From the NCBI GenBank assembly GCA_963663965.2, contig CAXXFK010000030.1, positions 224,001 to 288,000 on the forward strand: DNA of 64,000 nt, in the 5' to 3' direction. Shown piece after piece: positions 1 to 64,000 of the stretch (positions are counted from its first letter, which is position 1; every line of letters starts with the position of its first letter). Source of the stretch: Sedimentisphaerales bacterium (GTDB lineage: Bacteria > Planctomycetota > Phycisphaerae > Sedimentisphaerales > SM23-30). The translations under genes and the position numbers were made by a program. The notes under the pieces were generated by a model that was given only the letters and a program-made list of their open reading frames with translations, searched no databases and was not told the DNA's origin.

Positions 1-75
1 TAACGAGAGATCCCGCATGTCAACGAAAAGTTTCAAGATGATTTTACCGTGGTGGTGCTGGAGAGTGAGGCGTAG
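1..75 (+). other. Possible 3' end of a PP2C/SpoIIE-type phosphatase gene (truncated at the window edge)
   Basis: Frame 1 reads ..EKFQDDFTVVVLESEA*, resembling the C-terminal DDxT motif of PP2C. An in-frame TAA at 1-3 means an indel would be needed. Confidence 0.25.
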
Positions 76-180
76 TTTTTTGTTTTAAGTCTATGTAAAT
101 GTGGGCCACCCGAGAAAGATGGCCGAGGCCACCCGGCCGCATGTTTAATCACTGTAACATACAAATTTTGAGGTAAACCT

Positions 181-1230
181 ATGTCAATCCCGGTTCCCTT
201 CAAGCTCTCGAAATTCAATGTCATTTTTACAATTATTGTTATTGCATTCTATTTTATGCCTGCCATATTGGCCTCTCAATTGTCATCTCACATAATTGGA
301 TTAATTTGTGGACGTGTCATCGCCCTGATATTCATACCGATGCTCTTCGCCTGGCTGGTCTGGCGTATGAGAGGCCGCCAGGAAAAAGGCGGCACCGGAA
401 CTTATAATCTTGTCCTGTTTTTATGTATCATCAGCCAGATAAATCAGTGCGCCATGAACAGTCAGCGGGAGGAATTCTATAAAAATGTTATATCAGCGAA
501 GCAAGAATATCAGATTGCTCTTAAAAGCGTTGACAATGTTGCCGATGTTCAATCCGCTCACCAAAAATATGTAAATATTATCGAAAAAAACTACAAGGAA
601 TGCTCTCAATATCATGACCCTGATATGCGCGATATAGACTCTGATAAAGAAATTCTATTGGTTATGGCCGATCTGAATACTGAAGATATGATTGCTCAAG
701 TAGAATGGGTCAACGCGTATGCCGAAATTGAAGAGAACAACCTGCTGCGATACTCATTAGCGAACAACACCGAAGCGTTCGACCGGCAAAGAAAATACAT
801 TGATCGATATCTTGAAAAGACGCAGATTCTAAAAGAGCTTTTTGAGAGCAAAGTGGAGACTCTCAAAAAGAAACTGGGAAAATTGGTGGATAGTAGCAAA
901 AACGCCCAAATGATTATTGGTAATGCGTTAGAAAGCTACCGAAATCAACGACCCTTTATGGCACCTGTTTTTGACGCCCATATGGCTTATGGTGAGCATC
1001 TGGGCCAACTGCTGGACCTGTTGCAAAACAGGCGTGATGAATGGTCCGAGGGTGACAACAAGATAGTTGCTCATAACGATGATTTTCTGGAAGCTTATTC
1101 CCGGCTTTATTATCTGATCCAGCAAGATTCAGTAAAAATGACACAAGCAAACGAGCATCTATCAGCCATTGATAGCCGGACTCTGTCTTCAGACCTGTCA
1201 GTGCCCGCACCCGTTTTGCCGGGCAATTGA
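181..1230 (+). CDS. Hypothetical membrane protein (about 3 N-terminal TM segments plus a helical domain)
   Basis: 349-aa ORF with a GAGGT RBS upstream and a hydrophobic N-terminus. Confidence 0.75.
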   Translation: MSIPVPFKLSKFNVIFTIIVIAFYFMPAILASQLSSHIIGLICGRVIALIFIPMLFAWLVWRMRGRQEKGGTGTYNLVLFLCIISQINQCAMNSQREEFYKNVISAKQEYQIALKSVDNVADVQSAHQKYVNIIEKNYKECSQYHDPDMRDIDSDKEILLVMADLNTEDMIAQVEWVNAYAEIEENNLLRYSLANNTEAFDRQRKYIDRYLEKTQILKELFESKVETLKKKLGKLVDSSKNAQMIIGNALESYRNQRPFMAPVFDAHMAYGEHLGQLLDLLQNRRDEWSEGDNKIVAHNDDFLEAYSRLYYLIQQDSVKMTQANEHLSAIDSRTLSSDLSVPAPVLPGN

Positions 1231-1238
1231 ATCATCTA

Positions 1239-1267
1239 CGGCCTGACGGCCCCGGCTAGGCTGTGCG
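1239..1267 (+). repeat. Cassette-boundary motif, copy 1 (attC-like cores GCCTGAC..GCTAGGC)
   Basis: CGGCCTGACGGCCCCGGCTAG matches 5462-5482 at 20/21. CGGCTAGGCTGTGCG matches 2563-2577 at 14/15. Confidence 0.55.
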
Positions 1268-1275
1268 GGGTGGCG

Positions 1276-1530
1276 CCTTCAAGCGTAACGCAGTGGAGCT
1301 TGTGGGTGCAATAGCGCTGCGATTGGAACAGGCTGGCAATGGAAGATCGACTATGGCACTCACTGGGAAACAGGACAACGCGGCCTTGTGGAGCGGCCGG
1401 AGTTGTGGTATTATTCCAGCTATCGATTCTGGGCAGGGACAGGTGACAGCCCGGTTCCCGGTATGATTGAAAGGAGACATTTACCCGATGGCGATTGATG
1501 TGTCATGCACCCACAAGCTGCGCTTGAAGG
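1276..1530. repeat. Non-coding element with long-range terminal inverted repeats
   Basis: 1276-1285 pairs with 1521-1530 (10 bp) and 1297-1310 pairs with 1506-1519 (14 bp). Confidence 0.65.
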
Positions 1531-1636
1531 TAGAAGCTGAGACAGGTTAACGAGGCCGCTGGCTGGGTTCAAGGAACTGGCAATACAACATATTAAGTAA
1601 TCTGGTTAATATCCGTTACACAATAGGAGACTTGAC

Positions 1637-2422
1637 ATGAAAAAGTATTTAGTAGCTTTGCTGATGTTATTTGGATTATCCCATTGCACAATGGCGAGTT
1701 ATTGGAATGATGGAGGAACTCATGATGTGATAACGACGATAGATAGGAATTGTTCTATCCGTGGCGTTACGACTGTAAATTTGTATGATACAGGGATTGT
1801 CACTGGCGGATTGGGTGTATTCGATTGGGGTACAATAAATATCTATGGAGGAGTAATTTATGATGGGCTTTCAGCAGTACAGAATGGTAAGATAAATATA
1901 TATTCAGGCGTTGTTACACCTTTTTTATTCGCGTTTGATTATACTAATACCCAGATCCATGGAGGAACAATTGGAGCAATTACTTTTGAGGGAAATACAA
2001 CCTGCACAATATCGAATGCCCATGTTCAAGATGATGTGTACCTCTCTCTTTACAGCGACACGAAGGTGCACGGAGGAATATTTGATGGAGAATTTTATAT
2101 ATATGATAAGGCGTGTTGTGTATTTGAAGGAAGTGAGTTCTATATAAATAATCAGGAGGTTTATGATGGGAGCCATGCAAACGATTTTCAATTAACAGAA
2201 ACAACACTACGCCTCGATGGGATTAAATATCACTGCTGGACAGGCGCCTTGACTGGAGTTCTGGCTGATGGGAGTGCTCTTGATACAACTTTTTATCTTT
2301 ATGACTATTATGGTCATGGGTATGGCGACCTCTCTTTTTCGGTCATCCCAGAACCTGCCACCTTATCCCTGTTTGGCATTGGAATCCTAGCAGTTTTTCG
2401 TCGAAAAAATATTGGGAATTAA
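1637..2422 (+). CDS. PEP-CTERM sorting-domain protein (beta-solenoid-like, Gly-rich repeats)
   Basis: Signal peptide, AGGAG RBS, and C-terminal VIPEPATLSLFGIGILAVFRRK (PEP, TM helix, basic tail). Confidence 0.9.
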   Translation: MKKYLVALLMLFGLSHCTMASYWNDGGTHDVITTIDRNCSIRGVTTVNLYDTGIVTGGLGVFDWGTINIYGGVIYDGLSAVQNGKINIYSGVVTPFLFAFDYTNTQIHGGTIGAITFEGNTTCTISNAHVQDDVYLSLYSDTKVHGGIFDGEFYIYDKACCVFEGSEFYINNQEVYDGSHANDFQLTETTLRLDGIKYHCWTGALTGVLADGSALDTTFYLYDYYGHGYGDLSFSVIPEPATLSLFGIGILAVFRRKNIGN

Positions 2423-2562
2423 GTTATGACAAAATCGTATCTTTTATTTATATTATTTTTATTGTCCTGGATCTAATTGATTGAGCCAAGAAAATATTAG
2501 TAAAGTGATTGACCAGTATGGCTCTCCAGTTAGTCTGGTGCAGATTAACGGCTGGATGGCGA

Positions 2563-2577
2563 CGGTTAGGCTGTGCG
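2563..2577 (+). repeat. Cassette-boundary motif, copy 2 (GTTAGGC core)
   Basis: CGGTTAGGCTGTGCG, 14/15 identical to 1253-1267, just upstream of the RBS of the next gene. Confidence 0.45.
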
Positions 2578-2605
2578 TGAAAGTGATAATAGCAGGAGTT
2601 AGATC

Positions 2606-4870
2606 ATGAAAGCAAAATTAGTGGTTCTGATGTGTTTGCTGGGTTTATCATCGGTATCGGCCCGGGAGTTCCATGTCGGGGTCAATGGCAATGACCAGTG
2701 GCGCGGGTCGGAGGACAGGCCGTTGCGGACGATTTCTGCCGCGGCGCGGCTGGCCCGGCCGGGTGATGTGATTACCGTTCATGCAGGGGTCTATCGTGAA
2801 AGCGTCAATCCGCCGCGCGGCGGCGAATCGGAGTCCGGGCGGATCGTCTATCGGGCGGCTCCGGGCGAACAGGTGGTCATCAAAGGCTCCGAACCCATCC
2901 AAGGCTGGCAGCCGGTGCAAAACGATACCTGGAAAGTCACGATTCCCAATAGTTTCTTTGGCGAGTTCAATCCCTACCGGGATCTGATCCGGGGCGACTG
3001 GTTCAATGACAGGGGGCGGCGGCATCATACCGGCGCGGTGTACCTCGACAATCACTGGCTGACTGAAGCGGCGCAACTGGACGATGTCTTAAAACCCATC
3101 GGCGCTGCCGCATCATCCTACCTGGCGGGCCAAAGTCAATATCTGCTGAATGTGGCCTGGTTTTGTCCCGGTCCTGCCGCGGCAAAGGCTGCGCGCATCC
3201 CGGCGGGCAACTTTGCCGCGCAACACGGTGTCCAGACCGAACAGAATGCTGACGAAGGGCTCCTGGTCGGCTGGATCGAGCCGGGCGACTGGTGCCGATA
3301 CGATCAGGTGGATTTCGGTTCGGGAACCGACCAGATGGTCATCCGGGCTTCGTCCAGTACCGAGGGCGGACTCATCGAGCTGCGGCTGGACTCGCCGGAG
3401 GGTGAACTGCTGGGCATCTGCCCGGTTGAAAATACCGGCGGGTGGTATTCCTGGTCAACACTCAAGGTGAAGATCAAGCCGTTGAGCGGGCAGCAAACCC
3501 TTTGCATGGTATTCAAGCGCCACCGGCAACTGTCGGACGAAGCCGCGGATTTGCGTTTGTGGTTCGCGCAGGTGGATGATGCCAGCACCACCCTCTGGGC
3601 CCAGTTCCAGGCCGTCAATCCCAATAACAGCGCGGTGGAGATCAATGTCCGCCGGGCGGTGTTTTATCCGGAACAAACCGGGATGAATTATATCACGGTG
3701 CGCGGCTTCACCCTGATGCACGCCGCCACCAACTGGGCCCCGCCCACGGCCGAACAGATCGGCCTGATCGGGGTGAACTGGAGCAAAGGGTGGATTATCG
3801 AAAACAACGACATTCGCTATTCGGTCTGCACCGGCGTGACGCTGGGCAAGCACGGCGATGAATTTGACAACACCTCGGCCAATTCCGCCGAAGGCTATGT
3901 CAAGACCATCGAACGCGGCCTGGCCCGGGGCTGGTCCCAGGCGAATATCGGCGGCCACATTGTGCGTAACAACCATATTTCCCACTGCGAACAGGCCGGT
4001 ATCGTGGGCAGCCTGGGGCCGATTTTCTGTACGGTGACCGGCAACACCATCCACGATATCCATGTGCGGCAACTGTTTACCGGCGCCGAGATGGCCGGCA
4101 TCAAGTTCCACGGCGCGGTCGATACCGTCATCAGCGATAACCATATCTATCGCACCGGCCGCGGCATCTGGCTGGATTGGATGGCCCAGGGCACGCGTGT
4201 CACCCGGAATCTGCTGCACGATAACGGGCCCGGCGAGGATCTGTTTGTTGAGGTGAATCACGGGCCGTTTCTGGTGGACAACAACATCATGCTTTCACCT
4301 GTCAGCCTGTTAACCAACTCGCAGGGCGGGGCGTATGTCCACAACCTGTTTAACGGCCGGGTCCAGGTCATTGTCGGGGAAGGCCGCCTGACGCCGCATC
4401 TGGCCGAGCATGGCACGGACGTGGTCGGGCTGGCGCCGAATCCCAGCGGTGATGAACGGTATTATAATAACATCCTGGTGAACGGCGGATTGTCCAACTA
4501 TGATCCGGCGAAACTGCCGGTCTTTATGGCCGGCAATGTCTCGATCAAAGGGGCCAAACCGTGCAAATATGAAACCGGTTCGCTGGTCCAACCGCAATTC
4601 AGTCCCGGCATCAAGCTGGTTGAACAGGCAGATGGCCTCTTTTTACAGATGACTTTGGATAAGAAATGGTCCGCGAATCAGACTCGAAAGCTGGTCACCA
4701 CGCAACTATTGGGCAAGGCCAAAACACCCGATCTGCCCTATGTGCAGCCCGATGGCTCACCCTACCGCATCGATACCGATTATTTCGGCCGGAAGCGAGA
4801 CCCCGCCAATCCGTTCCCGGGCCCATTCGAAAATCCCGGCCAGGGCGAGCAGGTCTTGAAAGTATGGTAG
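2606..4870 (+). CDS. Secreted GH120-like beta-xylosidase (parallel beta-helix) with an internal CBM6-like module
   Basis: Signal peptide. PGDVITVHAGVYRESVNPPRGG, WAPPTAEQIG, GIWLDWMAQG and LFVEVNHGP are typical of GH120. The insert GWIEPGDW..VDFGSG..IELRLDSPEG..TGGW is typical of CBM6. Confidence 0.8.
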   Translation: MKAKLVVLMCLLGLSSVSAREFHVGVNGNDQWRGSEDRPLRTISAAARLARPGDVITVHAGVYRESVNPPRGGESESGRIVYRAAPGEQVVIKGSEPIQGWQPVQNDTWKVTIPNSFFGEFNPYRDLIRGDWFNDRGRRHHTGAVYLDNHWLTEAAQLDDVLKPIGAAASSYLAGQSQYLLNVAWFCPGPAAAKAARIPAGNFAAQHGVQTEQNADEGLLVGWIEPGDWCRYDQVDFGSGTDQMVIRASSSTEGGLIELRLDSPEGELLGICPVENTGGWYSWSTLKVKIKPLSGQQTLCMVFKRHRQLSDEAADLRLWFAQVDDASTTLWAQFQAVNPNNSAVEINVRRAVFYPEQTGMNYITVRGFTLMHAATNWAPPTAEQIGLIGVNWSKGWIIENNDIRYSVCTGVTLGKHGDEFDNTSANSAEGYVKTIERGLARGWSQANIGGHIVRNNHISHCEQAGIVGSLGPIFCTVTGNTIHDIHVRQLFTGAEMAGIKFHGAVDTVISDNHIYRTGRGIWLDWMAQGTRVTRNLLHDNGPGEDLFVEVNHGPFLVDNNIMLSPVSLLTNSQGGAYVHNLFNGRVQVIVGEGRLTPHLAEHGTDVVGLAPNPSGDERYYNNILVNGGLSNYDPAKLPVFMAGNVSIKGAKPCKYETGSLVQPQFSPGIKLVEQADGLFLQMTLDKKWSANQTRKLVTTQLLGKAKTPDLPYVQPDGSPYRIDTDYFGRKRDPANPFPGPFENPGQGEQVLKVW

Positions 4871-5088
4871 CATGGCTGATTACTTGAAAGGGTAAAAGCC
4901 GATATGAGACCAGGCGTCATTCAACGATTTGACATGCCTGAAACAATATTTTTGGATGTGATAAAAATGGGCATTGAAGACCAGCAATTGGACAAGATAG
5001 GCTGTCTGAAAATTATGTTGATGATGATGTTGAATATTTTGATACAAACAGGTATCGAACTAAACAGGCTCAAAAAACAGTAAGGAGA

Positions 5089-5433
5089 TTGTCCGTGTTC
5101 AGAGAATCCCAATGTTGCGAATGTTCCATGCGTTTTATCAACCTCGCCGGACATAAAGGAATGTCAATTGTAATTAAGAATATTAATGGTAAATATTTAC
5201 CTTGTTTACAAATGAGATCATTAGATATTGACGAAGAAAATCATCTTAGCCAATTACAAAAGACATCATTAATTCAAAATAGTGTTACGGGGCCTTTTAT
5301 CAGAGTAGCTGAACAAATTGCGATCCATTTTTGTCCATTTTGTGGCCGAAATATTGCCAAATGGTTATCGAAACACAAAAATATTGCTATAGAATTGGCT
5401 AAAAAACATGAGTGTTTCATAATGGGCAAATAG
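5089..5433 (+). CDS. Small hypothetical protein with CxxC and CPFCG (putative Zn-binding)
   Basis: AT-rich ORF with an AAGGAG RBS (true start possibly the GTG at 5095). Motifs CCEC and IHFCPFCG. Confidence 0.6.
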   Translation: MSVFRESQCCECSMRFINLAGHKGMSIVIKNINGKYLPCLQMRSLDIDEENHLSQLQKTSLIQNSVTGPFIRVAEQIAIHFCPFCGRNIAKWLSKHKNIAIELAKKHECFIMGK

Positions 5434-5461
5434 TGTTGATGGATATATTGAAATTTTCCGG

Positions 5462-5482
5462 CGGCCTGACGGTCCCGGCTAG
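5462..5482 (+). repeat. Cassette-boundary motif, copy 3
   Basis: CGGCCTGACGGTCCCGGCTAG, 28 nt after the stop of 5089-5433. Confidence 0.55.
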
Positions 5483-5575
5483 AGACTTTCAGCCCGCCTG
5501 AAGCGGATCTTCGACCCGGCTGGCTTCAGTTGTGTGATATTTTGAGTGGCTATTGAATTAAAATAGGGGATTTTT

Positions 5576-6100
5576 ATGAAGGAAAGAATCAATAAGCTCT
5601 ATTCCATGGTCCATTCCCAGACGGCCCGGTGGTGTGTGTTATGTGTGGGCTTGTGTTATGCCGGGTATCGACATCCAATTGATACCGATGATTTATGGTT
5701 TTTGAGCGGGTTAACGTTGGCGGTGGTTCTGGTTTGTGTCTTTTTAGTTCACAGCCGCTACTTTTATCGCCAACTGCTGGGGCTGGGTGTTATCGTGGCC
5801 GGATTTTGGATTCTCTCGGCGTCGACGATGGTTTCGGTGGAGGTGGTTAACGAGACGGGTAAGGAGCTGGAACTCTATCTGATGCGGCTGGGCCAATCCC
5901 GAACACGGCATTATGCGTTACCTGCCCAGGCAGATATTTCGATCCCGCTGGGAAACAGTGAATCCTCGGATCGGCTCAAACCCGGCAAGCGCTACTTCCT
6001 GCTGGCGCTCGATGCGGATGAGAATCCCTGTCTCAGCCAGATCGTCACTGACGCGATACTGGAGGAACCGGTGGTGATTAGAGATAATAGGCAAGAATGA
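5576..6100 (+). CDS. Hypothetical membrane protein
   Basis: 174-aa ORF with about 3 hydrophobic segments. Confidence 0.65.
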   Translation: MKERINKLYSMVHSQTARWCVLCVGLCYAGYRHPIDTDDLWFLSGLTLAVVLVCVFLVHSRYFYRQLLGLGVIVAGFWILSASTMVSVEVVNETGKELELYLMRLGQSRTRHYALPAQADISIPLGNSESSDRLKPGKRYFLLALDADENPCLSQIVTDAILEEPVVIRDNRQE

Positions 6101-6130
6101 AACGGATGGGCGATTGGAGAAGTGTCCTTA

Positions 6131-9100
6131 TCAGGTCAGCATGGCTTCCACCTGATTGGGCATACGGTTGTACAAGTCGATGATATCCTTGTCAGTCATT
6201 CCTTTGCAATTGATAACCTGTTTGGCGATGTTATAAATTATTGCCTTGACTTTATTATAGTTAGTAATATCCATTCGAGTCCAGGCCGGGTCATAGATCT
6301 CTTTTATCTGATTCACTTTCACTTTTTTGCCCAGGTGCCAGGCGTAATAATTATTCTTATCGTCATAAAACATCGATCCAACCGGTAAGCCAATACCATC
6401 GGCGAAACGGATATAATCTTCTTCATCACTTAACAGGGTCTTTAAGATGGCCAGACCCAGGTCTTTGCTGACCGAACCATTTAACACGCCGATATGCCAG
6501 TCGCCTTTGCAGCCTTTTCCAGGTAATGGACAAACCTTAAGCTTTCGAGATAACTCCGGGGTCTTGGAGATAATATCGCGAAGTTGTGAGTACCAATAGA
6601 TGTAGATGTCGGTTTTTATTTCATGTTGGGTGTATGGTTGCGGATTAGTGATATTATCGATATAGCCAATCCGCTCCATAACGCGACAAAAACAGAAAAA
6701 CTCTTTGTCGTGTTCACTGATTTTTTCTCTCAGGATTTTTTCATTCATTTTTTCCAGATTCTTACATGCTTTGACAACATCCAGTAATAAACACGACAAC
6801 GTTTCCGGAGCAACAGGATCAACCCGGATTACGATATTTCTATCATCTAAAAGGTTAAGCATGGTCTCCCATGATAAGAAATTATTTGACTCAAGGTTAA
6901 GTGTATGAGCGATCATGAGTACATTTTTGTAGTATGGATACAGTCCCCGCCTTATAATCTTCTGGTCATAATCATTCAAGTCCTTGTGGTTAAGAAAGAT
7001 CGTATTCTCATTGTGTTCGTTATCCGTGGCTTGATTACTGGTTGCGTATTTATACTTGATAAAATGGGATGCTTTTTCATTTTCTCCAACATAGAATTCA
7101 TCGACTGAACACAAAACGGTGTTTTCCAGCGGAGCATTTTTCTGCAAGATACTCAATGATTCGTGTTGAATACCCGAATCTCTGGGACCAAATTCCACCA
7201 GGTTTACATTAGGGATAATATGCTCAAAAAGATTGTCGGCCTGCTTGAGTGATCGAATAGGATCATTCGATATTCTGGATTTGCCGAATACGGATTTCAT
7301 AATAGTACTCAGGCGCTGATTGTATCTGGCATGGTTGTCGTTTTCTTTAAATAAAAATGCTGCAATCTCCGGGCGATGAATGGTGTTGCTGGAAAAGCCG
7401 ACCAGGCCATTGAGGTATTCCGTATTCAGAGTGAAAAAATGTTTTGAGTCTTGTTTATCTAATGAGAAAACTTCTTGTGCTATGGTTGGTTTTTGTTGAG
7501 AATCCTCAGGCGCATTATCGGGGTTAATGTCATGTATTTGGATGACAGCCGGAGTTGTTTCAATATCTTCATGCTGATCGCTGCGCATGCCGTCGCCTTG
7601 CACAATAATGTGCTTTTTCCCAAATACATCAATAAACCGGCATTTGATGACGGCGTCCGCGATGGAGACCGCCCGGTTAACCATGTCATTGCCGCTCTCG
7701 AACTCGCTGCGCGTGCCAATGATCACGGTGTTAATCCCGTGATTTCTCATGATCTGCGCGAACGCCGGAATAAATATCTCGCCGGAGGTTTTGCTCTTCT
7801 TCAAAAATGGATAAGCGCCGCCAATTTCACTGACATCATCCAGGATGACGCGCTTGACCTTTTTTCCTTCTGGAAACCGGATAATAATAGCCCTGATCAC
7901 ATTGATCAATTCTTCCGGCAATAAGGCGCCATTGCCAAAATCGATTTCGATTAAGGAGGAGTCAATATTTTTTTCTTCTGAAATAAAATTCCATTTGGTA
8001 ATCAAGGCTTTACTTCGGGTGACAATATTTTGCCACTCATGATTATTCGCCGCTATTTCTGGGAATCGCTCTTGATATAATTCTTCGGAGAGTATCAGGC
8101 TGTCGGGCCCTTCCAGCATCCGACTTTTGTGTAAACGTATCAGGAGCCCGGTTTCTCCACGGTGCAGGCCGTCCATTAGATAACACATGCCGATATTGGA
8201 TTTGAACGCGCCCCGATCGCCTTCAATCACGACCACGCTCCCGCGATTGAGATTTTTTCTGATAATCAACTGGCTGAATGTTTTCATCCCCCATGTCCAG
8301 CCGGTATCGTTTAATGGGTCGGGCTTATCGTATATTTTCTTTTCGGTCTGTTGAACAATATAGTGTAACGATGGATAGATAACCAGGCCATTACTGACAT
8401 GGGCTAGAATATTATTACTACCTTGATATATATGCGGGACTTTTCTGGATTCTTCCGGCTGTGAGCCGGTAGAATTTCTGGTGTTGGTATCCGTGGATGG
8501 ATCTGATGCCTCGTGCGGATATGAGAAGGTCTTCATCGGATGTTTGCCTTCTACATGTTTGGTATAGCGGGATTTATCAATCGAAAAATATTTCATTTTG
8601 TAGTTGTTGTCTTCTTCGATGCTCAACGAGATTTCGATGTCGGTAATGGTTGAATCATAGGGCACCAGGTTAGCCAGGGAAGATTCCACGACAAAGATGC
8701 CAATCGTTTTGTAACGTTTAAATAAATAGAACAGTTGATACAGCTGTTCTCGGGTGAGAGGATTATCGGAAAACATATTCAGACTATCGATGACGACCAG
8801 GGGAAACAACTGGCAATTCAGTTCCCAGGGCTCGATTATGGTTCCGTTCGAATTGATCGGCAGGCCGTTTTCATTGACAAATCGTGACTCAATATTGGCA
8901 GATTTAAAAGAGGTACTGCCCTTCAGAACACTGCCGGCCTCAAGTAAGAATTCCAATTGACGATAACGTTTCCAGAAGATATCGTCATTGCCCTCGTTTT
9001 GAATATATCGGGGCGATAACGAGGGCAATAGCACGCAGGCGTCTATCAGATCGTTTTGAGTGTTATGATTTTCAGGGCATTGGGTCATGGTTTTGTCGAG

Positions 9101-9571
9101 AAACGGGCAATTTTGAGGTTGGGTCAGGATACTTCTTAAAAAATTGGCATAATGTTGGGGACTTTCCAGCTGATCGACTGAATGTAAATGTTGCATCACC
9201 TTCATATATTGACGCCAGCCGTATTGTCCGGCTTTGGTTAACACTTCATGATGTGTGTTTTCCAGTGAAACATAAGCGGTTACGGCGCAATTACCTAATT
9301 TAACCGCCGCGGTCACCGCAAGTTGCAACGCCAGGGTTGACTTCCCGGCGGCCGGCGGCCCTTTAATAATGATATTGCCGGTTCCGGGATCATCATCGGC
9401 AGGAACGATCAGGGCGGGAATTTCATCTCTCTCTTTTTCCGGGATATCATCGCCTTCTTGCTGGATGGGTAACAATTGACAACTTTGATTCATTAAATGA
9501 TCGAATGGGAATCCCAGGCGAATTTTTACTTTTTTATTATTTTCACGATTTTTAGAATTTATTTTATTCAT
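6131..9571 (-). CDS. Tandem KaiC/RecA-family ATPase fused to a C-terminal solute-binding-protein-like domain
   Basis: Domain 1: Walker A GPPAAGKST, Walker B VVIDSL, STITD, KSR. Domain 2: GDRGAFKS and VILDD. The C-terminus has PYY..SWE..GDWHIGVLNGS..GIGLPV, like sugar SBPs. The ATG at 9571 overlaps the upstream stop. Confidence 0.75.
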   Translation of the reverse strand: MNKINSKNRENNKKVKIRLGFPFDHLMNQSCQLLPIQQEGDDIPEKERDEIPALIVPADDDPGTGNIIIKGPPAAGKSTLALQLAVTAAVKLGNCAVTAYVSLENTHHEVLTKAGQYGWRQYMKVMQHLHSVDQLESPQHYANFLRSILTQPQNCPFLDKTMTQCPENHNTQNDLIDACVLLPSLSPRYIQNEGNDDIFWKRYRQLEFLLEAGSVLKGSTSFKSANIESRFVNENGLPINSNGTIIEPWELNCQLFPLVVIDSLNMFSDNPLTREQLYQLFYLFKRYKTIGIFVVESSLANLVPYDSTITDIEISLSIEEDNNYKMKYFSIDKSRYTKHVEGKHPMKTFSYPHEASDPSTDTNTRNSTGSQPEESRKVPHIYQGSNNILAHVSNGLVIYPSLHYIVQQTEKKIYDKPDPLNDTGWTWGMKTFSQLIIRKNLNRGSVVVIEGDRGAFKSNIGMCYLMDGLHRGETGLLIRLHKSRMLEGPDSLILSEELYQERFPEIAANNHEWQNIVTRSKALITKWNFISEEKNIDSSLIEIDFGNGALLPEELINVIRAIIIRFPEGKKVKRVILDDVSEIGGAYPFLKKSKTSGEIFIPAFAQIMRNHGINTVIIGTRSEFESGNDMVNRAVSIADAVIKCRFIDVFGKKHIIVQGDGMRSDQHEDIETTPAVIQIHDINPDNAPEDSQQKPTIAQEVFSLDKQDSKHFFTLNTEYLNGLVGFSSNTIHRPEIAAFLFKENDNHARYNQRLSTIMKSVFGKSRISNDPIRSLKQADNLFEHIIPNVNLVEFGPRDSGIQHESLSILQKNAPLENTVLCSVDEFYVGENEKASHFIKYKYATSNQATDNEHNENTIFLNHKDLNDYDQKIIRRGLYPYYKNVLMIAHTLNLESNNFLSWETMLNLLDDRNIVIRVDPVAPETLSCLLLDVVKACKNLEKMNEKILREKISEHDKEFFCFCRVMERIGYIDNITNPQPYTQHEIKTDIYIYWYSQLRDIISKTPELSRKLKVCPLPGKGCKGDWHIGVLNGSVSKDLGLAILKTLLSDEEDYIRFADGIGLPVGSMFYDDKNNYYAWHLGKKVKVNQIKEIYDPAWTRMDITNYNKVKAIIYNIAKQVINCKGMTDKDIIDLYNRMPNQVEAMLT

Positions 9572-11072
9572 CAGATGGCAATCCAGTACTCTCAATGATA
9601 CCTGTTAATTTTTCAACATGCATAAAATCACATTTGGATTCTTGGCTGTCGACCGACCAGGACCAGGTATCGATGCCATCCCAGATCGGATTCAAGGTAA
9701 ATTCTTTATGTCTATTGTTCCAGTTCCTGGCAATCACCGCGATTCGTTTCACTGCGACTTTTACCCGAAAGACATCGATATCACCAATCATGCCCGCCAA
9801 CTCTTCATAGGTAAAGCGAGACATGCCAAAAACCTGGGTGCTTAACCGCCACATTCCTTCAGCTACCTCGCATAAATAGTGATGATGAAAGATCGGTTCG
9901 AAGCTTTCCCGGGCATCCCGATTGTATAGCGTTTCATTAATATCCAATAACCAGGCCGAGATATAGATGCCGAATTTGGCTAAATCTCTTCGAATGTCAT
10001 ATAACGTTTTGCCGCCCTTACCTATACGGCTGTCAATTTCCTTAAACAGCAATCCCAGAAGTAAGATGTTAATCGCGTCATAATTATTAAAGGGATAGTA
10101 GTTGCCATTTTTTTTTCTGAATTCACGTTTATTCTTTACAGGTAACACCGCTAATTTTAAAAAACCGATCTTAGCCCATAAGGCGTCATATTTCTCTTTC
10201 CCGTTACATTGGAAAAACGGTTTGACCGCCTTTTGAATATTACGGTCGAAATCATAGTCAAGTTCGCTCCTGAATTCCTTAGCATAATCCGGATTCCTGT
10301 TGAACGCTTTCTTAAATTGAGGCTTTAAGTCGTCCCATGGCTCATAACCCTTGTCCTGCTGGTCTTGATTAAGGATGATAACATAAGGAATTGGTTTGGT
10401 AGAATTTTTTTCAATATCTCTGGTTGAAAAAAGGGTTCTTAATAACTTTTTCATTGGATCAAAATAAACCCCTTTCACGCAGCGCCGGATAGCGGCGACG
10501 GGTCCATCCTCAGGCAGGTAATCGGGTATGACCCTTTGAAAGGTATTGTCCATGGTATCCGCCAGACAAAGAAGGGCGGCGATTAACAATTCCCTGATTT
10601 CTCCGTAGGGGGCGATGACCGTCGTGTATAATTCCTGTCTTGCCATGTTCCGATTATCATCGGATTCCGGGTCGTGATAATAACAGATTCTCCCCAGGCT
10701 GTCGGCGATTTCGGCATTGGGAATTCCCAGGTGAGCATACATTCGCTTGATAATATTTTTGCTGTTCGCGGCGTGTTCATTGCCGTTTTGGATGCGCCCA
10801 ATATCGTGTAACAAAACTGACAGTAACAACAAATAGATCTCGAATGGCTTTAAGAAATATTCAATGCCGTGATACTGTTCCATTGCCTCACAGATTTGAT
10901 CGAGATAGCCCTCGATATTTCTGAGATGCGGATAAGAATTATACGAACCGCTTTTGGTATTCAATGCGCTGAGCCAGTCATTTGTGGCGATTTTCCAGGC
11001 GGTTTGCAACCCTTCATAAAGATCCGGACAACTGTTTTTCAACTGTCTTGCTAAATACCCATCTGGCAGCAT
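9564..11072 (-). CDS. HD-superfamily phosphohydrolase (HD-CE-like) with a possible C-terminal HTH
   Basis: Metal-binding pattern PHLRNI..VLLHDIGR..EHAANS..YYHD..LADTMD. The C-terminal FTYEELAGMIG..RVKVAVKR is HTH-like. Confidence 0.75.
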   Translation of the reverse strand: MLPDGYLARQLKNSCPDLYEGLQTAWKIATNDWLSALNTKSGSYNSYPHLRNIEGYLDQICEAMEQYHGIEYFLKPFEIYLLLLSVLLHDIGRIQNGNEHAANSKNIIKRMYAHLGIPNAEIADSLGRICYYHDPESDDNRNMARQELYTTVIAPYGEIRELLIAALLCLADTMDNTFQRVIPDYLPEDGPVAAIRRCVKGVYFDPMKKLLRTLFSTRDIEKNSTKPIPYVIILNQDQQDKGYEPWDDLKPQFKKAFNRNPDYAKEFRSELDYDFDRNIQKAVKPFFQCNGKEKYDALWAKIGFLKLAVLPVKNKREFRKKNGNYYPFNNYDAINILLLGLLFKEIDSRIGKGGKTLYDIRRDLAKFGIYISAWLLDINETLYNRDARESFEPIFHHHYLCEVAEGMWRLSTQVFGMSRFTYEELAGMIGDIDVFRVKVAVKRIAVIARNWNNRHKEFTLNPIWDGIDTWSWSVDSQESKCDFMHVEKLTGIIESTGLPSDE

Positions 11073-11466
11073 AATACCCTCATTTTCCTATTTGAAACTG
11101 TGGGGAAAAATAAATCATCTGTGTAAATAAAACCTTAAGTGCTTAATCATAGAATTTCTTGAAATCGTAAATCAACATAAAAATATTTTATTTCGGTCTT
11201 TTTTGATAAGGTCATTGTTTTGGCTTTTGGGAAATTTCGTTCTATAACCCGCCATGGATGGGCGGCCCAGATATTTCTGTTGCCCCAGCCGGCCCGATAC
11301 GAAGCCCATTAGCCATTTTCATGTGGTGGCGAGTCACCCCGGCCATTGAATCCAAACGAAGCCAATGGTTCGTTTTTGGCTCGTAATTCACGCCCCGTCA
11401 GTAGGATAGCCCGGTTGTCCTGAATCGGATTTTGTTCCGGTCCAACTGGATTCTGGTGGCGGCGGC

Positions 11467-11495
11467 TTGACCGGTCTGGGCGGATCTTTTATAAT
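11467..11495 (+). promoter_or_regulatory. Sigma70-type promoter for thiS-thiG
   Basis: TTGACC-N17-TATAAT, 35 nt before the thiS ATG. Confidence 0.7.
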
Positions 11496-11530
11496 TACCT
11501 GTCTGATTTTCAATTGAAAGGATTCACTGA

Positions 11531-11728
11531 ATGAAATTGATACTGAATGGCGAAGACCGTGAACTGGCCGAGGGCCTGACGGTGGACGCCTTGATAACTG
11601 AGCTGGGAATACAGCCGCCTTACGCGGTCGAAATCAATCATAAGGTCTGCCCGAAGAAACTGCATCCGGATACCGTTCTCAAAGAGGGCGATCGGGTGGA
11701 AGTCGTGACCATTGTGGGCGGCGGTTAA
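11531..11728 (+). CDS. thiS: Sulfur carrier protein ThiS
   Basis: 65-aa ubiquitin-like protein ending VVTIVGGG, next to thiG. Confidence 0.95.
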
Positions 11729-11763
11729 GACGAGACAACATTTCAAAGACAGGAAGGCACATA

Positions 11764-12558
11764 ATGGTAATCACAGATAAACCGCTCCAATTGGGGCCCT
11801 ACCAGTTTAACAGCCGGCTCTTTGTGGGGACCGGCAAATACGCCACCTTCGAAATCATGCAGGAGGCGCTGGCCGAAAGCGGCTGCGAAGTAGTGACCGT
11901 CGCGGTGCGGCGGGAACGGCTGTTCGATAAGCAGGACCGGAATATCCTGGATTTTCTCGACCGGGATAAATATACCCTGCTGCCCAATACCGCCGGCTGC
12001 TTCAGCGCAGACGATGCGGTGCGCTGCGCCATGCTGGGCCGCGAGCTGCTGGAAACCGAATGGGTCAAACTGGAAGTACTGGCCGATACCAAAACCCTGC
12101 TGCCCGATCCGCTGGGCACGCTCCAGGCCACCGAGCAACTGGTCAAAGAAGGATTTACCGTGCTGGTCTATACCAATGACGATCCGGTCATGGCCAAGAA
12201 GCTGGAAGACGTTGGCGCGACCAGTGTGATGCCGGCCGCCGCGCCGATTGGATCGGGCCAGGGCGTTTTGAATCCGAATAATATCCGGATCATTCTCGAA
12301 CGGGCCAGTGTGCCGATTATCGTGGATGCCGGAGTGGGAACTGCCAGCGATGTGGTGGTGGCGATGGAACTGGGGGCCGAAGGTGTTCTGCTGAATACCG
12401 GGGTCGCCTGCGCCCAGGATCCGGTGCGGATGGCGCGCGCGATGAAACACGCGATCAGCGCCGGGCGCGACGCCTATCTTTCCGGCCGCATCCCGCGCAA
12501 ACTCTATGCCACGGCCTCTTCTCCGGTTGAGGGCACCATTGCGTCCAGTACCAGATAA
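11764..12558 (+). CDS. thiG: Thiazole synthase
   Basis: [35 protein letters not shown] motifs. Confidence 0.97.
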
Positions 12559-14641
12559 TCCAGACGAGATTCCCTTCGACGACGATGAGGAGATCATCGA
12601 GCGCCGGTTCGATCCGGCCGCCTTTCTGGGGCCTTCCGGCCCGATCGCGGCCCGGATGAACAGCTACGAGGTCCGTGACGAACAGATCGAGATGACCCGC
12701 GCGGTGGCCAGGGCGTTTCTGGGTAACCATCATCTGGTCGTCGAAGCCGGGACCGGTGTGGGCAAAAGCTTTGCCTATCTGGCGGCCGCGCTCAGTCGGC
12801 TGGACGCGGGGGATAACTGTAAAATCGTAATCAGCACCCATACGATCGCCCTGCAGGAGCAGCTGCTGAAAAAGGATATTCCCTTTGTCAAGAATGTCAG
12901 CGGCCATCCGTTTGTGGCGGTGCTGGTAAAAGGGCGAGGTAATTATCTTTGTCGCAGACGGTTGGAAACGGCGATCCGGTCCGGGCCGGACCTGTTCGAC
13001 ACCACCGGTTCGGCAGAAATGCTGGATAATATTTTACGCTGGGCCAGAGAAACTCCCGATGGCTCGCTCAGCGCGCTGGGCTTTCGTCCGCCGCGCGATA
13101 TCTGGGAATCGATCTGCTGCGAAAACGGGTCCTGTACCGGCCGGCAGTGCAAATATTTTGAAGAGTGTTTCTATCAGCTGGCCCGGCGGCGTATGTTTGG
13201 CGCGGATATCCTGGTGGCCAATCACGCGCTGCTGTTTTCCGATCTGGCCCTGCGTCAGCAAAACGCGAAACTGTTGCCCAGATACGATTATATTATTCTG
13301 GATGAGGCGCACAATACCGAACAGGTCGCCGGCGATCATTTCGGTTTGCGGTTGAATAACACCCAGGTGCAATATATGCTCAACCGGTTGTATAACAGCA
13401 AGACCCACAAAGGCTTGCTGGCCCGTCACCACGCCGGGGAGACCCTGGATCTGATCGACCAGGTTTATCATGCCAGTGAAGCGTTTTATGATGAAGTGGT
13501 GCAGTTTAACGACAGTCGCGAATTGAGCGGCCAGAATACCCGGATCAGCGAACCGGACCAGTTTGCCAATGTGCTCAGTATGCCGTTGATGAGACTGGGC
13601 GAGCATCTGAATATGCTGGCGAAGGATGCCGAGGATGAAGCCTTTAAGCTGGAGCTGGGCTCGTATGTTGAGCGTTGCGGCCTGTTCGCCGGCGCGGTCA
13701 ACGACTTCATCCGGCTGGGATTCGAAGAGTATGTCTACTGGACCGAGGCGAGTAAACGGCGCTGGGGCCATTTCGCGTCGATCTGCGCTTCGCCGCTCGA
13801 TGTCGGCCCGTTGCTGCAGGAGGCGTTGTTCAAACCGATGAAGGCGGTTATTATGACCAGCGCCACATTGAGTATCAAAACCCGGCATGATAAAAAGGAT
13901 AAGACCACAAACGGTGAGAGAGAGAATCCGTCTAAAATTACCGGATTTGAATTCTTCGCGCACCGGATCGGTCTGGAACAGTATCAGCCATTGCTGCTGG
14001 GTTCACCGTTTGATTATCGCAATCAGACCCGGGTTCTGATCGAATCGTATTTACCCGAACAGAAACCCGGCGATGACAGTTTTCTGGATCAGGCGATTGA
14101 AGCGGTGGAAAAATACCTGACGATTACCCATGGCAAGGCGTTTCTGCTCTTTACCAGTTTCGGCCAGTTGCGGGTGTTTGCCCGGCGGCTGGAGCCCTTC
14201 TGCCGGGATCGGCATATTACCCTGCTGGAACACAGCCATACCGTGGACCGGACCCAGCTGCTGGAGCAGTTTAAGAATGATACCGACAGCATTTTGCTGG
14301 GTACCGACAGTTTCTGGCAGGGGGTGGATGTACCGGGCCAGAGCTTGAGTTGCGTGATTATCGTCAAGCTGCCTTTTGCCGTGCCGGACCATCCGCTCTT
14401 GCAGGCGCGGCTGGAAAAAATCCGTACCGATGGCGGCAATCCGTTTATGGAGTATCAGGTGCCGGAGGCGATCATTAAATTCAAACAGGGTTTCGGCCGT
14501 TTGATCCGCAGCCGCACCGATAAAGGGATCGTCGTTGTTCTGGATCCGCGCATTATCAAAAAACACTACGGCCATGCCTTCCTGGAAGCCCTGCCCGATT
14601 GCCCGATACAGATTGTGCATTCCGCGGACGATGAGATTTAG
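12506..14641 (+). CDS. DinG/YoaA-family ATP-dependent Fe-S DNA helicase (start uncertain, overlaps the thiG end)
   Basis: [17 protein letters not shown], Fe-S cysteines, [27 protein letters not shown]. Confidence 0.93.
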
Positions 14642-14673
14642 CGTGGTTGAAAAGCAGATCAGCCAGACAAAAG

Positions 14674-14698
14674 AAAAAGGCCTGCACCTGGCAGGCCT
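14674..14698 (-). terminator. Intrinsic terminator after the SPFH gene
   Basis: AGGCCTGC-N5-GCAGGCCT stem with a T-run on the minus strand. Confidence 0.65.
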
Positions 14699-14728
14699 CG
14701 TCGGATATAGAAAAGAAAGGTTTTGTCA

Positions 14729-15670
14729 TCAAGTTGTTTCGGTCTGTTTGATTACGGTCGTGGCGGATTTGATCATCCCGGCGATATCGGAGAGGTCGGT
14801 TGGAATGATAATGGTATTATTGGTTTTGGCCAGGTTGCCGAATTCGGAAATGTATTGTTCGGCCACCCGCAGATTCACAGCCTGCATGCCGCCTTTTTCA
14901 TTGATACTCTCGGCAATCTTGCGAATACCTTCGGCGGTCGCTTCGGCCACTTTACGGATTTCCTGGGCGCGGCCGTCCGCTTCGTTGATGCGTTTTTGTT
15001 TTTCACCTTCGGACTTGGCGATCATTTCCTGACGATCACCTTCGGCGCGGTTGATTTTGGCCTGGCGGTCACCTTCCGATTCGGCGATCATGGCGCGTTT
15101 TTCGCGTTCGGCCTTCATCTGTTTTTCCATCGCTTCCTTGATGCTGATGGGCGGCACGATATTTTTTACTTCGTAACGGGTGACTTTGACGCCCCAGGGA
15201 TCGGATGCTTTATCTACAGCCGCGACAATGTGGCTGTTGATACTGTCGCGCTCTTCAAAGGTCTTGTCGAGTTCCAGTTTACCCATGACCGAACGCATGG
15301 TGGTTTGGGCCAGCTGGGTGGCGGCGAATTTATACTGGTTGATGCCGTACGAGGCATTTTTAGGATCGACCACCTGCATGTATAAGATGCCATCCACCTC
15401 GACAGAGATATTGTCTTTGGTGATACAGGTCTGAGGTGGCACATCGACCGCCTGTTCTTTAAGGGAATGACGATAGGAGACCTTGTCAATAAAAGGCACC
15501 AGCACATGCAATCCGGCCTCCAGGGTACGGGAATATTTACCGAGTCGTTCGACAATGTATGCTTGTTTTTGAGGGACGATACGAATCGAGGTAAAGAACA
15601 GGGCAATCAGGATTACAACGATTATACCCAGTACAATGGTCCACGGATCGATTTCAGCTAAGAAGGTCAT
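14729..15670 (-). CDS. SPFH/stomatin-like protein (QmcA/paraslipin type)
   Basis: N-terminal TM; ERLGKY, ITKDN, AQTTMRS, KQMKAERE. Confidence 0.93.
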   Translation of the reverse strand: MTFLAEIDPWTIVLGIIVVILIALFFTSIRIVPQKQAYIVERLGKYSRTLEAGLHVLVPFIDKVSYRHSLKEQAVDVPPQTCITKDNISVEVDGILYMQVVDPKNASYGINQYKFAATQLAQTTMRSVMGKLELDKTFEERDSINSHIVAAVDKASDPWGVKVTRYEVKNIVPPISIKEAMEKQMKAEREKRAMIAESEGDRQAKINRAEGDRQEMIAKSEGEKQKRINEADGRAQEIRKVAEATAEGIRKIAESINEKGGMQAVNLRVAEQYISEFGNLAKTNNTIIIPTDLSDIAGMIKSATTVIKQTETT

Positions 15671-15730
15671 GTTATCTCCTTTTTATTTAAGGTTAATTAA
15701 TTACGATCCCGCTTGTCGGTCTTGCGGGAA

Positions 15731-16198
15731 TTACAGGGGCCTGACGGTGAAAGTGAGGTTATTCTGGCTGACAATTTCCACGGTCGCACCGGCTTCTATG
15801 ATTACATCCGCTTCCGCTTCCCAATTGGAGCCATGCAGTTCCACTTTGCCGGTCAGGTTAGGTTCTATGCGTGTGATGACTACGGCTTTTTTGCCAATAT
15901 TATCTGTCAGGTTTGTTTCTCCGGTTTGACTGGTGGGAGTGAAACCGGTAAAGATCGTTTTCAGCCAGCCTCGCAACAGCAGCAGCAGAGAAACAGAGGT
16001 AATGATAAAAATTACCAGCTGGCTGTTGATCGAGATATCCCAGATCCGGCAGGCCACTCCTACAATCAGAGCCCCCAGCCCGAAAAAGATAACCAGTAAG
16101 CCCGGTATGATCAGTTCCAGGAAAATCAATACCAGCCCGATGATAATCCAGAGTATATCCGGCTTCAAAAAACTATCCAGGGTAAGTTCCGCTAGCAT
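15731..16198 (-). CDS. NfeD family protein (SPFH partner)
   Basis: TM segments (ELIIPG..FFGLGA) plus an OB-like GKVELHGSNWEA, upstream of the SPFH gene. Confidence 0.9.
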   Translation of the reverse strand: MLAELTLDSFLKPDILWIIIGLVLIFLELIIPGLLVIFFGLGALIVGVACRIWDISINSQLVIFIITSVSLLLLLRGWLKTIFTGFTPTSQTGETNLTDNIGKKAVVITRIEPNLTGKVELHGSNWEAEADVIIEAGATVEIVSQNNLTFTVRPL

Positions 16199-16536
16199 TT
16201 TTTGCTCCTGATTTAAGGTTTTTTTATCCTGAGTCCAGATAAGATTATCGGAACACAGCGGTTATTTAATTCAAAACTTACTATTTTGTTAGTCGTAAAA
16301 TGAAGCCATTATTTCAAAAATCCAATTACGCTTTCAGCTTGATATTAATAAATACCCGGTTTAACTGGCTGAAAAATAAGGTCTTAATTGGCAGTACCGC
16401 CGGAGATGGATTTTTTAGAAGTGACCTTAAGACTGTCAAATAACCCTGTCGAATAGAGAGATAAAAAAAGCGTTACCTTTGTTCGCAACAACAGATAACG
16501 CGGTATTATATCAGCTAGCAAAAGCAGTCAGTTTGA

Positions 16537-17076
16537 TTAATCAAGCTTACTGGCAACATCTTCCGGCCGGGGAATATTCAGAATCCAGCCGACTTCGAGC
16601 CGGTCCGCCTCGCCGATCACTTGTTTGTTGGCATCGTAAATGACTTTCCAGTAGCGGCCATTGCCTTCGCCGTAGTATTGTTCGGCGATCTGATAGAGGC
16701 TGTCGCCCCGTTTGACAACATAATACCAGGGTTCAGTATTGACCGGTTCGGTTTTAACCGGGACTACCGGTTTAACCACCGGCTCTGGTGTCACCAACGG
16801 TTCGGGTTGGGGTTCTGGCTTGGGTTCCGGTTCAGGTTGGGGCTCTGGTTTGGGAGTGATTTCCGGTTTGGGCTCAACTGGTTTGGGATTGACCGGTGGT
16901 TGAGAATTAACGATCGGTTTTGGGCCGTCCGGATCCGGCGAGGGTTTGGATGGTTCGATGGTTTTGGTATCTTCTGTTCCAGGGGCGGAATTGTTATCCC
17001 GGGTGGCAACGTAAATAATCGCGCCAGTTACAATCAAGACACCTACCAGAATGCCCACTTTTACATCGGTCCGCAT
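16537..17076 (-). CDS. Membrane-anchored LysM peptidoglycan-binding protein with a Pro/Glu-rich linker
   Basis: N-terminal TM, PEP/KPE repeats, YVVKRGDSLYQIAEQYYG..IYDAN..LNIP. Confidence 0.9.
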   Translation of the reverse strand: MRTDVKVGILVGVLIVTGAIIYVATRDNNSAPGTEDTKTIEPSKPSPDPDGPKPIVNSQPPVNPKPVEPKPEITPKPEPQPEPEPKPEPQPEPLVTPEPVVKPVVPVKTEPVNTEPWYYVVKRGDSLYQIAEQYYGEGNGRYWKVIYDANKQVIGEADRLEVGWILNIPRPEDVASKLD

Positions 17077-17230
17077 AACGCACCTCGCTCACTAACGATT
17101 GATTTAAATCAGTTTATCTTCAAGCGGATGTTTAACCATCCGTTTGAAAAACCTTAAATGGTTCTCCTCGCATGCCTTTCGTTATACATCATAGCTCAAG
17201 ATATAGAGGCATGCAACAAGATTGCAGACG

Positions 17231-17260
17231 AAAAAAAAGGCCCGGGAAATTCCCGGGCCT
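17231..17260 (-). terminator. Intrinsic terminator after secDF
   Basis: AGGCCCGGGAA-A-TTCCCGGGCCT with an A-run on plus (U-tail on minus). Confidence 0.85.
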
Positions 17261-17291
17261 GTAAAGAGCATTCAGATGGCCTGACAGCTTA

Positions 17292-20200
17292 TCAGGCCGG
17301 TTCGGTTTCGGCAGCCGGTTCATCCTTGGCGCCGTACAACAGGGGCGACGCAATCGCCACCGTTGAGTAGGTACCGGAAATAATACCGATCAGCAAGACG
17401 TAGTTAAAGCCGCGTAAGCCGTCTCCGCCAGCAACGTACATTACCAGGACCACAATCAAGGTGGTCAGAGAGGTCAGGATGGTACGTGACAGGGTCTGGT
17501 TGATACTGTTATTGATAATCTTTTTGGACAGCACGATCTGTTTGCCGCGATTTTCACGGATTCGGTCGAAGATAACAATGGTATCGTTCAATGAATAACC
17601 GATAATCGTCAGGAAACCGGCGATCATAGGCAGGTCGATCTTAAAGTCACTGATGAGCAGCGCTTCACCGCCGTGACCGGCCAGCCAGCGGGAGGCTGAT
17701 ACCATGCCCACTGAAACAATCACGTCGTGTATCAGAGCGACAACCGCCGCGATACCGAATCGGATATTGCCAAAACGTACCCAGACGTAAACGATAATTG
17801 CCAGCAATGAGAACACAATGGCGCGGGCGGCGGCCAACATGGCTTTCATACCAACCGAAGGATCGATCTGGGTCATACGGTCAAAGGATGCTTTCTGAGA
17901 GAGCGCCGCGACAAAACGGGCTTGCACATCACCCTGGTATTCATTCCACTGGGATTCCTCGGCAGCGGTATACAGAATCGATTTGTTGGTCATGGCCAGT
18001 TCAACCGTATTAACCGGGGTGGTCAAGGTGTCTTTGCCCTGGCCGTTGCTGAAGAGCGCGTAGTCGCCAAAATATTTGAACTGATCGAATGTGGAGTCGG
18101 TACGGGTTTTTTCCAACCGTCCGTCGATGCGTTCCAGCGTTTCCGTCTTGCCTTCACCCAGTGTGGCGCTAACCAGAACACCGTTCTTGAATGGAGCGAG
18201 GTAAGGTTTGTTTTGGAGCAATTCTTCATTGATGGGTTGGGCGGTCACATTTTGCGGTTCCAGGCTGTCGATGATATTCAGTTTGCCGGCCAGCGCTTCT
18301 TTGACGGCATCGCCCACGATTTCGCGGGTTTCCCAGCCAAGTACGGCATCCGGGACGATGGCGCCCATCAGGCGTTCGATCCGGTTGCGGTTGGTTTGAT
18401 CGGTGACCATGATCAGGGTTCCCGCCTGGCTGCCGGGGGTGACAGTGGATTGCAAGAGGCGGCGATCTTTCAGTTTGCCGGCCTCGGTTTTGACGGCTGC
18501 CAGGAATGCATCGGCGGTCATGGCTTTATCCTGTGGCAGATGGACCGTTACTTCCTGACGGTTCGTTTCGGTCGTGACAATGGAAAAACGCAATTCTTCG
18601 GGTTTGCCCACACTCTGGACACGGGACGCCGCCAGTTGGGCGTTTTCACCGGCGATCGCTTTGATCCGGCTTTCGATTTTTTCCCGTATGGTCGTACCGG
18701 CAATCGCCGAATCGTTCTTCAAGCTATCGGCGCCTGCCTGGGTCAATTGAACATGGACTTCGGTACCGCCAGTGAATTCAATGGAGTACAGCGGATTGAT
18801 TTGGTTGGCGTTGCCTTTAACAAACGCGATCAGGCACAAGCCGCATAAGACAATGGAGATGCCCCAGAATACCGTGCGTTTGCCCAGCCAGTCAAAATTG
18901 GCATTTTTGATAAACTGCATCATGGACAGTTTGTCGCGCAGCAGGTTCTTCTCGTGCATGAAATCGAAGATCATGCGGGTGACAAACAAGGCGGTAAACA
19001 TACTGGAGACAATACCGATCATTAACGCCAGCGCGAAGCCTTTGACTTCTTCGGAGGCAGCGGCGTAAAGGATCAGGGCGACGATAAAGGTGGTGACGTT
19101 GGCGTCGAAGATGGTCCAGAACGCCCGGCTGTAACCATTCTGGATGGCGACCCACAGGGAACAGCCGCGTTCACGCTCTTCGCGAATACGTTCGAAAATG
19201 AGTACGTTGGCATCCACGGCCATACCGATGGTCAGGATCAACGCCGCGATACCGGGCATGGTAAAGGTGGCGCCGGAGAATCCCATAACGCCAATGATAA
19301 TCACCATGTTCATCAACAGGGCCAGATCGGCCAGGGCGCCGGCAAAGCTGTAATAAACAAGCATAAACAACACAACCAGCACCAGGCCGATGATCCCGGC
19401 CACCATACCGGCGTGCAGATTGTCGCGGCCCAGGGTCGGACCAATGATATTTTCGCTGATCGGCTGATCGCCCAGACGTGCCGGCAACGATCCGGCATTG
19501 AGTTTGTCGACCATATCCAGCACCTGCTGCTGGCTGAAGCGACCGGTGATAATGCCGCTGCTGCTGATGGCTGATTGAATGTTGGGGCCGGTAATGGCTT
19601 CATCATCCAGCATGATACAAAGCGGACGCTGGAGATTGTCTTTGGTCAGACGGTAGAACCGGTCGGCGCCCAGGGCATTAAAACTGAAGGAAACCGCGGG
19701 ACTGCCATATTGGTCCTGCCAGGGTTTGGCTTCGGTCAGTTTCCAGACTTTTTCGCCGGGTTCGTGCAACAGGGTTTCTTCCGGTTTGTTACTGCAAAGG
19801 ATGTATTGTTCATCCGCAAAGGTTCCGCGAATCCCCGCGGCGTTGAAATCCTGCGGTTCGCGAATTTTCTTCCAGACGTAATTGGCGGTGCTGGCGCCGA
19901 TCGGGCCTTTGCGTTCCAGGTCTTCGGTATATTTGTTGACACTGCCTTCCAGGTCCGTTTCGGAACCTGACGGTAAAATGCGGAACTCCAGTACGCCGCT
20001 ACCACGCAGCAACCGCTTGAGATCTTCGGTATCATCCAGTCGGCCGGAGACTTTGGCATACGCGTCATAGGCAACCACCACTTTATCGATCAGGGTGTCG
20101 ATGTTGTCAGGGTTGGCTTCCTTGATGGCATTCAGTTCTTCGGTACGGGTATTGCCGCCAATGGCCAGATATTTTTTCAACCGCGCCATGTCGATATTGA

Positions 20201-20996
20201 CGGTCAGCAGGTCACTCCAGGATTTTTCCAGGGTATTGACCAGACCCTCATCCCCGGCGATATCGTTACGGATGGACGAAAGTTCGCGCCGGATTTCGAC
20301 ATACTTGCGGGCGGCCGCCTGTTTTTCGGGATCGTCTTTGCCCGCCAGGCTTTCGATGCGGGCGACCTGGTTGGGTTCATCGAGGGTTGCCCAGTCGCGC
20401 GCCAGAAAATCCAGACTGCGAATACGAGCGTCCAGTTCTTTTTCTTTCAGAACGGCAACCGCGGCTTCCAGTTCGGTACCGGTTTTTTCCAGTTGCTCGC
20501 GCGCGGCATTGACGGCGTCATTGTCGGCAGCGAGTTGTTCCAGTTTGGCCAGGCGGTCCTGATTGTTTTCGCCGGCGATGCGTTTAAGACCGGCTTCGCG
20601 GGCTTCGCCGGTCAGGTTTAAAACCGCTTGCACTGCAGGACGGGTCAGGTTGTAGCTTTCGAGCTCTTCCAGCGCATCCCGGTAGGCCGTTCGTTTCGCC
20701 CGGGTTTCCTGATCGGCCAGCGGCATCTGGATTTCGATATAGTCGGTGCCATGCGGACGCCAGATCAGATTGCGTTTGCTGCCCGGGTCGATACGGCGTT
20801 GCAGGATGCGGATCATATCAGTCGCAACCGTCTGTTTTTGTGTTTCCGGCATTCCTTCCGTATTGATCTGGTAAAGCAAGCTGGCGCCGCCGGCCAGGTC
20901 GATACCGGGTTTGAGCTTCTGCTTGGGAGGATAAATATGCCAGATGCATAAAACCATCAATAAAATCACAATGATAAATTTTGTCTTTTTATTCAT
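17292..20996 (-). CDS. secDF: Protein translocase SecD-SecF fusion with large periplasmic insertions
   Basis: GIDLAGG, GPTLG, GMAVDANVLIFERIREE, IEFTGG, GYSLNDTIVIFDRIREN. Confidence 0.96.
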   Translation of the reverse strand: MNKKTKFIIVILLMVLCIWHIYPPKQKLKPGIDLAGGASLLYQINTEGMPETQKQTVATDMIRILQRRIDPGSKRNLIWRPHGTDYIEIQMPLADQETRAKRTAYRDALEELESYNLTRPAVQAVLNLTGEAREAGLKRIAGENNQDRLAKLEQLAADNDAVNAAREQLEKTGTELEAAVAVLKEKELDARIRSLDFLARDWATLDEPNQVARIESLAGKDDPEKQAAARKYVEIRRELSSIRNDIAGDEGLVNTLEKSWSDLLTVNIDMARLKKYLAIGGNTRTEELNAIKEANPDNIDTLIDKVVVAYDAYAKVSGRLDDTEDLKRLLRGSGVLEFRILPSGSETDLEGSVNKYTEDLERKGPIGASTANYVWKKIREPQDFNAAGIRGTFADEQYILCSNKPEETLLHEPGEKVWKLTEAKPWQDQYGSPAVSFSFNALGADRFYRLTKDNLQRPLCIMLDDEAITGPNIQSAISSSGIITGRFSQQQVLDMVDKLNAGSLPARLGDQPISENIIGPTLGRDNLHAGMVAGIIGLVLVVLFMLVYYSFAGALADLALLMNMVIIIGVMGFSGATFTMPGIAALILTIGMAVDANVLIFERIREERERGCSLWVAIQNGYSRAFWTIFDANVTTFIVALILYAAASEEVKGFALALMIGIVSSMFTALFVTRMIFDFMHEKNLLRDKLSMMQFIKNANFDWLGKRTVFWGISIVLCGLCLIAFVKGNANQINPLYSIEFTGGTEVHVQLTQAGADSLKNDSAIAGTTIREKIESRIKAIAGENAQLAASRVQSVGKPEELRFSIVTTETNRQEVTVHLPQDKAMTADAFLAAVKTEAGKLKDRRLLQSTVTPGSQAGTLIMVTDQTNRNRIERLMGAIVPDAVLGWETREIVGDAVKEALAGKLNIIDSLEPQNVTAQPINEELLQNKPYLAPFKNGVLVSATLGEGKTETLERIDGRLEKTRTDSTFDQFKYFGDYALFSNGQGKDTLTTPVNTVELAMTNKSILYTAAEESQWNEYQGDVQARFVAALSQKASFDRMTQIDPSVGMKAMLAAARAIVFSLLAIIVYVWVRFGNIRFGIAAVVALIHDVIVSVGMVSASRWLAGHGGEALLISDFKIDLPMIAGFLTIIGYSLNDTIVIFDRIRENRGKQIVLSKKIINNSINQTLSRTILTSLTTLIVVLVMYVAGGDGLRGFNYVLLIGIISGTYSTVAIASPLLYGAKDEPAAETEPA

Positions 20997-21081
20997 ACAA
21001 CGCCTTTAATAACATAAGTACTAAACTGACACCAAGTCTTTATAGTTTCGTCCTTTATAACCCTTGACTTGAATATTTCAT

Positions 21082-21576
21082 TTATGACTTCGAATCCTTC
21101 TGGTCATCCGTGATTACCGTAGCGATCGCATTTCGTACGAAGGTCATCTTGGTATTATTCGATTCATCCACTTTTACGACCACTTCATTTTCGTTGACCT
21201 CAACCACTTTCCCGATGATACCACCGATCGTACGGATTTTCTGGCCGCGTTTGAGGTTTTCCATCATTTGTTTGAGTTCCTTTTGGCGCTTCTGGGGCCC
21301 CCGGAACATGAAAAAGTAAATCACGACCAACATCAGGCCCATGATTAACAGCTGATGCTGCCATGGGTTGGTGGTTTGGTGTTCAGGGGTACCCTGCGGC
21401 GGGTTACCGGTGGGATCCCCTTTGCTGTCCAGTGAGACAGGCATCTGCTGGTTGCTATTGTCTGAATTGGCATTTCCGGTCGCACTTCCATCGGTTGTGA
21501 CAACATCGCCTGAAGTTGTACCCGGGGCGGCTTCCGTCTGGGCCAGCAGGCACGCCATGTTGATAATGTATGCCAT
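21082..21576 (-). CDS. yajC: Preprotein translocase subunit YajC with an N-terminal extension
   Basis: YFFMFRGPQKRQK..TIGGIIG. AAAGGA RBS before the ATG at 21576. Lies upstream of secDF. Confidence 0.92.
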   Translation of the reverse strand: MAYIINMACLLAQTEAAPGTTSGDVVTTDGSATGNANSDNSNQQMPVSLDSKGDPTGNPPQGTPEHQTTNPWQHQLLIMGLMLVVIYFFMFRGPQKRQKELKQMMENLKRGQKIRTIGGIIGKVVEVNENEVVVKVDESNNTKMTFVRNAIATVITDDQKDSKS

Positions 21577-22064
21577 AATACATCCTTTCTGGTTCCGATA
21601 ACTGTCTCGATCATGTGAGACCAAAATTCCTGATAAAAACAAGCCGGGTATTATAACCTCTATTCTCCGGTGAAACCACAATTTTTTCCTGTATCCGTGT
21701 TAAACCAGTGAAAATTGATAATAAACAGAAGTATAACGCATACATCAGAATAGACGGTAACGTTCTGGTCAAGAGTTGAGGTTTGAAAATGATTCGGGAT
21801 GGGGTTCGTTTAGAATGGGTGTTCCGCTTTGTTGGGCGTATTCATAAGGACCGCATAGAAAGGTCCGATAATGACATAATCAGGGTTTTATTGTCAGACT
21901 GATTTGGATAGCGAAATACACCAGCGAATGGATGGGGATAAGTTCTGATCGGTGAAGATGGGGTAGGCAAAGGATCCGCTTGGGGTCAACTGTTTTTAAG
22001 TGTTTATTAATTAAATAATTACACAATATAATGGTTGAGTCAGTCAGAATGGGACAGGAAATAT

Positions 22065-22098
22065 AAAAGGAAACAGACCGGCTAGCCGGTCTGTTTCC
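22065..22098 (-). terminator. Perfect 30-bp palindrome / intrinsic terminator downstream of the sigma factor gene
   Basis: GGAAACAGACCGGCTAGCCGGTCTGTTTCC (22069-22098) followed by TTTT on minus. Confidence 0.75.
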
Positions 22099-22266
22099 AG
22101 TTCAAAACGAGAACATTAAGGAGTTTTGCAAATGGGGCCTTCCTGAGGAGGGAAGGAGATTTACAAGTGTGTGTCTGTTATGCGTAATGTCTGTTTTTCG
22201 TAATAAGTTTCTCGCAGAAAACCAATGTCATTTTTGTTGTCTTCACTTGTCATAATATTATAGCAT

Positions 22267-23154
22267 TCAAACTGACAAAAGACGTTCTTCGGCAACAGAT
22301 TTTAATTTTGACAAGGCAGAATTTTGAATCTGGCGGATTCTTTCTTTGGTCAATCCGAGGGTTTCGCCTACGCTTTTCAGGGTCATGGGCTTGCTATACT
22401 GATCGCCAAGGGAGAAGCGCATTTTGACCACAGATTTTTCTAACTCGTTTAAATCTGCAAGGTTGCGTTGCATAATGATGTCGACTTCATGGGCCAGGTC
22501 TTCCTGGTGTTCCACCCGGTTGTGCTCGTTGAGGTCGGGCCGTTCCATGGCCGGATCAAGTTGAGCGGGAAACCGGGTATGGTAATTGTAAAATTGTTTC
22601 GCGGCGCGAGAAAATCCTTTCATAATTGCGCGGCAGGCATACGTGCTGAATTTGAAACCCTTGGTGAAATCAAATTTTTCCACCGAACGCAGTAATGCCA
22701 TGCTGCCTTCGCTGACCAGGTCGGTGAATTCCACGCCAGGATATTTAATTTTCTGGGCCAGTGAGAGGACCAGTCCCATGTTACTGGTGACTATCTGGCT
22801 GCGGCAATTCAATTGACGCTGATTGAGAGCCAATAATTCCCGGACATCTTCCATGTCCCAGTTGGCCAGACGTAACAGTTTGCGTCGAACCAGGCACATG
22901 CGATGGCGGGAGTAATTCATCTGGGCGAAGAGCGTGACTTCCTGATCTTTTTTCAGGGCTTTACCCGGGGTAATGATCACTTCCTGTTGCAAAATGGCAT
23001 TCATGATAGACGGACGATTAAAATTGTCGCCGGGTATATAGGCAATGGCTTCAACCATCAGTTTATCGAGAATATGTTTTTCGGGAGTGCTTAACGGCAG
23101 GCTTTGAATTTTATCTTCAAATCGAGAACTCTGAATGGGCTCTTGAGATTTCAT
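22267..23154 (-). CDS. Alternative sigma-70 family factor (RpoD-like regions 2 and 4)
   Basis: NMGLV, DLVSEG, KFDFTKGFKFSTYA, TLKSVGETLGLTKERIRQIQ. Confidence 0.93.
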   Translation of the reverse strand: MKSQEPIQSSRFEDKIQSLPLSTPEKHILDKLMVEAIAYIPGDNFNRPSIMNAILQQEVIITPGKALKKDQEVTLFAQMNYSRHRMCLVRRKLLRLANWDMEDVRELLALNQRQLNCRSQIVTSNMGLVLSLAQKIKYPGVEFTDLVSEGSMALLRSVEKFDFTKGFKFSTYACRAIMKGFSRAAKQFYNYHTRFPAQLDPAMERPDLNEHNRVEHQEDLAHEVDIIMQRNLADLNELEKSVVKMRFSLGDQYSKPMTLKSVGETLGLTKERIRQIQNSALSKLKSVAEERLLSV

Positions 23155-23220
23155 GATTTTTGCCTCCTGGGGATAAATGTCATTAATGTTCTCAAGCTAA
23201 TACACACTTAGTAGCTAATA

Positions 23221-23236
23221 AGCAACACTTATGCCA
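23221..23236 (-). promoter_or_regulatory. Sigma54 (-24/-12) promoter
   Basis: The minus strand reads TGGCATAAGTGTTGCT (GG-N10-GC), about 67 nt upstream of the sigma factor ATG. Confidence 0.75.
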
Positions 23237-23320
23237 GAGAGGCGGCTGTGAATTAAATATTTATAACCGATTTATTTATAATAAGATATGGAATTAAATT
23301 AATAAGGGATTTCGAGAGAG

Positions 23321-23552
23321 GTGTCTCATTTAAAAATATCAAAGGGAGACACTGGAAAGGCCCATCCTTATTATAAACCCGAAAAACAGTCAATTGCGCT
23401 GTGTATCATTATTCATGTGATACACCGGATAGGAGTCAGATGTCAATAAGTCTTGTTTTTAAATGATATTACAATGTTAAACCTGAATAAACCATCTCTC
23501 TTCAAGAATTCATTACGGGCGTATCACTTAATTGTTGTGTTAGATGATACAC
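23321..23552. promoter_or_regulatory. Three inverted-repeat pairs (GTGTMTCA..TGAKACAC), putative enhancer-binding-protein sites
   Basis: Pairs at 23321-23327/23346-23352, 23401-23408/23418-23425 and 23521-23526/23545-23550. Confidence 0.55.
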
Positions 23553-23599
23553 ATCATGATTTCCTGAACCGGGATCTCACGTTTTCTACTATAATTATA

Positions 23600-24436
23600 T
23601 CACTGCCGAACCAAAAAATAACAATCGCGGCATTTTTTTAATAAATTTTCCATTTGATCCATCGGCAGCATGCAGGCGGCATCGCTGAGGGCATTTTGAG
23701 GTTGAGGATGTGTTTCGATAAACAGCCCGTCCGCACCTGCGGCGACGGCCGCCAAAGCCAGGATACCAGCCATATCGGGAGCGCCGCCTGAGGCATTGCC
23801 CAGTCCGCCGGGTTGCTGGGTTGAATGGGTGGCATCCATTACCACGGGATATCCGGTCCGGCGCATCACCTCAATACCGGTCATATCACAGACTAATCGA
23901 TTGTACCCGAATGATGTCCCCCGTTCGACCAGTATAATATTGTCATTCCCGGTTTCTTTAATTTTATTGATAATGTTGGTCATATCCCAGGGGGCGGCAA
24001 ACTGGGCTTTCTTGACCTGGACACATTTTCCGGTTCTTCCGGCGGCCTGTACCAGATCGGTCTGGCGAGACAAAAAAGCCGGGATTTGCAATACATCGAC
24101 CACCTGGCCACAGGGTTGGGCTTGTTCGGGCCAGTGGATATCGGTGACGATCGGGACATTAAAACGTTGTCTGATATCTGACAGTATTTTCAAGCCTTCC
24201 TCCAGGCCGGGACCACGAAAACTGGCCCCGCTGGAACGATTGGCTTTATCGAAACTGGCTTTAAACAGGTATCCAATCTGCAATCGTTCGCAGAGGGTGG
24301 TCAGAAATTCCGCGATTTTCATGCATAGATCTCTGTTTTCAATCACGCAAGGTCCGGCGATCACCGTAAAATTCGATTCTCCGCCGATGATCGCCTGTTT
24401 GATCGTCTCGCTTCCAAGGGTAACGGCTTTTGTCAT
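23600..24436 (-). CDS. kdsA: KDO 8-phosphate synthase
   Basis: IAGPCVIE, KASFDKANRSS, LQIPAFLSRQTDL, ERGTSFGY, DATHS, ETHP. Confidence 0.96.
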   Translation of the reverse strand: MTKAVTLGSETIKQAIIGGESNFTVIAGPCVIENRDLCMKIAEFLTTLCERLQIGYLFKASFDKANRSSGASFRGPGLEEGLKILSDIRQRFNVPIVTDIHWPEQAQPCGQVVDVLQIPAFLSRQTDLVQAAGRTGKCVQVKKAQFAAPWDMTNIINKIKETGNDNIILVERGTSFGYNRLVCDMTGIEVMRRTGYPVVMDATHSTQQPGGLGNASGGAPDMAGILALAAVAAGADGLFIETHPQPQNALSDAACMLPMDQMENLLKKCRDCYFLVRQ

Positions 24437-24747
24437 ATCGATCCTGTCTGCTTATGAGATTCAAAAGGTTATTTATTACTATTCCACCGATAAAACGACT
24501 GATCATCACCTGAATTCCCTGATATACGAAAGAGATAGATGATAAAAAGATCAGTCAGCGGTCTTTTTTATTAATGAAACCCGGATATATTCAATCCAGG
24601 TTTTTCTGGCAATGATGTAAAAGATCATAATCGACCAGAGCAATTCATGCAATTATACCTTGATAAAATGTTTTTTTATTGTCAGGTGACATTCGGATTG
24701 TTAAATTGAAGCGAATTATTAGGTTATTGTTATGTGGAGGTTTGCAC

Positions 24748-24921
24748 ATGGATCTTGGTTTTGAAGATAAAGTGATAGCGGCAGCATACCTGCTGTGTTT
24801 GTTAAGTTGTTTATTGTGCGTTATTTATGGTGCATTGCGCTGGAATACCGGTGATGAGGCGGCTACTGGAGAAGATGTCCAGTGGGCTTCGGAAGAAAAG
24901 AAAATTGAAGATGAGTTCTGA
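24748..24921 (+). CDS. Small single-TM protein of the solute-symporter accessory type
   Basis: GGAGG RBS. LGFED..AAYLLCLLSCLLCVIYGALRWN..W..EE is characteristic of this family. Confidence 0.7.
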   Translation: MDLGFEDKVIAAAYLLCLLSCLLCVIYGALRWNTGDEAATGEDVQWASEEKKIEDEF

Positions 24922-25188
24922 CGCGTCACTGAAGAATTCCGGTCTTCAGCAGGGATAAATTGCTTATTACTATTGAAATCAGGCCTGATTGAATAAATTG
25001 AAGTGAAAGTCAGGCAATTTTTTTATAGTTTTTCACCGTTTAACCGATAACAATTCGGCGCAGGCTTAATATTTTTGATTTTTTACGACCATTGTTTTTG
25101 ACACTGATAATAGTATGAGTCGCTCAAAAGTAGGAGCGAAATCGATTAGTGGTATATACTTTTTTGGTTTTTTGATGGAGGCACAACT

Positions 25189-26568
25189 ATGAAAACCAGA
25201 ACCTTTATGGCGGCTATCGTCCTGTTGATGGTAGCATTTTGGGTCCTGCCGGCGGTCGCGCAGGAAGACAACCGCTTTACCAAAGCCCGGGTTGACGAAA
25301 TTAAGAATCCGGTTCCCTGGCTCCACTGGGGATTCGATCAACGCATCCGGGAAGTTTACGCTGAAAACATTATCACTCCCAATGACGATATCGATCCGAT
25401 CGATCGCTGGCATTTTGGCCGTTATCGTTCCCGTTTGTGGAGTCAGTTTGATCTGGCGGAAGGCGTACAGCTGGACACCCGGTTAATGTGGGAATGGCGT
25501 TACTGGGACGGTCCTGACCGGGGTGTTCGGGATCAGAACGTTAATTTTGATGAAGTCATGTTCGACCATTTAAATGTGAAATTCAGCAATGCCTTTGGCG
25601 CCCCGCTGGATATCACGGTCGGTCGTCAGGATATTATCCTGGGTAACGGCTGGCTGGTCCTGGATGGGACTCCGATGGATGGATCGCGGACGATCTTCTT
25701 CGATGCCGCCCGTTTTACCTACAAACTGGAAGACGCCCAAACGAATGTCGATTTGATCTATCTGGAGATGCGTCCGGAAGCCGATCAGACCATCAAGCCC
25801 TTCAACGATCGTAATCGCGTTGACGGTCTGACCCAGCAGGAAGAACGCGGCGTTATTTTGAATGTAGCCAACAAATCGCTGGTTCCCAACGCCACCCTGG
25901 AAGGTTTCTTCATGTGGAAGAACGATGTTCCGGATGATGATATTGCGTTATCCAACGATGGCGATATCTACACCGTGGGCGCCCGGATTGACGGCGCGTT
26001 CGATGACAACTGGAAATATCGCGGCGAAGGCGCCATTCAGTTAGGCGATAAAAACTACCAGAGTATTTGTGCCCAGGGCGCCAATACCCGGTTGAGCTAT
26101 TGCTTTAACGACAGCTATGCCACCAAACTGCATTGCGGTTATGAATATCTATCCGGCGATGAAAACTCCAGCGGCAATCGCACCGAGCAATTCGATCCGC
26201 TGTGGGGCCGCTGGCCGCAATGGAGCGAGTTGTATGTTTACACCTACGCCTCGGAAACCCGGATTGGGGAAACCACCAACCTGCATCGCTGGTTTGTAGG
26301 TGGCGAATTCCAACCGTGTACGCCGATCAAACTGTCCGCGAACTACCATCTGCTCTTTGCCGACGAAACCCCGATGGAAAACACCGTCGCCTTTAATGAC
26401 GGTCACAAATACCGCGGTCAACTGGCCAATGTCAATATGGGATACAAAATCAATGATTACTGGTCCGGCCATCTGCTGGGCGAATTCTTCATCCCGGGCA
26501 ATTATTATGAACGCGATTACCGTGATGAAGCGATGTTCCTGCGGGCCGAATTGATGTTAACGTTCTAA
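25189..26568 (+). CDS. Alginate-export-family outer-membrane beta-barrel
   Basis: Signal peptide, VGRQDIILGNGWLV, YEYLSGD, FDPLWG, terminal Phe. Confidence 0.8.
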   Translation: MKTRTFMAAIVLLMVAFWVLPAVAQEDNRFTKARVDEIKNPVPWLHWGFDQRIREVYAENIITPNDDIDPIDRWHFGRYRSRLWSQFDLAEGVQLDTRLMWEWRYWDGPDRGVRDQNVNFDEVMFDHLNVKFSNAFGAPLDITVGRQDIILGNGWLVLDGTPMDGSRTIFFDAARFTYKLEDAQTNVDLIYLEMRPEADQTIKPFNDRNRVDGLTQQEERGVILNVANKSLVPNATLEGFFMWKNDVPDDDIALSNDGDIYTVGARIDGAFDDNWKYRGEGAIQLGDKNYQSICAQGANTRLSYCFNDSYATKLHCGYEYLSGDENSSGNRTEQFDPLWGRWPQWSELYVYTYASETRIGETTNLHRWFVGGEFQPCTPIKLSANYHLLFADETPMENTVAFNDGHKYRGQLANVNMGYKINDYWSGHLLGEFFIPGNYYERDYRDEAMFLRAELMLTF

Positions 26569-26596
26569 TCCGAGATCCGGTAAGTCTGTGATTGTT

Positions 26597-26628
26597 AAGA
26601 GATGGGCATTTCGCTCATCTCTTTTTTT
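26597..26628 (+). terminator. Intrinsic terminator between convergent genes
   Basis: AAGAGATGGGC..GCTCATCTCTT followed by a T-run. Confidence 0.7.
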
Positions 26629-27652
26629 ACGCATGGATCGGAGCGGTGATATTCTGGCGGGATTCTTCCGAGTGATCCAACGAGTCGAGGAACGCCGTTA
26701 CCAACCGTGGATCCATGGTGGTGCCGGCTTCCTTGATCATGATTTGTTTGGCTTCATGGTTTGACATGGAGTCACGATAGGGACGTTTGGTCGTTAAGGC
26801 ATCCCAGACATCGGCAATTTGAATGATCCTGGCCAGCAGAGGAGATTCTTCACCTTGCAGCCGGTCCGGATAGCCGCTGCCGTCATAATGTTCATGATGG
26901 TATTTAACCGCCAGCAGAATCCCTTCCAGCGCATCAACCGGTTCCAGCACTTTATATCCTTTTAGGGGGTGGGTTTTGATTTGCTCGAATTCCCAGTCGG
27001 TCAGTTTACCTTTTTTTAACAGGATTGCGTCAGGGATCCCGATTTTGCCAATATCATGAACCCGGCCGGCCCACTGGAGCAATTGCATCTCTAAAGGATC
27101 AAGCTGTATGAATTCACCCAGTTTACAGGCATAATACGCGACTCGTTCGGAGTGTCCGCTGGTATATTCATCCTTAGCTTCCATGGCCCGTACCAGCGAT
27201 GAAATGGTTTGCCGGTAAGCGGTTTCGAGTTTCTGTGAAACTTCTTCAGCCGATTTCAGGCGGAGAAAGACTTTGATTTTGGCCATCAGTTCATCGCCGT
27301 GAAACGGTTTGGTAATATAGTCTTCCGCCCCGGAATGATATCCGGCCAGTCGTTCAATCGTGGTTTTCTGGGATGAGATAAAGATGATTTTGGAATGGGG
27401 CAATTTACCGTTAATGCGAAGCTGTTTGCAGACTTCATACCCATCGATACCGGGCAGCACGATATCCAGCAGGATGATATCCGGATTAAAATTATCGGCC
27501 AGTTCCAACGCCTCTTCGCCCGTCGAGCAAATTTCCAGAATGTAATTGAGATGCAGCAATTCCGCCAGATAGATCTGGTTGGAGCGGCTGTCCTCGACAA
27601 TCAGGATTTTGGGTTTTGTCGAAGGTTGGGATGCTAACATTTGATTGATCAT
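26627..27652 (-). CDS. Response regulator with an HD-GYP phosphodiesterase domain
   Basis: REC (IVEDS, LLDIVLPG, KPF) plus GHSERV, HDIGK, HHEHYDGSGYP, ADVWDA. Confidence 0.93.
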   Translation of the reverse strand: MINQMLASQPSTKPKILIVEDSRSNQIYLAELLHLNYILEICSTGEEALELADNFNPDIILLDIVLPGIDGYEVCKQLRINGKLPHSKIIFISSQKTTIERLAGYHSGAEDYITKPFHGDELMAKIKVFLRLKSAEEVSQKLETAYRQTISSLVRAMEAKDEYTSGHSERVAYYACKLGEFIQLDPLEMQLLQWAGRVHDIGKIGIPDAILLKKGKLTDWEFEQIKTHPLKGYKVLEPVDALEGILLAVKYHHEHYDGSGYPDRLQGEESPLLARIIQIADVWDALTTKRPYRDSMSNHEAKQIMIKEAGTTMDPRLVTAFLDSLDHSEESRQNITAPIHA

Positions 27653-27728
27653 AAGTCAGTCATTTTCTTCCGAAAATAATTCCTTGAAAACCGTAAGCCA
27701 ACCGAACCGTCTGTGGTCCTGGTTTCTG

Positions 27729-28820
27729 TCAGCTTTTCACCGGTGCAAGATCCTGGTAACATAATTTAACAATGGCCGGCGCTATTTCATTGAGTGGCAC
27801 GATTTTGTCAACGGCGCCTTTTTTGACGGCTTCTTTGGGCATGCCATACACCACACAGGATTTTTCATCCTGGGCGATGGTGAACGCGCCCGCCTCTTTC
27901 ATTTCGAGCATGCCCTGGGCGCCATCATCCCCCATCCCGGTCATAATCACTCCCACCGCATTGGCACCCAGATAATGGGCCGCCGAGCGAAACAGCACGT
28001 CAACCGAAGGACGGTGCCGCGTCACCAGCGGTCCTTCGCGAACTTCGACGAAATAACGGGCTCCGCTGCGTTTGATCAGCGTGTGAAAATTCCCCGGCGC
28101 GATTAACGCGCGCCCCTGGATAACACTATCATTATTCTGGGCTTCTTTGACGGTAATCTGGCAGCTTTCATTAAGCCGCTGGGCAAATGAAGCGGTGAAC
28201 TTTTCCGGCATGTGCTGCACAATGACAATACCCGGCGCATCCGGGGGAAGCGCTTCGAGAAAATCTTTCAAGGCTTCCGTGCCTCCTGTCGAGGCTCCGA
28301 CTACGACGACTTTTTCCGTTGTTTTGAGCATGGCCCTGGAAGTGGGGCGCGCGATCACGGCATCGGCCGTCAGCTTTTTCTGGACCGGCCGTGAAGCCCG
28401 CGCGATTGGACGCACTTTGGCCTGGGCGGCGGCTTTGACGGTATCGCAGATGAGGATGCGCGATTCTTCGAGAAATTTTTTGACGCCCATTTTCGGTTTG
28501 GTGATGATTTCGACCGCGCCGAACTCCATGGCCTTGAAGGTGGTTTCGCAATTCGATTCGGTCAGGCTCGAACACATGACGACCGGCACCGGATGCTGGC
28601 TCATCAGCTTTTGCAGGAAGGTGATGCCATCCATGCGCGGCATTTCAACATCCAGGGTAATGACATCCGGCTTATCTTTGCGTAATTTTTCCGCGGCGAT
28701 AAAGGGATCCGGGGCCGAGGCGATTACTTCAATATTCGGATCGGAATTGAGAATGTCGGTCAAAGCCTGACGCACAACGGCAGAATCATCAACGACTAAT
28801 ACTTTGATGGTGTTATTCAT
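27729..28820 (-). CDS. cheB: Chemotaxis methylesterase
   Basis: REC plus [29 protein letters not shown]. Confidence 0.97.
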
Positions 28821-28828
28821 GGCTATTT

Positions 28829-29713
28829 TCAAATTCCTGTTTTTCTGAAGATGGTTGGAACAATACGTTCCAGGTCAACGTCGATCCCGCTTAATGTTTC
28901 AGAATGCCCCACGAATAAATAACCTCCCGGTTTGAGGTAGTGATATAATTTTTTGATCACTTTGCTTTTGGTGACATAGTCAAAGTAGATAATCACATTC
29001 CGGCAAAAGATCGCATCCATTTTCATGCCCAGATTATAATCGGGATCCATGAAATTCAGCCGGCCGAACGTGATTTTTTTACGTAATTCCGGGACCACGC
29101 GATAGTGACCCAGCTGGTGCCCTTTGCCCGCCATGAGGTATTTTTTTCGAAAAGGTTTCGGAATCGGGGCAATCAGCGCCTCCGGATAGACGGCCTGCCT
29201 GGCTTTTTTCAGGACTTTTATGGCGATATCGGTTGCCAGAATGGAATAATCGCCGGGTCGCTGGGAGAAAAAGTCCTCCAGGACCATCGCCAGGGTGTAG
29301 GGCTCTTCACCGGTCGAACACCCGGCGCTCCAGAACTGCAAATGCCCGTCTTTCTGGAAATGTCTGGTTTTAACGATATCAGGCAGCGCTTTCTGCGTCA
29401 GAAACGCAAAGTGATTGTCCTCACGGAAGAAATCCGTTTTGTTGGTGGTCACGGCATCGACCAGCGAGACCAATTCTCTAATGCGCAAATTGGCGTCATC
29501 CAGATAGCGCAGATAATCCTGAAACGACTGCAATCCCAGGGCTTTCAGGCGTTTGCCCAGGCGCGCTGACAGCATGGATCGTTTTTCGGGTTTTAAATGG
29601 ATACCACATTCATCGTAGATTAAGTCGATAAAAGTTGACAATTCACTATCGGTCAATAAGGGTATCAGATTGTCATAGGATGAATTACGCTGGATATTAT
29701 CAGGCATAAGCAC
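28829..29713 (-). CDS. cheR: Chemotaxis methyltransferase
   Basis: [37 protein letters not shown]. Confidence 0.97.
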
Positions 29714-29725
29714 TTTCCTGGAAAA

Positions 29726-30265
29726 TCAAGTTTCAAGTTCCGCTTCATCCGCCTCATCATCAGTCGGAAGCAGCGATGCGTTGGCGCCGATATCTTTTAA
29801 TGCAGACAGTTCTTCGGTGGACAATACCCGCTCGACATCGAGAATAATAATAAACAAATCATCGCGTTTGCCCATGCCTTTGATGAATTCGGTTTTCAGC
29901 CGGGCGCCAATTCGCGGCGGCGGTTCAATCTGACTGTCGTCGATTTCGAGCACTTCCTGTACCGAGTCCGCCAGGGCGCCGATCTGGATCAATTCGCCGT
30001 CCATTTCCACTTCGGTAATCACAATGCAGGTGTCCACGGTGCGTTCCCCGCTTTTCATGCCCAGAATCAGGCGCAGATCAATCACCGGCACGACATTGCC
30101 GCGCAGATTAATGACACCCAGCATGAAAGGAGGAGTGCGTGGAATCCGGGTGATCGTGGTAAAATCCAGCACTTCGCGCACATGTGAGATTTCCAGGGCG
30201 AAATCCTCCTGTGCCAGCGAAAAAGTCAGGTACTGATTCATTTCTATAGCTTGATCCGTTTGCAT
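29726..30265 (-). CDS. cheW: Chemotaxis coupling protein
   Basis: QYLTF, GVINLRGNVVPVIDLR. Confidence 0.96.
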   Translation of the reverse strand: MQTDQAIEMNQYLTFSLAQEDFALEISHVREVLDFTTITRIPRTPPFMLGVINLRGNVVPVIDLRLILGMKSGERTVDTCIVITEVEMDGELIQIGALADSVQEVLEIDDSQIEPPPRIGARLKTEFIKGMGKRDDLFIIILDVERVLSTEELSALKDIGANASLLPTDDEADEAELET

Positions 30266-30288
30266 ACGATCTATCTCCTAAATTTGGA

Positions 30289-32973
30289 TTAATTGCGTTG
30301 AAAATCTTTGTCATCAATATCGTTGTCATCATCCAGATTCAAGTCGATGCCGGTATCAGGCCGCCCGGTCGCCAAAACAGGGATTTCCCGTTTGCGAGCG
30401 AATGAACCGGGTTCTGATTCCGCATCATCCTCTGCAACTGTTTGCCGGGAAAATCTGGAATCGGATTTTAACTGATCCGGCTGGTCGCTCAGTTTAAAGA
30501 AGGTGGTGACATTCAACAACTGATCGGCCTGGGCGGAGAATTCCTGGCTGGCAGAGGCGAGTTGCTCCGTCGAGGAACTGTTCTGTTGAACGACCTGATC
30601 CAGTTGGTGGATAGCCTGGGTGATCTGGTCGATCCCGGAAGCTTGTTCGCTGCTGGCGGCGTTGATTTCCTGAACCAGTTGAGCGGTCTTTTCGATACCG
30701 GGCACGATTTCATCCAGTAATTTACCGGCCTGCTCGGCAATCTCGACGCTATTGGTGGATAACGTGCTGATTTCCTGGGCGGCATTCTGACTGCGTTCGG
30801 CCAGTTTGCGTACTTCAGAGGCAACCACCGCGAAACCTTTGCCATGTTCGCCGGCCCGGGCCGCTTCAATGGCCGCGTTCAGCGCCAGCATATTGGTCTG
30901 GCGGGCGATTTCTTCGATAATATTGATCTTCTCGGCGATACTATTCATGGCTTTGACGGTTTCGGCCACCGATTCGCCGCCCATCTGGGCTTCGTTGGCG
31001 GCCTTTTCGGCAATGGCTGCGGTTTGCTGGGCGTTATCGGCGTTTTGACGGATGGTACTGCTCATTTCTTCCATCGAGCTGGAGATTTCTTCAATACTCG
31101 CCGCCTGTTCCGAGGCCCCCTGGGCCATCTGCTGAGTGGAGGAACTGATCTGTTCGCTGCCACTGGCGATCTGATTGGCCGCCGTTTGAACGTTGCGGGC
31201 AAAATCAGACAGTCTGTCGACCATGACAGAAATGGATTCCATCAATCGGTCATTGTCGGAACGTTTTTCCACAGTTTGATCGAGATCGCCATCGGCAATC
31301 TCTTTGGTTAAGGTGGCGATCTGATCGGTGGATTCAATGAGGCGATTGAGACTGGTCTTGATACGATTGAAATCGCCCTGATATTCTTCGACAATCAGAT
31401 CGGGTGATTCACCAATGGAGATCCGATCCAGATAACTGGATGTCACTTCGATCGGCTTGACAAACGATTCAATCAGTTGATTGATGCCCTGGATCAACTG
31501 GGCCCAGCCGCCGCCATAGCGATCGGCGTCGCCCCGTTGAGACAACTGGCCATTGCGGGCGGCATCCGTCAGGGTTTGGATTTCGTTAACAATCTGATCA
31601 ATGGTTTCGGCCATGCTGACCAATGCTTTGCCCAGTGTGTCGCGATCGGACAGGATACGCGGCCGGGCGGTCAGATCGCCACCGGCAAAGCGGCTGGCGC
31701 ATTCGGCGGTTTCCTTCAAATTGCCCGCCATTTGACCCACGGATTGCATGAGCTGGCCGATTTCATCGTCGCGTTGTTCGCCATTCTGAACCTCCAGATC
31801 ACCGCGGGCCAGGTTTTGAACCACGCCGACCAGATGCTGGATTGGTTGGACTATGCCTTTGGCGACCTGGAAAGCGGCGATTAAGGCCACGACCAGAATA
31901 CCGGCGGCAATGGCGATCGTTACCTTAATAATGTTGCTCAGACTGGCCAGCAGCCGGTCGGTTTCGTCACTGGCGGTATTGGTTTTCTGTTGGATGGTCT
32001 CAGTCTGCGCGGTGATACGGGCTTCCAGCATTTCGGTCATGCTGTTGATGGTATCGCGCATCGCGGAGAATTCCTGTTCCGTGCGTTTAAGATTAATTTG
32101 CCGGTTGAGATGGCGGTTGATATTATTCGCCGTTATTTCGATGACTTTGGCGCCATGTGCGGCCCAGGTTTGATATTCCTTGTCAAAGGCCGCTTTCAGC
32201 TCGAGCGCCGGGCCGGTCAGGCCTTTGGCGCCATCCGTGACCCGTTGCAAAGTTTGTCCGGTATTTTCCTGATAATCGGCCCGCAGACTTTCCAGGGCTT
32301 TCATATCGGCGGCTTCCATGATCTGCAGTTGAGCCAGGTAAGCCTGATAGGCGTCCCGGTCGGCGTTGAGCAGCAACGCGTACTGTTCGGCCACCTGTTT
32401 GGCCGAATTCTCATCCTTGGCCGGCCCCTCTTCGTAAAAGACCTCCATCTGATCGATCAGATCCCGCATCTTATCGAACACGGCAACGGATTGACGCAGT
32501 TCCTGATCACGCAGGGCGTATTCTTCCGCCAGAGCCCGGGTGTCTTTGCAGACATCCTGACAGGTCGCCTTCCAGGCGGTGAATTGCCCGGTAAAGGTCT
32601 GATAGACCGTTTTTAATTCGGCATCGTAGACCGCCGATGCCAGGCCCGCGCGCTCTTCCACCTGATTGGTGTTTTCATCGATCGATTTCTGATGTTCAAT
32701 GATTTCTTCATTGTTTTTCGACGTGATCGATAACAATAACGCTTCATTCGCCTGATAGGCGTCCCGGTCGGCATTGAGCAGTTTTTCGATGCTGGCGGAA
32801 TACGAATTCATTTGCGCCATATCCTCAGAGATAATGGGCAGTAAGGTTTGTTGCGTCGTTTTGCGCACCGTCTGATTGACTTGCATCAGGAAAAAGGTGT
32901 TGATCACGGTAAAAATGATCAATCCAATTAATGGAATGCCTGCCACCAGATTAACTTTGCCCTTGATCTTCAT
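30289..32973 (-). CDS. Methyl-accepting chemotaxis protein (duplicated helical sensor, poly-HAMP)
   Basis: 2 TM segments, [11 protein letters not shown] twice, [30 protein letters not shown]. Confidence 0.95.
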
Positions 32974-33018
32974 AATGTCTCTTTCTTAATAAAAATAAAT
33001 TCTCAGTGATTCGAATGA

Positions 33019-34776
33019 TTAGCCACGTTGAAATTCACTGTCATCAAATTCGTTGTCTTCATCCAGACACAGATCGATGCCTCCCCGGGAAGGCACTGTG
33101 GCCAGAGTTTCCTGGCGTCGCGTCTCGCGCCTGGCGGGTTTGGATGGGGTATTGTCGGGCAGGACTGAATCGGTATTTGGAGTTTCTTCCTCAGCTATTT
33201 GCCGGCCGAGTTTAAAGAAGGTGGTCAGGTTGAGTAGCTGTTCGGCCTGCGCCGAGAATTCTTGACTGGTGGAGGCCAGCTCTTCGGTGGCGGAACTGTT
33301 CTGCTGGACCACCTGATCCAGTTGATGGATAGCCTGGGTGATCTGGTCGATCCCGGTGGCCTGTTCACTGCTGGCGGCGTTGATTTCCTGGACCAGCTGG
33401 GCCGTTTTTTCGATGCCGGGCACAATTTCTTCCAGCAGCCTGCCAGCCTGGGCGGCGATTTCAACACTGTTGGTGGACAGGGTGCTGATTTCCTGGGCGG
33501 CATTCTGACTGCGTTCGGCCAGTTTGCGCACTTCGGAGGCCACCACGGCGAAGCCGCGGCCGTGTTCGCCGGCGCGGGCCGCTTCGATGGCCGCGTTCAG
33601 CGCCAGCATATTGGTCTGCCGCGCGATTTCTTCGATGATGTTGATTTTTTCGGCGATACTGTTCATGGCCCGAACCGTTTCAGCCACCGATTCGCCGCCC
33701 ATCTGGGCTTCGCTGGCGGCTTTTTCGGCAATGGCAGCGGTTTGCTGGGCATTGTCGGCGTTCTGGCGAATCGTACTGCTCATTTCTTCCATGGAACTGG
33801 AGATTTCCTCAATACTGGCCGCCTGTTCCGAGGCGCCCTGGGCGAGTTGCTGGGTCGAGGCGCTGATTTCCTCACTGCCACTGGCGATCTGGTTGGCCGA
33901 AGACTGCACGTCATGGGCAAAGCCGGACAGCCGGGTGATCATATTCTTGATGGAGGTCAGCAACTGGCCGATTTCATCCCGGGTATCAATCTGGATGATC
34001 ATGTCCAGGTAACCGCGGGACAATTTGTCCATGGTGGCCACCGCGCTGATAATCGGCTTAATAATGCCCCGGGCCACCCGCATCGATACGAGGGTGGTGA
34101 TGACCAATACGATCAGGAAAATGATCCCTTTAATGATGGTATAACGTGTGTTGGCCGTTTGAATGGTATGGCGAAGCGCGGCTTTTTCTTCTTCGACATT
34201 ATCGATATAGACGCCGGTTCCCAGGATCAGATCCGTGCCGGGAATGACCTGCACATAACTGACCTTGGGCTGGACGCCTTTGCCCTGCTTTTCGAAATAA
34301 TAGTCGACGAAGCCGGCCTTGTCCTTCTTGGCGAGTTCGGCCATGGCCTTGATATACGGTTTGCCATTGGTATCGAGGGAATCGGACATGTCCTTGCCGA
34401 TCAGGCTGGCGTTGATGGGGTGGTAGACCATCGTCGCCTTGCCATCGATCACAAAGAAATAACCGGATTGATCCTCAAAAAAGCGAACCGGTCCCAGCTC
34501 CGCTTGCAGAACTTCCAGCCTTTTATCCTCATCCACATTGGCCATAGTGGCAGCCATATTCTGCACGAGAATATTGGTGGCGTATTGAATGGTACTCTTA
34601 TTGCCATTCAGCACCTGTTTTTCAAAGTTCGGATAGACGATATCTTTGAATACCAGGTGTTCCAGCAGGATGTTGGCGCCCTGTAGCAGGAGCATGCCGA
34701 TCAGAAATAAAACGGGCAGCATCAGAATTCTGAAACGGATGGTTTTGTCTTTCAGGTTGAACATTAAAGGCCTCAC
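33019..34776 (-). CDS. Methyl-accepting chemotaxis protein with a Cache sensor
   Basis: GYFFV..HP..GKD..DTNGKPY..PKVSYV..GTGVYID, HAMP and MCP signalling domain. Confidence 0.95.
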
Positions 34777-34812
34777 TTTCTGTTATATTCCAGGTCGAAA
34801 CATTACGATTGT

Positions 34813-37227
34813 TCAGGTTGTGCGTTCGAATTCACTGTCCTGAATCATTTCATCCTCATCCAGGTCCAGATCAATTCCCATGGAGGATTTGGCATGGGAA
34901 CCGGATTTTCTAAAATCCGCTTCCAGGCGCGGTTTATTCATTGAGGGTTGATGCTTGAATGCCGCGCGGGTATCGGATAGTTTGAAGAATGCTGCGGTTT
35001 TCTGCAAGTGTTCCGCTTGAGCGGAGAATTCTTCGCTGGTGGACGCCATTTCTTCGGTAGACGAGCTGTTTTGCTGGACCACCTGATCCAGTTGATGAAT
35101 CGCCTGAGTGACTTGTTCGATCCCCCCGGCCTGTTCGCTGCTGGCCGCGTTGATCTCCTGTACCAGTTCGGCGGTTTTTTGGATATCCGGGACGATCCGG
35201 TTCAGCAGTTCGCCGGCTTTCTGGGCGATATCGACACTTTCCGTGGAGAGGCTACTGATCTCCTGGGCGGCATTCTGACTGCGTTCGGCCAGTTTGCGCA
35301 CTTCGGCGGCCACCACGGCAAAGCCCTTGCCATGTTCGCCGGCGCGGGCCGCTTCAATGGCCGCGTTCAGCGCCAGCATATTGGTTTGCCGCGCGATTTC
35401 TTCGATGATATTGATTTTTTCGGCGATACTGGTCATGGCCGTAACGGTCTGATTGACTGCGGAACCGCCCTCGCGCGCATCTTCGGCCGCCTTCACCGCG
35501 ATCGACGCGGTTTGCTGGGCGTTATCGGCATTTTGACGGGTAGTGCTGGCCATTTCCTCCATCGAGCTGGAGATCTGTTCGATACTGGCGGCCTGTTCCG
35601 AGGCGCCCTGCGCCATTTGCTGGGCCGAGGCGCTGATCTGTTCACTGCCGCTGGCCACCTGACTGGCCGAGTTCTGGACATCGGTAACGAACCGGGTCAG
35701 GTTTTCGATCATACTGTTAATGTTGCTTTTGATTTTGTTAAAGTCGCCGCGATAATTATCTTGTACCAGTCCGGGCAATTCACCGTGAGCGATTTTATTG
35801 ACGTTATCCGCCGCCATGTTGACCGGTTGGATAAATGCTTCGACCAGGTCGTTAATCCCGTTGACCAGATCGCCCCAGCCGCCGCCGAAGCGCCTGGATT
35901 CGCCACGGACATCGAGCTGACCGTCTTTGACGGCCTGGGTCAGGATGGTGATTTCCTCGACGATCTGATTAATCGTCGTGACCATGGTATCCAGTGATTT
36001 GCCCAGGATATCATCATCCGACAGAACTTTGGGTTTGGCTGACAGATCACCGGCAGCGAAGCAATCGGCGCTCTGGGCCGTGACTTTCAAGTTGGTAATC
36101 ATCTCACGCATGGCCCGCAGCATCTGGCCGATTTCGTCGGTGCGCCTGGTCTCAATGGCATGATTCAGATTGCCGCGCGCCATCTCCTCGGCGATCTGGG
36201 CCGCCTCGCTGACCGGTTTGGTAATCGAACGGGTCAGCGCGATGCCGATTCCCAGCGCCAGAACAACGGATATGGAGGAAATGGACAACATAATGTTGCG
36301 GGTGTTGATCACATTGGCTTTCATCTGAGTCAGGCTTGCGTCGATTTCGTCATGAATCACTTCTTCCGCCTCGTCAGCTAACGCCACAAAGGATTGATAT
36401 TCCTTGTCAAATTCCACTTCCACCTGTTCCATGGCGGCGGTGTTGCTTTGCCGGATTTGATAACGGCTTTCCACGGCTTTGACCAGTTTTTCCGCCTGGT
36501 CACACTGCGATTGGCAGATGTCATCATCGATTTTACCTTTCAAGTCCGCGATGATTTGTTTCCCGGCGTTAAAACCGGCAATGACATCTTCAATCTTGTT
36601 GGTTGTATCTCCAGACATGAGTTCTTCGAAGAATAAGTGGCTGTCGGCCGTCAGGAACTTGGCCTGGCCGATAGCCGCGGTGACTTCAATTTCGCCTTTA
36701 TATTTTTCCTGGGTGGAATCCAGCGTTTTCATCAGGGTGTCGTAACTGTCATCAAACTGCTGGTCGGCGTCAGCCATAATGGCATTAAAGGTCTGGTTTT
36801 TTTCCACGCGTTGCCGGGCCATTTCCGCAAAAGCCAGCACGGATTTTTTTACATCGTTGATTTTCTGACGTACCTCTTTATTTTCACTGGCATAAAAGGT
36901 GCCCTCAGCATTCTGACCGCCGTTCACAATCGCGTCACAATACCAGGCGGTTTCGTTCAACAGTTCCTGGACATGCTCGATGTTTTCGGTGCTGTCACCG
37001 GCCATGACCTCTTCCAGTTTCAAATGGGCGTTGGCGGCGGTCAGTTTGATTTCCATGGCGGCATCGCCCAGGGGGGCGAGTTTTTCCGCCGAATGCACGC
37101 CATGCTCACCAATATTTTTGGAATAATAAATTCCCAGACCACCGGTCAGACCGGTAATTAATGAGACCAGTAAAAAAGCCGCGATAATGGTGACACCCAG
37201 TTTGGTTCTTTTTTCATTCGTTTTCAT
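34813..37227 (-). CDS. Methyl-accepting chemotaxis protein (duplicated helical sensor, poly-HAMP)
   Basis: 2 TM segments, repeated HLxxEExMxGD motif, MCP hairpin. Confidence 0.95.
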
Positions 37228-37263
37228 GGTTACTCTCTCAATCAAAATTAATAATTAGATGGT

Positions 37264-39378
37264 TTATCTGGTTACCAGGGCTCTTTCTTCCTGTTCGGCG
37301 CAACGCACCAATCCGGCTACATCCAGGATCAGCGCCACGCTGCCGTCTCCCATAATGGTGGCGGCGGAGACCCCTTCGACATCCTGATAGATTTTGCCCA
37401 GTGATTTAATTACGGTCTGGTGGTCGCCGATGATATGATCGACTACCAATCCCAATCTTGAATCATTAAAGTTTACGATTACCGTTTCTTCGACTTCCGA
37501 TGGTTTGCTCCAAACCTGGAAGACCTCACGCAATCGGATATAGGGAACCAGTTCGCCACGAACTCTCATTAAGTTTCGTTCCCCGTTAAGGGCGCGATAC
37601 TGCGATGACATTTCCACACATTCTTCGATCATACTGACCGGTACGACATAACGATCGGGGCCGACTTCAACCAGCAATCCGTCAATAATCGCCAGGGTCA
37701 GCGGCAGGGACAGGGTGATGGTGGTGCCCTGACCCGGTTCACTTTCGATATCGATGGCACCCCGCAGGGCTTCGATTTCGCGTTTGACCACATCCATACC
37801 GACACCGCGACCGGAGACGCTGGTAACGGCTTCGGCGGTAGAAAAGCCGGGCATAAAGATAAGATTAAATGTTTCTTTGCGAGTTAGTTCCGCGTCTGGA
37901 GCGATCAATCCTTTTTCGATGGCCCGGCTTAACAATTTCTGCCGGTCCAGACCTTTGCCATCATCCTTGATCGAGATGACGACATTCGCGCCGCGATGGG
38001 CCGCGATCAGCCGGATCGTACCGGCCGGATTTTTGCCGGCCTGCCGGCGCGTATCCGGCGATTCGATGCCATGGTCGATACTGTTGCGGATCAGGTGTAC
38101 CAGGGGATCGCCCAGTCGTTCGATCACGGTTTTGTCCAGTTCGGTTTCGGCGCCCTCGGTCGTCAGTTCGATTTCTTTGCCCAGTTCTTTGGACAGATCA
38201 CGAACCAGCCGTCGGAAACGGTTAAAGGTCGAGCCGATCGGCATCATGCGGATATTCAGTACACTGTCACGCAACTCGGCGGTCAGGCGTTCGACTTCTT
38301 CCACCGGTTTGGCCAGTTCGGGCTGGTCGCTGTTTTCAGAAATTTCCGTCAATTGCGCCTGGGTGATGACCAGTTCACCGACCAGATTGATCAAGTGATC
38401 CAGTTTGTCGGAGGAGACCTTGACATAGCCGGTCGATTCGGTCTGCTTTTGCTGGCGAACGAGGTTCTGTTCCTGCAAGGCCGATTGAATTTTATCCGGG
38501 GTTATTTTGCCCTTGTTGACCAGGATTTCACCCAGTTTGGAATGTTGATTCAGGGCTTCTTCGATATCGGATTCTGAAGCGTCGCCCCGGGCAACCAGGA
38601 TTTCACCCAGTCTGGGCAGTTCGTTATCTTCAATGGTATGAGCGATGGTGGGTGTGGAGATCTGCTCGATCCGGATTTCACTGTTGCCTTGGACAAAGAT
38701 AAAGACATCCTGAATGGCTTCTTTGGGATTATCGGAGGTCAGGATGATATCCCAATACATATAACAGGCTTCCGGATCGAGCTGGCCCAGGTCTGGAATC
38801 CGGTCGGTATAGGCGGTATAGTGACATTCGCCCAGTTCGGACAGTTCATCCAGCAATAATACCGGATCGGTGCCAGAGGCAAAGATCGAAGCCTCCGGCG
38901 CGAAACGGATCCGCCAGGACGCGAGTTGTTTCTTGTTCATTCGCACGGATCGGGACGCCGGCTGAGCCGCCTGGGTCGGGGCCGCGGCCGGGGCGTCGGG
39001 AGATGTTCCCGAAACCAGGGCTTCCAGGGCGGCGACAATCTGTTGATTCCGATCCGGGTCCACATCCTGGCCGTCGAGCATGGCTTTGATCTGGTCGCGG
39101 CTGGCCAGGATCAGATCGATTAATTCCTGACTGACCGGCGCGGCGCCATTGCGGACCAGATCCAGCGCGGTTTCGACGTGGTGGGTAAAAGACGCCACCG
39201 CTTCAAAACCGAACATGCTCCCGGACCCTTTAATGGTATGCATGGCCCGGAACAGGCGATTGATCGCATCCTGATCTTCAGGATTTTGTTCCATATCTAA
39301 TACGCTTTCTTCCACCGCCGCCAGCAGCTCTTCGGCCTCCTGGCGAAACGTATCGGCAAATTTATTGTGTTCGCTCAT
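37264..39378 (-). CDS. cheA: Chemotaxis histidine kinase
   Basis: FRAMHTIKG, HLIRNSIDHGIE, DDGKG, SGRGVGMDVV, C-terminal CheW domain. Confidence 0.97.
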   Translation of the reverse strand: MSEHNKFADTFRQEAEELLAAVEESVLDMEQNPEDQDAINRLFRAMHTIKGSGSMFGFEAVASFTHHVETALDLVRNGAAPVSQELIDLILASRDQIKAMLDGQDVDPDRNQQIVAALEALVSGTSPDAPAAAPTQAAQPASRSVRMNKKQLASWRIRFAPEASIFASGTDPVLLLDELSELGECHYTAYTDRIPDLGQLDPEACYMYWDIILTSDNPKEAIQDVFIFVQGNSEIRIEQISTPTIAHTIEDNELPRLGEILVARGDASESDIEEALNQHSKLGEILVNKGKITPDKIQSALQEQNLVRQQKQTESTGYVKVSSDKLDHLINLVGELVITQAQLTEISENSDQPELAKPVEEVERLTAELRDSVLNIRMMPIGSTFNRFRRLVRDLSKELGKEIELTTEGAETELDKTVIERLGDPLVHLIRNSIDHGIESPDTRRQAGKNPAGTIRLIAAHRGANVVISIKDDGKGLDRQKLLSRAIEKGLIAPDAELTRKETFNLIFMPGFSTAEAVTSVSGRGVGMDVVKREIEALRGAIDIESEPGQGTTITLSLPLTLAIIDGLLVEVGPDRYVVPVSMIEECVEMSSQYRALNGERNLMRVRGELVPYIRLREVFQVWSKPSEVEETVIVNFNDSRLGLVVDHIIGDHQTVIKSLGKIYQDVEGVSAATIMGDGSVALILDVAGLVRCAEQEERALVTR

Positions 39379-39399
39379 GGGAATTCCTTTCCAGGCGTT

Positions 39400-39765
39400 T
39401 TAACGCAAAACTTTCTTAACTACTCCGACCAACTGTTCCGGATTAAACGGTTTGACGATCCAGCCGGTCGCGCCGGCCGCCTTGCCTTCCTGTTTTTTGT
39501 CATCCTGTGATTCTGTTGTCAGCATGATCATGGGCATAAACTTATACTGGGGCAGTTTACGCACTTCCTTAATCAGGGTAATCCCGTCCATATTCGGCAT
39601 GTTCAGATCGGTAATGACCATATTGATTTCATTGGCCGAGAGCTTGTTGAGCGCATCCTGGCCATCCTGGGCTTCAACCACATTGTAGCCCGCCTGTTTC
39701 AGGGTAAAACTGATCATTTGTCGCATGCTGGCCGAATCGTCTACGGTCAAAATCGTATTTGACAT
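39400..39765 (-). CDS. cheY: CheY-like response regulator
   Basis: VDDS, TDLNMPNMDG, LTTES, GWIVKPF, immediately upstream of cheA. Confidence 0.92.
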   Translation of the reverse strand: MSNTILTVDDSASMRQMISFTLKQAGYNVVEAQDGQDALNKLSANEINMVITDLNMPNMDGITLIKEVRKLPQYKFMPMIMLTTESQDDKKQEGKAAGATGWIVKPFNPEQLVGVVKKVLR

Positions 39766-39777
39766 AGGGTGTCTCCT

Positions 39778-40080
39778 TTATTGAAGCATGGCTGCGGGCA
39801 TATCAAATCCGATCTGCCGCATTTTGGCCGCCAGTGAATCGGAACAATCTGTGATCGACAGGCGTCTTTTGTTTTTCTCGGCGGTTTTTCCGGCCGCAAC
39901 CAGTATTTGTAAAGCGGTAATGTCGCAATCGGTCACATCAGCCAGATTGAGTTCGATTGCCGGTGAGGTATCGAGCGCTTCCAGTAAGGTATTCCGAAGC
40001 GAAACGGCATCGTAAATGGTGATGTCGCCATCGAGGATAAAAATGGTTCTATCTTTTATTTTTTCATTTCGCAGGTTCAT
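39778..40080 (-). CDS. STAS domain protein
   Basis: LDGDITIY..LNLADVTDCDITALQIL, in the usual position before cheY-cheA. Confidence 0.85.
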   Translation of the reverse strand: MNLRNEKIKDRTIFILDGDITIYDAVSLRNTLLEALDTSPAIELNLADVTDCDITALQILVAAGKTAEKNKRRLSITDCSDSLAAKMRQIGFDMPAAMLQ

Positions 40081-40103
40081 GATGGTATCCTTTTATGATC
40101 GTA

Positions 40104-41927
40104 TTAGAATAATTCGATATTGTCTCCAAGATCGTCCTCACTGCCTGAGGACAAGTCTGCCTGGGGCAGGGTATCCGTAGAGAAACCGGCGCCGGTATCG
40201 GATGTGGCATTATTGGCGCCGGTCAGGCATAGGCGATGAATGATCCGTTCGTTTTCCATCGTGTAGCGCCGGCCGATTTGTTCCAGTTCCGCCCGTTGAC
40301 TTTCAGTAACCGAACCGGCATAATCCGCCAGCGGCGCGGCCAGTTCGTTCAGAACCAGGCTGTGTTCCCGTAAACGCGCCTCCAGATCGGTTAAAAAAGC
40401 AAGCGAATCCCGGATGGGTTCAATGCGATCATTCAACTCCAGGATTGATTGTTGCAGTTGATCGAGCATGACGGAACTGTTATCGAACACCTGGTTAAAT
40501 TCATTGAGATAACGGTCTAATAGCGTCTCTTGCGGCTCTTTGGCAACCTGATTGTTCGTCTCGGCGCTATTGACTTTCCTTAGAATTTTCTGGGTGTTAT
40601 CCACAATATCTTTAAGTTGCCGGCTGATACTGTCCACCCAGGCGCCGGTATCGTTGGAAGTCTGATAAACTTCCTGCGCCAGTACTTCCTGGGTACGACC
40701 CTCCTGGCCCAGGTGGCCGGACAGGACAATGGCGTTCATCGACTTCAGGTCAAGTTCGATCCGGATCTCCCCGATCGCATCGGCCTGGCTATGTAATTTT
40801 TCAGATAATCCGCTTAATCGAGTTATGGACTGAATGATGTTATGACGAAGTTGGGAGGTTTTTCGTAACAAGCTGGAAAAATTCGCCAGCTTGGACTGGA
40901 TTTGAGGATACACTTGCCGGTCACTCGTCGGATTTTCGGCCGGATTGTTATTTAGCTTAAGGATCGAACTGGCAATGTCAATCAGGGCATGATCCATTTC
41001 ATCATAAACCCGCCGAAAGGTCTGGGCGGCCTGTTCGATCTGGGCGCCCTGCAAGGTCAGGATCAGATAAGTCATGCCCAGTTGCGATGACTCGTTTCCG
41101 GCGGTCGAATCGGTATATCCGATTCGAATTTCGTCCAGCGATTCTATGACATGTTCCAGTTGCTGGCGGGTAATATCGTGGAATTGAATACCCATGACAA
41201 CATCGTTTATGTGACGAGTGACCTCGGCAAAGATATGGACGGCTTGCGTCATGGTCTGGTGTGAATGTTCGGATAGTGTGGCAATATCAATGAGTACCTG
41301 ACGGATCTGCATATCGACTTCTTCCACCAGCGGCGCCAGGTAAGCCAACTCGCTACGCATGGTTTTGATCGTTGCCATCTGAAGTTGATGGCATGACTGA
41401 ATATCCGTGTTGTAGGTGGCTGATATCTCTTTGATTCGATCGCTCAGCTTTGAGATCTCGTATGAAAAGTCAGTAAAGTCGGCGCGGGCCCAATCCAGAT
41501 GAACGCTTTCCACCTGCATATTCAGGCCGATAATCCGTAACCGGCGTGTCATTTTACCCAACGTGCCCCTGGATTGCTCCAGACGATCCGTGATTTGTGC
41601 TGTCTGCTCCAGGATCGTCATGTCCTCGTGAGCGTCTTGCTGAGAGCGGTTCAATTCGACCAGTGCCTGTTCGACCAGTTCCAGGACCTTCCTGACTGGG
41701 TGGTCTTCCCGGGCTGGATCCATACCATCGGCGTTAATGAAGGTGTTTTCCCGGATCTTCCCGATGGCCAGCGAAAGATTTTGCAGCGATTCGCAGATCT
41801 GCATGAATCCCGGTTCAACCGTTTGGTTCGTCGCTTCAATGTGACGAGCCAGATCCGTTATCTGACTTAATGCGTTATCGCTCAATACGCTCATTTCTCT
41901 CTGCTCTTCTGCTATTAATAAAGCCAT
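40104..41927 (-). CDS. Soluble divergent MCP-like protein
   Basis: Degenerate hairpins (IIGLNMQVES, KSMNAIV), GIQFHDITRQQLEHV, RYTMENER, C-terminal DLGDNIELF. Confidence 0.8.
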   Translation of the reverse strand: MALLIAEEQREMSVLSDNALSQITDLARHIEATNQTVEPGFMQICESLQNLSLAIGKIRENTFINADGMDPAREDHPVRKVLELVEQALVELNRSQQDAHEDMTILEQTAQITDRLEQSRGTLGKMTRRLRIIGLNMQVESVHLDWARADFTDFSYEISKLSDRIKEISATYNTDIQSCHQLQMATIKTMRSELAYLAPLVEEVDMQIRQVLIDIATLSEHSHQTMTQAVHIFAEVTRHINDVVMGIQFHDITRQQLEHVIESLDEIRIGYTDSTAGNESSQLGMTYLILTLQGAQIEQAAQTFRRVYDEMDHALIDIASSILKLNNNPAENPTSDRQVYPQIQSKLANFSSLLRKTSQLRHNIIQSITRLSGLSEKLHSQADAIGEIRIELDLKSMNAIVLSGHLGQEGRTQEVLAQEVYQTSNDTGAWVDSISRQLKDIVDNTQKILRKVNSAETNNQVAKEPQETLLDRYLNEFNQVFDNSSVMLDQLQQSILELNDRIEPIRDSLAFLTDLEARLREHSLVLNELAAPLADYAGSVTESQRAELEQIGRRYTMENERIIHRLCLTGANNATSDTGAGFSTDTLPQADLSSGSEDDLGDNIELF

Positions 41928-42289
41928 TTTCTCTTATGAGTAAAGTACGTTTAAAGATACAGGCGTTTGAATACTTTTCCTCAATTCCCATTTCGACCGG
42001 AATACTATAAAACTTAGGCAAGTTATTATCGATGGACTTTATCCAGATAGGCCGTCCGATAAAAAAGGCCATATTAGCCGATGAATTCCATTTTTTCCGC
42101 TGTTGTTTTACCAAGATGTCATAATGAGCAATGGGAAGTTTTTTTATGTGACCGATAATTGAAAGGTTATCAAGAAAATCAGGTTGCCCGGACCGATTCT
42201 GACAGGTGCGAAAAACGGGAGTTTCGAATCAACGAGGTTTTTTATAACGGATTTGTTTAATATTTTTCCAAATGGTTATAAAGTCAAAT

Positions 42290-42317
42290 AAAAAACGCGG
42301 TGTGGAACCGCGTTTTT
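42290..42317. terminator. Bidirectional-type intrinsic terminator ending the hydrogenase operon
   Basis: AAAAAACGCGGT-GTGGA-ACCGCGTTTTT. Confidence 0.8.
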
Positions 42318-42367
42318 CAAAGATAAGTACTGTATTAAGGCGATTTAATGTTGGAATCAATAGCCGG

Positions 42368-45300
42368 TTATGACATGTCAGCCAGCAGGGCAATTTCCTG
42401 TTGAGTCAATACCCGGTCATAAATCCGGACATCATCGATTTTGCCGCCGATGGCGCGTCCGCCGCCAATGCGATCACCCAAGGTCACTGGCAAATCAACA
42501 TTCATCTGCATGGCGCCGTCTAAAGCCGTTTGTTGCGCGGAAGAGGGTTCCTGGCCATTGACATAAACATGGACTTTACGGTCGCCCAGATCATCATAGG
42601 TCATCACCAGATGGTACCATTGGCCCGCCTGGGGGGTAATGGTGGTTTCGGTCAGTGCGTACGTTCCGCTGCCGTTGACAAAACCGGTAATATGACCCGA
42701 TTGGGTTCCCCAGGTCTGAACACTCCAGAGATGACTGCTCAGATTTCGCTGGCCGGCGATATGAAATGATTGAGTCAATGAAATAGCGTTGGCATTGAAC
42801 CAGAACGCCACGGTAAAGGCCGGATAGGTAAGTCCGCTGCCTGCGCCGCAATTGGCCAGGTCGTTAATACCGTCAAGCACCAGACCGCCGTTGCCGATTT
42901 TGTAATTGCCCAGGAGATGGCTGATCGCGGCCCCGTTTTCCAGCAGGGCGTCCCGGTTTCCAACGCTGTCATTGCCATTCTCGTCAAATTTCCAATACGC
43001 GATGGGTTTGGGATTGGATGATTCAGATAACCAGCGCAGCGCCAGCTCACTGAAATCATAAAGATCGATACGGGTATCGTAGAAGAAAATATTGCCGACT
43101 GATGGATTCAGATTGTTTTCCTGGACCAGCCACTCATCCGTTATCGAAGGTAAATCTCCGGCATCGATCTGTCCGCTGTCGTTCAGGTCGCCAGTCAGGC
43201 GGGCCGGTTGCGGCACAACGGCGAGAATGGATAACCCGCCGTTGCGGTTACTGACCAGCAGCCGGGAGTCCGCCTGGTTGATCCGGGTGCTTTCCGCCGG
43301 CAGTGCGGTGCGGGCATGGATGATGGGGTTGGCTGGATCGGTAATATCAAAGATCGTTACGCCTCCCTGGCTGTTGGCCAGGCAGAGCCGTTGATTAATT
43401 ACCGCCAGACTGACCGCCCGCCCGGGCAGATCATATTGGCCGATCAAAGCGGGGGCGGCAGGGTTATTCAAACTGAATATGGCCAGTCCGCCAGTAGCCT
43501 GAGCCGCGTACAGGGTGTTGCCCGCAATGGCCAGACTATAGGCCGTATCGGCAGTGTCGACCTGGCTGACTGGAGACAGGCTTTCAATCAGAACGGTCTG
43601 AATACCCATGCCGGCGCTGGCGAGATAGACATAGCCGTTATAGAGGGCAAGATCGAGAATCCGCGCGGGACTGTGCCAGGAACTGATCAAGTCCGGATTG
43701 TCGTTATCGTTGGTCAAACGATAAAGTGTTCGCTCATCGGCGGCCAGCAAAGTGGCCGCGTTGGCGGCTACCTGATCGATCTGGGTTCCACTGTCAAAAT
43801 GACCTTTTAACACTGGATGGGCCGGATCCGCGATCGAAGCCACCCGCAGACCGTCCAGGCCGTTGGCAATATGAACCTTGTCGTCAACCACCGCGAATTC
43901 ACTGGCCTGGCCCAGGGTATTGAGCATACTGATCTGACCGGGCCTCAATACTTCGCTTAAGTCAACCACCTGCAATCCTTCATCCCCTTCCGCGGTTAAA
44001 ACACGTTCCAGACCGTTGACGGGTGTCAGGCCGGCGGGACTGGCATGAAACGTCCATGGATTACTGACTGCCGGAAGTTCCGGATTGGCCAGATCGACCA
44101 GGCAGACACCCAGTTTTTGCCGGGCCACTGCCAGCCGGTTCGTATCGACTGCCAGAAGATCGACTGCGCCATCGGTGCCGGGAATGATCCTGACCGAGAC
44201 GGGTTCGTCCGGGTTGGTGATATTGACCAGCTCAATACCGGCCGCGGTAGCCACACAGGCAAAATCACCCGATAACGCCATCGCCCGGCCGGTTCCTCCC
44301 TGCAGGCGGCACTGACCGGTCACGGTCAGTGTGCTTCCGTTGTATTGGCCGGTCATAAAATCGTCCAGATAGTTGGTTACATAAACGGTATCGCCATTCA
44401 CGGCCATTGCCCTGGGCAGTTCGGTGAGTCCGACCTGACCGGTCAGTTTTGGCGTCCAGGTAGATAACTCGACCATCTTCACGCCGGTTTCCTGACAGAG
44501 CAGCCAGGCGCGATCGCCGGTTATCGTTACTTTTGTTACCGGCTCCGTCGGGGTGTATTGCCGGTCCGGCTGAAGCGAGGAAACTGAGATGGCATATTGG
44601 ATCAGGCCGCCAGAGCCGTCGGCGACACAAAGATGATCGCCATGCCAGGCAACGGACTGGGCATAGAAATCAGTATTATATCCGGCGAGAGGTTCAATGG
44701 GTGTAAAGTTGGTCAGATCAATCAGCGCCACACCCCGCTTGCCCAGCGCGACCGCAGCACGATCACCTTGAATCGCAATATCCAGGATGGTATCATCCAG
44801 AGGCATTTGACGTAACAGAACCGGACCGGCGGGATCACCCATCTGCAGCCGGCATAGCATATGGCCCTGTCCAACCAGCACGTCTGATCCATATTGCGCC
44901 AGGCAGTTCGAGGCGCTGCCGATACCGCCCACGGCCCTCAGGGTGTAGGCGGCTTCGCCAATGGTCTGCGCCTGAAGATCTACATACGTAACCGGGGTAT
45001 CCGGATCATCGCTGCCGACGGCCAGTCTGGCATAGGGGTAATCTCCGGCGCGTGTGGTGTTCAATTGAACAGTTAAATTGCGCAGGGTATTTTCGGTTCC
45101 ATCGGAAAGAGTGCCGCGGATACTGGAAAATGCCGCCTGACACAGGGTGCCATCGCTATGACTGGTGACCGCCAGGCCGATCAGGACGCTCGTACTCATA
45201 CTGATGGATTCGGATCCCACCGGTGTCCAGCTGGAGCCGTTGGATGAATAATAAGCGCTGAAGGTGCTGCCCTGGCGGACCAGGCGAACCCACGTGGGGG

Positions 45301-46702
45301 CCGTGAGACTGCCGATCGTGGTACTGGTTGAGGCGCCTTCGGTCGAGACCCGCCGCTGGAATGAAACACCGTTACCCGGCGTGACGCACATGAAGGCGTG
45401 TTTGGCCTCATTGGAAGTGCCATTGCGGATCATGACCCCGGCTTTGGCCCAGGTATTGGTATTGGCGACTGAATTAACCTTTGCGATAATCTCGCCATCG
45501 CCATTCAGCGATTGATAGGCGTAATGGAACTCATCCTCTTCCCCCCAGATATCTTCCCCGGAACCTGAAATGGTTATGGTGCCGTTGCCATAGGTTGTAC
45601 TGCCGGCAGCGCCCACTTCACCAATATCACGGTTTGACCATGGGTTGGTTCTGGTTGGGATGGTTAAGGGCAGCGTCGGGGCGCCGATCAGCGAATAATG
45701 ATCTTTATCCAGGCCGGTCAGATTCAGGGAGGTAATGGTCAGGTTTTTGTCGCCCAGATTCTGCAGGGCAACGGTTGCCTGGCGGGTCTGGTTTTCGGGC
45801 ACATCTTTAAACTGAATCATTTGAGGAGACACGGCAATATCTGAAAATGCCGGAGACAATGTGGTAAAAGTCTGGATATCATTCGCCCAGATATCTTTGG
45901 TGGAGGAGACGACCCGGAACCGATAATAATAAGTCGTTACCGGGGTCAGGCCGGTCAGGGTATGCGACAAAGTTCCTATTCCCTGAATACCCAACGATAC
46001 CGCATGATCCCAGCCGGCGGGACTAGTGCCGCCCTGGTTGTCATTGCCCCAGTACAGATACACCAGCGGATTTTCGCCATCGGTACCGGTAACCTGACCG
46101 TTGAGTACGGCGCTGGTTTCCGTCACAGTACCGGCCGGCAAATTAGAAATGCCCAGTCCGCTGGGAACATATTCGATCCGGACATTGAGAAACTTGCCAT
46201 TGGCCGGGGTCTGTACCCAGGGCGTGCGGCCTTTGGTAATATTGAAAGTGGCCACATTCAGATTGTTGGAATCGTTGCCATTGGAGCATTCCATCCAGAG
46301 TTTATAATTGCCATCCGGCAGGGTGGTCCCATCGGGCAAGCTGGTATTGTACATGGTGCAATCCCAGCTGATGACATATTCCCGGTATCCGCTTTGCGTA
46401 GCGCCCGTCCGGTCAGTGCGGTCATCGGTTCTATAAGTGGGATTATTGGAATACCAGGTATAACAACTGCCATAACGGGTATTGGCCCAGAGCGCAACCT
46501 TGCCATTGCCGGTGCCGAGTGTGCAGACCCGATTGTTGCTGGTATCGGTCAACCAGACCGCCTGGACATAACTGGTCCCGTAACGTCCTCCCGCATCCGT
46601 TGGCGTAAACCGAACGGTGAAGGTGTCGGCTTGAAGCGTCTGGCCGACAGTCACAGTCAATAGCAGGATACCAAAAATGGTTCGGGCTGTTGCGTTATTC
46701 AT
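42368..46702 (-). CDS. Large secreted multidomain protein: DUF2271-like, FN3/Ig-like, ConA-like, LVIVD repeats, dockerin-like, LamG
   Basis: Signal peptide. AVWLTD..TL..TGAT..WD..LPDGNYKLWME (DUF2271-like); WAKAGVMIR (ConA-like); GLQVVDLS / GVTIFDITDPANP (LVIVD); GDLNDSGQIDAGDL (dockerin-like); AYWKFDE..WYHLV..IDDVRIYDRVL (LamG). Confidence 0.8.
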   Translation of the reverse strand: MNNATARTIFGILLLTVTVGQTLQADTFTVRFTPTDAGGRYGTSYVQAVWLTDTSNNRVCTLGTGNGKVALWANTRYGSCYTWYSNNPTYRTDDRTDRTGATQSGYREYVISWDCTMYNTSLPDGTTLPDGNYKLWMECSNGNDSNNLNVATFNITKGRTPWVQTPANGKFLNVRIEYVPSGLGISNLPAGTVTETSAVLNGQVTGTDGENPLVYLYWGNDNQGGTSPAGWDHAVSLGIQGIGTLSHTLTGLTPVTTYYYRFRVVSSTKDIWANDIQTFTTLSPAFSDIAVSPQMIQFKDVPENQTRQATVALQNLGDKNLTITSLNLTGLDKDHYSLIGAPTLPLTIPTRTNPWSNRDIGEVGAAGSTTYGNGTITISGSGEDIWGEEDEFHYAYQSLNGDGEIIAKVNSVANTNTWAKAGVMIRNGTSNEAKHAFMCVTPGNGVSFQRRVSTEGASTSTTIGSLTAPTWVRLVRQGSTFSAYYSSNGSSWTPVGSESISMSTSVLIGLAVTSHSDGTLCQAAFSSIRGTLSDGTENTLRNLTVQLNTTRAGDYPYARLAVGSDDPDTPVTYVDLQAQTIGEAAYTLRAVGGIGSASNCLAQYGSDVLVGQGHMLCRLQMGDPAGPVLLRQMPLDDTILDIAIQGDRAAVALGKRGVALIDLTNFTPIEPLAGYNTDFYAQSVAWHGDHLCVADGSGGLIQYAISVSSLQPDRQYTPTEPVTKVTITGDRAWLLCQETGVKMVELSTWTPKLTGQVGLTELPRAMAVNGDTVYVTNYLDDFMTGQYNGSTLTVTGQCRLQGGTGRAMALSGDFACVATAAGIELVNITNPDEPVSVRIIPGTDGAVDLLAVDTNRLAVARQKLGVCLVDLANPELPAVSNPWTFHASPAGLTPVNGLERVLTAEGDEGLQVVDLSEVLRPGQISMLNTLGQASEFAVVDDKVHIANGLDGLRVASIADPAHPVLKGHFDSGTQIDQVAANAATLLAADERTLYRLTNDNDNPDLISSWHSPARILDLALYNGYVYLASAGMGIQTVLIESLSPVSQVDTADTAYSLAIAGNTLYAAQATGGLAIFSLNNPAAPALIGQYDLPGRAVSLAVINQRLCLANSQGGVTIFDITDPANPIIHARTALPAESTRINQADSRLLVSNRNGGLSILAVVPQPARLTGDLNDSGQIDAGDLPSITDEWLVQENNLNPSVGNIFFYDTRIDLYDFSELALRWLSESSNPKPIAYWKFDENGNDSVGNRDALLENGAAISHLLGNYKIGNGGLVLDGINDLANCGAGSGLTYPAFTVAFWFNANAISLTQSFHIAGQRNLSSHLWSVQTWGTQSGHITGFVNGSGTYALTETTITPQAGQWYHLVMTYDDLGDRKVHVYVNGQEPSSAQQTALDGAMQMNVDLPVTLGDRIGGGRAIGGKIDDVRIYDRVLTQQEIALLADMS

Positions 46703-46723
46703 GATACGGTTCCTTTATAATTG

Positions 46724-47206
46724 TTAATGGGACAGGGACTGGTTTTGATGGGTAAAGTAATGAACTCGGGAATGAATGCATTGCACAATCTGAGGCAATG
46801 CTTTTTTCAATTTAGACGACAACTCCAGGCCCAGATCGATTTGAGCCGGCTGAATACCGACGATCAGTACGCGTGGGCGACGTTCCGGATCCAGCATTTG
46901 AATGGCCGCCGGTAAACCCAGGTCATGCAGGGAATGCCCATCTGGAACCAGCGCGTCGCCGCCGTCAAAATAATAAACACTGCCGGGCGGGCCATCGGCA
47001 CAAACCGCGTCAATGGCAATGATCTGAGCATAGTTTTCCAGAATATCCAGCGAGCCCAGCACGGACGTGCCGATCTCGTACAGATCGGTATCGACCGGCG
47101 GATCCTGCATCATCTTGCGAATGATGTGTACTCCCACGCCGTCATCCTGCATCAGCAGATTGCCCAGGCCGAGAATCGCTATTCTGGTTGGAGCTGGTTT
47201 ATTCAT
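46724..47206 (-). CDS. Hydrogenase maturation endopeptidase (HyaD/HybD family)
   Basis: ILGLGNLLMQDDGVG, IDAV, SLHD, GIQP. Confidence 0.93.
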   Translation of the reverse strand: MNKPAPTRIAILGLGNLLMQDDGVGVHIIRKMMQDPPVDTDLYEIGTSVLGSLDILENYAQIIAIDAVCADGPPGSVYYFDGGDALVPDGHSLHDLGLPAAIQMLDPERRPRVLIVGIQPAQIDLGLELSSKLKKALPQIVQCIHSRVHYFTHQNQSLSH

Positions 47207-47217
47207 AAACAAGTAAC

Positions 47218-48639
47218 TCAACGAATTCTGACAAGTTTGGCTTCCTGACCCGGCCGGATCACGTGTGTGGCGCAATCCAGGCAGGGATCGAATGAATGAA
47301 TGATACGCATCACTTCGATCGGCATATCCGGATTTTCGATGGGCGTGCCCAGCAGGGCTTCTTCCAGCGGGCCGGGAACACCGCCGCTATCGCGGGGTGA
47401 ACAGTTCCAGGTCGTTGGGGAGATCACCTGATAGGCGGCCAGTTTGCCATTTTCGATTTTCAACCAGTGGCCCAGCGCGCCGCGCGGCGCTTCGGTCAAT
47501 CCGCTGGCTGTGGCGCTATCGGGCAGGACGGGTTCGTTATAAACAGCGCCGGCCGGGTCCAGCTGGTTAACCCAGATTCGCAGCGCCTCGGCCACCAGTA
47601 ATGCTTCATGGGCCCGGGCCAGATGCCGGTCCATAGTGGAAATGCCGTTTTGATAATCGCCCCGAACCCACATGCGCGCCAGGGGTCCGACTTCGTAGGG
47701 CTTGCCAAGATAGCGGGGTGATTTGACCCAGGAATAAGCGTCCCGTTTGGGGCTTTGAGGCTGGGTATAACTTTCCGAAGGATGGATCGGATTCGCATCC
47801 GCAAACCAGGAATAAGTCACCTGTTCGGTGATCTGGGCGGCATTGAAAGGTTGAACGTTTCTTGAACCATTCGCGATACTCCCGGCCGGTATCAACCGCT
47901 GGCCCGGCGTTGATTCTTCAAATACGCCGTATGCCAGCAGGTTTTTGCATCCGGCTCCGATCGAGAAGTAATCGCGATAGATCGTACCCAGTAACTCGAC
48001 ATCAGGAATATAAACATCCCGCACAAACGGGATCAATTCGTCCAGAAAACGATTGTACTCATCAATACGTTCCTGGCGTGGTGTACAGGTGAATCCGCCC
48101 GGAATAAAGGCGTTGGGATGCGGCGCCCGACCGCCAAAAATGGCCGTCATCTGATCGGCCTTGCGGCGCATGGTGACCGCCTGAAGATAATGGCTGACCA
48201 GCCGGTCGGTCTGGGTCTTATCCAGACGGCGATCGATATCCCAGTCTGCCTGCCAGGGCGGCATGGCGGGACCCGCGACATAATCAGGCACGGACAGCAG
48301 ATAAAAGTGCAGAATATGCGACTCGACAAAATTGGCGCCGTTGACCAGGTTGCGCATCAAACGGGCATTGTTTGGAATATTGACGCCGAAGGCATTGTCC
48401 AGATTCAAAACCGACGCCATGCCATGCGCGACCGGGCAAACCCCGCAGATACGCTGGGTGATGTGCTGCGCGTCGCGCGGATCGCGGCCGATCAGCAGCT
48501 TCTCAAAGCCCCGGAACAGTCCCCCGGTCGCCTTGGCATCGACTACCTGCTGAACACCGTTAACGGTGTCGATTTCGATTTGGATATTAAGATGCCCTTC
48601 GATACGGGTAACGGGATCGAATGCCGCGGTAATTTTCAT
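47218..48639 (-). CDS. [NiFe]-hydrogenase large subunit (group 1, 1a-like)
   Basis: DPVTRIEGH; L1 TQRICGVCPVAH; EAPRGALGH; L2 SFDPCLDCATH followed by a cleavable tail. Confidence 0.96.
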   Translation of the reverse strand: MKITAAFDPVTRIEGHLNIQIEIDTVNGVQQVVDAKATGGLFRGFEKLLIGRDPRDAQHITQRICGVCPVAHGMASVLNLDNAFGVNIPNNARLMRNLVNGANFVESHILHFYLLSVPDYVAGPAMPPWQADWDIDRRLDKTQTDRLVSHYLQAVTMRRKADQMTAIFGGRAPHPNAFIPGGFTCTPRQERIDEYNRFLDELIPFVRDVYIPDVELLGTIYRDYFSIGAGCKNLLAYGVFEESTPGQRLIPAGSIANGSRNVQPFNAAQITEQVTYSWFADANPIHPSESYTQPQSPKRDAYSWVKSPRYLGKPYEVGPLARMWVRGDYQNGISTMDRHLARAHEALLVAEALRIWVNQLDPAGAVYNEPVLPDSATASGLTEAPRGALGHWLKIENGKLAAYQVISPTTWNCSPRDSGGVPGPLEEALLGTPIENPDMPIEVMRIIHSFDPCLDCATHVIRPGQEAKLVRIR

Positions 48640-48715
48640 GACTTTCTCCTGAAAGAAAGGATCTGGTTAAATTCGAATGGTTTATTTTTATGCGGGGAAC
48701 AAACTCGACAAATAC

Positions 48716-49687
48716 TTACAGTTCATAGAACGATCCGCCCGGGAAATCCGGCTCGACGCAGCCCAGGCATAATCCGTTGCTATCGACGCACCAGTTGACT
48801 GCGCCGCCTTCGCCTTTGTTCCAGCGGCGGGTCGGGCAATCCGCGAAGGTGTTTGGGCCGCGACACCCCAGCGGTTCCAGACATAAACCATCCTGACCGA
48901 AAGTGGTGGCAAGACCAGTGCCTTGTTTGTTGGGATTGCGCGGACAGTGTTCGTGGATATTGCGAACATTGAGATTGTCATCCTTGTTGCCATAGATTTC
49001 CACTGGTCGCAGATAGGGGTCTAATTGCGGAATATTGCCCAGAATCAACTGGACGACCGCCCAGGCCACCCAATCGGGATGCGCCGGGCAGCCCGGAATA
49101 TTGATGACCGGCTTATCTGGGTAGAGGGCATGGACCGCTTGATGGCAGGGGATGACGCCGGTTGGGTTGGTTTCTTTGGGATCGGGGCCGGACATGGGAA
49201 TGCCGCCATAGCTGGCACAGGTGCCTACGCAGACCACCGCCGCGGCATCCTTGGCCAGATCCTTGATGGCGTCATGATAAGTGATTTCCTGTCCGTTAGC
49301 CGTGGCGATCAGGCAGGCTCGACCGTCAAATGCCATCGGAACGCCGCCTTCCAGCACCAGAACAAATCCACCTTTACGGGCCGCTTCAAAGTTCATGGTC
49401 CAGGCGGTTTCACCGGCTGATGACATAACTACCGTATGATAGGCAAGATTGACATGCTGGATCAATACTTGATCCACTGTCAGGTGCCCAACCGGATCGA
49501 CGTTGTCGAAAAGATTTAAAAATGAGATCGAGTCGCCCTGACAACCGCTGCCATGCAGCCAGATCAGGGTGGGGGCGCCGTCACTGGCCAGGGCCGCTTC
49601 CAATTGACGTACGGTGGCCTGGGTTAATCCCAGCGAAGCCGCCGCTGCTCCGCAAAACTGTAAAAATTGTCGCCTGGAGATCTGCAT
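48716..49687 (-). CDS. [NiFe]-hydrogenase small subunit, Tat-exported, no C-terminal membrane anchor
   Basis: SRRQFL Tat motif, GCQGDSIS, GTCASYGGIP, PGCPAHP, HEHCPR, LGCRGP, WCV..CLGC. Confidence 0.95.
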   Translation of the reverse strand: MQISRRQFLQFCGAAAASLGLTQATVRQLEAALASDGAPTLIWLHGSGCQGDSISFLNLFDNVDPVGHLTVDQVLIQHVNLAYHTVVMSSAGETAWTMNFEAARKGGFVLVLEGGVPMAFDGRACLIATANGQEITYHDAIKDLAKDAAAVVCVGTCASYGGIPMSGPDPKETNPTGVIPCHQAVHALYPDKPVINIPGCPAHPDWVAWAVVQLILGNIPQLDPYLRPVEIYGNKDDNLNVRNIHEHCPRNPNKQGTGLATTFGQDGLCLEPLGCRGPNTFADCPTRRWNKGEGGAVNWCVDSNGLCLGCVEPDFPGGSFYEL

Positions 49688-49884
49688 AAGTGTTCCTTTA
49701 CTGTTGATAGTTAGGGCGGTTATTCTCGGATCAGAATGGTAAGGGAAACAAACGGAAACAGGATTATGTAGGGTTAAAACTGAAACGTTCAGGAATACCT
49801 GTGATAATTTTTAATGGATCGGCTCAAAGGGTGGATGACATCATCAGTTGCGGTCCATCCTGATAAAAATCTTTCAACCGGTTC

Positions 49885-50910
49885 TTACTCTTTAGATGTC
49901 AAGGTTCGGATTGGATTTATAACGGGAAAATGGCTGGAAGCAATCGATTCAAAGTCGGGAGTGATAAAAAACGCTTCCACATCCTGGATTTGTTCGCAAA
50001 GCGCCAGGCCGTCGTTCGGTCCCATAACGAAAAAGGCGGTTGCCAGGGCGTCAGCGGATTCTGCGTCCGGCCCAATCACGGTAACTGAAATGCAGCCCTC
50101 CACTGGCCGGCCCGTTCTGGGATCGATAATATGGTGATAGCGTTTTCCATCGATCTCGACCATTTTCTCATAATCACCTGAGGTGACAATGGCTTCGTTT
50201 GTGACGGCAACCGTGCCCAGCGGTTTGCCTCTGGCGTCACGGGGATTATTAATGCTGATCCGCCAGGGATCGCAGCCATCAGGAGTGCTGGCCAGCAGGT
50301 CACCGCCGGCGTTGATCAGAAAATAATCAAAACCTTCCCTGCGAAGGGTTGCCGCCGCGGCATCGACGATTGTGCCTTTGGCAATGCCACCCAGATCAAT
50401 CCGCATGCCTTTTTCTTGCAGGTATGCCGTGTTTTCGGAATGGTTTAATTTAAGTTTTTTATAGTCAACCAAGGGCAGGGCCTGGTCGATTTGTTCATCG
50501 GTAGGGATTACCGGTAATACCGGTCGTAACTCGTAAAGTTTTCCAACGGCCGAGAAAGTAATGTCAAAGGCGCCGTGCGACATGTCCGCTATCTCTTGCG
50601 ATTTTTGCAGGATCGACATCAATTCAGGCCCGATTTTAACCGGTGCGATACCCGCCTGACGATTCACCAGGCTGGTCTGGCTTTCCGGAACCCAGGAACT
50701 GATGGTTGAAATGCTTTTCTCCATGGTTGCCACGGCATGTTCCATTGCTGTATACGCGTTGGGTTGGCGAGATGCATCGCATTTGACTTTGATGGAAACA
50801 TCCGTTCCCATCATACCGCCGTGGAATTCACAGACAATCAATTCCTGCGCAGTATCGTGCTGTGCATTACATCCCAGAAAAAAAATGAAAGGTACAATCA
50901 GATATCTCAT
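49885..50910 (-). CDS. apbE: FAD:protein FMN transferase (lipoprotein)
   Basis: Lipobox FLGC, MGT, GAFDIT, DLGGIAKG, NAGGD, TSGDYE, HHIIDPRTG, ADALATA. Confidence 0.95.
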   Translation of the reverse strand: MRYLIVPFIFFLGCNAQHDTAQELIVCEFHGGMMGTDVSIKVKCDASRQPNAYTAMEHAVATMEKSISTISSWVPESQTSLVNRQAGIAPVKIGPELMSILQKSQEIADMSHGAFDITFSAVGKLYELRPVLPVIPTDEQIDQALPLVDYKKLKLNHSENTAYLQEKGMRIDLGGIAKGTIVDAAAATLRREGFDYFLINAGGDLLASTPDGCDPWRISINNPRDARGKPLGTVAVTNEAIVTSGDYEKMVEIDGKRYHHIIDPRTGRPVEGCISVTVIGPDAESADALATAFFVMGPNDGLALCEQIQDVEAFFITPDFESIASSHFPVINPIRTLTSKE

Positions 50911-51534
50911 GCGAGTTTTGCCTTTTTTCCGCATGATCCAAGTTTTCAGTTTTTCCTCATTCGCGTTTTGAACATGACCCAGATATGAGGTCACTGGATA
51001 CATTTTACCTCATGGTTTGAATAATAACAAATGTAAAAAAATAAAATTTATATTGAATCACTAATAGATCATAATAAAGTAGCGGGTGTATTGTTGTAAG
51101 ATATTGCAATTCAAGACATTATATTTCTTAAGGCCTTCGCCGTTTTTATGGAATTCCAAATAATATTAATATATGTATATATTGTGGGGTGTTATTAGTA
51201 AGTATGTTTTCTTTTAACGAGAACCGACATGTTTGTGTTGTGACGACTTGTTCTCAATATTGAGAATTTTATTTCCCGGGAATAATTTACATTTATGGCA
51301 CTATTTGAAATGGGTACTTCTTAGGCCTGCCATATTATGGTAAGGGCGATATTTTAATAACATCCTGCCTGAATAGCGGTTATGATTAGAAAATCCGACG
51401 GGAAAGACCCCAGGCAGGCTATCGGGTTCTGAATGTGAGGTTTCTATATTCACTAAACGGTTTTGTAACATTTTTTCAAAAAAAGGATTGAAATATACCA
51501 AAAGGGGATTATCATAGTCAACCTGACATCCATT

Positions 51535-51606
51535 GCGGGTGTAGCTCAGTGGTAGAGCGTCACGTTGCCAACGTGAATGTCGTGAGTTCGAGCCTCATCA
51601 CCCGCT
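51535..51606 (+). tRNA. tRNA-Gly(GCC), CCA not encoded
   Basis: Acceptor stem GCGGGTG/CACCCGC, D-arm AGCTCAGTGGTAGAGC, anticodon stem TCACG/CGTGA with loop TTGCCAA, T-loop GTTCGAG. Confidence 0.95.
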
Positions 51607-51811
51607 TTTTTTGTTTATTGCGACAACGAGTTATCGGGCATGAAGTCCTGGCGTTGGTCGGAGTCGCGTCATAACGAAGCCAGAAATGATTTCTTTTAAG
51701 GCCATAACTGTTTCGATGCGATGTAAATCGGATTTCAGCCTTTTTTTGTGCCGATGGTTTTAGCCTTCAGGAAACAGTACTTGATACGGTACCAATCTAG
51801 GAACTTAATGA

Positions 51812-53405
51812 ATGGCTAACTGAAGAGCTCCCAGATGATCAGAAAGAACTGGAAGCAGTAAGATCAGGACGAGACTGAAAATCTGGAATGAAACCAAAAT
51901 GCAGCTTGAGGTTAATTATCGAAGACAGCGGCGTCATGGAAGAAGAAAGGTCTCGATTGACCATACCGCGTGCGGAAATTGATAAACAGCTTGACGAGCA
52001 GTACCAGGAACTGCGGAATTCAGCGGTATTACCGGGTTTCCGGTAAGGGCCGAGCGCTCCGCGTCGACTGATGGAAAAGCGTTTTGGTGAAGATGATCTC
52101 TGACCAGATCGAAGCTGCGTCTTTTGGCTAAAGGCTTTTGAGCAAATCGAAGAAGAGCAGGATTTTGAAATACTGGGCGAGCCGCAACTTGAAACCTGGA
52201 AGACATTGAACTGCCGGCATGAGGGCGATTTCAAATTTGAGTATGAAATTGAAGTCAAACCGGAATTTGAACTGCCCGCGAACTGGAAGGTATCGAGGTT
52301 GCCAAGCAGGTTGTCGATATTGACCGAAAAGCGGGTAACTGACGAAATCGTTGCAGATTTGCCGTCAACGCCACGGCAAGTCATGGAGGATGTTGACAAG
52401 ACCGCTGAAAGAAAACGACATGGTGCTGACCGCAAAGCGTCACCCTGAAGGTTGAAGGGCGTTGAGGAAGAGCCGGAAGTTCGCTGGACGATGTATCCCA
52501 TGCTGGGTCTGCCCCTGCGGGATTCGCCCTGATGGGCATCGAGTGGTCCGAGCTGGAAGAACAGGTCTGGTGGGCGTTAAGGTTGGCGATGTGGTCAAGA
52601 CCTGTAAATCGACAGTGCCCTGACACTCATTCCACGTTGAAGATTACCGTGGGCAAGCAAGGCCGAGTTTTGACAATGGAAGTCAAGGCTGTCCGTCGTT
52701 TGAAACCGGCAGAACTGAATGACGATTTATTCGGTCAGAAGCTCGGGCGTTTCGAAACAGAGGCGGAGCTGCGTGAGCGTATCGAAGAAATGCTGGAAAG
52801 ACAGGCTCTGATCAAGGAAGCCCGTCAGTCGAAATGGCCCAACAGATTCGCGATTATCTTGAACTCCAAGCATTGACTTTGAACTTCCAGCGAAGGCGTG
52901 GCGGCTCGTCATTGCAACCAGCGTGCTGGTCCTGACGGCAGCAGTATTATCAACTGGTGCAGCCGGGGCGTGCCGGTGGAGAAACATGTCGAAGAGAATA
53001 TCGAAGAACATGCGGTTCCGTACTTCCATGCAGTGAAGCGAAAATCGGCTGCTCAACTGAAATCGAGCTTTCATTCATGGAAGCGGTCATGCGAGAAACT
53101 GGCAATTGATCAGTTTCCGAGAGGTGAAGTCAACGCTTTTATCGCCCAAATCGCTGGCATTCAGTTCAGGCGCGTCGTCCCGAAAAAATGCGTGTTCGAA
53201 CTCTATGAGGATGGCCCATGAGCGGTCGCGATAAACGACCAGCTGGCCCGAGCAGAAATTCGTGACGAAAAGGCTGCTCGATAATGGCCGATGTCTGGAG
53301 ATGTCCAAGGTGGTAGATAAGCCCCGATCGGAGGCTAACTGTTTGCTGGAGATACCGGCATAGTACCGGGCTCCGATAACCCGGTAAGACCAGACGAAGA
53401 AATAA
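51812..53405 (+). pseudogene. tig: Trigger factor, multiply frameshifted in this sequence (probably consensus errors; ends approximate)
   Basis: Fragments across frames: IPRAEIDKQLDEQYQELRNSAVLPGFR..APRRLMEKRFG, FEYEIEVKPEFELP, PAELNDD. Lies in tRNA-tig-clpP synteny. Confidence 0.85.
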
Positions 53406-53593
53406 GATCCAGGTTCCTGACAATTTTACTTACCAATCGCAAGCCGCCTGAAAAAGTCCGATAAATGAGATATAGGACAGGGGCTTAGACAGGCCGATAG
53501 AATGTACATGGACCAGGATTTTGGGGGTTGGGCCTGACAATCCCGACCTCTATGTCCTGCCCGACGCTTGAAACGGATGGCTAATCGGATTAA

Positions 53594-54301
53594 ATGGCCA
53601 GAATGCCGTTATTAATAGCTGTAAAGGACTACCAATCAATGATAATTCATCGTCCCGAAATGATCCGCCCGGACCAGATCCTGGCTCAGATGAGCGGTGG
53701 AATGAGCAATTATCAACGTACACGTGAGATGGGTCTCAACGAGATGCTGTTGGAAAACCGCTGCGTTTTCCTGGATATGCCGCTGGACCCTTCCTTATAT
53801 CACCAGTCACGGCACAATATGCCTCGGTAATTGATTAAGTCGCTGCTTTATCTGGACAATCTCAAGCGTGGCAGCGATATCCACTTATACATCAACTGTC
53901 CCGGCGGCAGTGTCCAGGATACCATGGCGATTTATGATACCATGCAGTTCATCAACTCCGATGTCTGCACCTATTGTATCGGCCATGCCGCCAGCGGCGG
54001 GGCGGTTATTCTCGCGGCCGGCACTAAAGGCAAACGTTTTGCCCTGCCCCATTCCAAAGTCATGCTCCACCAACCCTGGGGCGGGGTGACCGGACAGGCT
54101 TCCGATATTGAAATCCAGGCGGAAGAAATTATTAAGACCCGTAAAATCATTAATGAAATTTTGTCCCATCATACCGGCCAGCCGGTAGAAAAAATCGAGC
54201 AGGAAACCGAACGGGATCGCTATATGAGCGCTCAGGAAGCCCTGGCATATGGCCTGGTCGATGAAGTGTTGACGCTGGATGATAAAAAGGACAAAAAATA
54301 A
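53594..54301 (+). CDS. clpP: Clp protease proteolytic subunit, copy 1 (one apparent frameshift near 53810-53830; start uncertain)
   Basis: [16 protein letters not shown], then [26 protein letters not shown]. Confidence 0.9.
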
Positions 54302-54380
54302 CCGCTTGCCTGGAAATGAAGCAAGTTGTTGCGAACTTATAGACTATATCCATATTAATCAGATGAATTGTGAGGCAGTC

Positions 54381-54998
54381 ATGTCCAATCTTGTACCAAT
54401 AGTAATCGAAACGACCGGCCGGGGTGAACGCGCCTATGATATCTATTCGCGGTTGCTGCGTGACCGGATTATCTTTTTGGGCGGCCCTGTGACCGATGAT
54501 GTGGCCAACCTGATCGTTGCCCAGATGCTCTTCCTCAGTAATGAAGACAGCAAAAGCGATATCCATTTTTATATCAACTCACCGGGTGGCTCCGTCACGG
54601 CAGGTATGGCCATTTATGATACCATGCAGTTCCTGCGTTGCCATGTCAGCACCTACTGTGTCGGTCTTGCCGCCAGTATGGGTGCGGTCCTGATGCTGGC
54701 CGGTTCCGCGGGTAAACGCTTTATCCTGCCCAATTCCAGTGTGATGATCCATCAACCGCTGATTCGCGGCAGCATTACTGGGCCCGCCACCGATCTCAAG
54801 ATCGAGGCCGAAGAAATGATCCGGGTTCGTAATAACCTGTATCGGATAATTTCCCAGCATACTGGGAAAGACGTACCGACCGTAACTAAAGATTGTGACC
54901 GTAATTACTGGATGACAGCCCAGCAGACGGTCGAATACGGTATTGCCGATAAGATTCTCGAAAAAATGCCGGAATTTGCCAAGGATCAGGAAGCCTGA
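54381..54998 (+). CDS. clpP: Clp protease proteolytic subunit, copy 2
   Basis: [45 protein letters not shown] upstream. Confidence 0.96.
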
Positions 54999-55040
54999 TA
55001 AAAAACCAGTTGCGACTCCCGGCCCTATCGACGATAATAC

Positions 55041-55077
55041 AAGCTCAGACAGCGATCATGCCTGTCTGAGCTTTTTT
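55041..55077 (+). terminator. Intrinsic terminator after clpP
   Basis: AAGCTCAGACAG-N9-CTGTCTGAGCTT followed by a T-run. Confidence 0.8.
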
Positions 55078-55178
55078 CATTACGAATCCGCCAACCGGCC
55101 TCCCGATGCTGAGAGTATCCCAAACCCGATTGTCGGGGACATGGGGAGCCAATTAACTACAATCGAGCTGGCATTGTC

Positions 55179-55778
55179 ATGAAAACCAACCGAATCAAGC
55201 CGCTGTATGTTCTCTTGCTTCTGGCCTTTATTATGGGTTGTTCCTCTCCCAATTCGGAATTTATTCCACAGCAACCGGATCCTAATCAGATCCAGATTCA
55301 ACAACTTACTGAGCAGTTGAATACCTGTCAGCGGGAAAACAGTCGGCTCAATGACCGGCTTGAAGCCTCGACCATGGCCAATCATCCGCTGGATGAATGG
55401 GTTCATATCACCGATATCGCCTTTGGTCAATATACCCGGGGACTGGATGAAAACAAGGATGGCATCGATGAAGGGGTTCGGATTTATCTGGTGGTTCGTG
55501 ACCAGGATGGCGATCGGATCAAGTTTTCCGGTTCATTGGATATTGAACTTTGGAACCTGGCTACAGATCCACCGACCGCAATCTTGAAACGGTCCTTTGA
55601 GCCCGCCCAGTTGCGTCAACATTGGATGGGGGGGCTGCTGGCGGATCACTACCTCATTGACCTGCCCTGGGACAAAGAACCGACGGATGTCGATATCCTG
55701 ACGGTCAAATGCCGGCTCCACGAATTTCTGACAGCCAAAACGCACGAGATTCAAAGGGCGATAGAAATCAACCAGTAA
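55179..55778 (+). CDS. Hypothetical lipoprotein
   Basis: Lipobox IMGC, coiled coil, beta-rich C-terminal domain. Confidence 0.75.
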   Translation: MKTNRIKPLYVLLLLAFIMGCSSPNSEFIPQQPDPNQIQIQQLTEQLNTCQRENSRLNDRLEASTMANHPLDEWVHITDIAFGQYTRGLDENKDGIDEGVRIYLVVRDQDGDRIKFSGSLDIELWNLATDPPTAILKRSFEPAQLRQHWMGGLLADHYLIDLPWDKEPTDVDILTVKCRLHEFLTAKTHEIQRAIEINQ

Positions 55779-55820
55779 GCGGTTGTGATCTGCTTCGGGA
55801 TAAAGACTGGATATAAACGA

Positions 55821-56732
55821 TCATTTTCCAATTGCCTGCCGGACAAAACCATTATTGGCTTCCAGTCGCTGTTTTGCCTGAACTTTATCCACCCCGGCCA
55901 ACTCCATGACAATAGCCGTTTTAACATGGCCATCGGCCGCTTGCAGCAGTGTTGCCGCCTGGTCATAGTCCACTCCGGTAACCATCATCACCACCCGCTT
56001 GGATCGCTCCTCCAGTTTTCGCGAGGTCATCATCAGGTCTACCATCATATTGCCGTAAACTTTACCCAGCCGGGTCATGGCTGTGGTCGTGAGCATGTTC
56101 AAAATTAACTTGGTGGCCGTGCCGGCCTTCATCCGGGTGGAGCCCATCAGAATTTCCGGACCGACAACGGCACAGATCGCGACATCTACTTCGATCGTGA
56201 CATTCTCGCGCGGATTGCAGGTGACATAAATGGTTTTCGCGCCAATTTCCCGCGCTTTGGCAATCGCGCCCAACACATAGGGGGTTCGAAAACTGGCTGC
56301 GATCCCGCAAACAATGTCATTCTTCGTTAGACCGCGAGACATCAATTCAGCGGCTCCGGTATCAACCTGGTCTTCCGAGCCTTCCTGGGCGCGGGTCAAC
56401 GCCTTTTCGCCCCCGGCGATAATACCCTGGACCATCTGTGGATCGGTGCCAAAGGTGGGGGGGCATTCCGACGCATCCAGCACGCCCAACCGGCCACTGG
56501 TGCCGGCTCCAATATAAAAAAGCCGACCGCCTTGCTTGAATGATTCGACCATCAAGTCGACTGCCTGGGTGATATAGGGAATCTGACCCTTGACCACCTC
56601 GGGGATCAGATGATCCTGCTGATTGATAATGTGCAGGATTTCTTCGGTACTCTTGTCATCAATATTTTCCGATGCCGGATTTCTGGCTTCGGTAACCAGA
56701 TTCAGTAATTCATTATAGACTGGGTCATTCAT
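55821..56732 (-). CDS. murQ: N-acetylmuramic acid 6-phosphate etherase
   Basis: TEARNP, GAGTSGRLGVLDASECPPTF, GSTRMKAGTATK, GNMMVD. Confidence 0.96.
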   Translation of the reverse strand: MNDPVYNELLNLVTEARNPASENIDDKSTEEILHIINQQDHLIPEVVKGQIPYITQAVDLMVESFKQGGRLFYIGAGTSGRLGVLDASECPPTFGTDPQMVQGIIAGGEKALTRAQEGSEDQVDTGAAELMSRGLTKNDIVCGIAASFRTPYVLGAIAKAREIGAKTIYVTCNPRENVTIEVDVAICAVVGPEILMGSTRMKAGTATKLILNMLTTTAMTRLGKVYGNMMVDLMMTSRKLEERSKRVVMMVTGVDYDQAATLLQAADGHVKTAIVMELAGVDKVQAKQRLEANNGFVRQAIGK

Positions 56733-58244
56733 CTTTCGTTTCCTGTCTGTGCGTGGATGTTTTTCAATAGCCTGCTGCTCAGGATGCCAACAATCACAGT
56801 TGTTATACTGCCGGCCAGGGTATACAGCGGCCAGGCCAGTTCAACGGTCTGAATCAAAATAGTCATGGTGATCAGCGCCACGAAAAATCCGATCATGGCA
56901 TCCCGCTGGTTCGCTTTGCGGCAGGTTAGCCCCAACAGAAAAGTGCCCAGCAAACCGCCATAAGTATAAGAGGCGATCCCCAAAGCCATTTCAACGACGG
57001 TTCCCTTCATATCAATAAAACACGATGGCGGTGCTCATCAGCAGAACCGCCCAGACCAGCGTGGCGATACGTGAGATTTTCAGCAATTGCGATTGAGTTT
57101 TATCCTTGCCAAACAGCGGTACGTAAATATCCAGTACGGTTGAACTGGACAGACTGGACAGGCTCCCGGCCAGGGTGCTCATGGCCGCGGCAAACAGCGC
57201 CGCGACGATCAAGCCGCTGATACCGGTGGGCATCACTTCGACTATAAATTGGGAAAGATACCATCCGCGCGCGTCAGGCCCAATTCTTCAAGCGTCTGGC
57301 CCCGGTAGTAGGTGTACAGCAGTAATCCAAGTCCCAGAAACAGCAGAAACTGGAACAGGACAAAAAACCCGGTCCAGGCAATCGCCTTCTGGCTGGCGCG
57401 TAAATTGCCGCAGGTGAGCACCCGCTGTACGATCAGCTGATCGGTGCCATGCGATGCCAGGCTGAAAACCGCGCCGCCAAAAACCGCGGTGAAAAAGGTG
57501 TAGGGTTGTTTGAAAAACTCCGCCACGGTCAGGTCGGTCCCCAGACGAAACCATTGGGCCTTACCTTCGCTCACCACCGCCAGGTCCATCACATCCTGAA
57601 ACCCATGGGGCAGTTTGGACAGAATAATCGCGCCGGCCAGAATGGCCCCGCCGATATAAACCGACCATTGGATCATATCCACCCAGATCACCGACTTGAT
57701 CCCGCCAAACGAGGTATAAAAAACTGTAATAATCCCGATGACAATAATCGACATCAGGTAAAATTGCTTGTCACTTAATTCGCTGAAAAAACCGCTGCCC
57801 TTGATAATAATCGCCAGCGGAATGGCCGTGGCGAACAATCGCACGCCATCGGCCAGCAACCGGGTCGCCATAAAGGTCAGGCTTGCGACATGACGCATCC
57901 GCTGCCGAACCGGTGACCCAGGAACTGATAGGCGGTTTCAATCGAGCCGCGATAATAGGCCGGTATCAATATCAGCGCCACGGCGATCCGGCCGATGGCA
58001 TATCCCAGCACAATCTGGATAAACGTCAGATTGCCCTGGTAGGAAATCCCCGGAATACTGATAAAGGTCAGGACGCTGGTTTCAGTAGCGACGATACTGA
58101 GTGTCACTGCCAGCCAGGGGATATGCCGGCCCCCCAGGAAGTAGTCGGTGGTGCTGGTCTGCTTGCGCCCGATCCAGAACCCCAGCGCCGTGGTCCGGCC
58201 ATATAGGCGATTACAATAATGATATCGATCAGGGAGAATGTCAT
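56729..58244 (-). pseudogene. Sodium:solute symporter, split by at least 4 frameshifts (probably consensus errors)
   Basis: DYFLGGR, SIVATETSVLTFISIPG, GGIKSVIWVD, GTDQLIVQR and AAAMSTL lie in different frames. Confidence 0.85.
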
Positions 58245-58247
58245 CGT

Positions 58248-59212
58248 TTATCCAATCTCCAGTGTCTTGAGTACGGTTAATGCTTCTGACGAAAAAATAT
58301 AGCCATCCCGTGTTGCCGCGTCCACCATGGCCGCCACAGCCGGGGCATATTGCCGCGCGACGTATTCCACGAATTTCCCCGTGGTTATCATGTTCTGTTT
58401 AAACGTACGGCAGGTCATCGAACCTTCCGCCAGCACCCCTCCGGCAACGCCAGCAAAAGCGGCTGTTTGGCTGTGTCCGGCAGATAGCCGGTTGCCTGAT
58501 CGACTAGGGCAATCAGGGCGCGGGCCGCCGCTTCAATCACTGCCAGCGCATCCGGATCGCCTTCGGCCGCCAGTGTATCTACCCGTTGGGCACAGGAGGC
58601 GACATACCGTTGCGGACGATCAGCGGCATAAGTCCCGCTGATGAGTTCGCGAGGTGTGTGTGCATTCATAAAAATTGAGCAATGCCTGAGTGAGTTTTGA
58701 AAACCTGCTATTATGCTCAGCGTCGGTTAATGCGAAGCAAATGGCCCGTTTGCCGATATGAAAGCCGCTGCCTTTATCACCCAGCAGATAACCCCATCCG
58801 CCAATCTGACGATAAGAAGCCATCCGAATCTTTCACCAGGCCAACCGAACCGGTTCCGGAGGCCACCAGAACACCGGATCGTTCTGCAAAAAATGAATCA
58901 TACAGAATCTCCGCGTCGGTCATCACCCGAAACTGCTGGAATCCCAGTTCACTGATCACCGATTGGACCATTTCCCGTTCGGCAATCCTGCCGGCTCCGG
59001 CAAAAGCAAAGGTCGCCCTGGTCGCTTCTGAGATGGATATATCCATCAACAGCTGTTCGGCCAGTGATTTTAACAGCGTTCGACACCCATCCGGCCCCAG
59101 CACACAGAGATTGCTGCTTCCCAGGCAGACCGTACGCGTCTTGCCGCTGTCAGAATCGAACAGCACGGCCGCTGTTTTTTGTGCCGCCACCATCTACGCC
59201 CAGGTAATACAA
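58248..59212 (-). pseudogene. BadF-type GlcNAc/MurNAc kinase (MurK-like), frameshifted
   Basis: TTG start after AAGGAG. YYLGVDGGGTK, ASGTGS and GGWGYLLGDKGSG fall across frames. Confidence 0.8.
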
Positions 59213-59352
59213 GGAAACTCCTTAATTAACAATGTATCGTTGCCAGAAGCCAGAAATCCTATGTTACACCCGATTAACAAATAATGCTATGTAAAATTTT
59301 GTCTTCAGGTTGCATATTAGCTTTCAAATTCGAAGAATATAAAAGTAAATTT

Positions 59353-60556
59353 TCAAACGGAACTTGCCCCGGGAATAATCTTGCCTAAAATCGCGCCGTG
59401 TCGCGCGCCCGTGGCCGTGGGCGCGTTATTGGCGATCCCATTCATCGTCGCCCAGGCCAGCATGGCGAAAGAAACCGCCTCTTTCGCGTCGCTGTCGATC
59501 CCAAAATCGCCGGTCGTCATCCAGGCTGTTTCCGGCAGGCGCTCCCGCAGCATTTGGACCAGGGCCGGATTGCGAGCGCCGCCCCCACAGAGGATGACCT
59601 GATCCGGAACTTCAGGCAGGAATTTACGATAAGCATCGCAAATCGTATGGGCGGTCAGCGCGGTGGCGGTGGCGATGATATCGTCCGGCTTTAATCCCAT
59701 GCGTATGCCCTTGTCGTAAAACGGTTGGCTATAAGCCAGTCCAAACATTTCCCGACCGGTGGTTTTGGGTGGCGCCTGCCGGTAATATTGATGCTTTAAG
59801 CTATCTTTCAGCAATTGGTCACTGACCTGCCCGCGCCGCGCCATGGCGCCGTTTCGGTCAAACGTTTTTCTGCCCTGGGTTGCCAGTGTCACTACCGCAT
59901 CCATAATCATATTGCCCGGCCCGCTGTCCGAACGCAAGTAAATCATCGATCGCGCCACCCGCCGGCAGGTAGGTCAGATTGGCAATTCCGCCAATATTCT
60001 GAACCGCCCGGCTATACCTGGGATGGCTGAACAGCAGATGGTCGGTAAATGGCACCAGGGGCGCGCCCTGACCGCCACAGGCAATGTCACGCGGCCGCGT
60101 AATCCGCCACGGTGGTGATCCCGGTCATCTCGGCAATCACACACGGCTCGCCGATCCTGGAGGGTTGACCGGATGGAGTCCGTTCCAAATTTCCGGCCCG
60201 ATGGAATATGATAGATGGTCTGGCCATGCGATCCGATCAGGTCAATCGAATTCAAGGTAATCGTATGTTTTTTGCATATGTCGATGAGCGCCGTTGCGAA
60301 GAGCCGGCCCAGTAAAAAATTGTAATGACATATCGCAATCGACCGTTGCCGTCTCCGGATTGCATAGACCCCCAATAAGGCCCTGCGGATCGCGGCCGGA
60401 TATCTGACCATGTCATAGGCAACCACCTGCCGTTGTTTCGCATCGATATCGACAATCGCCACATCGATGCCATCGGCGCTGGTGCCCGACATCAATCCGG
60501 CCACCCGCCATGACTTGCGCCTGGTAACTCGTTTGAACCGGTTTCGCTTTGGCCAT
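59353..60556 (-). pseudogene. anmK: Anhydro-N-acetylmuramic acid kinase, frameshifted
   Basis: GLMSGTSADGID, GSHGQTIYH, NIGGIAN, DSGPGN, KTTGRE, CGGGARN, AKEAVSFA. Confidence 0.9.
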
Positions 60557-60736
60557 GTGTAATTCCTGTGCTAATGGGCGTTTATCGCATCTTAATCAGA
60601 ATAACATACCTGTTCGGCAGCTGACCCAGTATAATAGGTATCAACGAACCATTCAATAAAACAACCGCAATAATTCTGTCTCGAGTTCGTTACTGCCGTA
60701 TTGGACACCCTGTAAAATAAGGAAGATAAGGTCATT

Positions 60737-61878
60737 ATGAATATTGCCGCTAAAATATTAATTGTGTGTTTTTCGATGAGCGTATTATTTCCCGGTGGAA
60801 TGGTCGCGGCCGCCTCCGATCCCAACGAAATCGAAACTGTGGTATTGGACACTATCCAAAATGGGATTATCCCCGGTGCGGTGGTCATCATCGGCAATCA
60901 TGAACGGGTTCTGTATCATCGCGCCTTTGGCCATCGCAGTATCCAGCCGGAACAAACACCCATGACCACCGACGCGATCTTCGATGTCGCCTCGCTCTCC
61001 AAGGCGGTTTCGACCGCGCCATGTATTCAGCTGCTGATCGATCGGGGCCTACTTACCCTGGATACCAAAGTCAGCGCCATCATTCCGCCATTCGCCGCTG
61101 AAAATAAACAGGATGTCCGGATCGTGCATCTGCTCACCCACACCTCCGGCCTGCCCGCCTATACCGGCGCCGACGCCTTGAAGAAAAAGTATGGTTCACC
61201 CTGCAAGGATCAGGTGCTGGAACATATCTATGCCCTCAAACCCCAGGCAGGTCCCGGCGAAGCCTTTCGCTACAGTTGCCTCGGTTATATTGTTCTGGGT
61301 CGTATTGTTGAGCTGGTTTCCGGTCAACCCTTTGACGAATTTGCCCGTGACCATCTCTTTAAACCTTTGCGGATGACCGATACCGGTTATAATCCATCCG
61401 GCACGCTCCAAAACCGCCTGGTCCCCACGACGGTCGTCGACGGCCATTGCCTGCTCGGCCAGGTCCATGACCCGCTGGCCGCCCTGATGGGTGGTGTCTC
61501 CGGTAATGCCGGTATCTTTTCCACAACTGCCGATCTGGCCCGCTACGCCACCATGCTGCTCAATCATGGCCGCGCAGGTGATCACCAGATCCTCAGCGAA
61601 ACGGCCATGGCAGCCTTGACACAAACCAGAATATTCGGCCGGGCCTGCGGCTTCGATGTCTCCAGCGCCTACGCCAATATCAAAGGCGCCCGCTTCAGCC
61701 CACAGGCCTTCTGCCACAGCGGCGCTACACCGGCACCTCCATCGTCATCGATCCCCAAAACGATCTCTACCTGATCATCCTCACCAACCGGGTTCATCCC
61801 ACCGACAAAGGCTCGGTCAAATCACTGCGAGTCCAATTGGCCGATATTGCCGTTGATTGTTTTAACAAAGTTTTTTAG
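60737..61878 (+). CDS. Secreted serine hydrolase, beta-lactamase class C/AmiE-like (one frameshift near 61725)
   Basis: ASLSK (SxxK), LLTHTSGL, FRYSCLGY, GQVHDP. The shifted frame continues YTGTSIVIDP..LTNRVHP to a TAG ending at 61878. Confidence 0.85.
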
Positions 61879-62291
61879 TAGTTCAGTATATACAATACAC
61901 TTGCTTTTCTAGGGCACATAACCTGATTTTTAGAAATAGATTCTTGTAAGTCATTAGTGTAAATAAGGTTACTTCTTGTTTTTTTGTTTTAATAAGGCGT
62001 ATTGTATTAATTTTTGATTAAAAATATCAGTTGCTTAACATGATTCATTAAATAATTTTATTGACATCGGTTTTCGGTTAAGGATAATAATATATCAGTA
62101 AATTGGTTTTTTAGGGAATATGTATGTCTTTTAGCAAAGAATTTATCATGAGGCTTAATATTTAACTTAACTATATTAAGTTAATGTATTTGGTGATTGA
62201 ATGCAATTTATTGCCGAAGCTTTAATTTTGGCCTGGAATAATATGCATATCGAAGATGCTAGGGCCGTTCTTTTATAAGATGAGGTTTAAT

Positions 62292-63461
62292 ATGGATTTA
62301 TTACGTAAATTATCGATAGTTATTGTATTGGCCTGTGCGGGATGTATGCAACAGAAAGTGATTGTGTGGGATCCTGATAGTAGTGAGGCAATCACTCATT
62401 TTCAGAAGCCCGTTGTGAAAGAAACGGATAATAACTATGCTTTATGTGAGCTTTATCGAGCAGAGCTATTTTACAAAAATGGCGATAGACAGCATAGCGA
62501 TACGCGTCTTAAAAACGCATTGAACGTAATGGATCAAATCGAATCCGATAAAAATGAGGCGGGTGCAGTCGCTCTGAATGAATACTTACGAACATATCGA
62601 GGTCAACCCTATGAGAGAGCAACGGCGTATTTTTATAGAGGATTATGCCAATTCCAGCTTGGCCGTTATGAGAGTGCCTTAGCCGCATTTCGGGCGTCGT
62701 TAGCTGAGGATGAAGAAACAAACAACGACGATCCAATTAAGAGAAAAGACTTTGTAATGTCTTACCTGATGGCGGCGCTTTGCTTAAAGGCATTAGATGA
62801 GAATAATGAAGCTGAGGCGATGCTTGCTTCCGCACGTGAACTGTCACCGGAACATCCGCTCCTGAAACCTGAAATTTTTCAAAACAACACGATTGTTGTG
62901 GCGGGTGTGGGGGTGGGTCCCTGGATGAGACAAGGGGCTTTCTGGACCGTGCAATTTGAAGCGGGAAAAGTCCCTGATGGAAATTTCCGGGTTTTAGAGA
63001 ATGACAAAGTTGTCGCTCCTTTACACGAAGTTACCGATCTTCTGATTCAGGCAGAGAGCCATAAAGCGGGAGGAGCTACTGGGGCGGCTGTGGCTAGAGG
63101 TGTGGCAAAAGAAGCGGTCAATATGGTCTTCTCAGTTTTACTTGGTGGTCAAGATGCTGGTATTCACGAAAATCGCGACCTCAGGTGCTGGACGGGTATT
63201 CCCCGTAAATTTTATATTGGTTCTTTCAATCTTAAGCCGGGATTGCATAATTTAACCTTTGACATTGTAACCACAAAAGAAAAAGAGCAGGCTCAGGCAG
63301 GACGTTACCAGCAAACTTGGTTTGATATACCCATTGCTGATGGAGACCATCCAAACCTTGTTTACGTTCGGTTATTAACCAATGGTCAGAATTTTTATGA
63401 TTTAGTTCCTGTCCCACTTCAAGATGCACTCGCAGCCAAAGCTGAGAACAATAAAAAGTAA
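62292..63461 (+). CDS. TPR-containing lipoprotein (COG3014-like)
   Basis: Lipobox CAGC, YRGQPYERATAYFYRGL, DLRCWTGIP. GAGG RBS upstream. Confidence 0.7.
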   Translation: MDLLRKLSIVIVLACAGCMQQKVIVWDPDSSEAITHFQKPVVKETDNNYALCELYRAELFYKNGDRQHSDTRLKNALNVMDQIESDKNEAGAVALNEYLRTYRGQPYERATAYFYRGLCQFQLGRYESALAAFRASLAEDEETNNDDPIKRKDFVMSYLMAALCLKALDENNEAEAMLASARELSPEHPLLKPEIFQNNTIVVAGVGVGPWMRQGAFWTVQFEAGKVPDGNFRVLENDKVVAPLHEVTDLLIQAESHKAGGATGAAVARGVAKEAVNMVFSVLLGGQDAGIHENRDLRCWTGIPRKFYIGSFNLKPGLHNLTFDIVTTKEKEQAQAGRYQQTWFDIPIADGDHPNLVYVRLLTNGQNFYDLVPVPLQDALAAKAENNKK

Positions 63462-63476
63462 GTAGAGGTTAAACAA

Positions 63477-63989
63477 ATGAAATTACATCGTTATTATTTT
63501 TGTCGTCATTATTCAAAATTTTATGCGGTTGCCCTGACGGTTATGGTTCTACTGGCAGGTTGTGCAAAACAGATACCATTTAAACCTAAATCAGCGGAGA
63601 GACCGGCGCCGGTTCATTGTTTTGACGCCGTTGGGCATATGCCCGGCACCAAGCCATTTATTTTCGGGGGAACCTGCTGTTGCACCCCCACGCCGGAACT
63701 GATGGAACAATATCATCGGGACGGTTTTCTGAAAGACATGAATTATGATCAATTGATCAAAGAGTATGAAGATCGGGGAATCCAATTTGAATCTATCAGT
63801 CACCATGATTGCAATAATTTATGCGAACATGGTCCCCATTTAGTCAAGGGCGGTAAGTGTATGGCTTCGCCGACTCCTGGAACAATAAACTATGAGGAAA
63901 TTCGATTTGGTATTCGCTATATGAACACTAAAGCGGCGGAACAGTTGCAAAAGGCGAAAGAGAAAGCGGCCAAATCAAATAAGAAATGA
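63477..63989 (+). CDS. Cys/His-rich lipoprotein of unknown function
   Basis: Lipobox LAGC, GGTCCCTPT, HHDCNNLCEHGPH..KC. Confidence 0.75.
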   Translation: MKLHRYYFCRHYSKFYAVALTVMVLLAGCAKQIPFKPKSAERPAPVHCFDAVGHMPGTKPFIFGGTCCCTPTPELMEQYHRDGFLKDMNYDQLIKEYEDRGIQFESISHHDCNNLCEHGPHLVKGGKCMASPTPGTINYEEIRFGIRYMNTKAAEQLQKAKEKAAKSNKK

Positions 63990-64000
63990 AGTGTAACATG

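Follow-up and report, generated by a model that had tools for sequence, protein, structure and literature searches.

Organization of the locus

Two overlapping genes on the reverse strand of a Sedimentisphaerales genome combine a predicted HD phosphohydrolase with a KaiC-like ATPase that ends in a sugar solute-binding-protein (SBP) fold, and the locus raises the question of what such a pair does in the cell and whether it belongs to a described system. The genes were analyzed within a window of 64,000 nucleotides, the whole stretch of DNA that was examined, and their features are collected in Table 1. The open reading frame coordinates agreed with the first-pass annotation of this DNA, which had reported two adjoining genes with an 8-nt overlap, an arrangement consistent with translational coupling. 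Gene 2 is counted from its ATG; an in-frame TTG at 9595 would extend the product to 1154 aa. The same annotation had called both genes AT-rich. This holds in relation to the flanks (42.7-42.8% GC versus 55-60%) but is only mild against the genome (48.6%), where they rank in about the bottom 6% among 1716 long open frames and have a GC3 of 0.48-0.49 (median of the same frames, 0.56). A chance or artefactual pair was rejected, as 111 full-length family proteins were found among 164 pooled matches. One contig covers the whole stretch with no differing letters in the module (run X1, possibly the source of this DNA and so not independent; run X2 gave partial coverage). No RNA data set containing this DNA was listed, a result that carries no information on its expression.

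Table 1. Features of the module and their coordinates in the window.
Feature	Coordinates	Strand	Basis
Gene 1 (upstream; ORF 11072..9564, 502 aa): HD-CE phosphohydrolase (~residues 1-390) and C-terminal winged helix (~392-500)	9564..11072	-	
HD domain with alpha/beta extension	9903..11072	-	fold and conservation
Winged helix-turn-helix domain, residues 392-500	9573..9899	-	predicted structure matches
Start/stop overlap of gene 1 and gene 2, 8 nt, ATGAATAA	9564..9571	-	
Gene 2 (downstream; ORF 9571..6131, 1146 aa): KaiC-like domain I, degenerate KaiC-like domain II and cytoplasmic sugar-binding-protein fold	6131..9571	-	
KaiC-like domain I, residues 60-348	8528..9394	-	alignment conservation
KaiC-like domain II, residues 440-680	7532..8254	-	alignment conservation
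Class II sugar solute-binding-protein fold, residues 733-1146	6134..7375	-	structure model

In the window the module is flanked by thiS-thiG-dinG and a glycoside hydrolase gene (GH120). A link to thiamine genes was rejected because thiG occurs in 20 of 24 family relatives without the module, and scans of the neighbours at other module loci turned up no thi gene; the adjoining thiS-thiG is incidental. An associated RNA or repeat was also discarded, the only Rfam match in the window being a tRNA-Gly at 51535 and the repeats being short two-copy families. Predicted promoters (20 versus 13.1 +/- 3.8 in shuffled sequence) and terminators (8 versus 6.6 +/- 2.8) were near shuffle levels.

The HD protein

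Gene 1 is predicted to encode a phosphohydrolase of the HD-CE type whose metal site is intact. The protein matched the Pfam family HD-CE (PF24391) with an E value of 1.2e-14 and 55.1 bits against a cut-off of 27. We take CE to stand for conflict effector, and the family reportedly goes back to the work of Nicastro et al. in 2023. The metal ligands H49, H89-D90, H100, H133 and D172, which the first-pass annotation had read as a complete H..HD..H..H..D site, are present in 26/26 homologous rows, and the arginines R160, R180 and R196 are invariant. The protein resembles HD-CE in scoring above the cut-off and in its full metal site, and differs in a long variable insert, a winged helix-turn-helix (wHTH) domain and a KaiC-SBP partner. 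The insert, located near residues 216-335 and modelled with low confidence, measures 79-329 aa across the full-length two-gene rows. The possible helix-turn-helix noted earlier became a winged helix in the structure model, which matched 8s0f_8 (Z 8.5, rmsd 2.4 over 88), ScpB (Z 7.8) and CAP (Z 7.4); Pfam gave no match to this domain and an Atlas search with the region gave no usable one.

Among solved folds, the HD region comes nearest to the GppA/PPX C-terminal half (Z 12.1, rmsd 3.4 over 186), and Rel/SpoT and HD-GYP are among the lower matches. The HD site of PPX is held to be non-catalytic, whereas that of the module is complete; moreover, the module protein lacks the N-terminal sugar-kinase-type catalytic domains of PPX.

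The KaiC-like ATPase

The product of gene 2 matched PF06745 (E 3.8e-21, 76 bits versus a cut-off of 26.6), as did 33/33 aligned family members, and a profile search matched it to solved KaiC (E 3e-28). The two RecA/KaiC domains described in the first-pass annotation were found with the motifs given there, GPPAAGKST and GDRGAFKS. Judging from the alignments, domain I is intact and domain II degenerate. In domain I, the Walker A lysine K77 (100%), the catalytic E104 (99%), the Walker B D262 (99%) and the K333-S-R335 finger (K333 100%, R335 99%) are conserved. Domain II has a Walker A variant, G-x-R-G-T-F-K, that retains K457 (98%); it lacks the first catalytic glutamate and the K-x-R finger, and only the lysine and the Walker B acids remain. 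The finger motif suggests that the protein may assemble into a hexameric ring. Some family members carry inserts of 300-500 aa in their KaiC domains. Variable inserts thus surround a fixed core in both the HD and the KaiC proteins, an observation that was counted for a conflict role.

The likeness to the clock ATPase/kinase KaiC and to PF06745 lies in the two tandem RecA-type domains and in the Walker A, catalytic Glu, Walker B and K-x-R finger of domain I. Residues S307-T308 of domain I occupy the position of the S-T-I-T-D motif of KaiC CII, and the S-T-I-T-D motif of the window's clade was aligned to the CII motif of 8zn5. S-T is found at this position in 53/137 rows overall and in 48/48 members of one clade. 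Unlike the clock protein, the module has its intact domain and S-T motif in the first position, a degenerate domain II, an SBP domain, an HD enzyme as partner and no KaiB found in the genome. An identity as clock KaiC was rejected on three grounds: the NF006799 equivalog score was 21.8 bits versus 408; the phosphoacceptor S-T is missing from domain II and found in domain I instead; and KaiB (PF07689) had no match in genome G000, which is 94.6% complete, so that the absence of kaiB stated earlier for the window extends to the entire genome.

A cytoplasmic sugar-binding-protein fold

The C-terminal region, which had been likened to family-1 sugar-binding proteins over about 350 aa, does model as an SBP fold (pLDDT 88), but its length is ~410 aa (~733-1146). 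Foldseek returned at least 500 matches to sugar-binding proteins at E<=0.001, the best structural match being MalE3 (6dtq; VIA Z 27.8, rmsd 3.6 over 353 residues). A profile search matched MalE3 with E 5e-6 and the Atlas score to SBP_bac_8/1 clusters was 0.96. The domain therefore has the whole-domain fold of the class II sugar SBPs of ABC importers such as MalE, TMBP and SmoF; it differs from them in having no export signal and in being fused to a cytoplasmic ATPase, and neither a permease nor an ABC ATPase gene was found among the neighbours scanned (window and loci). A hydropathy scan showed no signal peptide or membrane segment, as the first-pass annotation had held: the best 19-residue values were 1.40 and 1.57, and 1.8 was exceeded in only 4/163 family proteins. 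Thus, a fold that is normally extracellular is predicted to sit in the cytoplasm here.

Sequence similarity to known SBPs is low. Identity to solved SBPs is just 8-14%, the window's domain matched no Pfam SBP model at E<=1, family member P0003 barely reached the SBP_bac_8 cut-off, and phmmer with the single protein found no solved relative, the SBP part alone giving one chance match. This divergence would suit a domain that has lost small-molecule binding and serves as a protein-binding scaffold, for example in capturing an invader protein or in assembling the ring. We regard this as very improbable, since approximately 40 of its positions show at least 90% conservation in ~150 rows, which suits a fixed small ligand. 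Near-invariant residues include D824-E-F, N883, E923-T, W993-Y, G1023-D-W, E1051, R1055 and R1099. Cores as strongly conserved as those of the SBP and the enzyme would be expected with a fixed metabolite no less than in an arms race, a point that was counted against a conflict role.

Pairing, loss of the SBP domain and exchange of the enzyme

The HD gene lies directly upstream in 10/10 close-family loci with upstream DNA (the window, L001, L002, L037, L039, L040, L041, L063, L066 and L073), and at the 8 of those loci where the HD/KaiC junction was inspected, the two genes overlap or are at most ~25 nt apart. The two genes are also fused in P0122, P0161, P0191 (2345 aa, a cluster mate of P0161) and the SBP-less L048, and the co-occurrence anticipated in the first-pass annotation is thereby seen in other genomes. 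In P0145, the wHTH part alone is fused, behind an ABC fragment; this protein may have arisen as a chimera in the assembly. L001 and L063 encode domains I and II in separate genes. Four domain-I-only representatives were left out as evidence of fission, for they end inside a linker motif and are probably truncated. In G173, a 91% complete genome, the HD half stands at the end of a contig and no KaiC of the family was found. The HD gene is not upstream of two more distant KaiC-KaiC-SBP genes (second copy of L003; L004). The canonical fusion at L004 aligns end to end with the family, and the small ORF before it was unrelated to the HD protein.

The predicted complex of the HD protein with KaiC residues 1-415 scored 0.51 versus 0.00 for the best control; the score mark is reached by 116/157 solved and 2/215 mismatched pairs, but it is reached with scores of 0.60 or less by only 18 of the 157 and by both mismatches. 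Agreement between runs was at least 0% of contacts and the partner pLDDT at least 67. This prediction hints that the HD protein may bind that part of the KaiC-like protein.

The SBP domain is not always present. L042 (two genes) and L048 (fused) have HD and double KaiC without it, and four complete-looking double-KaiC proteins (P0165, P0168, P0171 and P0173) also lack it. At L031, in genome G808, an SBP-less double KaiC of the same clade lies 8 nt behind a SIR2 gene (PF13289, E 2.9e-14; weak ThsA/PDC-S25 matches), and no HD family member was found in that genome. SIR2 in place of HD was seen at this one locus. Because SBP-less relatives keep HD (2 loci) or carry SIR2 in its place (1 locus), the core would be the enzyme plus KaiC and the SBP an added sensor, a pattern that fits an exchangeable enzyme as output and an optional SBP as input.

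The first-pass annotation had proposed the opposite direction, with the HD enzyme making or removing a ligand that the SBP reads to gate the ATPase. The HD enzyme would then be the sensor and signal maker, and the ATPase the output. Enzyme-makes-ligand logic is established for CBASS and Thoeris. The intact HD site, the many near-invariant polar and aromatic residues of the SBP, and the dinucleotide-binding SBP 7c0f (Z 23.1) among the fold matches all agree with it. Against it stand the HD-KaiC loci and double-KaiC proteins that persist without an SBP and the SIR2 swap; in addition, the ATPase would have no evident output, because no third effector gene is conserved downstream. We consider this direction improbable; the enzyme more probably provides the output than makes the ligand. 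That annotation's domain assignments, its SBP fold in the cytoplasm and the pairing on which it built its interpretation all stand.

Distribution and genomic context

The module is sporadic, rare and patchy across phyla. No orthologue was found in 60 relatives (best E 4e-8, HD core only); the module occurs in 2/400 genomes of the class and 1/400 of the phylum, in 0/398 other genomes of the class of G808 (2 unscored) and in 0/350 genomes of the phylum of G811. Database records with the family come from Spirochaetales, Bacteroidetes, Myxococcales and Anaerolineales. Mobile carriers were rejected, as the module was not found in viral contigs (one search pattern) or in plasmids.

An enrichment of defence islands, raised in the first-pass annotation, did not reach significance. 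PADLOC matches (E<=1e-10, within 3 kb) were found near 3/13 module loci versus 1/25 canonical KaiC loci (Fisher p 0.11; ORFs were picked mechanically and high-GC control loci may miss real genes), and near 2/11 when the SBP-bearing loci alone were compared with the same 1/25 (p 0.22). The positive loci were L001 (PDC-S01), L037 (methyltransferase) and L042 (HEC-01B and a DrmC-like gene); a housekeeping dinG in the window, which matches a type IV DinG model, was left out of the count. In PADLOC-DB 2.0.0, the HD protein was unmatched, and the sole match of the KaiC protein was to mad8 over a P-loop stretch of 33 residues (E 5e-4). The literature search, outside the reach of which lay Nicastro et al. 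2023 and Makarova 2017, gave no description of the HD/KaiC-SBP pairing. The absence of a match to a described system, as first suggested, thus held in the database and the literature searched.

Sugar genes are present near three loci: GH120 in the window, GH3 at L001, and an isomerase and an oxidoreductase downstream at L040. They bear on a different function, a metabolic or second-messenger switch in which the SBP would respond to a sugar or sugar phosphate inside the cell, and the KaiC ring would tune the HD hydrolase and its DNA-binding wHTH. Candidate HD substrates would be (p)ppGpp, a cyclic dinucleotide or a polyphosphate-linked signal, and in the S-T clade the ring may act through autophosphorylation. 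The sugar SBPs as best folds of the C-terminal domain, the GppA/PPX-like HD half with Rel/SpoT and HD-GYP below it, the existence of the L004 fusion and the S-T of one whole clade at the KaiC phosphosite position are all in its favour. Nonetheless, no neighbour is common to the different loci, the module is very rare and patchy, the enzyme slot can hold SIR2, and a permease gene is absent among the neighbours scanned. On balance, such a switch seems less likely than a conflict role but is a serious alternative.

Discussion

The module is probably an undescribed, defensive ligand-gated switch. Its observed basis consists of the folds, the intact catalytic residues of HD and domain I, the degeneration of domain II, the gene pairing with its fusions and splits, the loss of the SBP, a single exchange for SIR2 and a sporadic distribution. 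From these we infer a ring assembly, a ligand, a substrate, a direction of control and a role in defence, and we lean slightly toward a ligand-gated, nucleotide-destroying, NTPase-gated two-component conflict module. The KaiC-like protein would form a double ring, with ATP hydrolysis in domain I and domain II as a nucleotide-binding coupler. The cytoplasmic SBP would close on a small polar molecule that signals stress or infection (a sugar, a sugar phosphate or part of a nucleotide) and switch the ring, which would hold the HD-wHTH protein and then free or activate it. The HD enzyme would in turn destroy a nucleotide pool or signal, and the cell or the invader would be arrested. Evidence against this reading includes the non-significant enrichment of defence genes, the window's own neighbours, the negative searches of viral contigs and plasmids, the single locus behind the SIR2 swap, the lone HD half of G173 and the two distant genes that have no HD gene upstream. 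A more speculative and rather doubtful form of this idea is that the clock-type KaiC double ring was rewired as a new class of immune or stress switch with an internalised SBP as ligand sensor and an exchangeable, nucleotide-destroying HD/SIR2 output; in one clade, the first ATPase domain would have acquired the S-T motif of the clock phosphosites separately, which could add a timer or threshold.

Sir2-HerA is a two-gene defence system composed of an NTPase and an effector, and HerA also forms a RecA-like ring. ParA-effector (APE) systems have an HD phosphoesterase among variable effectors (bioRxiv 10.64898/2026.10.19.760177). The likeness would lie in a constant NTPase with an exchangeable enzyme slot, for which one SIR2 swap, in an SBP-less relative, was seen here; the module differs in that its NTPase joins a KaiC-type tandem to a small-molecule-binding fold, and in that no PADLOC model matches it.

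If the module is defensive, KaiC-type ATPases would join the NTPases that gate bacterial immune effectors, and a transporter's sugar-binding protein would have been reused as an intracellular danger sensor; its ligand, once found, would point to a new signal of infection or stress. If it is metabolic, it would be a rare case of a bacterial KaiC that has its own input domain and acts on a defined enzyme, and the role of non-clock KaiC proteins would become directly testable. Under either reading, it is a two-gene soluble system amenable to expression and assay.

Gene pair and locus

The module consists of gene 1, which encodes an HD-CE enzyme with a C-terminal winged helix (HD-wHTH), and gene 2, which encodes two KaiC-like domains (I, residues 60-348; II, residues 440-680) followed by a class II sugar solute-binding-protein (SBP) fold (residues 733-1146). 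As the first-pass annotation had claimed, both ORFs are present and overlap, sharing ATGAATAA. They are divergent from thiS-thiG-dinG and convergent with unrelated plus-strand genes on the other side. The same annotation called the pair AT-rich; its GC content (42.7-42.8%) is indeed below that of thiG, dinG and the GH120 gene (55-60%), while the dip against the genome (48.6%) is modest. The module sequence is found with no other letters in one stretch-spanning contig of sequencing run X1, and the window may itself derive from this contig.

Features of the window and of related loci (L numbers)
Feature	Location	Strand	Length
Gene 1, HD-CE-wHTH ORF	window 11072..9564	-	502 aa
Gene 2, KaiC-KaiC-SBP ORF	window 9571..6131	-	1146 aa
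Unrelated genes of mixed GC, comprising the next four rows	window 181-6100	+	
Protein of no clear family	within window 181-6100	+	349 aa
PEP-CTERM protein	within window 181-6100	+	
GH120/CBM6 beta-helix protein	within window 181-6100	+	
Two small proteins, no clear family	within window 181-6100	+	
Element repeated on other contigs from the same sample	window 5471-5517		~47 nt
Chemotaxis cluster: CheA, three MCPs, CheR, CheB, receiver-HD domain protein	window 26627-39378	-	
NiFe hydrogenase large and small subunits, ApbE, tRNA-Gly (51535-51606)	window 47218-51606		
Second, divergent KaiC-KaiC-SBP gene, tail-to-tail with the family gene	L003:2539-6420	-	1294 aa
Canonical double KaiC fused to canonical SBP_bac_8 (Armatimonadota record)	L004:3911-6442	+	
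SIR2 and SBP-less double KaiC (Bacillota record)	L031:8760-11803	+	
ADP-ribosylglycohydrolase-family gene, same strand as and ~150 nt upstream of the HD gene	L039:4294-6393	+	700 aa
Family KaiC frame with SBP cut, running in-frame into a CDP-alcohol phosphatidyltransferase domain	L041:4718-9373	+	
HEC-01B-like gene, DrmC-like gene (opposite strand), HD-CE, SBP-less double KaiC	L042:1-5414		

Pairing, fusion and fission

The gene 2 family comprised 34 proteins by word search and 150 listed from a representative library; 111 of 164 pooled proteins were full length (1007-1632 aa). Conserved pairing was a check set beforehand, and an HD-wHTH gene was found directly upstream of the KaiC gene in all 10 scorable close-family loci with upstream DNA, a count that includes L063, located via its own HD gene, and leaves out L003, L038 and L065, whose sequences start inside the gene. 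The L002 sequence stops ahead of the SBP, and the SBP part of both L066 and L073 sits on a second contig from the same genome. At L041 the frame may be a chimeric assembly or a rearrangement. Strict pairing is countered by genome G173, where the HD half lies at a contig end and the family KaiC is absent, and by two KaiC-KaiC-SBP genes that have no upstream HD gene, the divergent second copy in L003 and the canonical gene in L004. An IS66 transposase fragment lies upstream of the L003 copy. Both KaiC domains of L004 are intact by profile, and the protein can be aligned to the family over its full length (hhalign probability 99.8); it may represent the starting form.

HD and KaiC are fused in P0122, P0161/P0191 and the SBP-less L048. 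P0191 is an HD-wHTH-KaiC-KaiC-SBP protein of 2345 aa whose HD insert runs to several hundred residues, and P0139 carries TPR repeats C-terminal to the SBP. Domains I and II are split into two genes in L001 (8-nt start/stop overlap) and L063, and 8 of 18 representatives containing only domain II and SBP start with Met near the split point.

The HD-CE enzyme

Gene 1 matches Pfam HD-CE (PF24391, E 1.2e-14). H49, H89, D90, H100, H133 and D172 are unchanged in 26/26 homologous rows, fused and distant ones included, which bears out the complete HD metal site proposed earlier, and R160, R180 and R196 are likewise invariant. Because this H/D/R set is constant, gene 1 is likely an active metal-dependent phosphohydrolase. 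Its predicted model has a mean pLDDT of 77, with residues 225-313 below 50; this segment is an insert of 79-329 aa among full-length two-gene relatives. Foldseek returned no match at E<=0.001 (best, exopolyphosphatases, 1.6e-3), and a wider structure search placed GppA/PPX first (Z 12.1, rmsd 3.4 over 186). The helix-turn-helix suspected at first corresponds to residues 392-500 of the model, which match winged helices with middling Z values (8s0f_8, 8.5; ScpB, 7.8; CAP, 7.4) and a consistent helix-strand order.

The KaiC-KaiC-SBP protein

Gene 2 matches PF06745 (E 3.8e-21), and the profile of its family matches solved KaiC (E 3e-28). By alignment, from which the residue equivalences were taken, domain I keeps K77, E104, D262 and K333-S-R335 at 99-100% (124-155 rows), and domain II keeps K457 (98%), in the loop G-x-R-G-T-F-K, and the Walker B acids (124-155 rows) and has neither the first catalytic glutamate nor the K-x-R finger. 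The canonical first and atypical second KaiC domains of the first-pass annotation are recognizable. Because domain I retains its motifs and domain II has lost glutamate and finger, ATP hydrolysis probably falls to domain I, with domain II acting as a coupler.

S307-T308-I-T-D311 aligns with S-T-I-T-D in the second domain of solved KaiC 8zn5, the phosphosite of the clock. S-T occurs in 53/137 rows; most others have E-Y, D-Y or E-F, resembling the first KaiC domain. A tree confined to residues 440-1146 groups every one of the 48 S-T proteins, out of 121, in one clade (zero exceptions, local support 0.993). As read from these sequences, the motif is a single gain retained throughout the clade and a putative phosphosite.

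Modelled alone, the C-terminal domain (alignment of 100 of 147 candidate rows) has pLDDT 88 and pTM 0.89. It gave at least 500 Foldseek matches at E<=0.001 to sugar-binding proteins, Z 27.8 and profile E 5e-6 to MalE3, and 0.96 in the Atlas; no membrane segment is evident in the protein. The claim of an SBP-like domain without a transmembrane segment therefore stands. Conservation in the sequence alignment reaches 90% or more at about 40 positions of the SBP domain. That the domain is a scaffold seems very improbable.

Variants and direction of control

HD plus double KaiC occurs without SBP in L042 and L048, and four further SBP-less double-KaiC proteins look complete. The L042 cluster is small and defence-type, and borders an infB-like gene. 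In L031, an SBP-less double KaiC from the same clade, which carries the derived motifs of the family, lies 8 nt after a SIR2 gene; it matches the family profile at E 2e-164 with L031 in the alignment and 2e-44 with L031 excluded. The L031 genome has no member of gene 1's HD family, and the SIR2-KaiC form was not found in 398 other genomes of the class to which the L031 genome belongs; it is a candidate system of its own. Because HD- and SIR2-KaiC variants exist without SBP, the constant core, as the compared genes indicate, is enzyme plus KaiC, with the SBP an add-on. This arrangement speaks for the enzyme as output rather than as ligand-maker, the swap being known from a single locus. The original proposal, that the HD enzyme makes or removes the ligand read by the SBP, is consequently disfavoured and appears improbable.

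The predicted complex of HD protein and KaiC(1-415) scored 0.51 (best control, 0.00; runs shared at least 0% of contacts, and partner pLDDT was 67 or higher), where the mark was reached by 116/157 solved and 2/215 mismatched pairs, and at <=0.60 by 18/157 solved pairs and both mismatches. The prediction weakly suggests that the two bind.

Distribution and relation to known systems

Module orthologues were present in 2/400 genomes of the class and 1/400 of the phylum, absent from 60/60 relatives and from two more sets of 398 and 350 genomes, and not found in the viral contigs and plasmids searched. Named records include Spirochaetales, Bacteroidetes, Myxococcales and Anaerolineales, and Bacillota for the SIR2 form. 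The module loci have no flanking genes in common. Defence-type neighbours lie within 3 kb at 3/13 module loci versus 1/25 controls (p 0.11), and sugar genes occur near three loci. A metabolic switch is a less likely reading, if one to be taken seriously.

By profile the proteins belong to PF06745 and PF24391, but gene 2 is not a member of the clock KaiCs, its SBP is not an ABC importer component, and the module is not among the PADLOC systems. In ParA-based APE systems an HD phosphoesterase is a variable effector, according to bioRxiv 10.64898/2026.10.19.760177, whose main text does not contain "KaiC" or "solute". Nucleotide-depleting defence gated by a ligand appears in bioRxiv 10.64898/2026.01.15.699771. 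Full-text literature searches turned up no account of the pairing; novelty is provisional because Nicastro 2023 and Makarova 2017, with their supplements, are the likeliest to list it already. The module is real and conserved, and apparently undescribed. By analogy, it would share the working mode of two-gene NTPase-plus-effector systems. The reading that we hold somewhat more probable than its alternatives combined is that a ligand-gated KaiC switch would control an exchangeable nucleotide-destroying enzyme, with a role in conflict.
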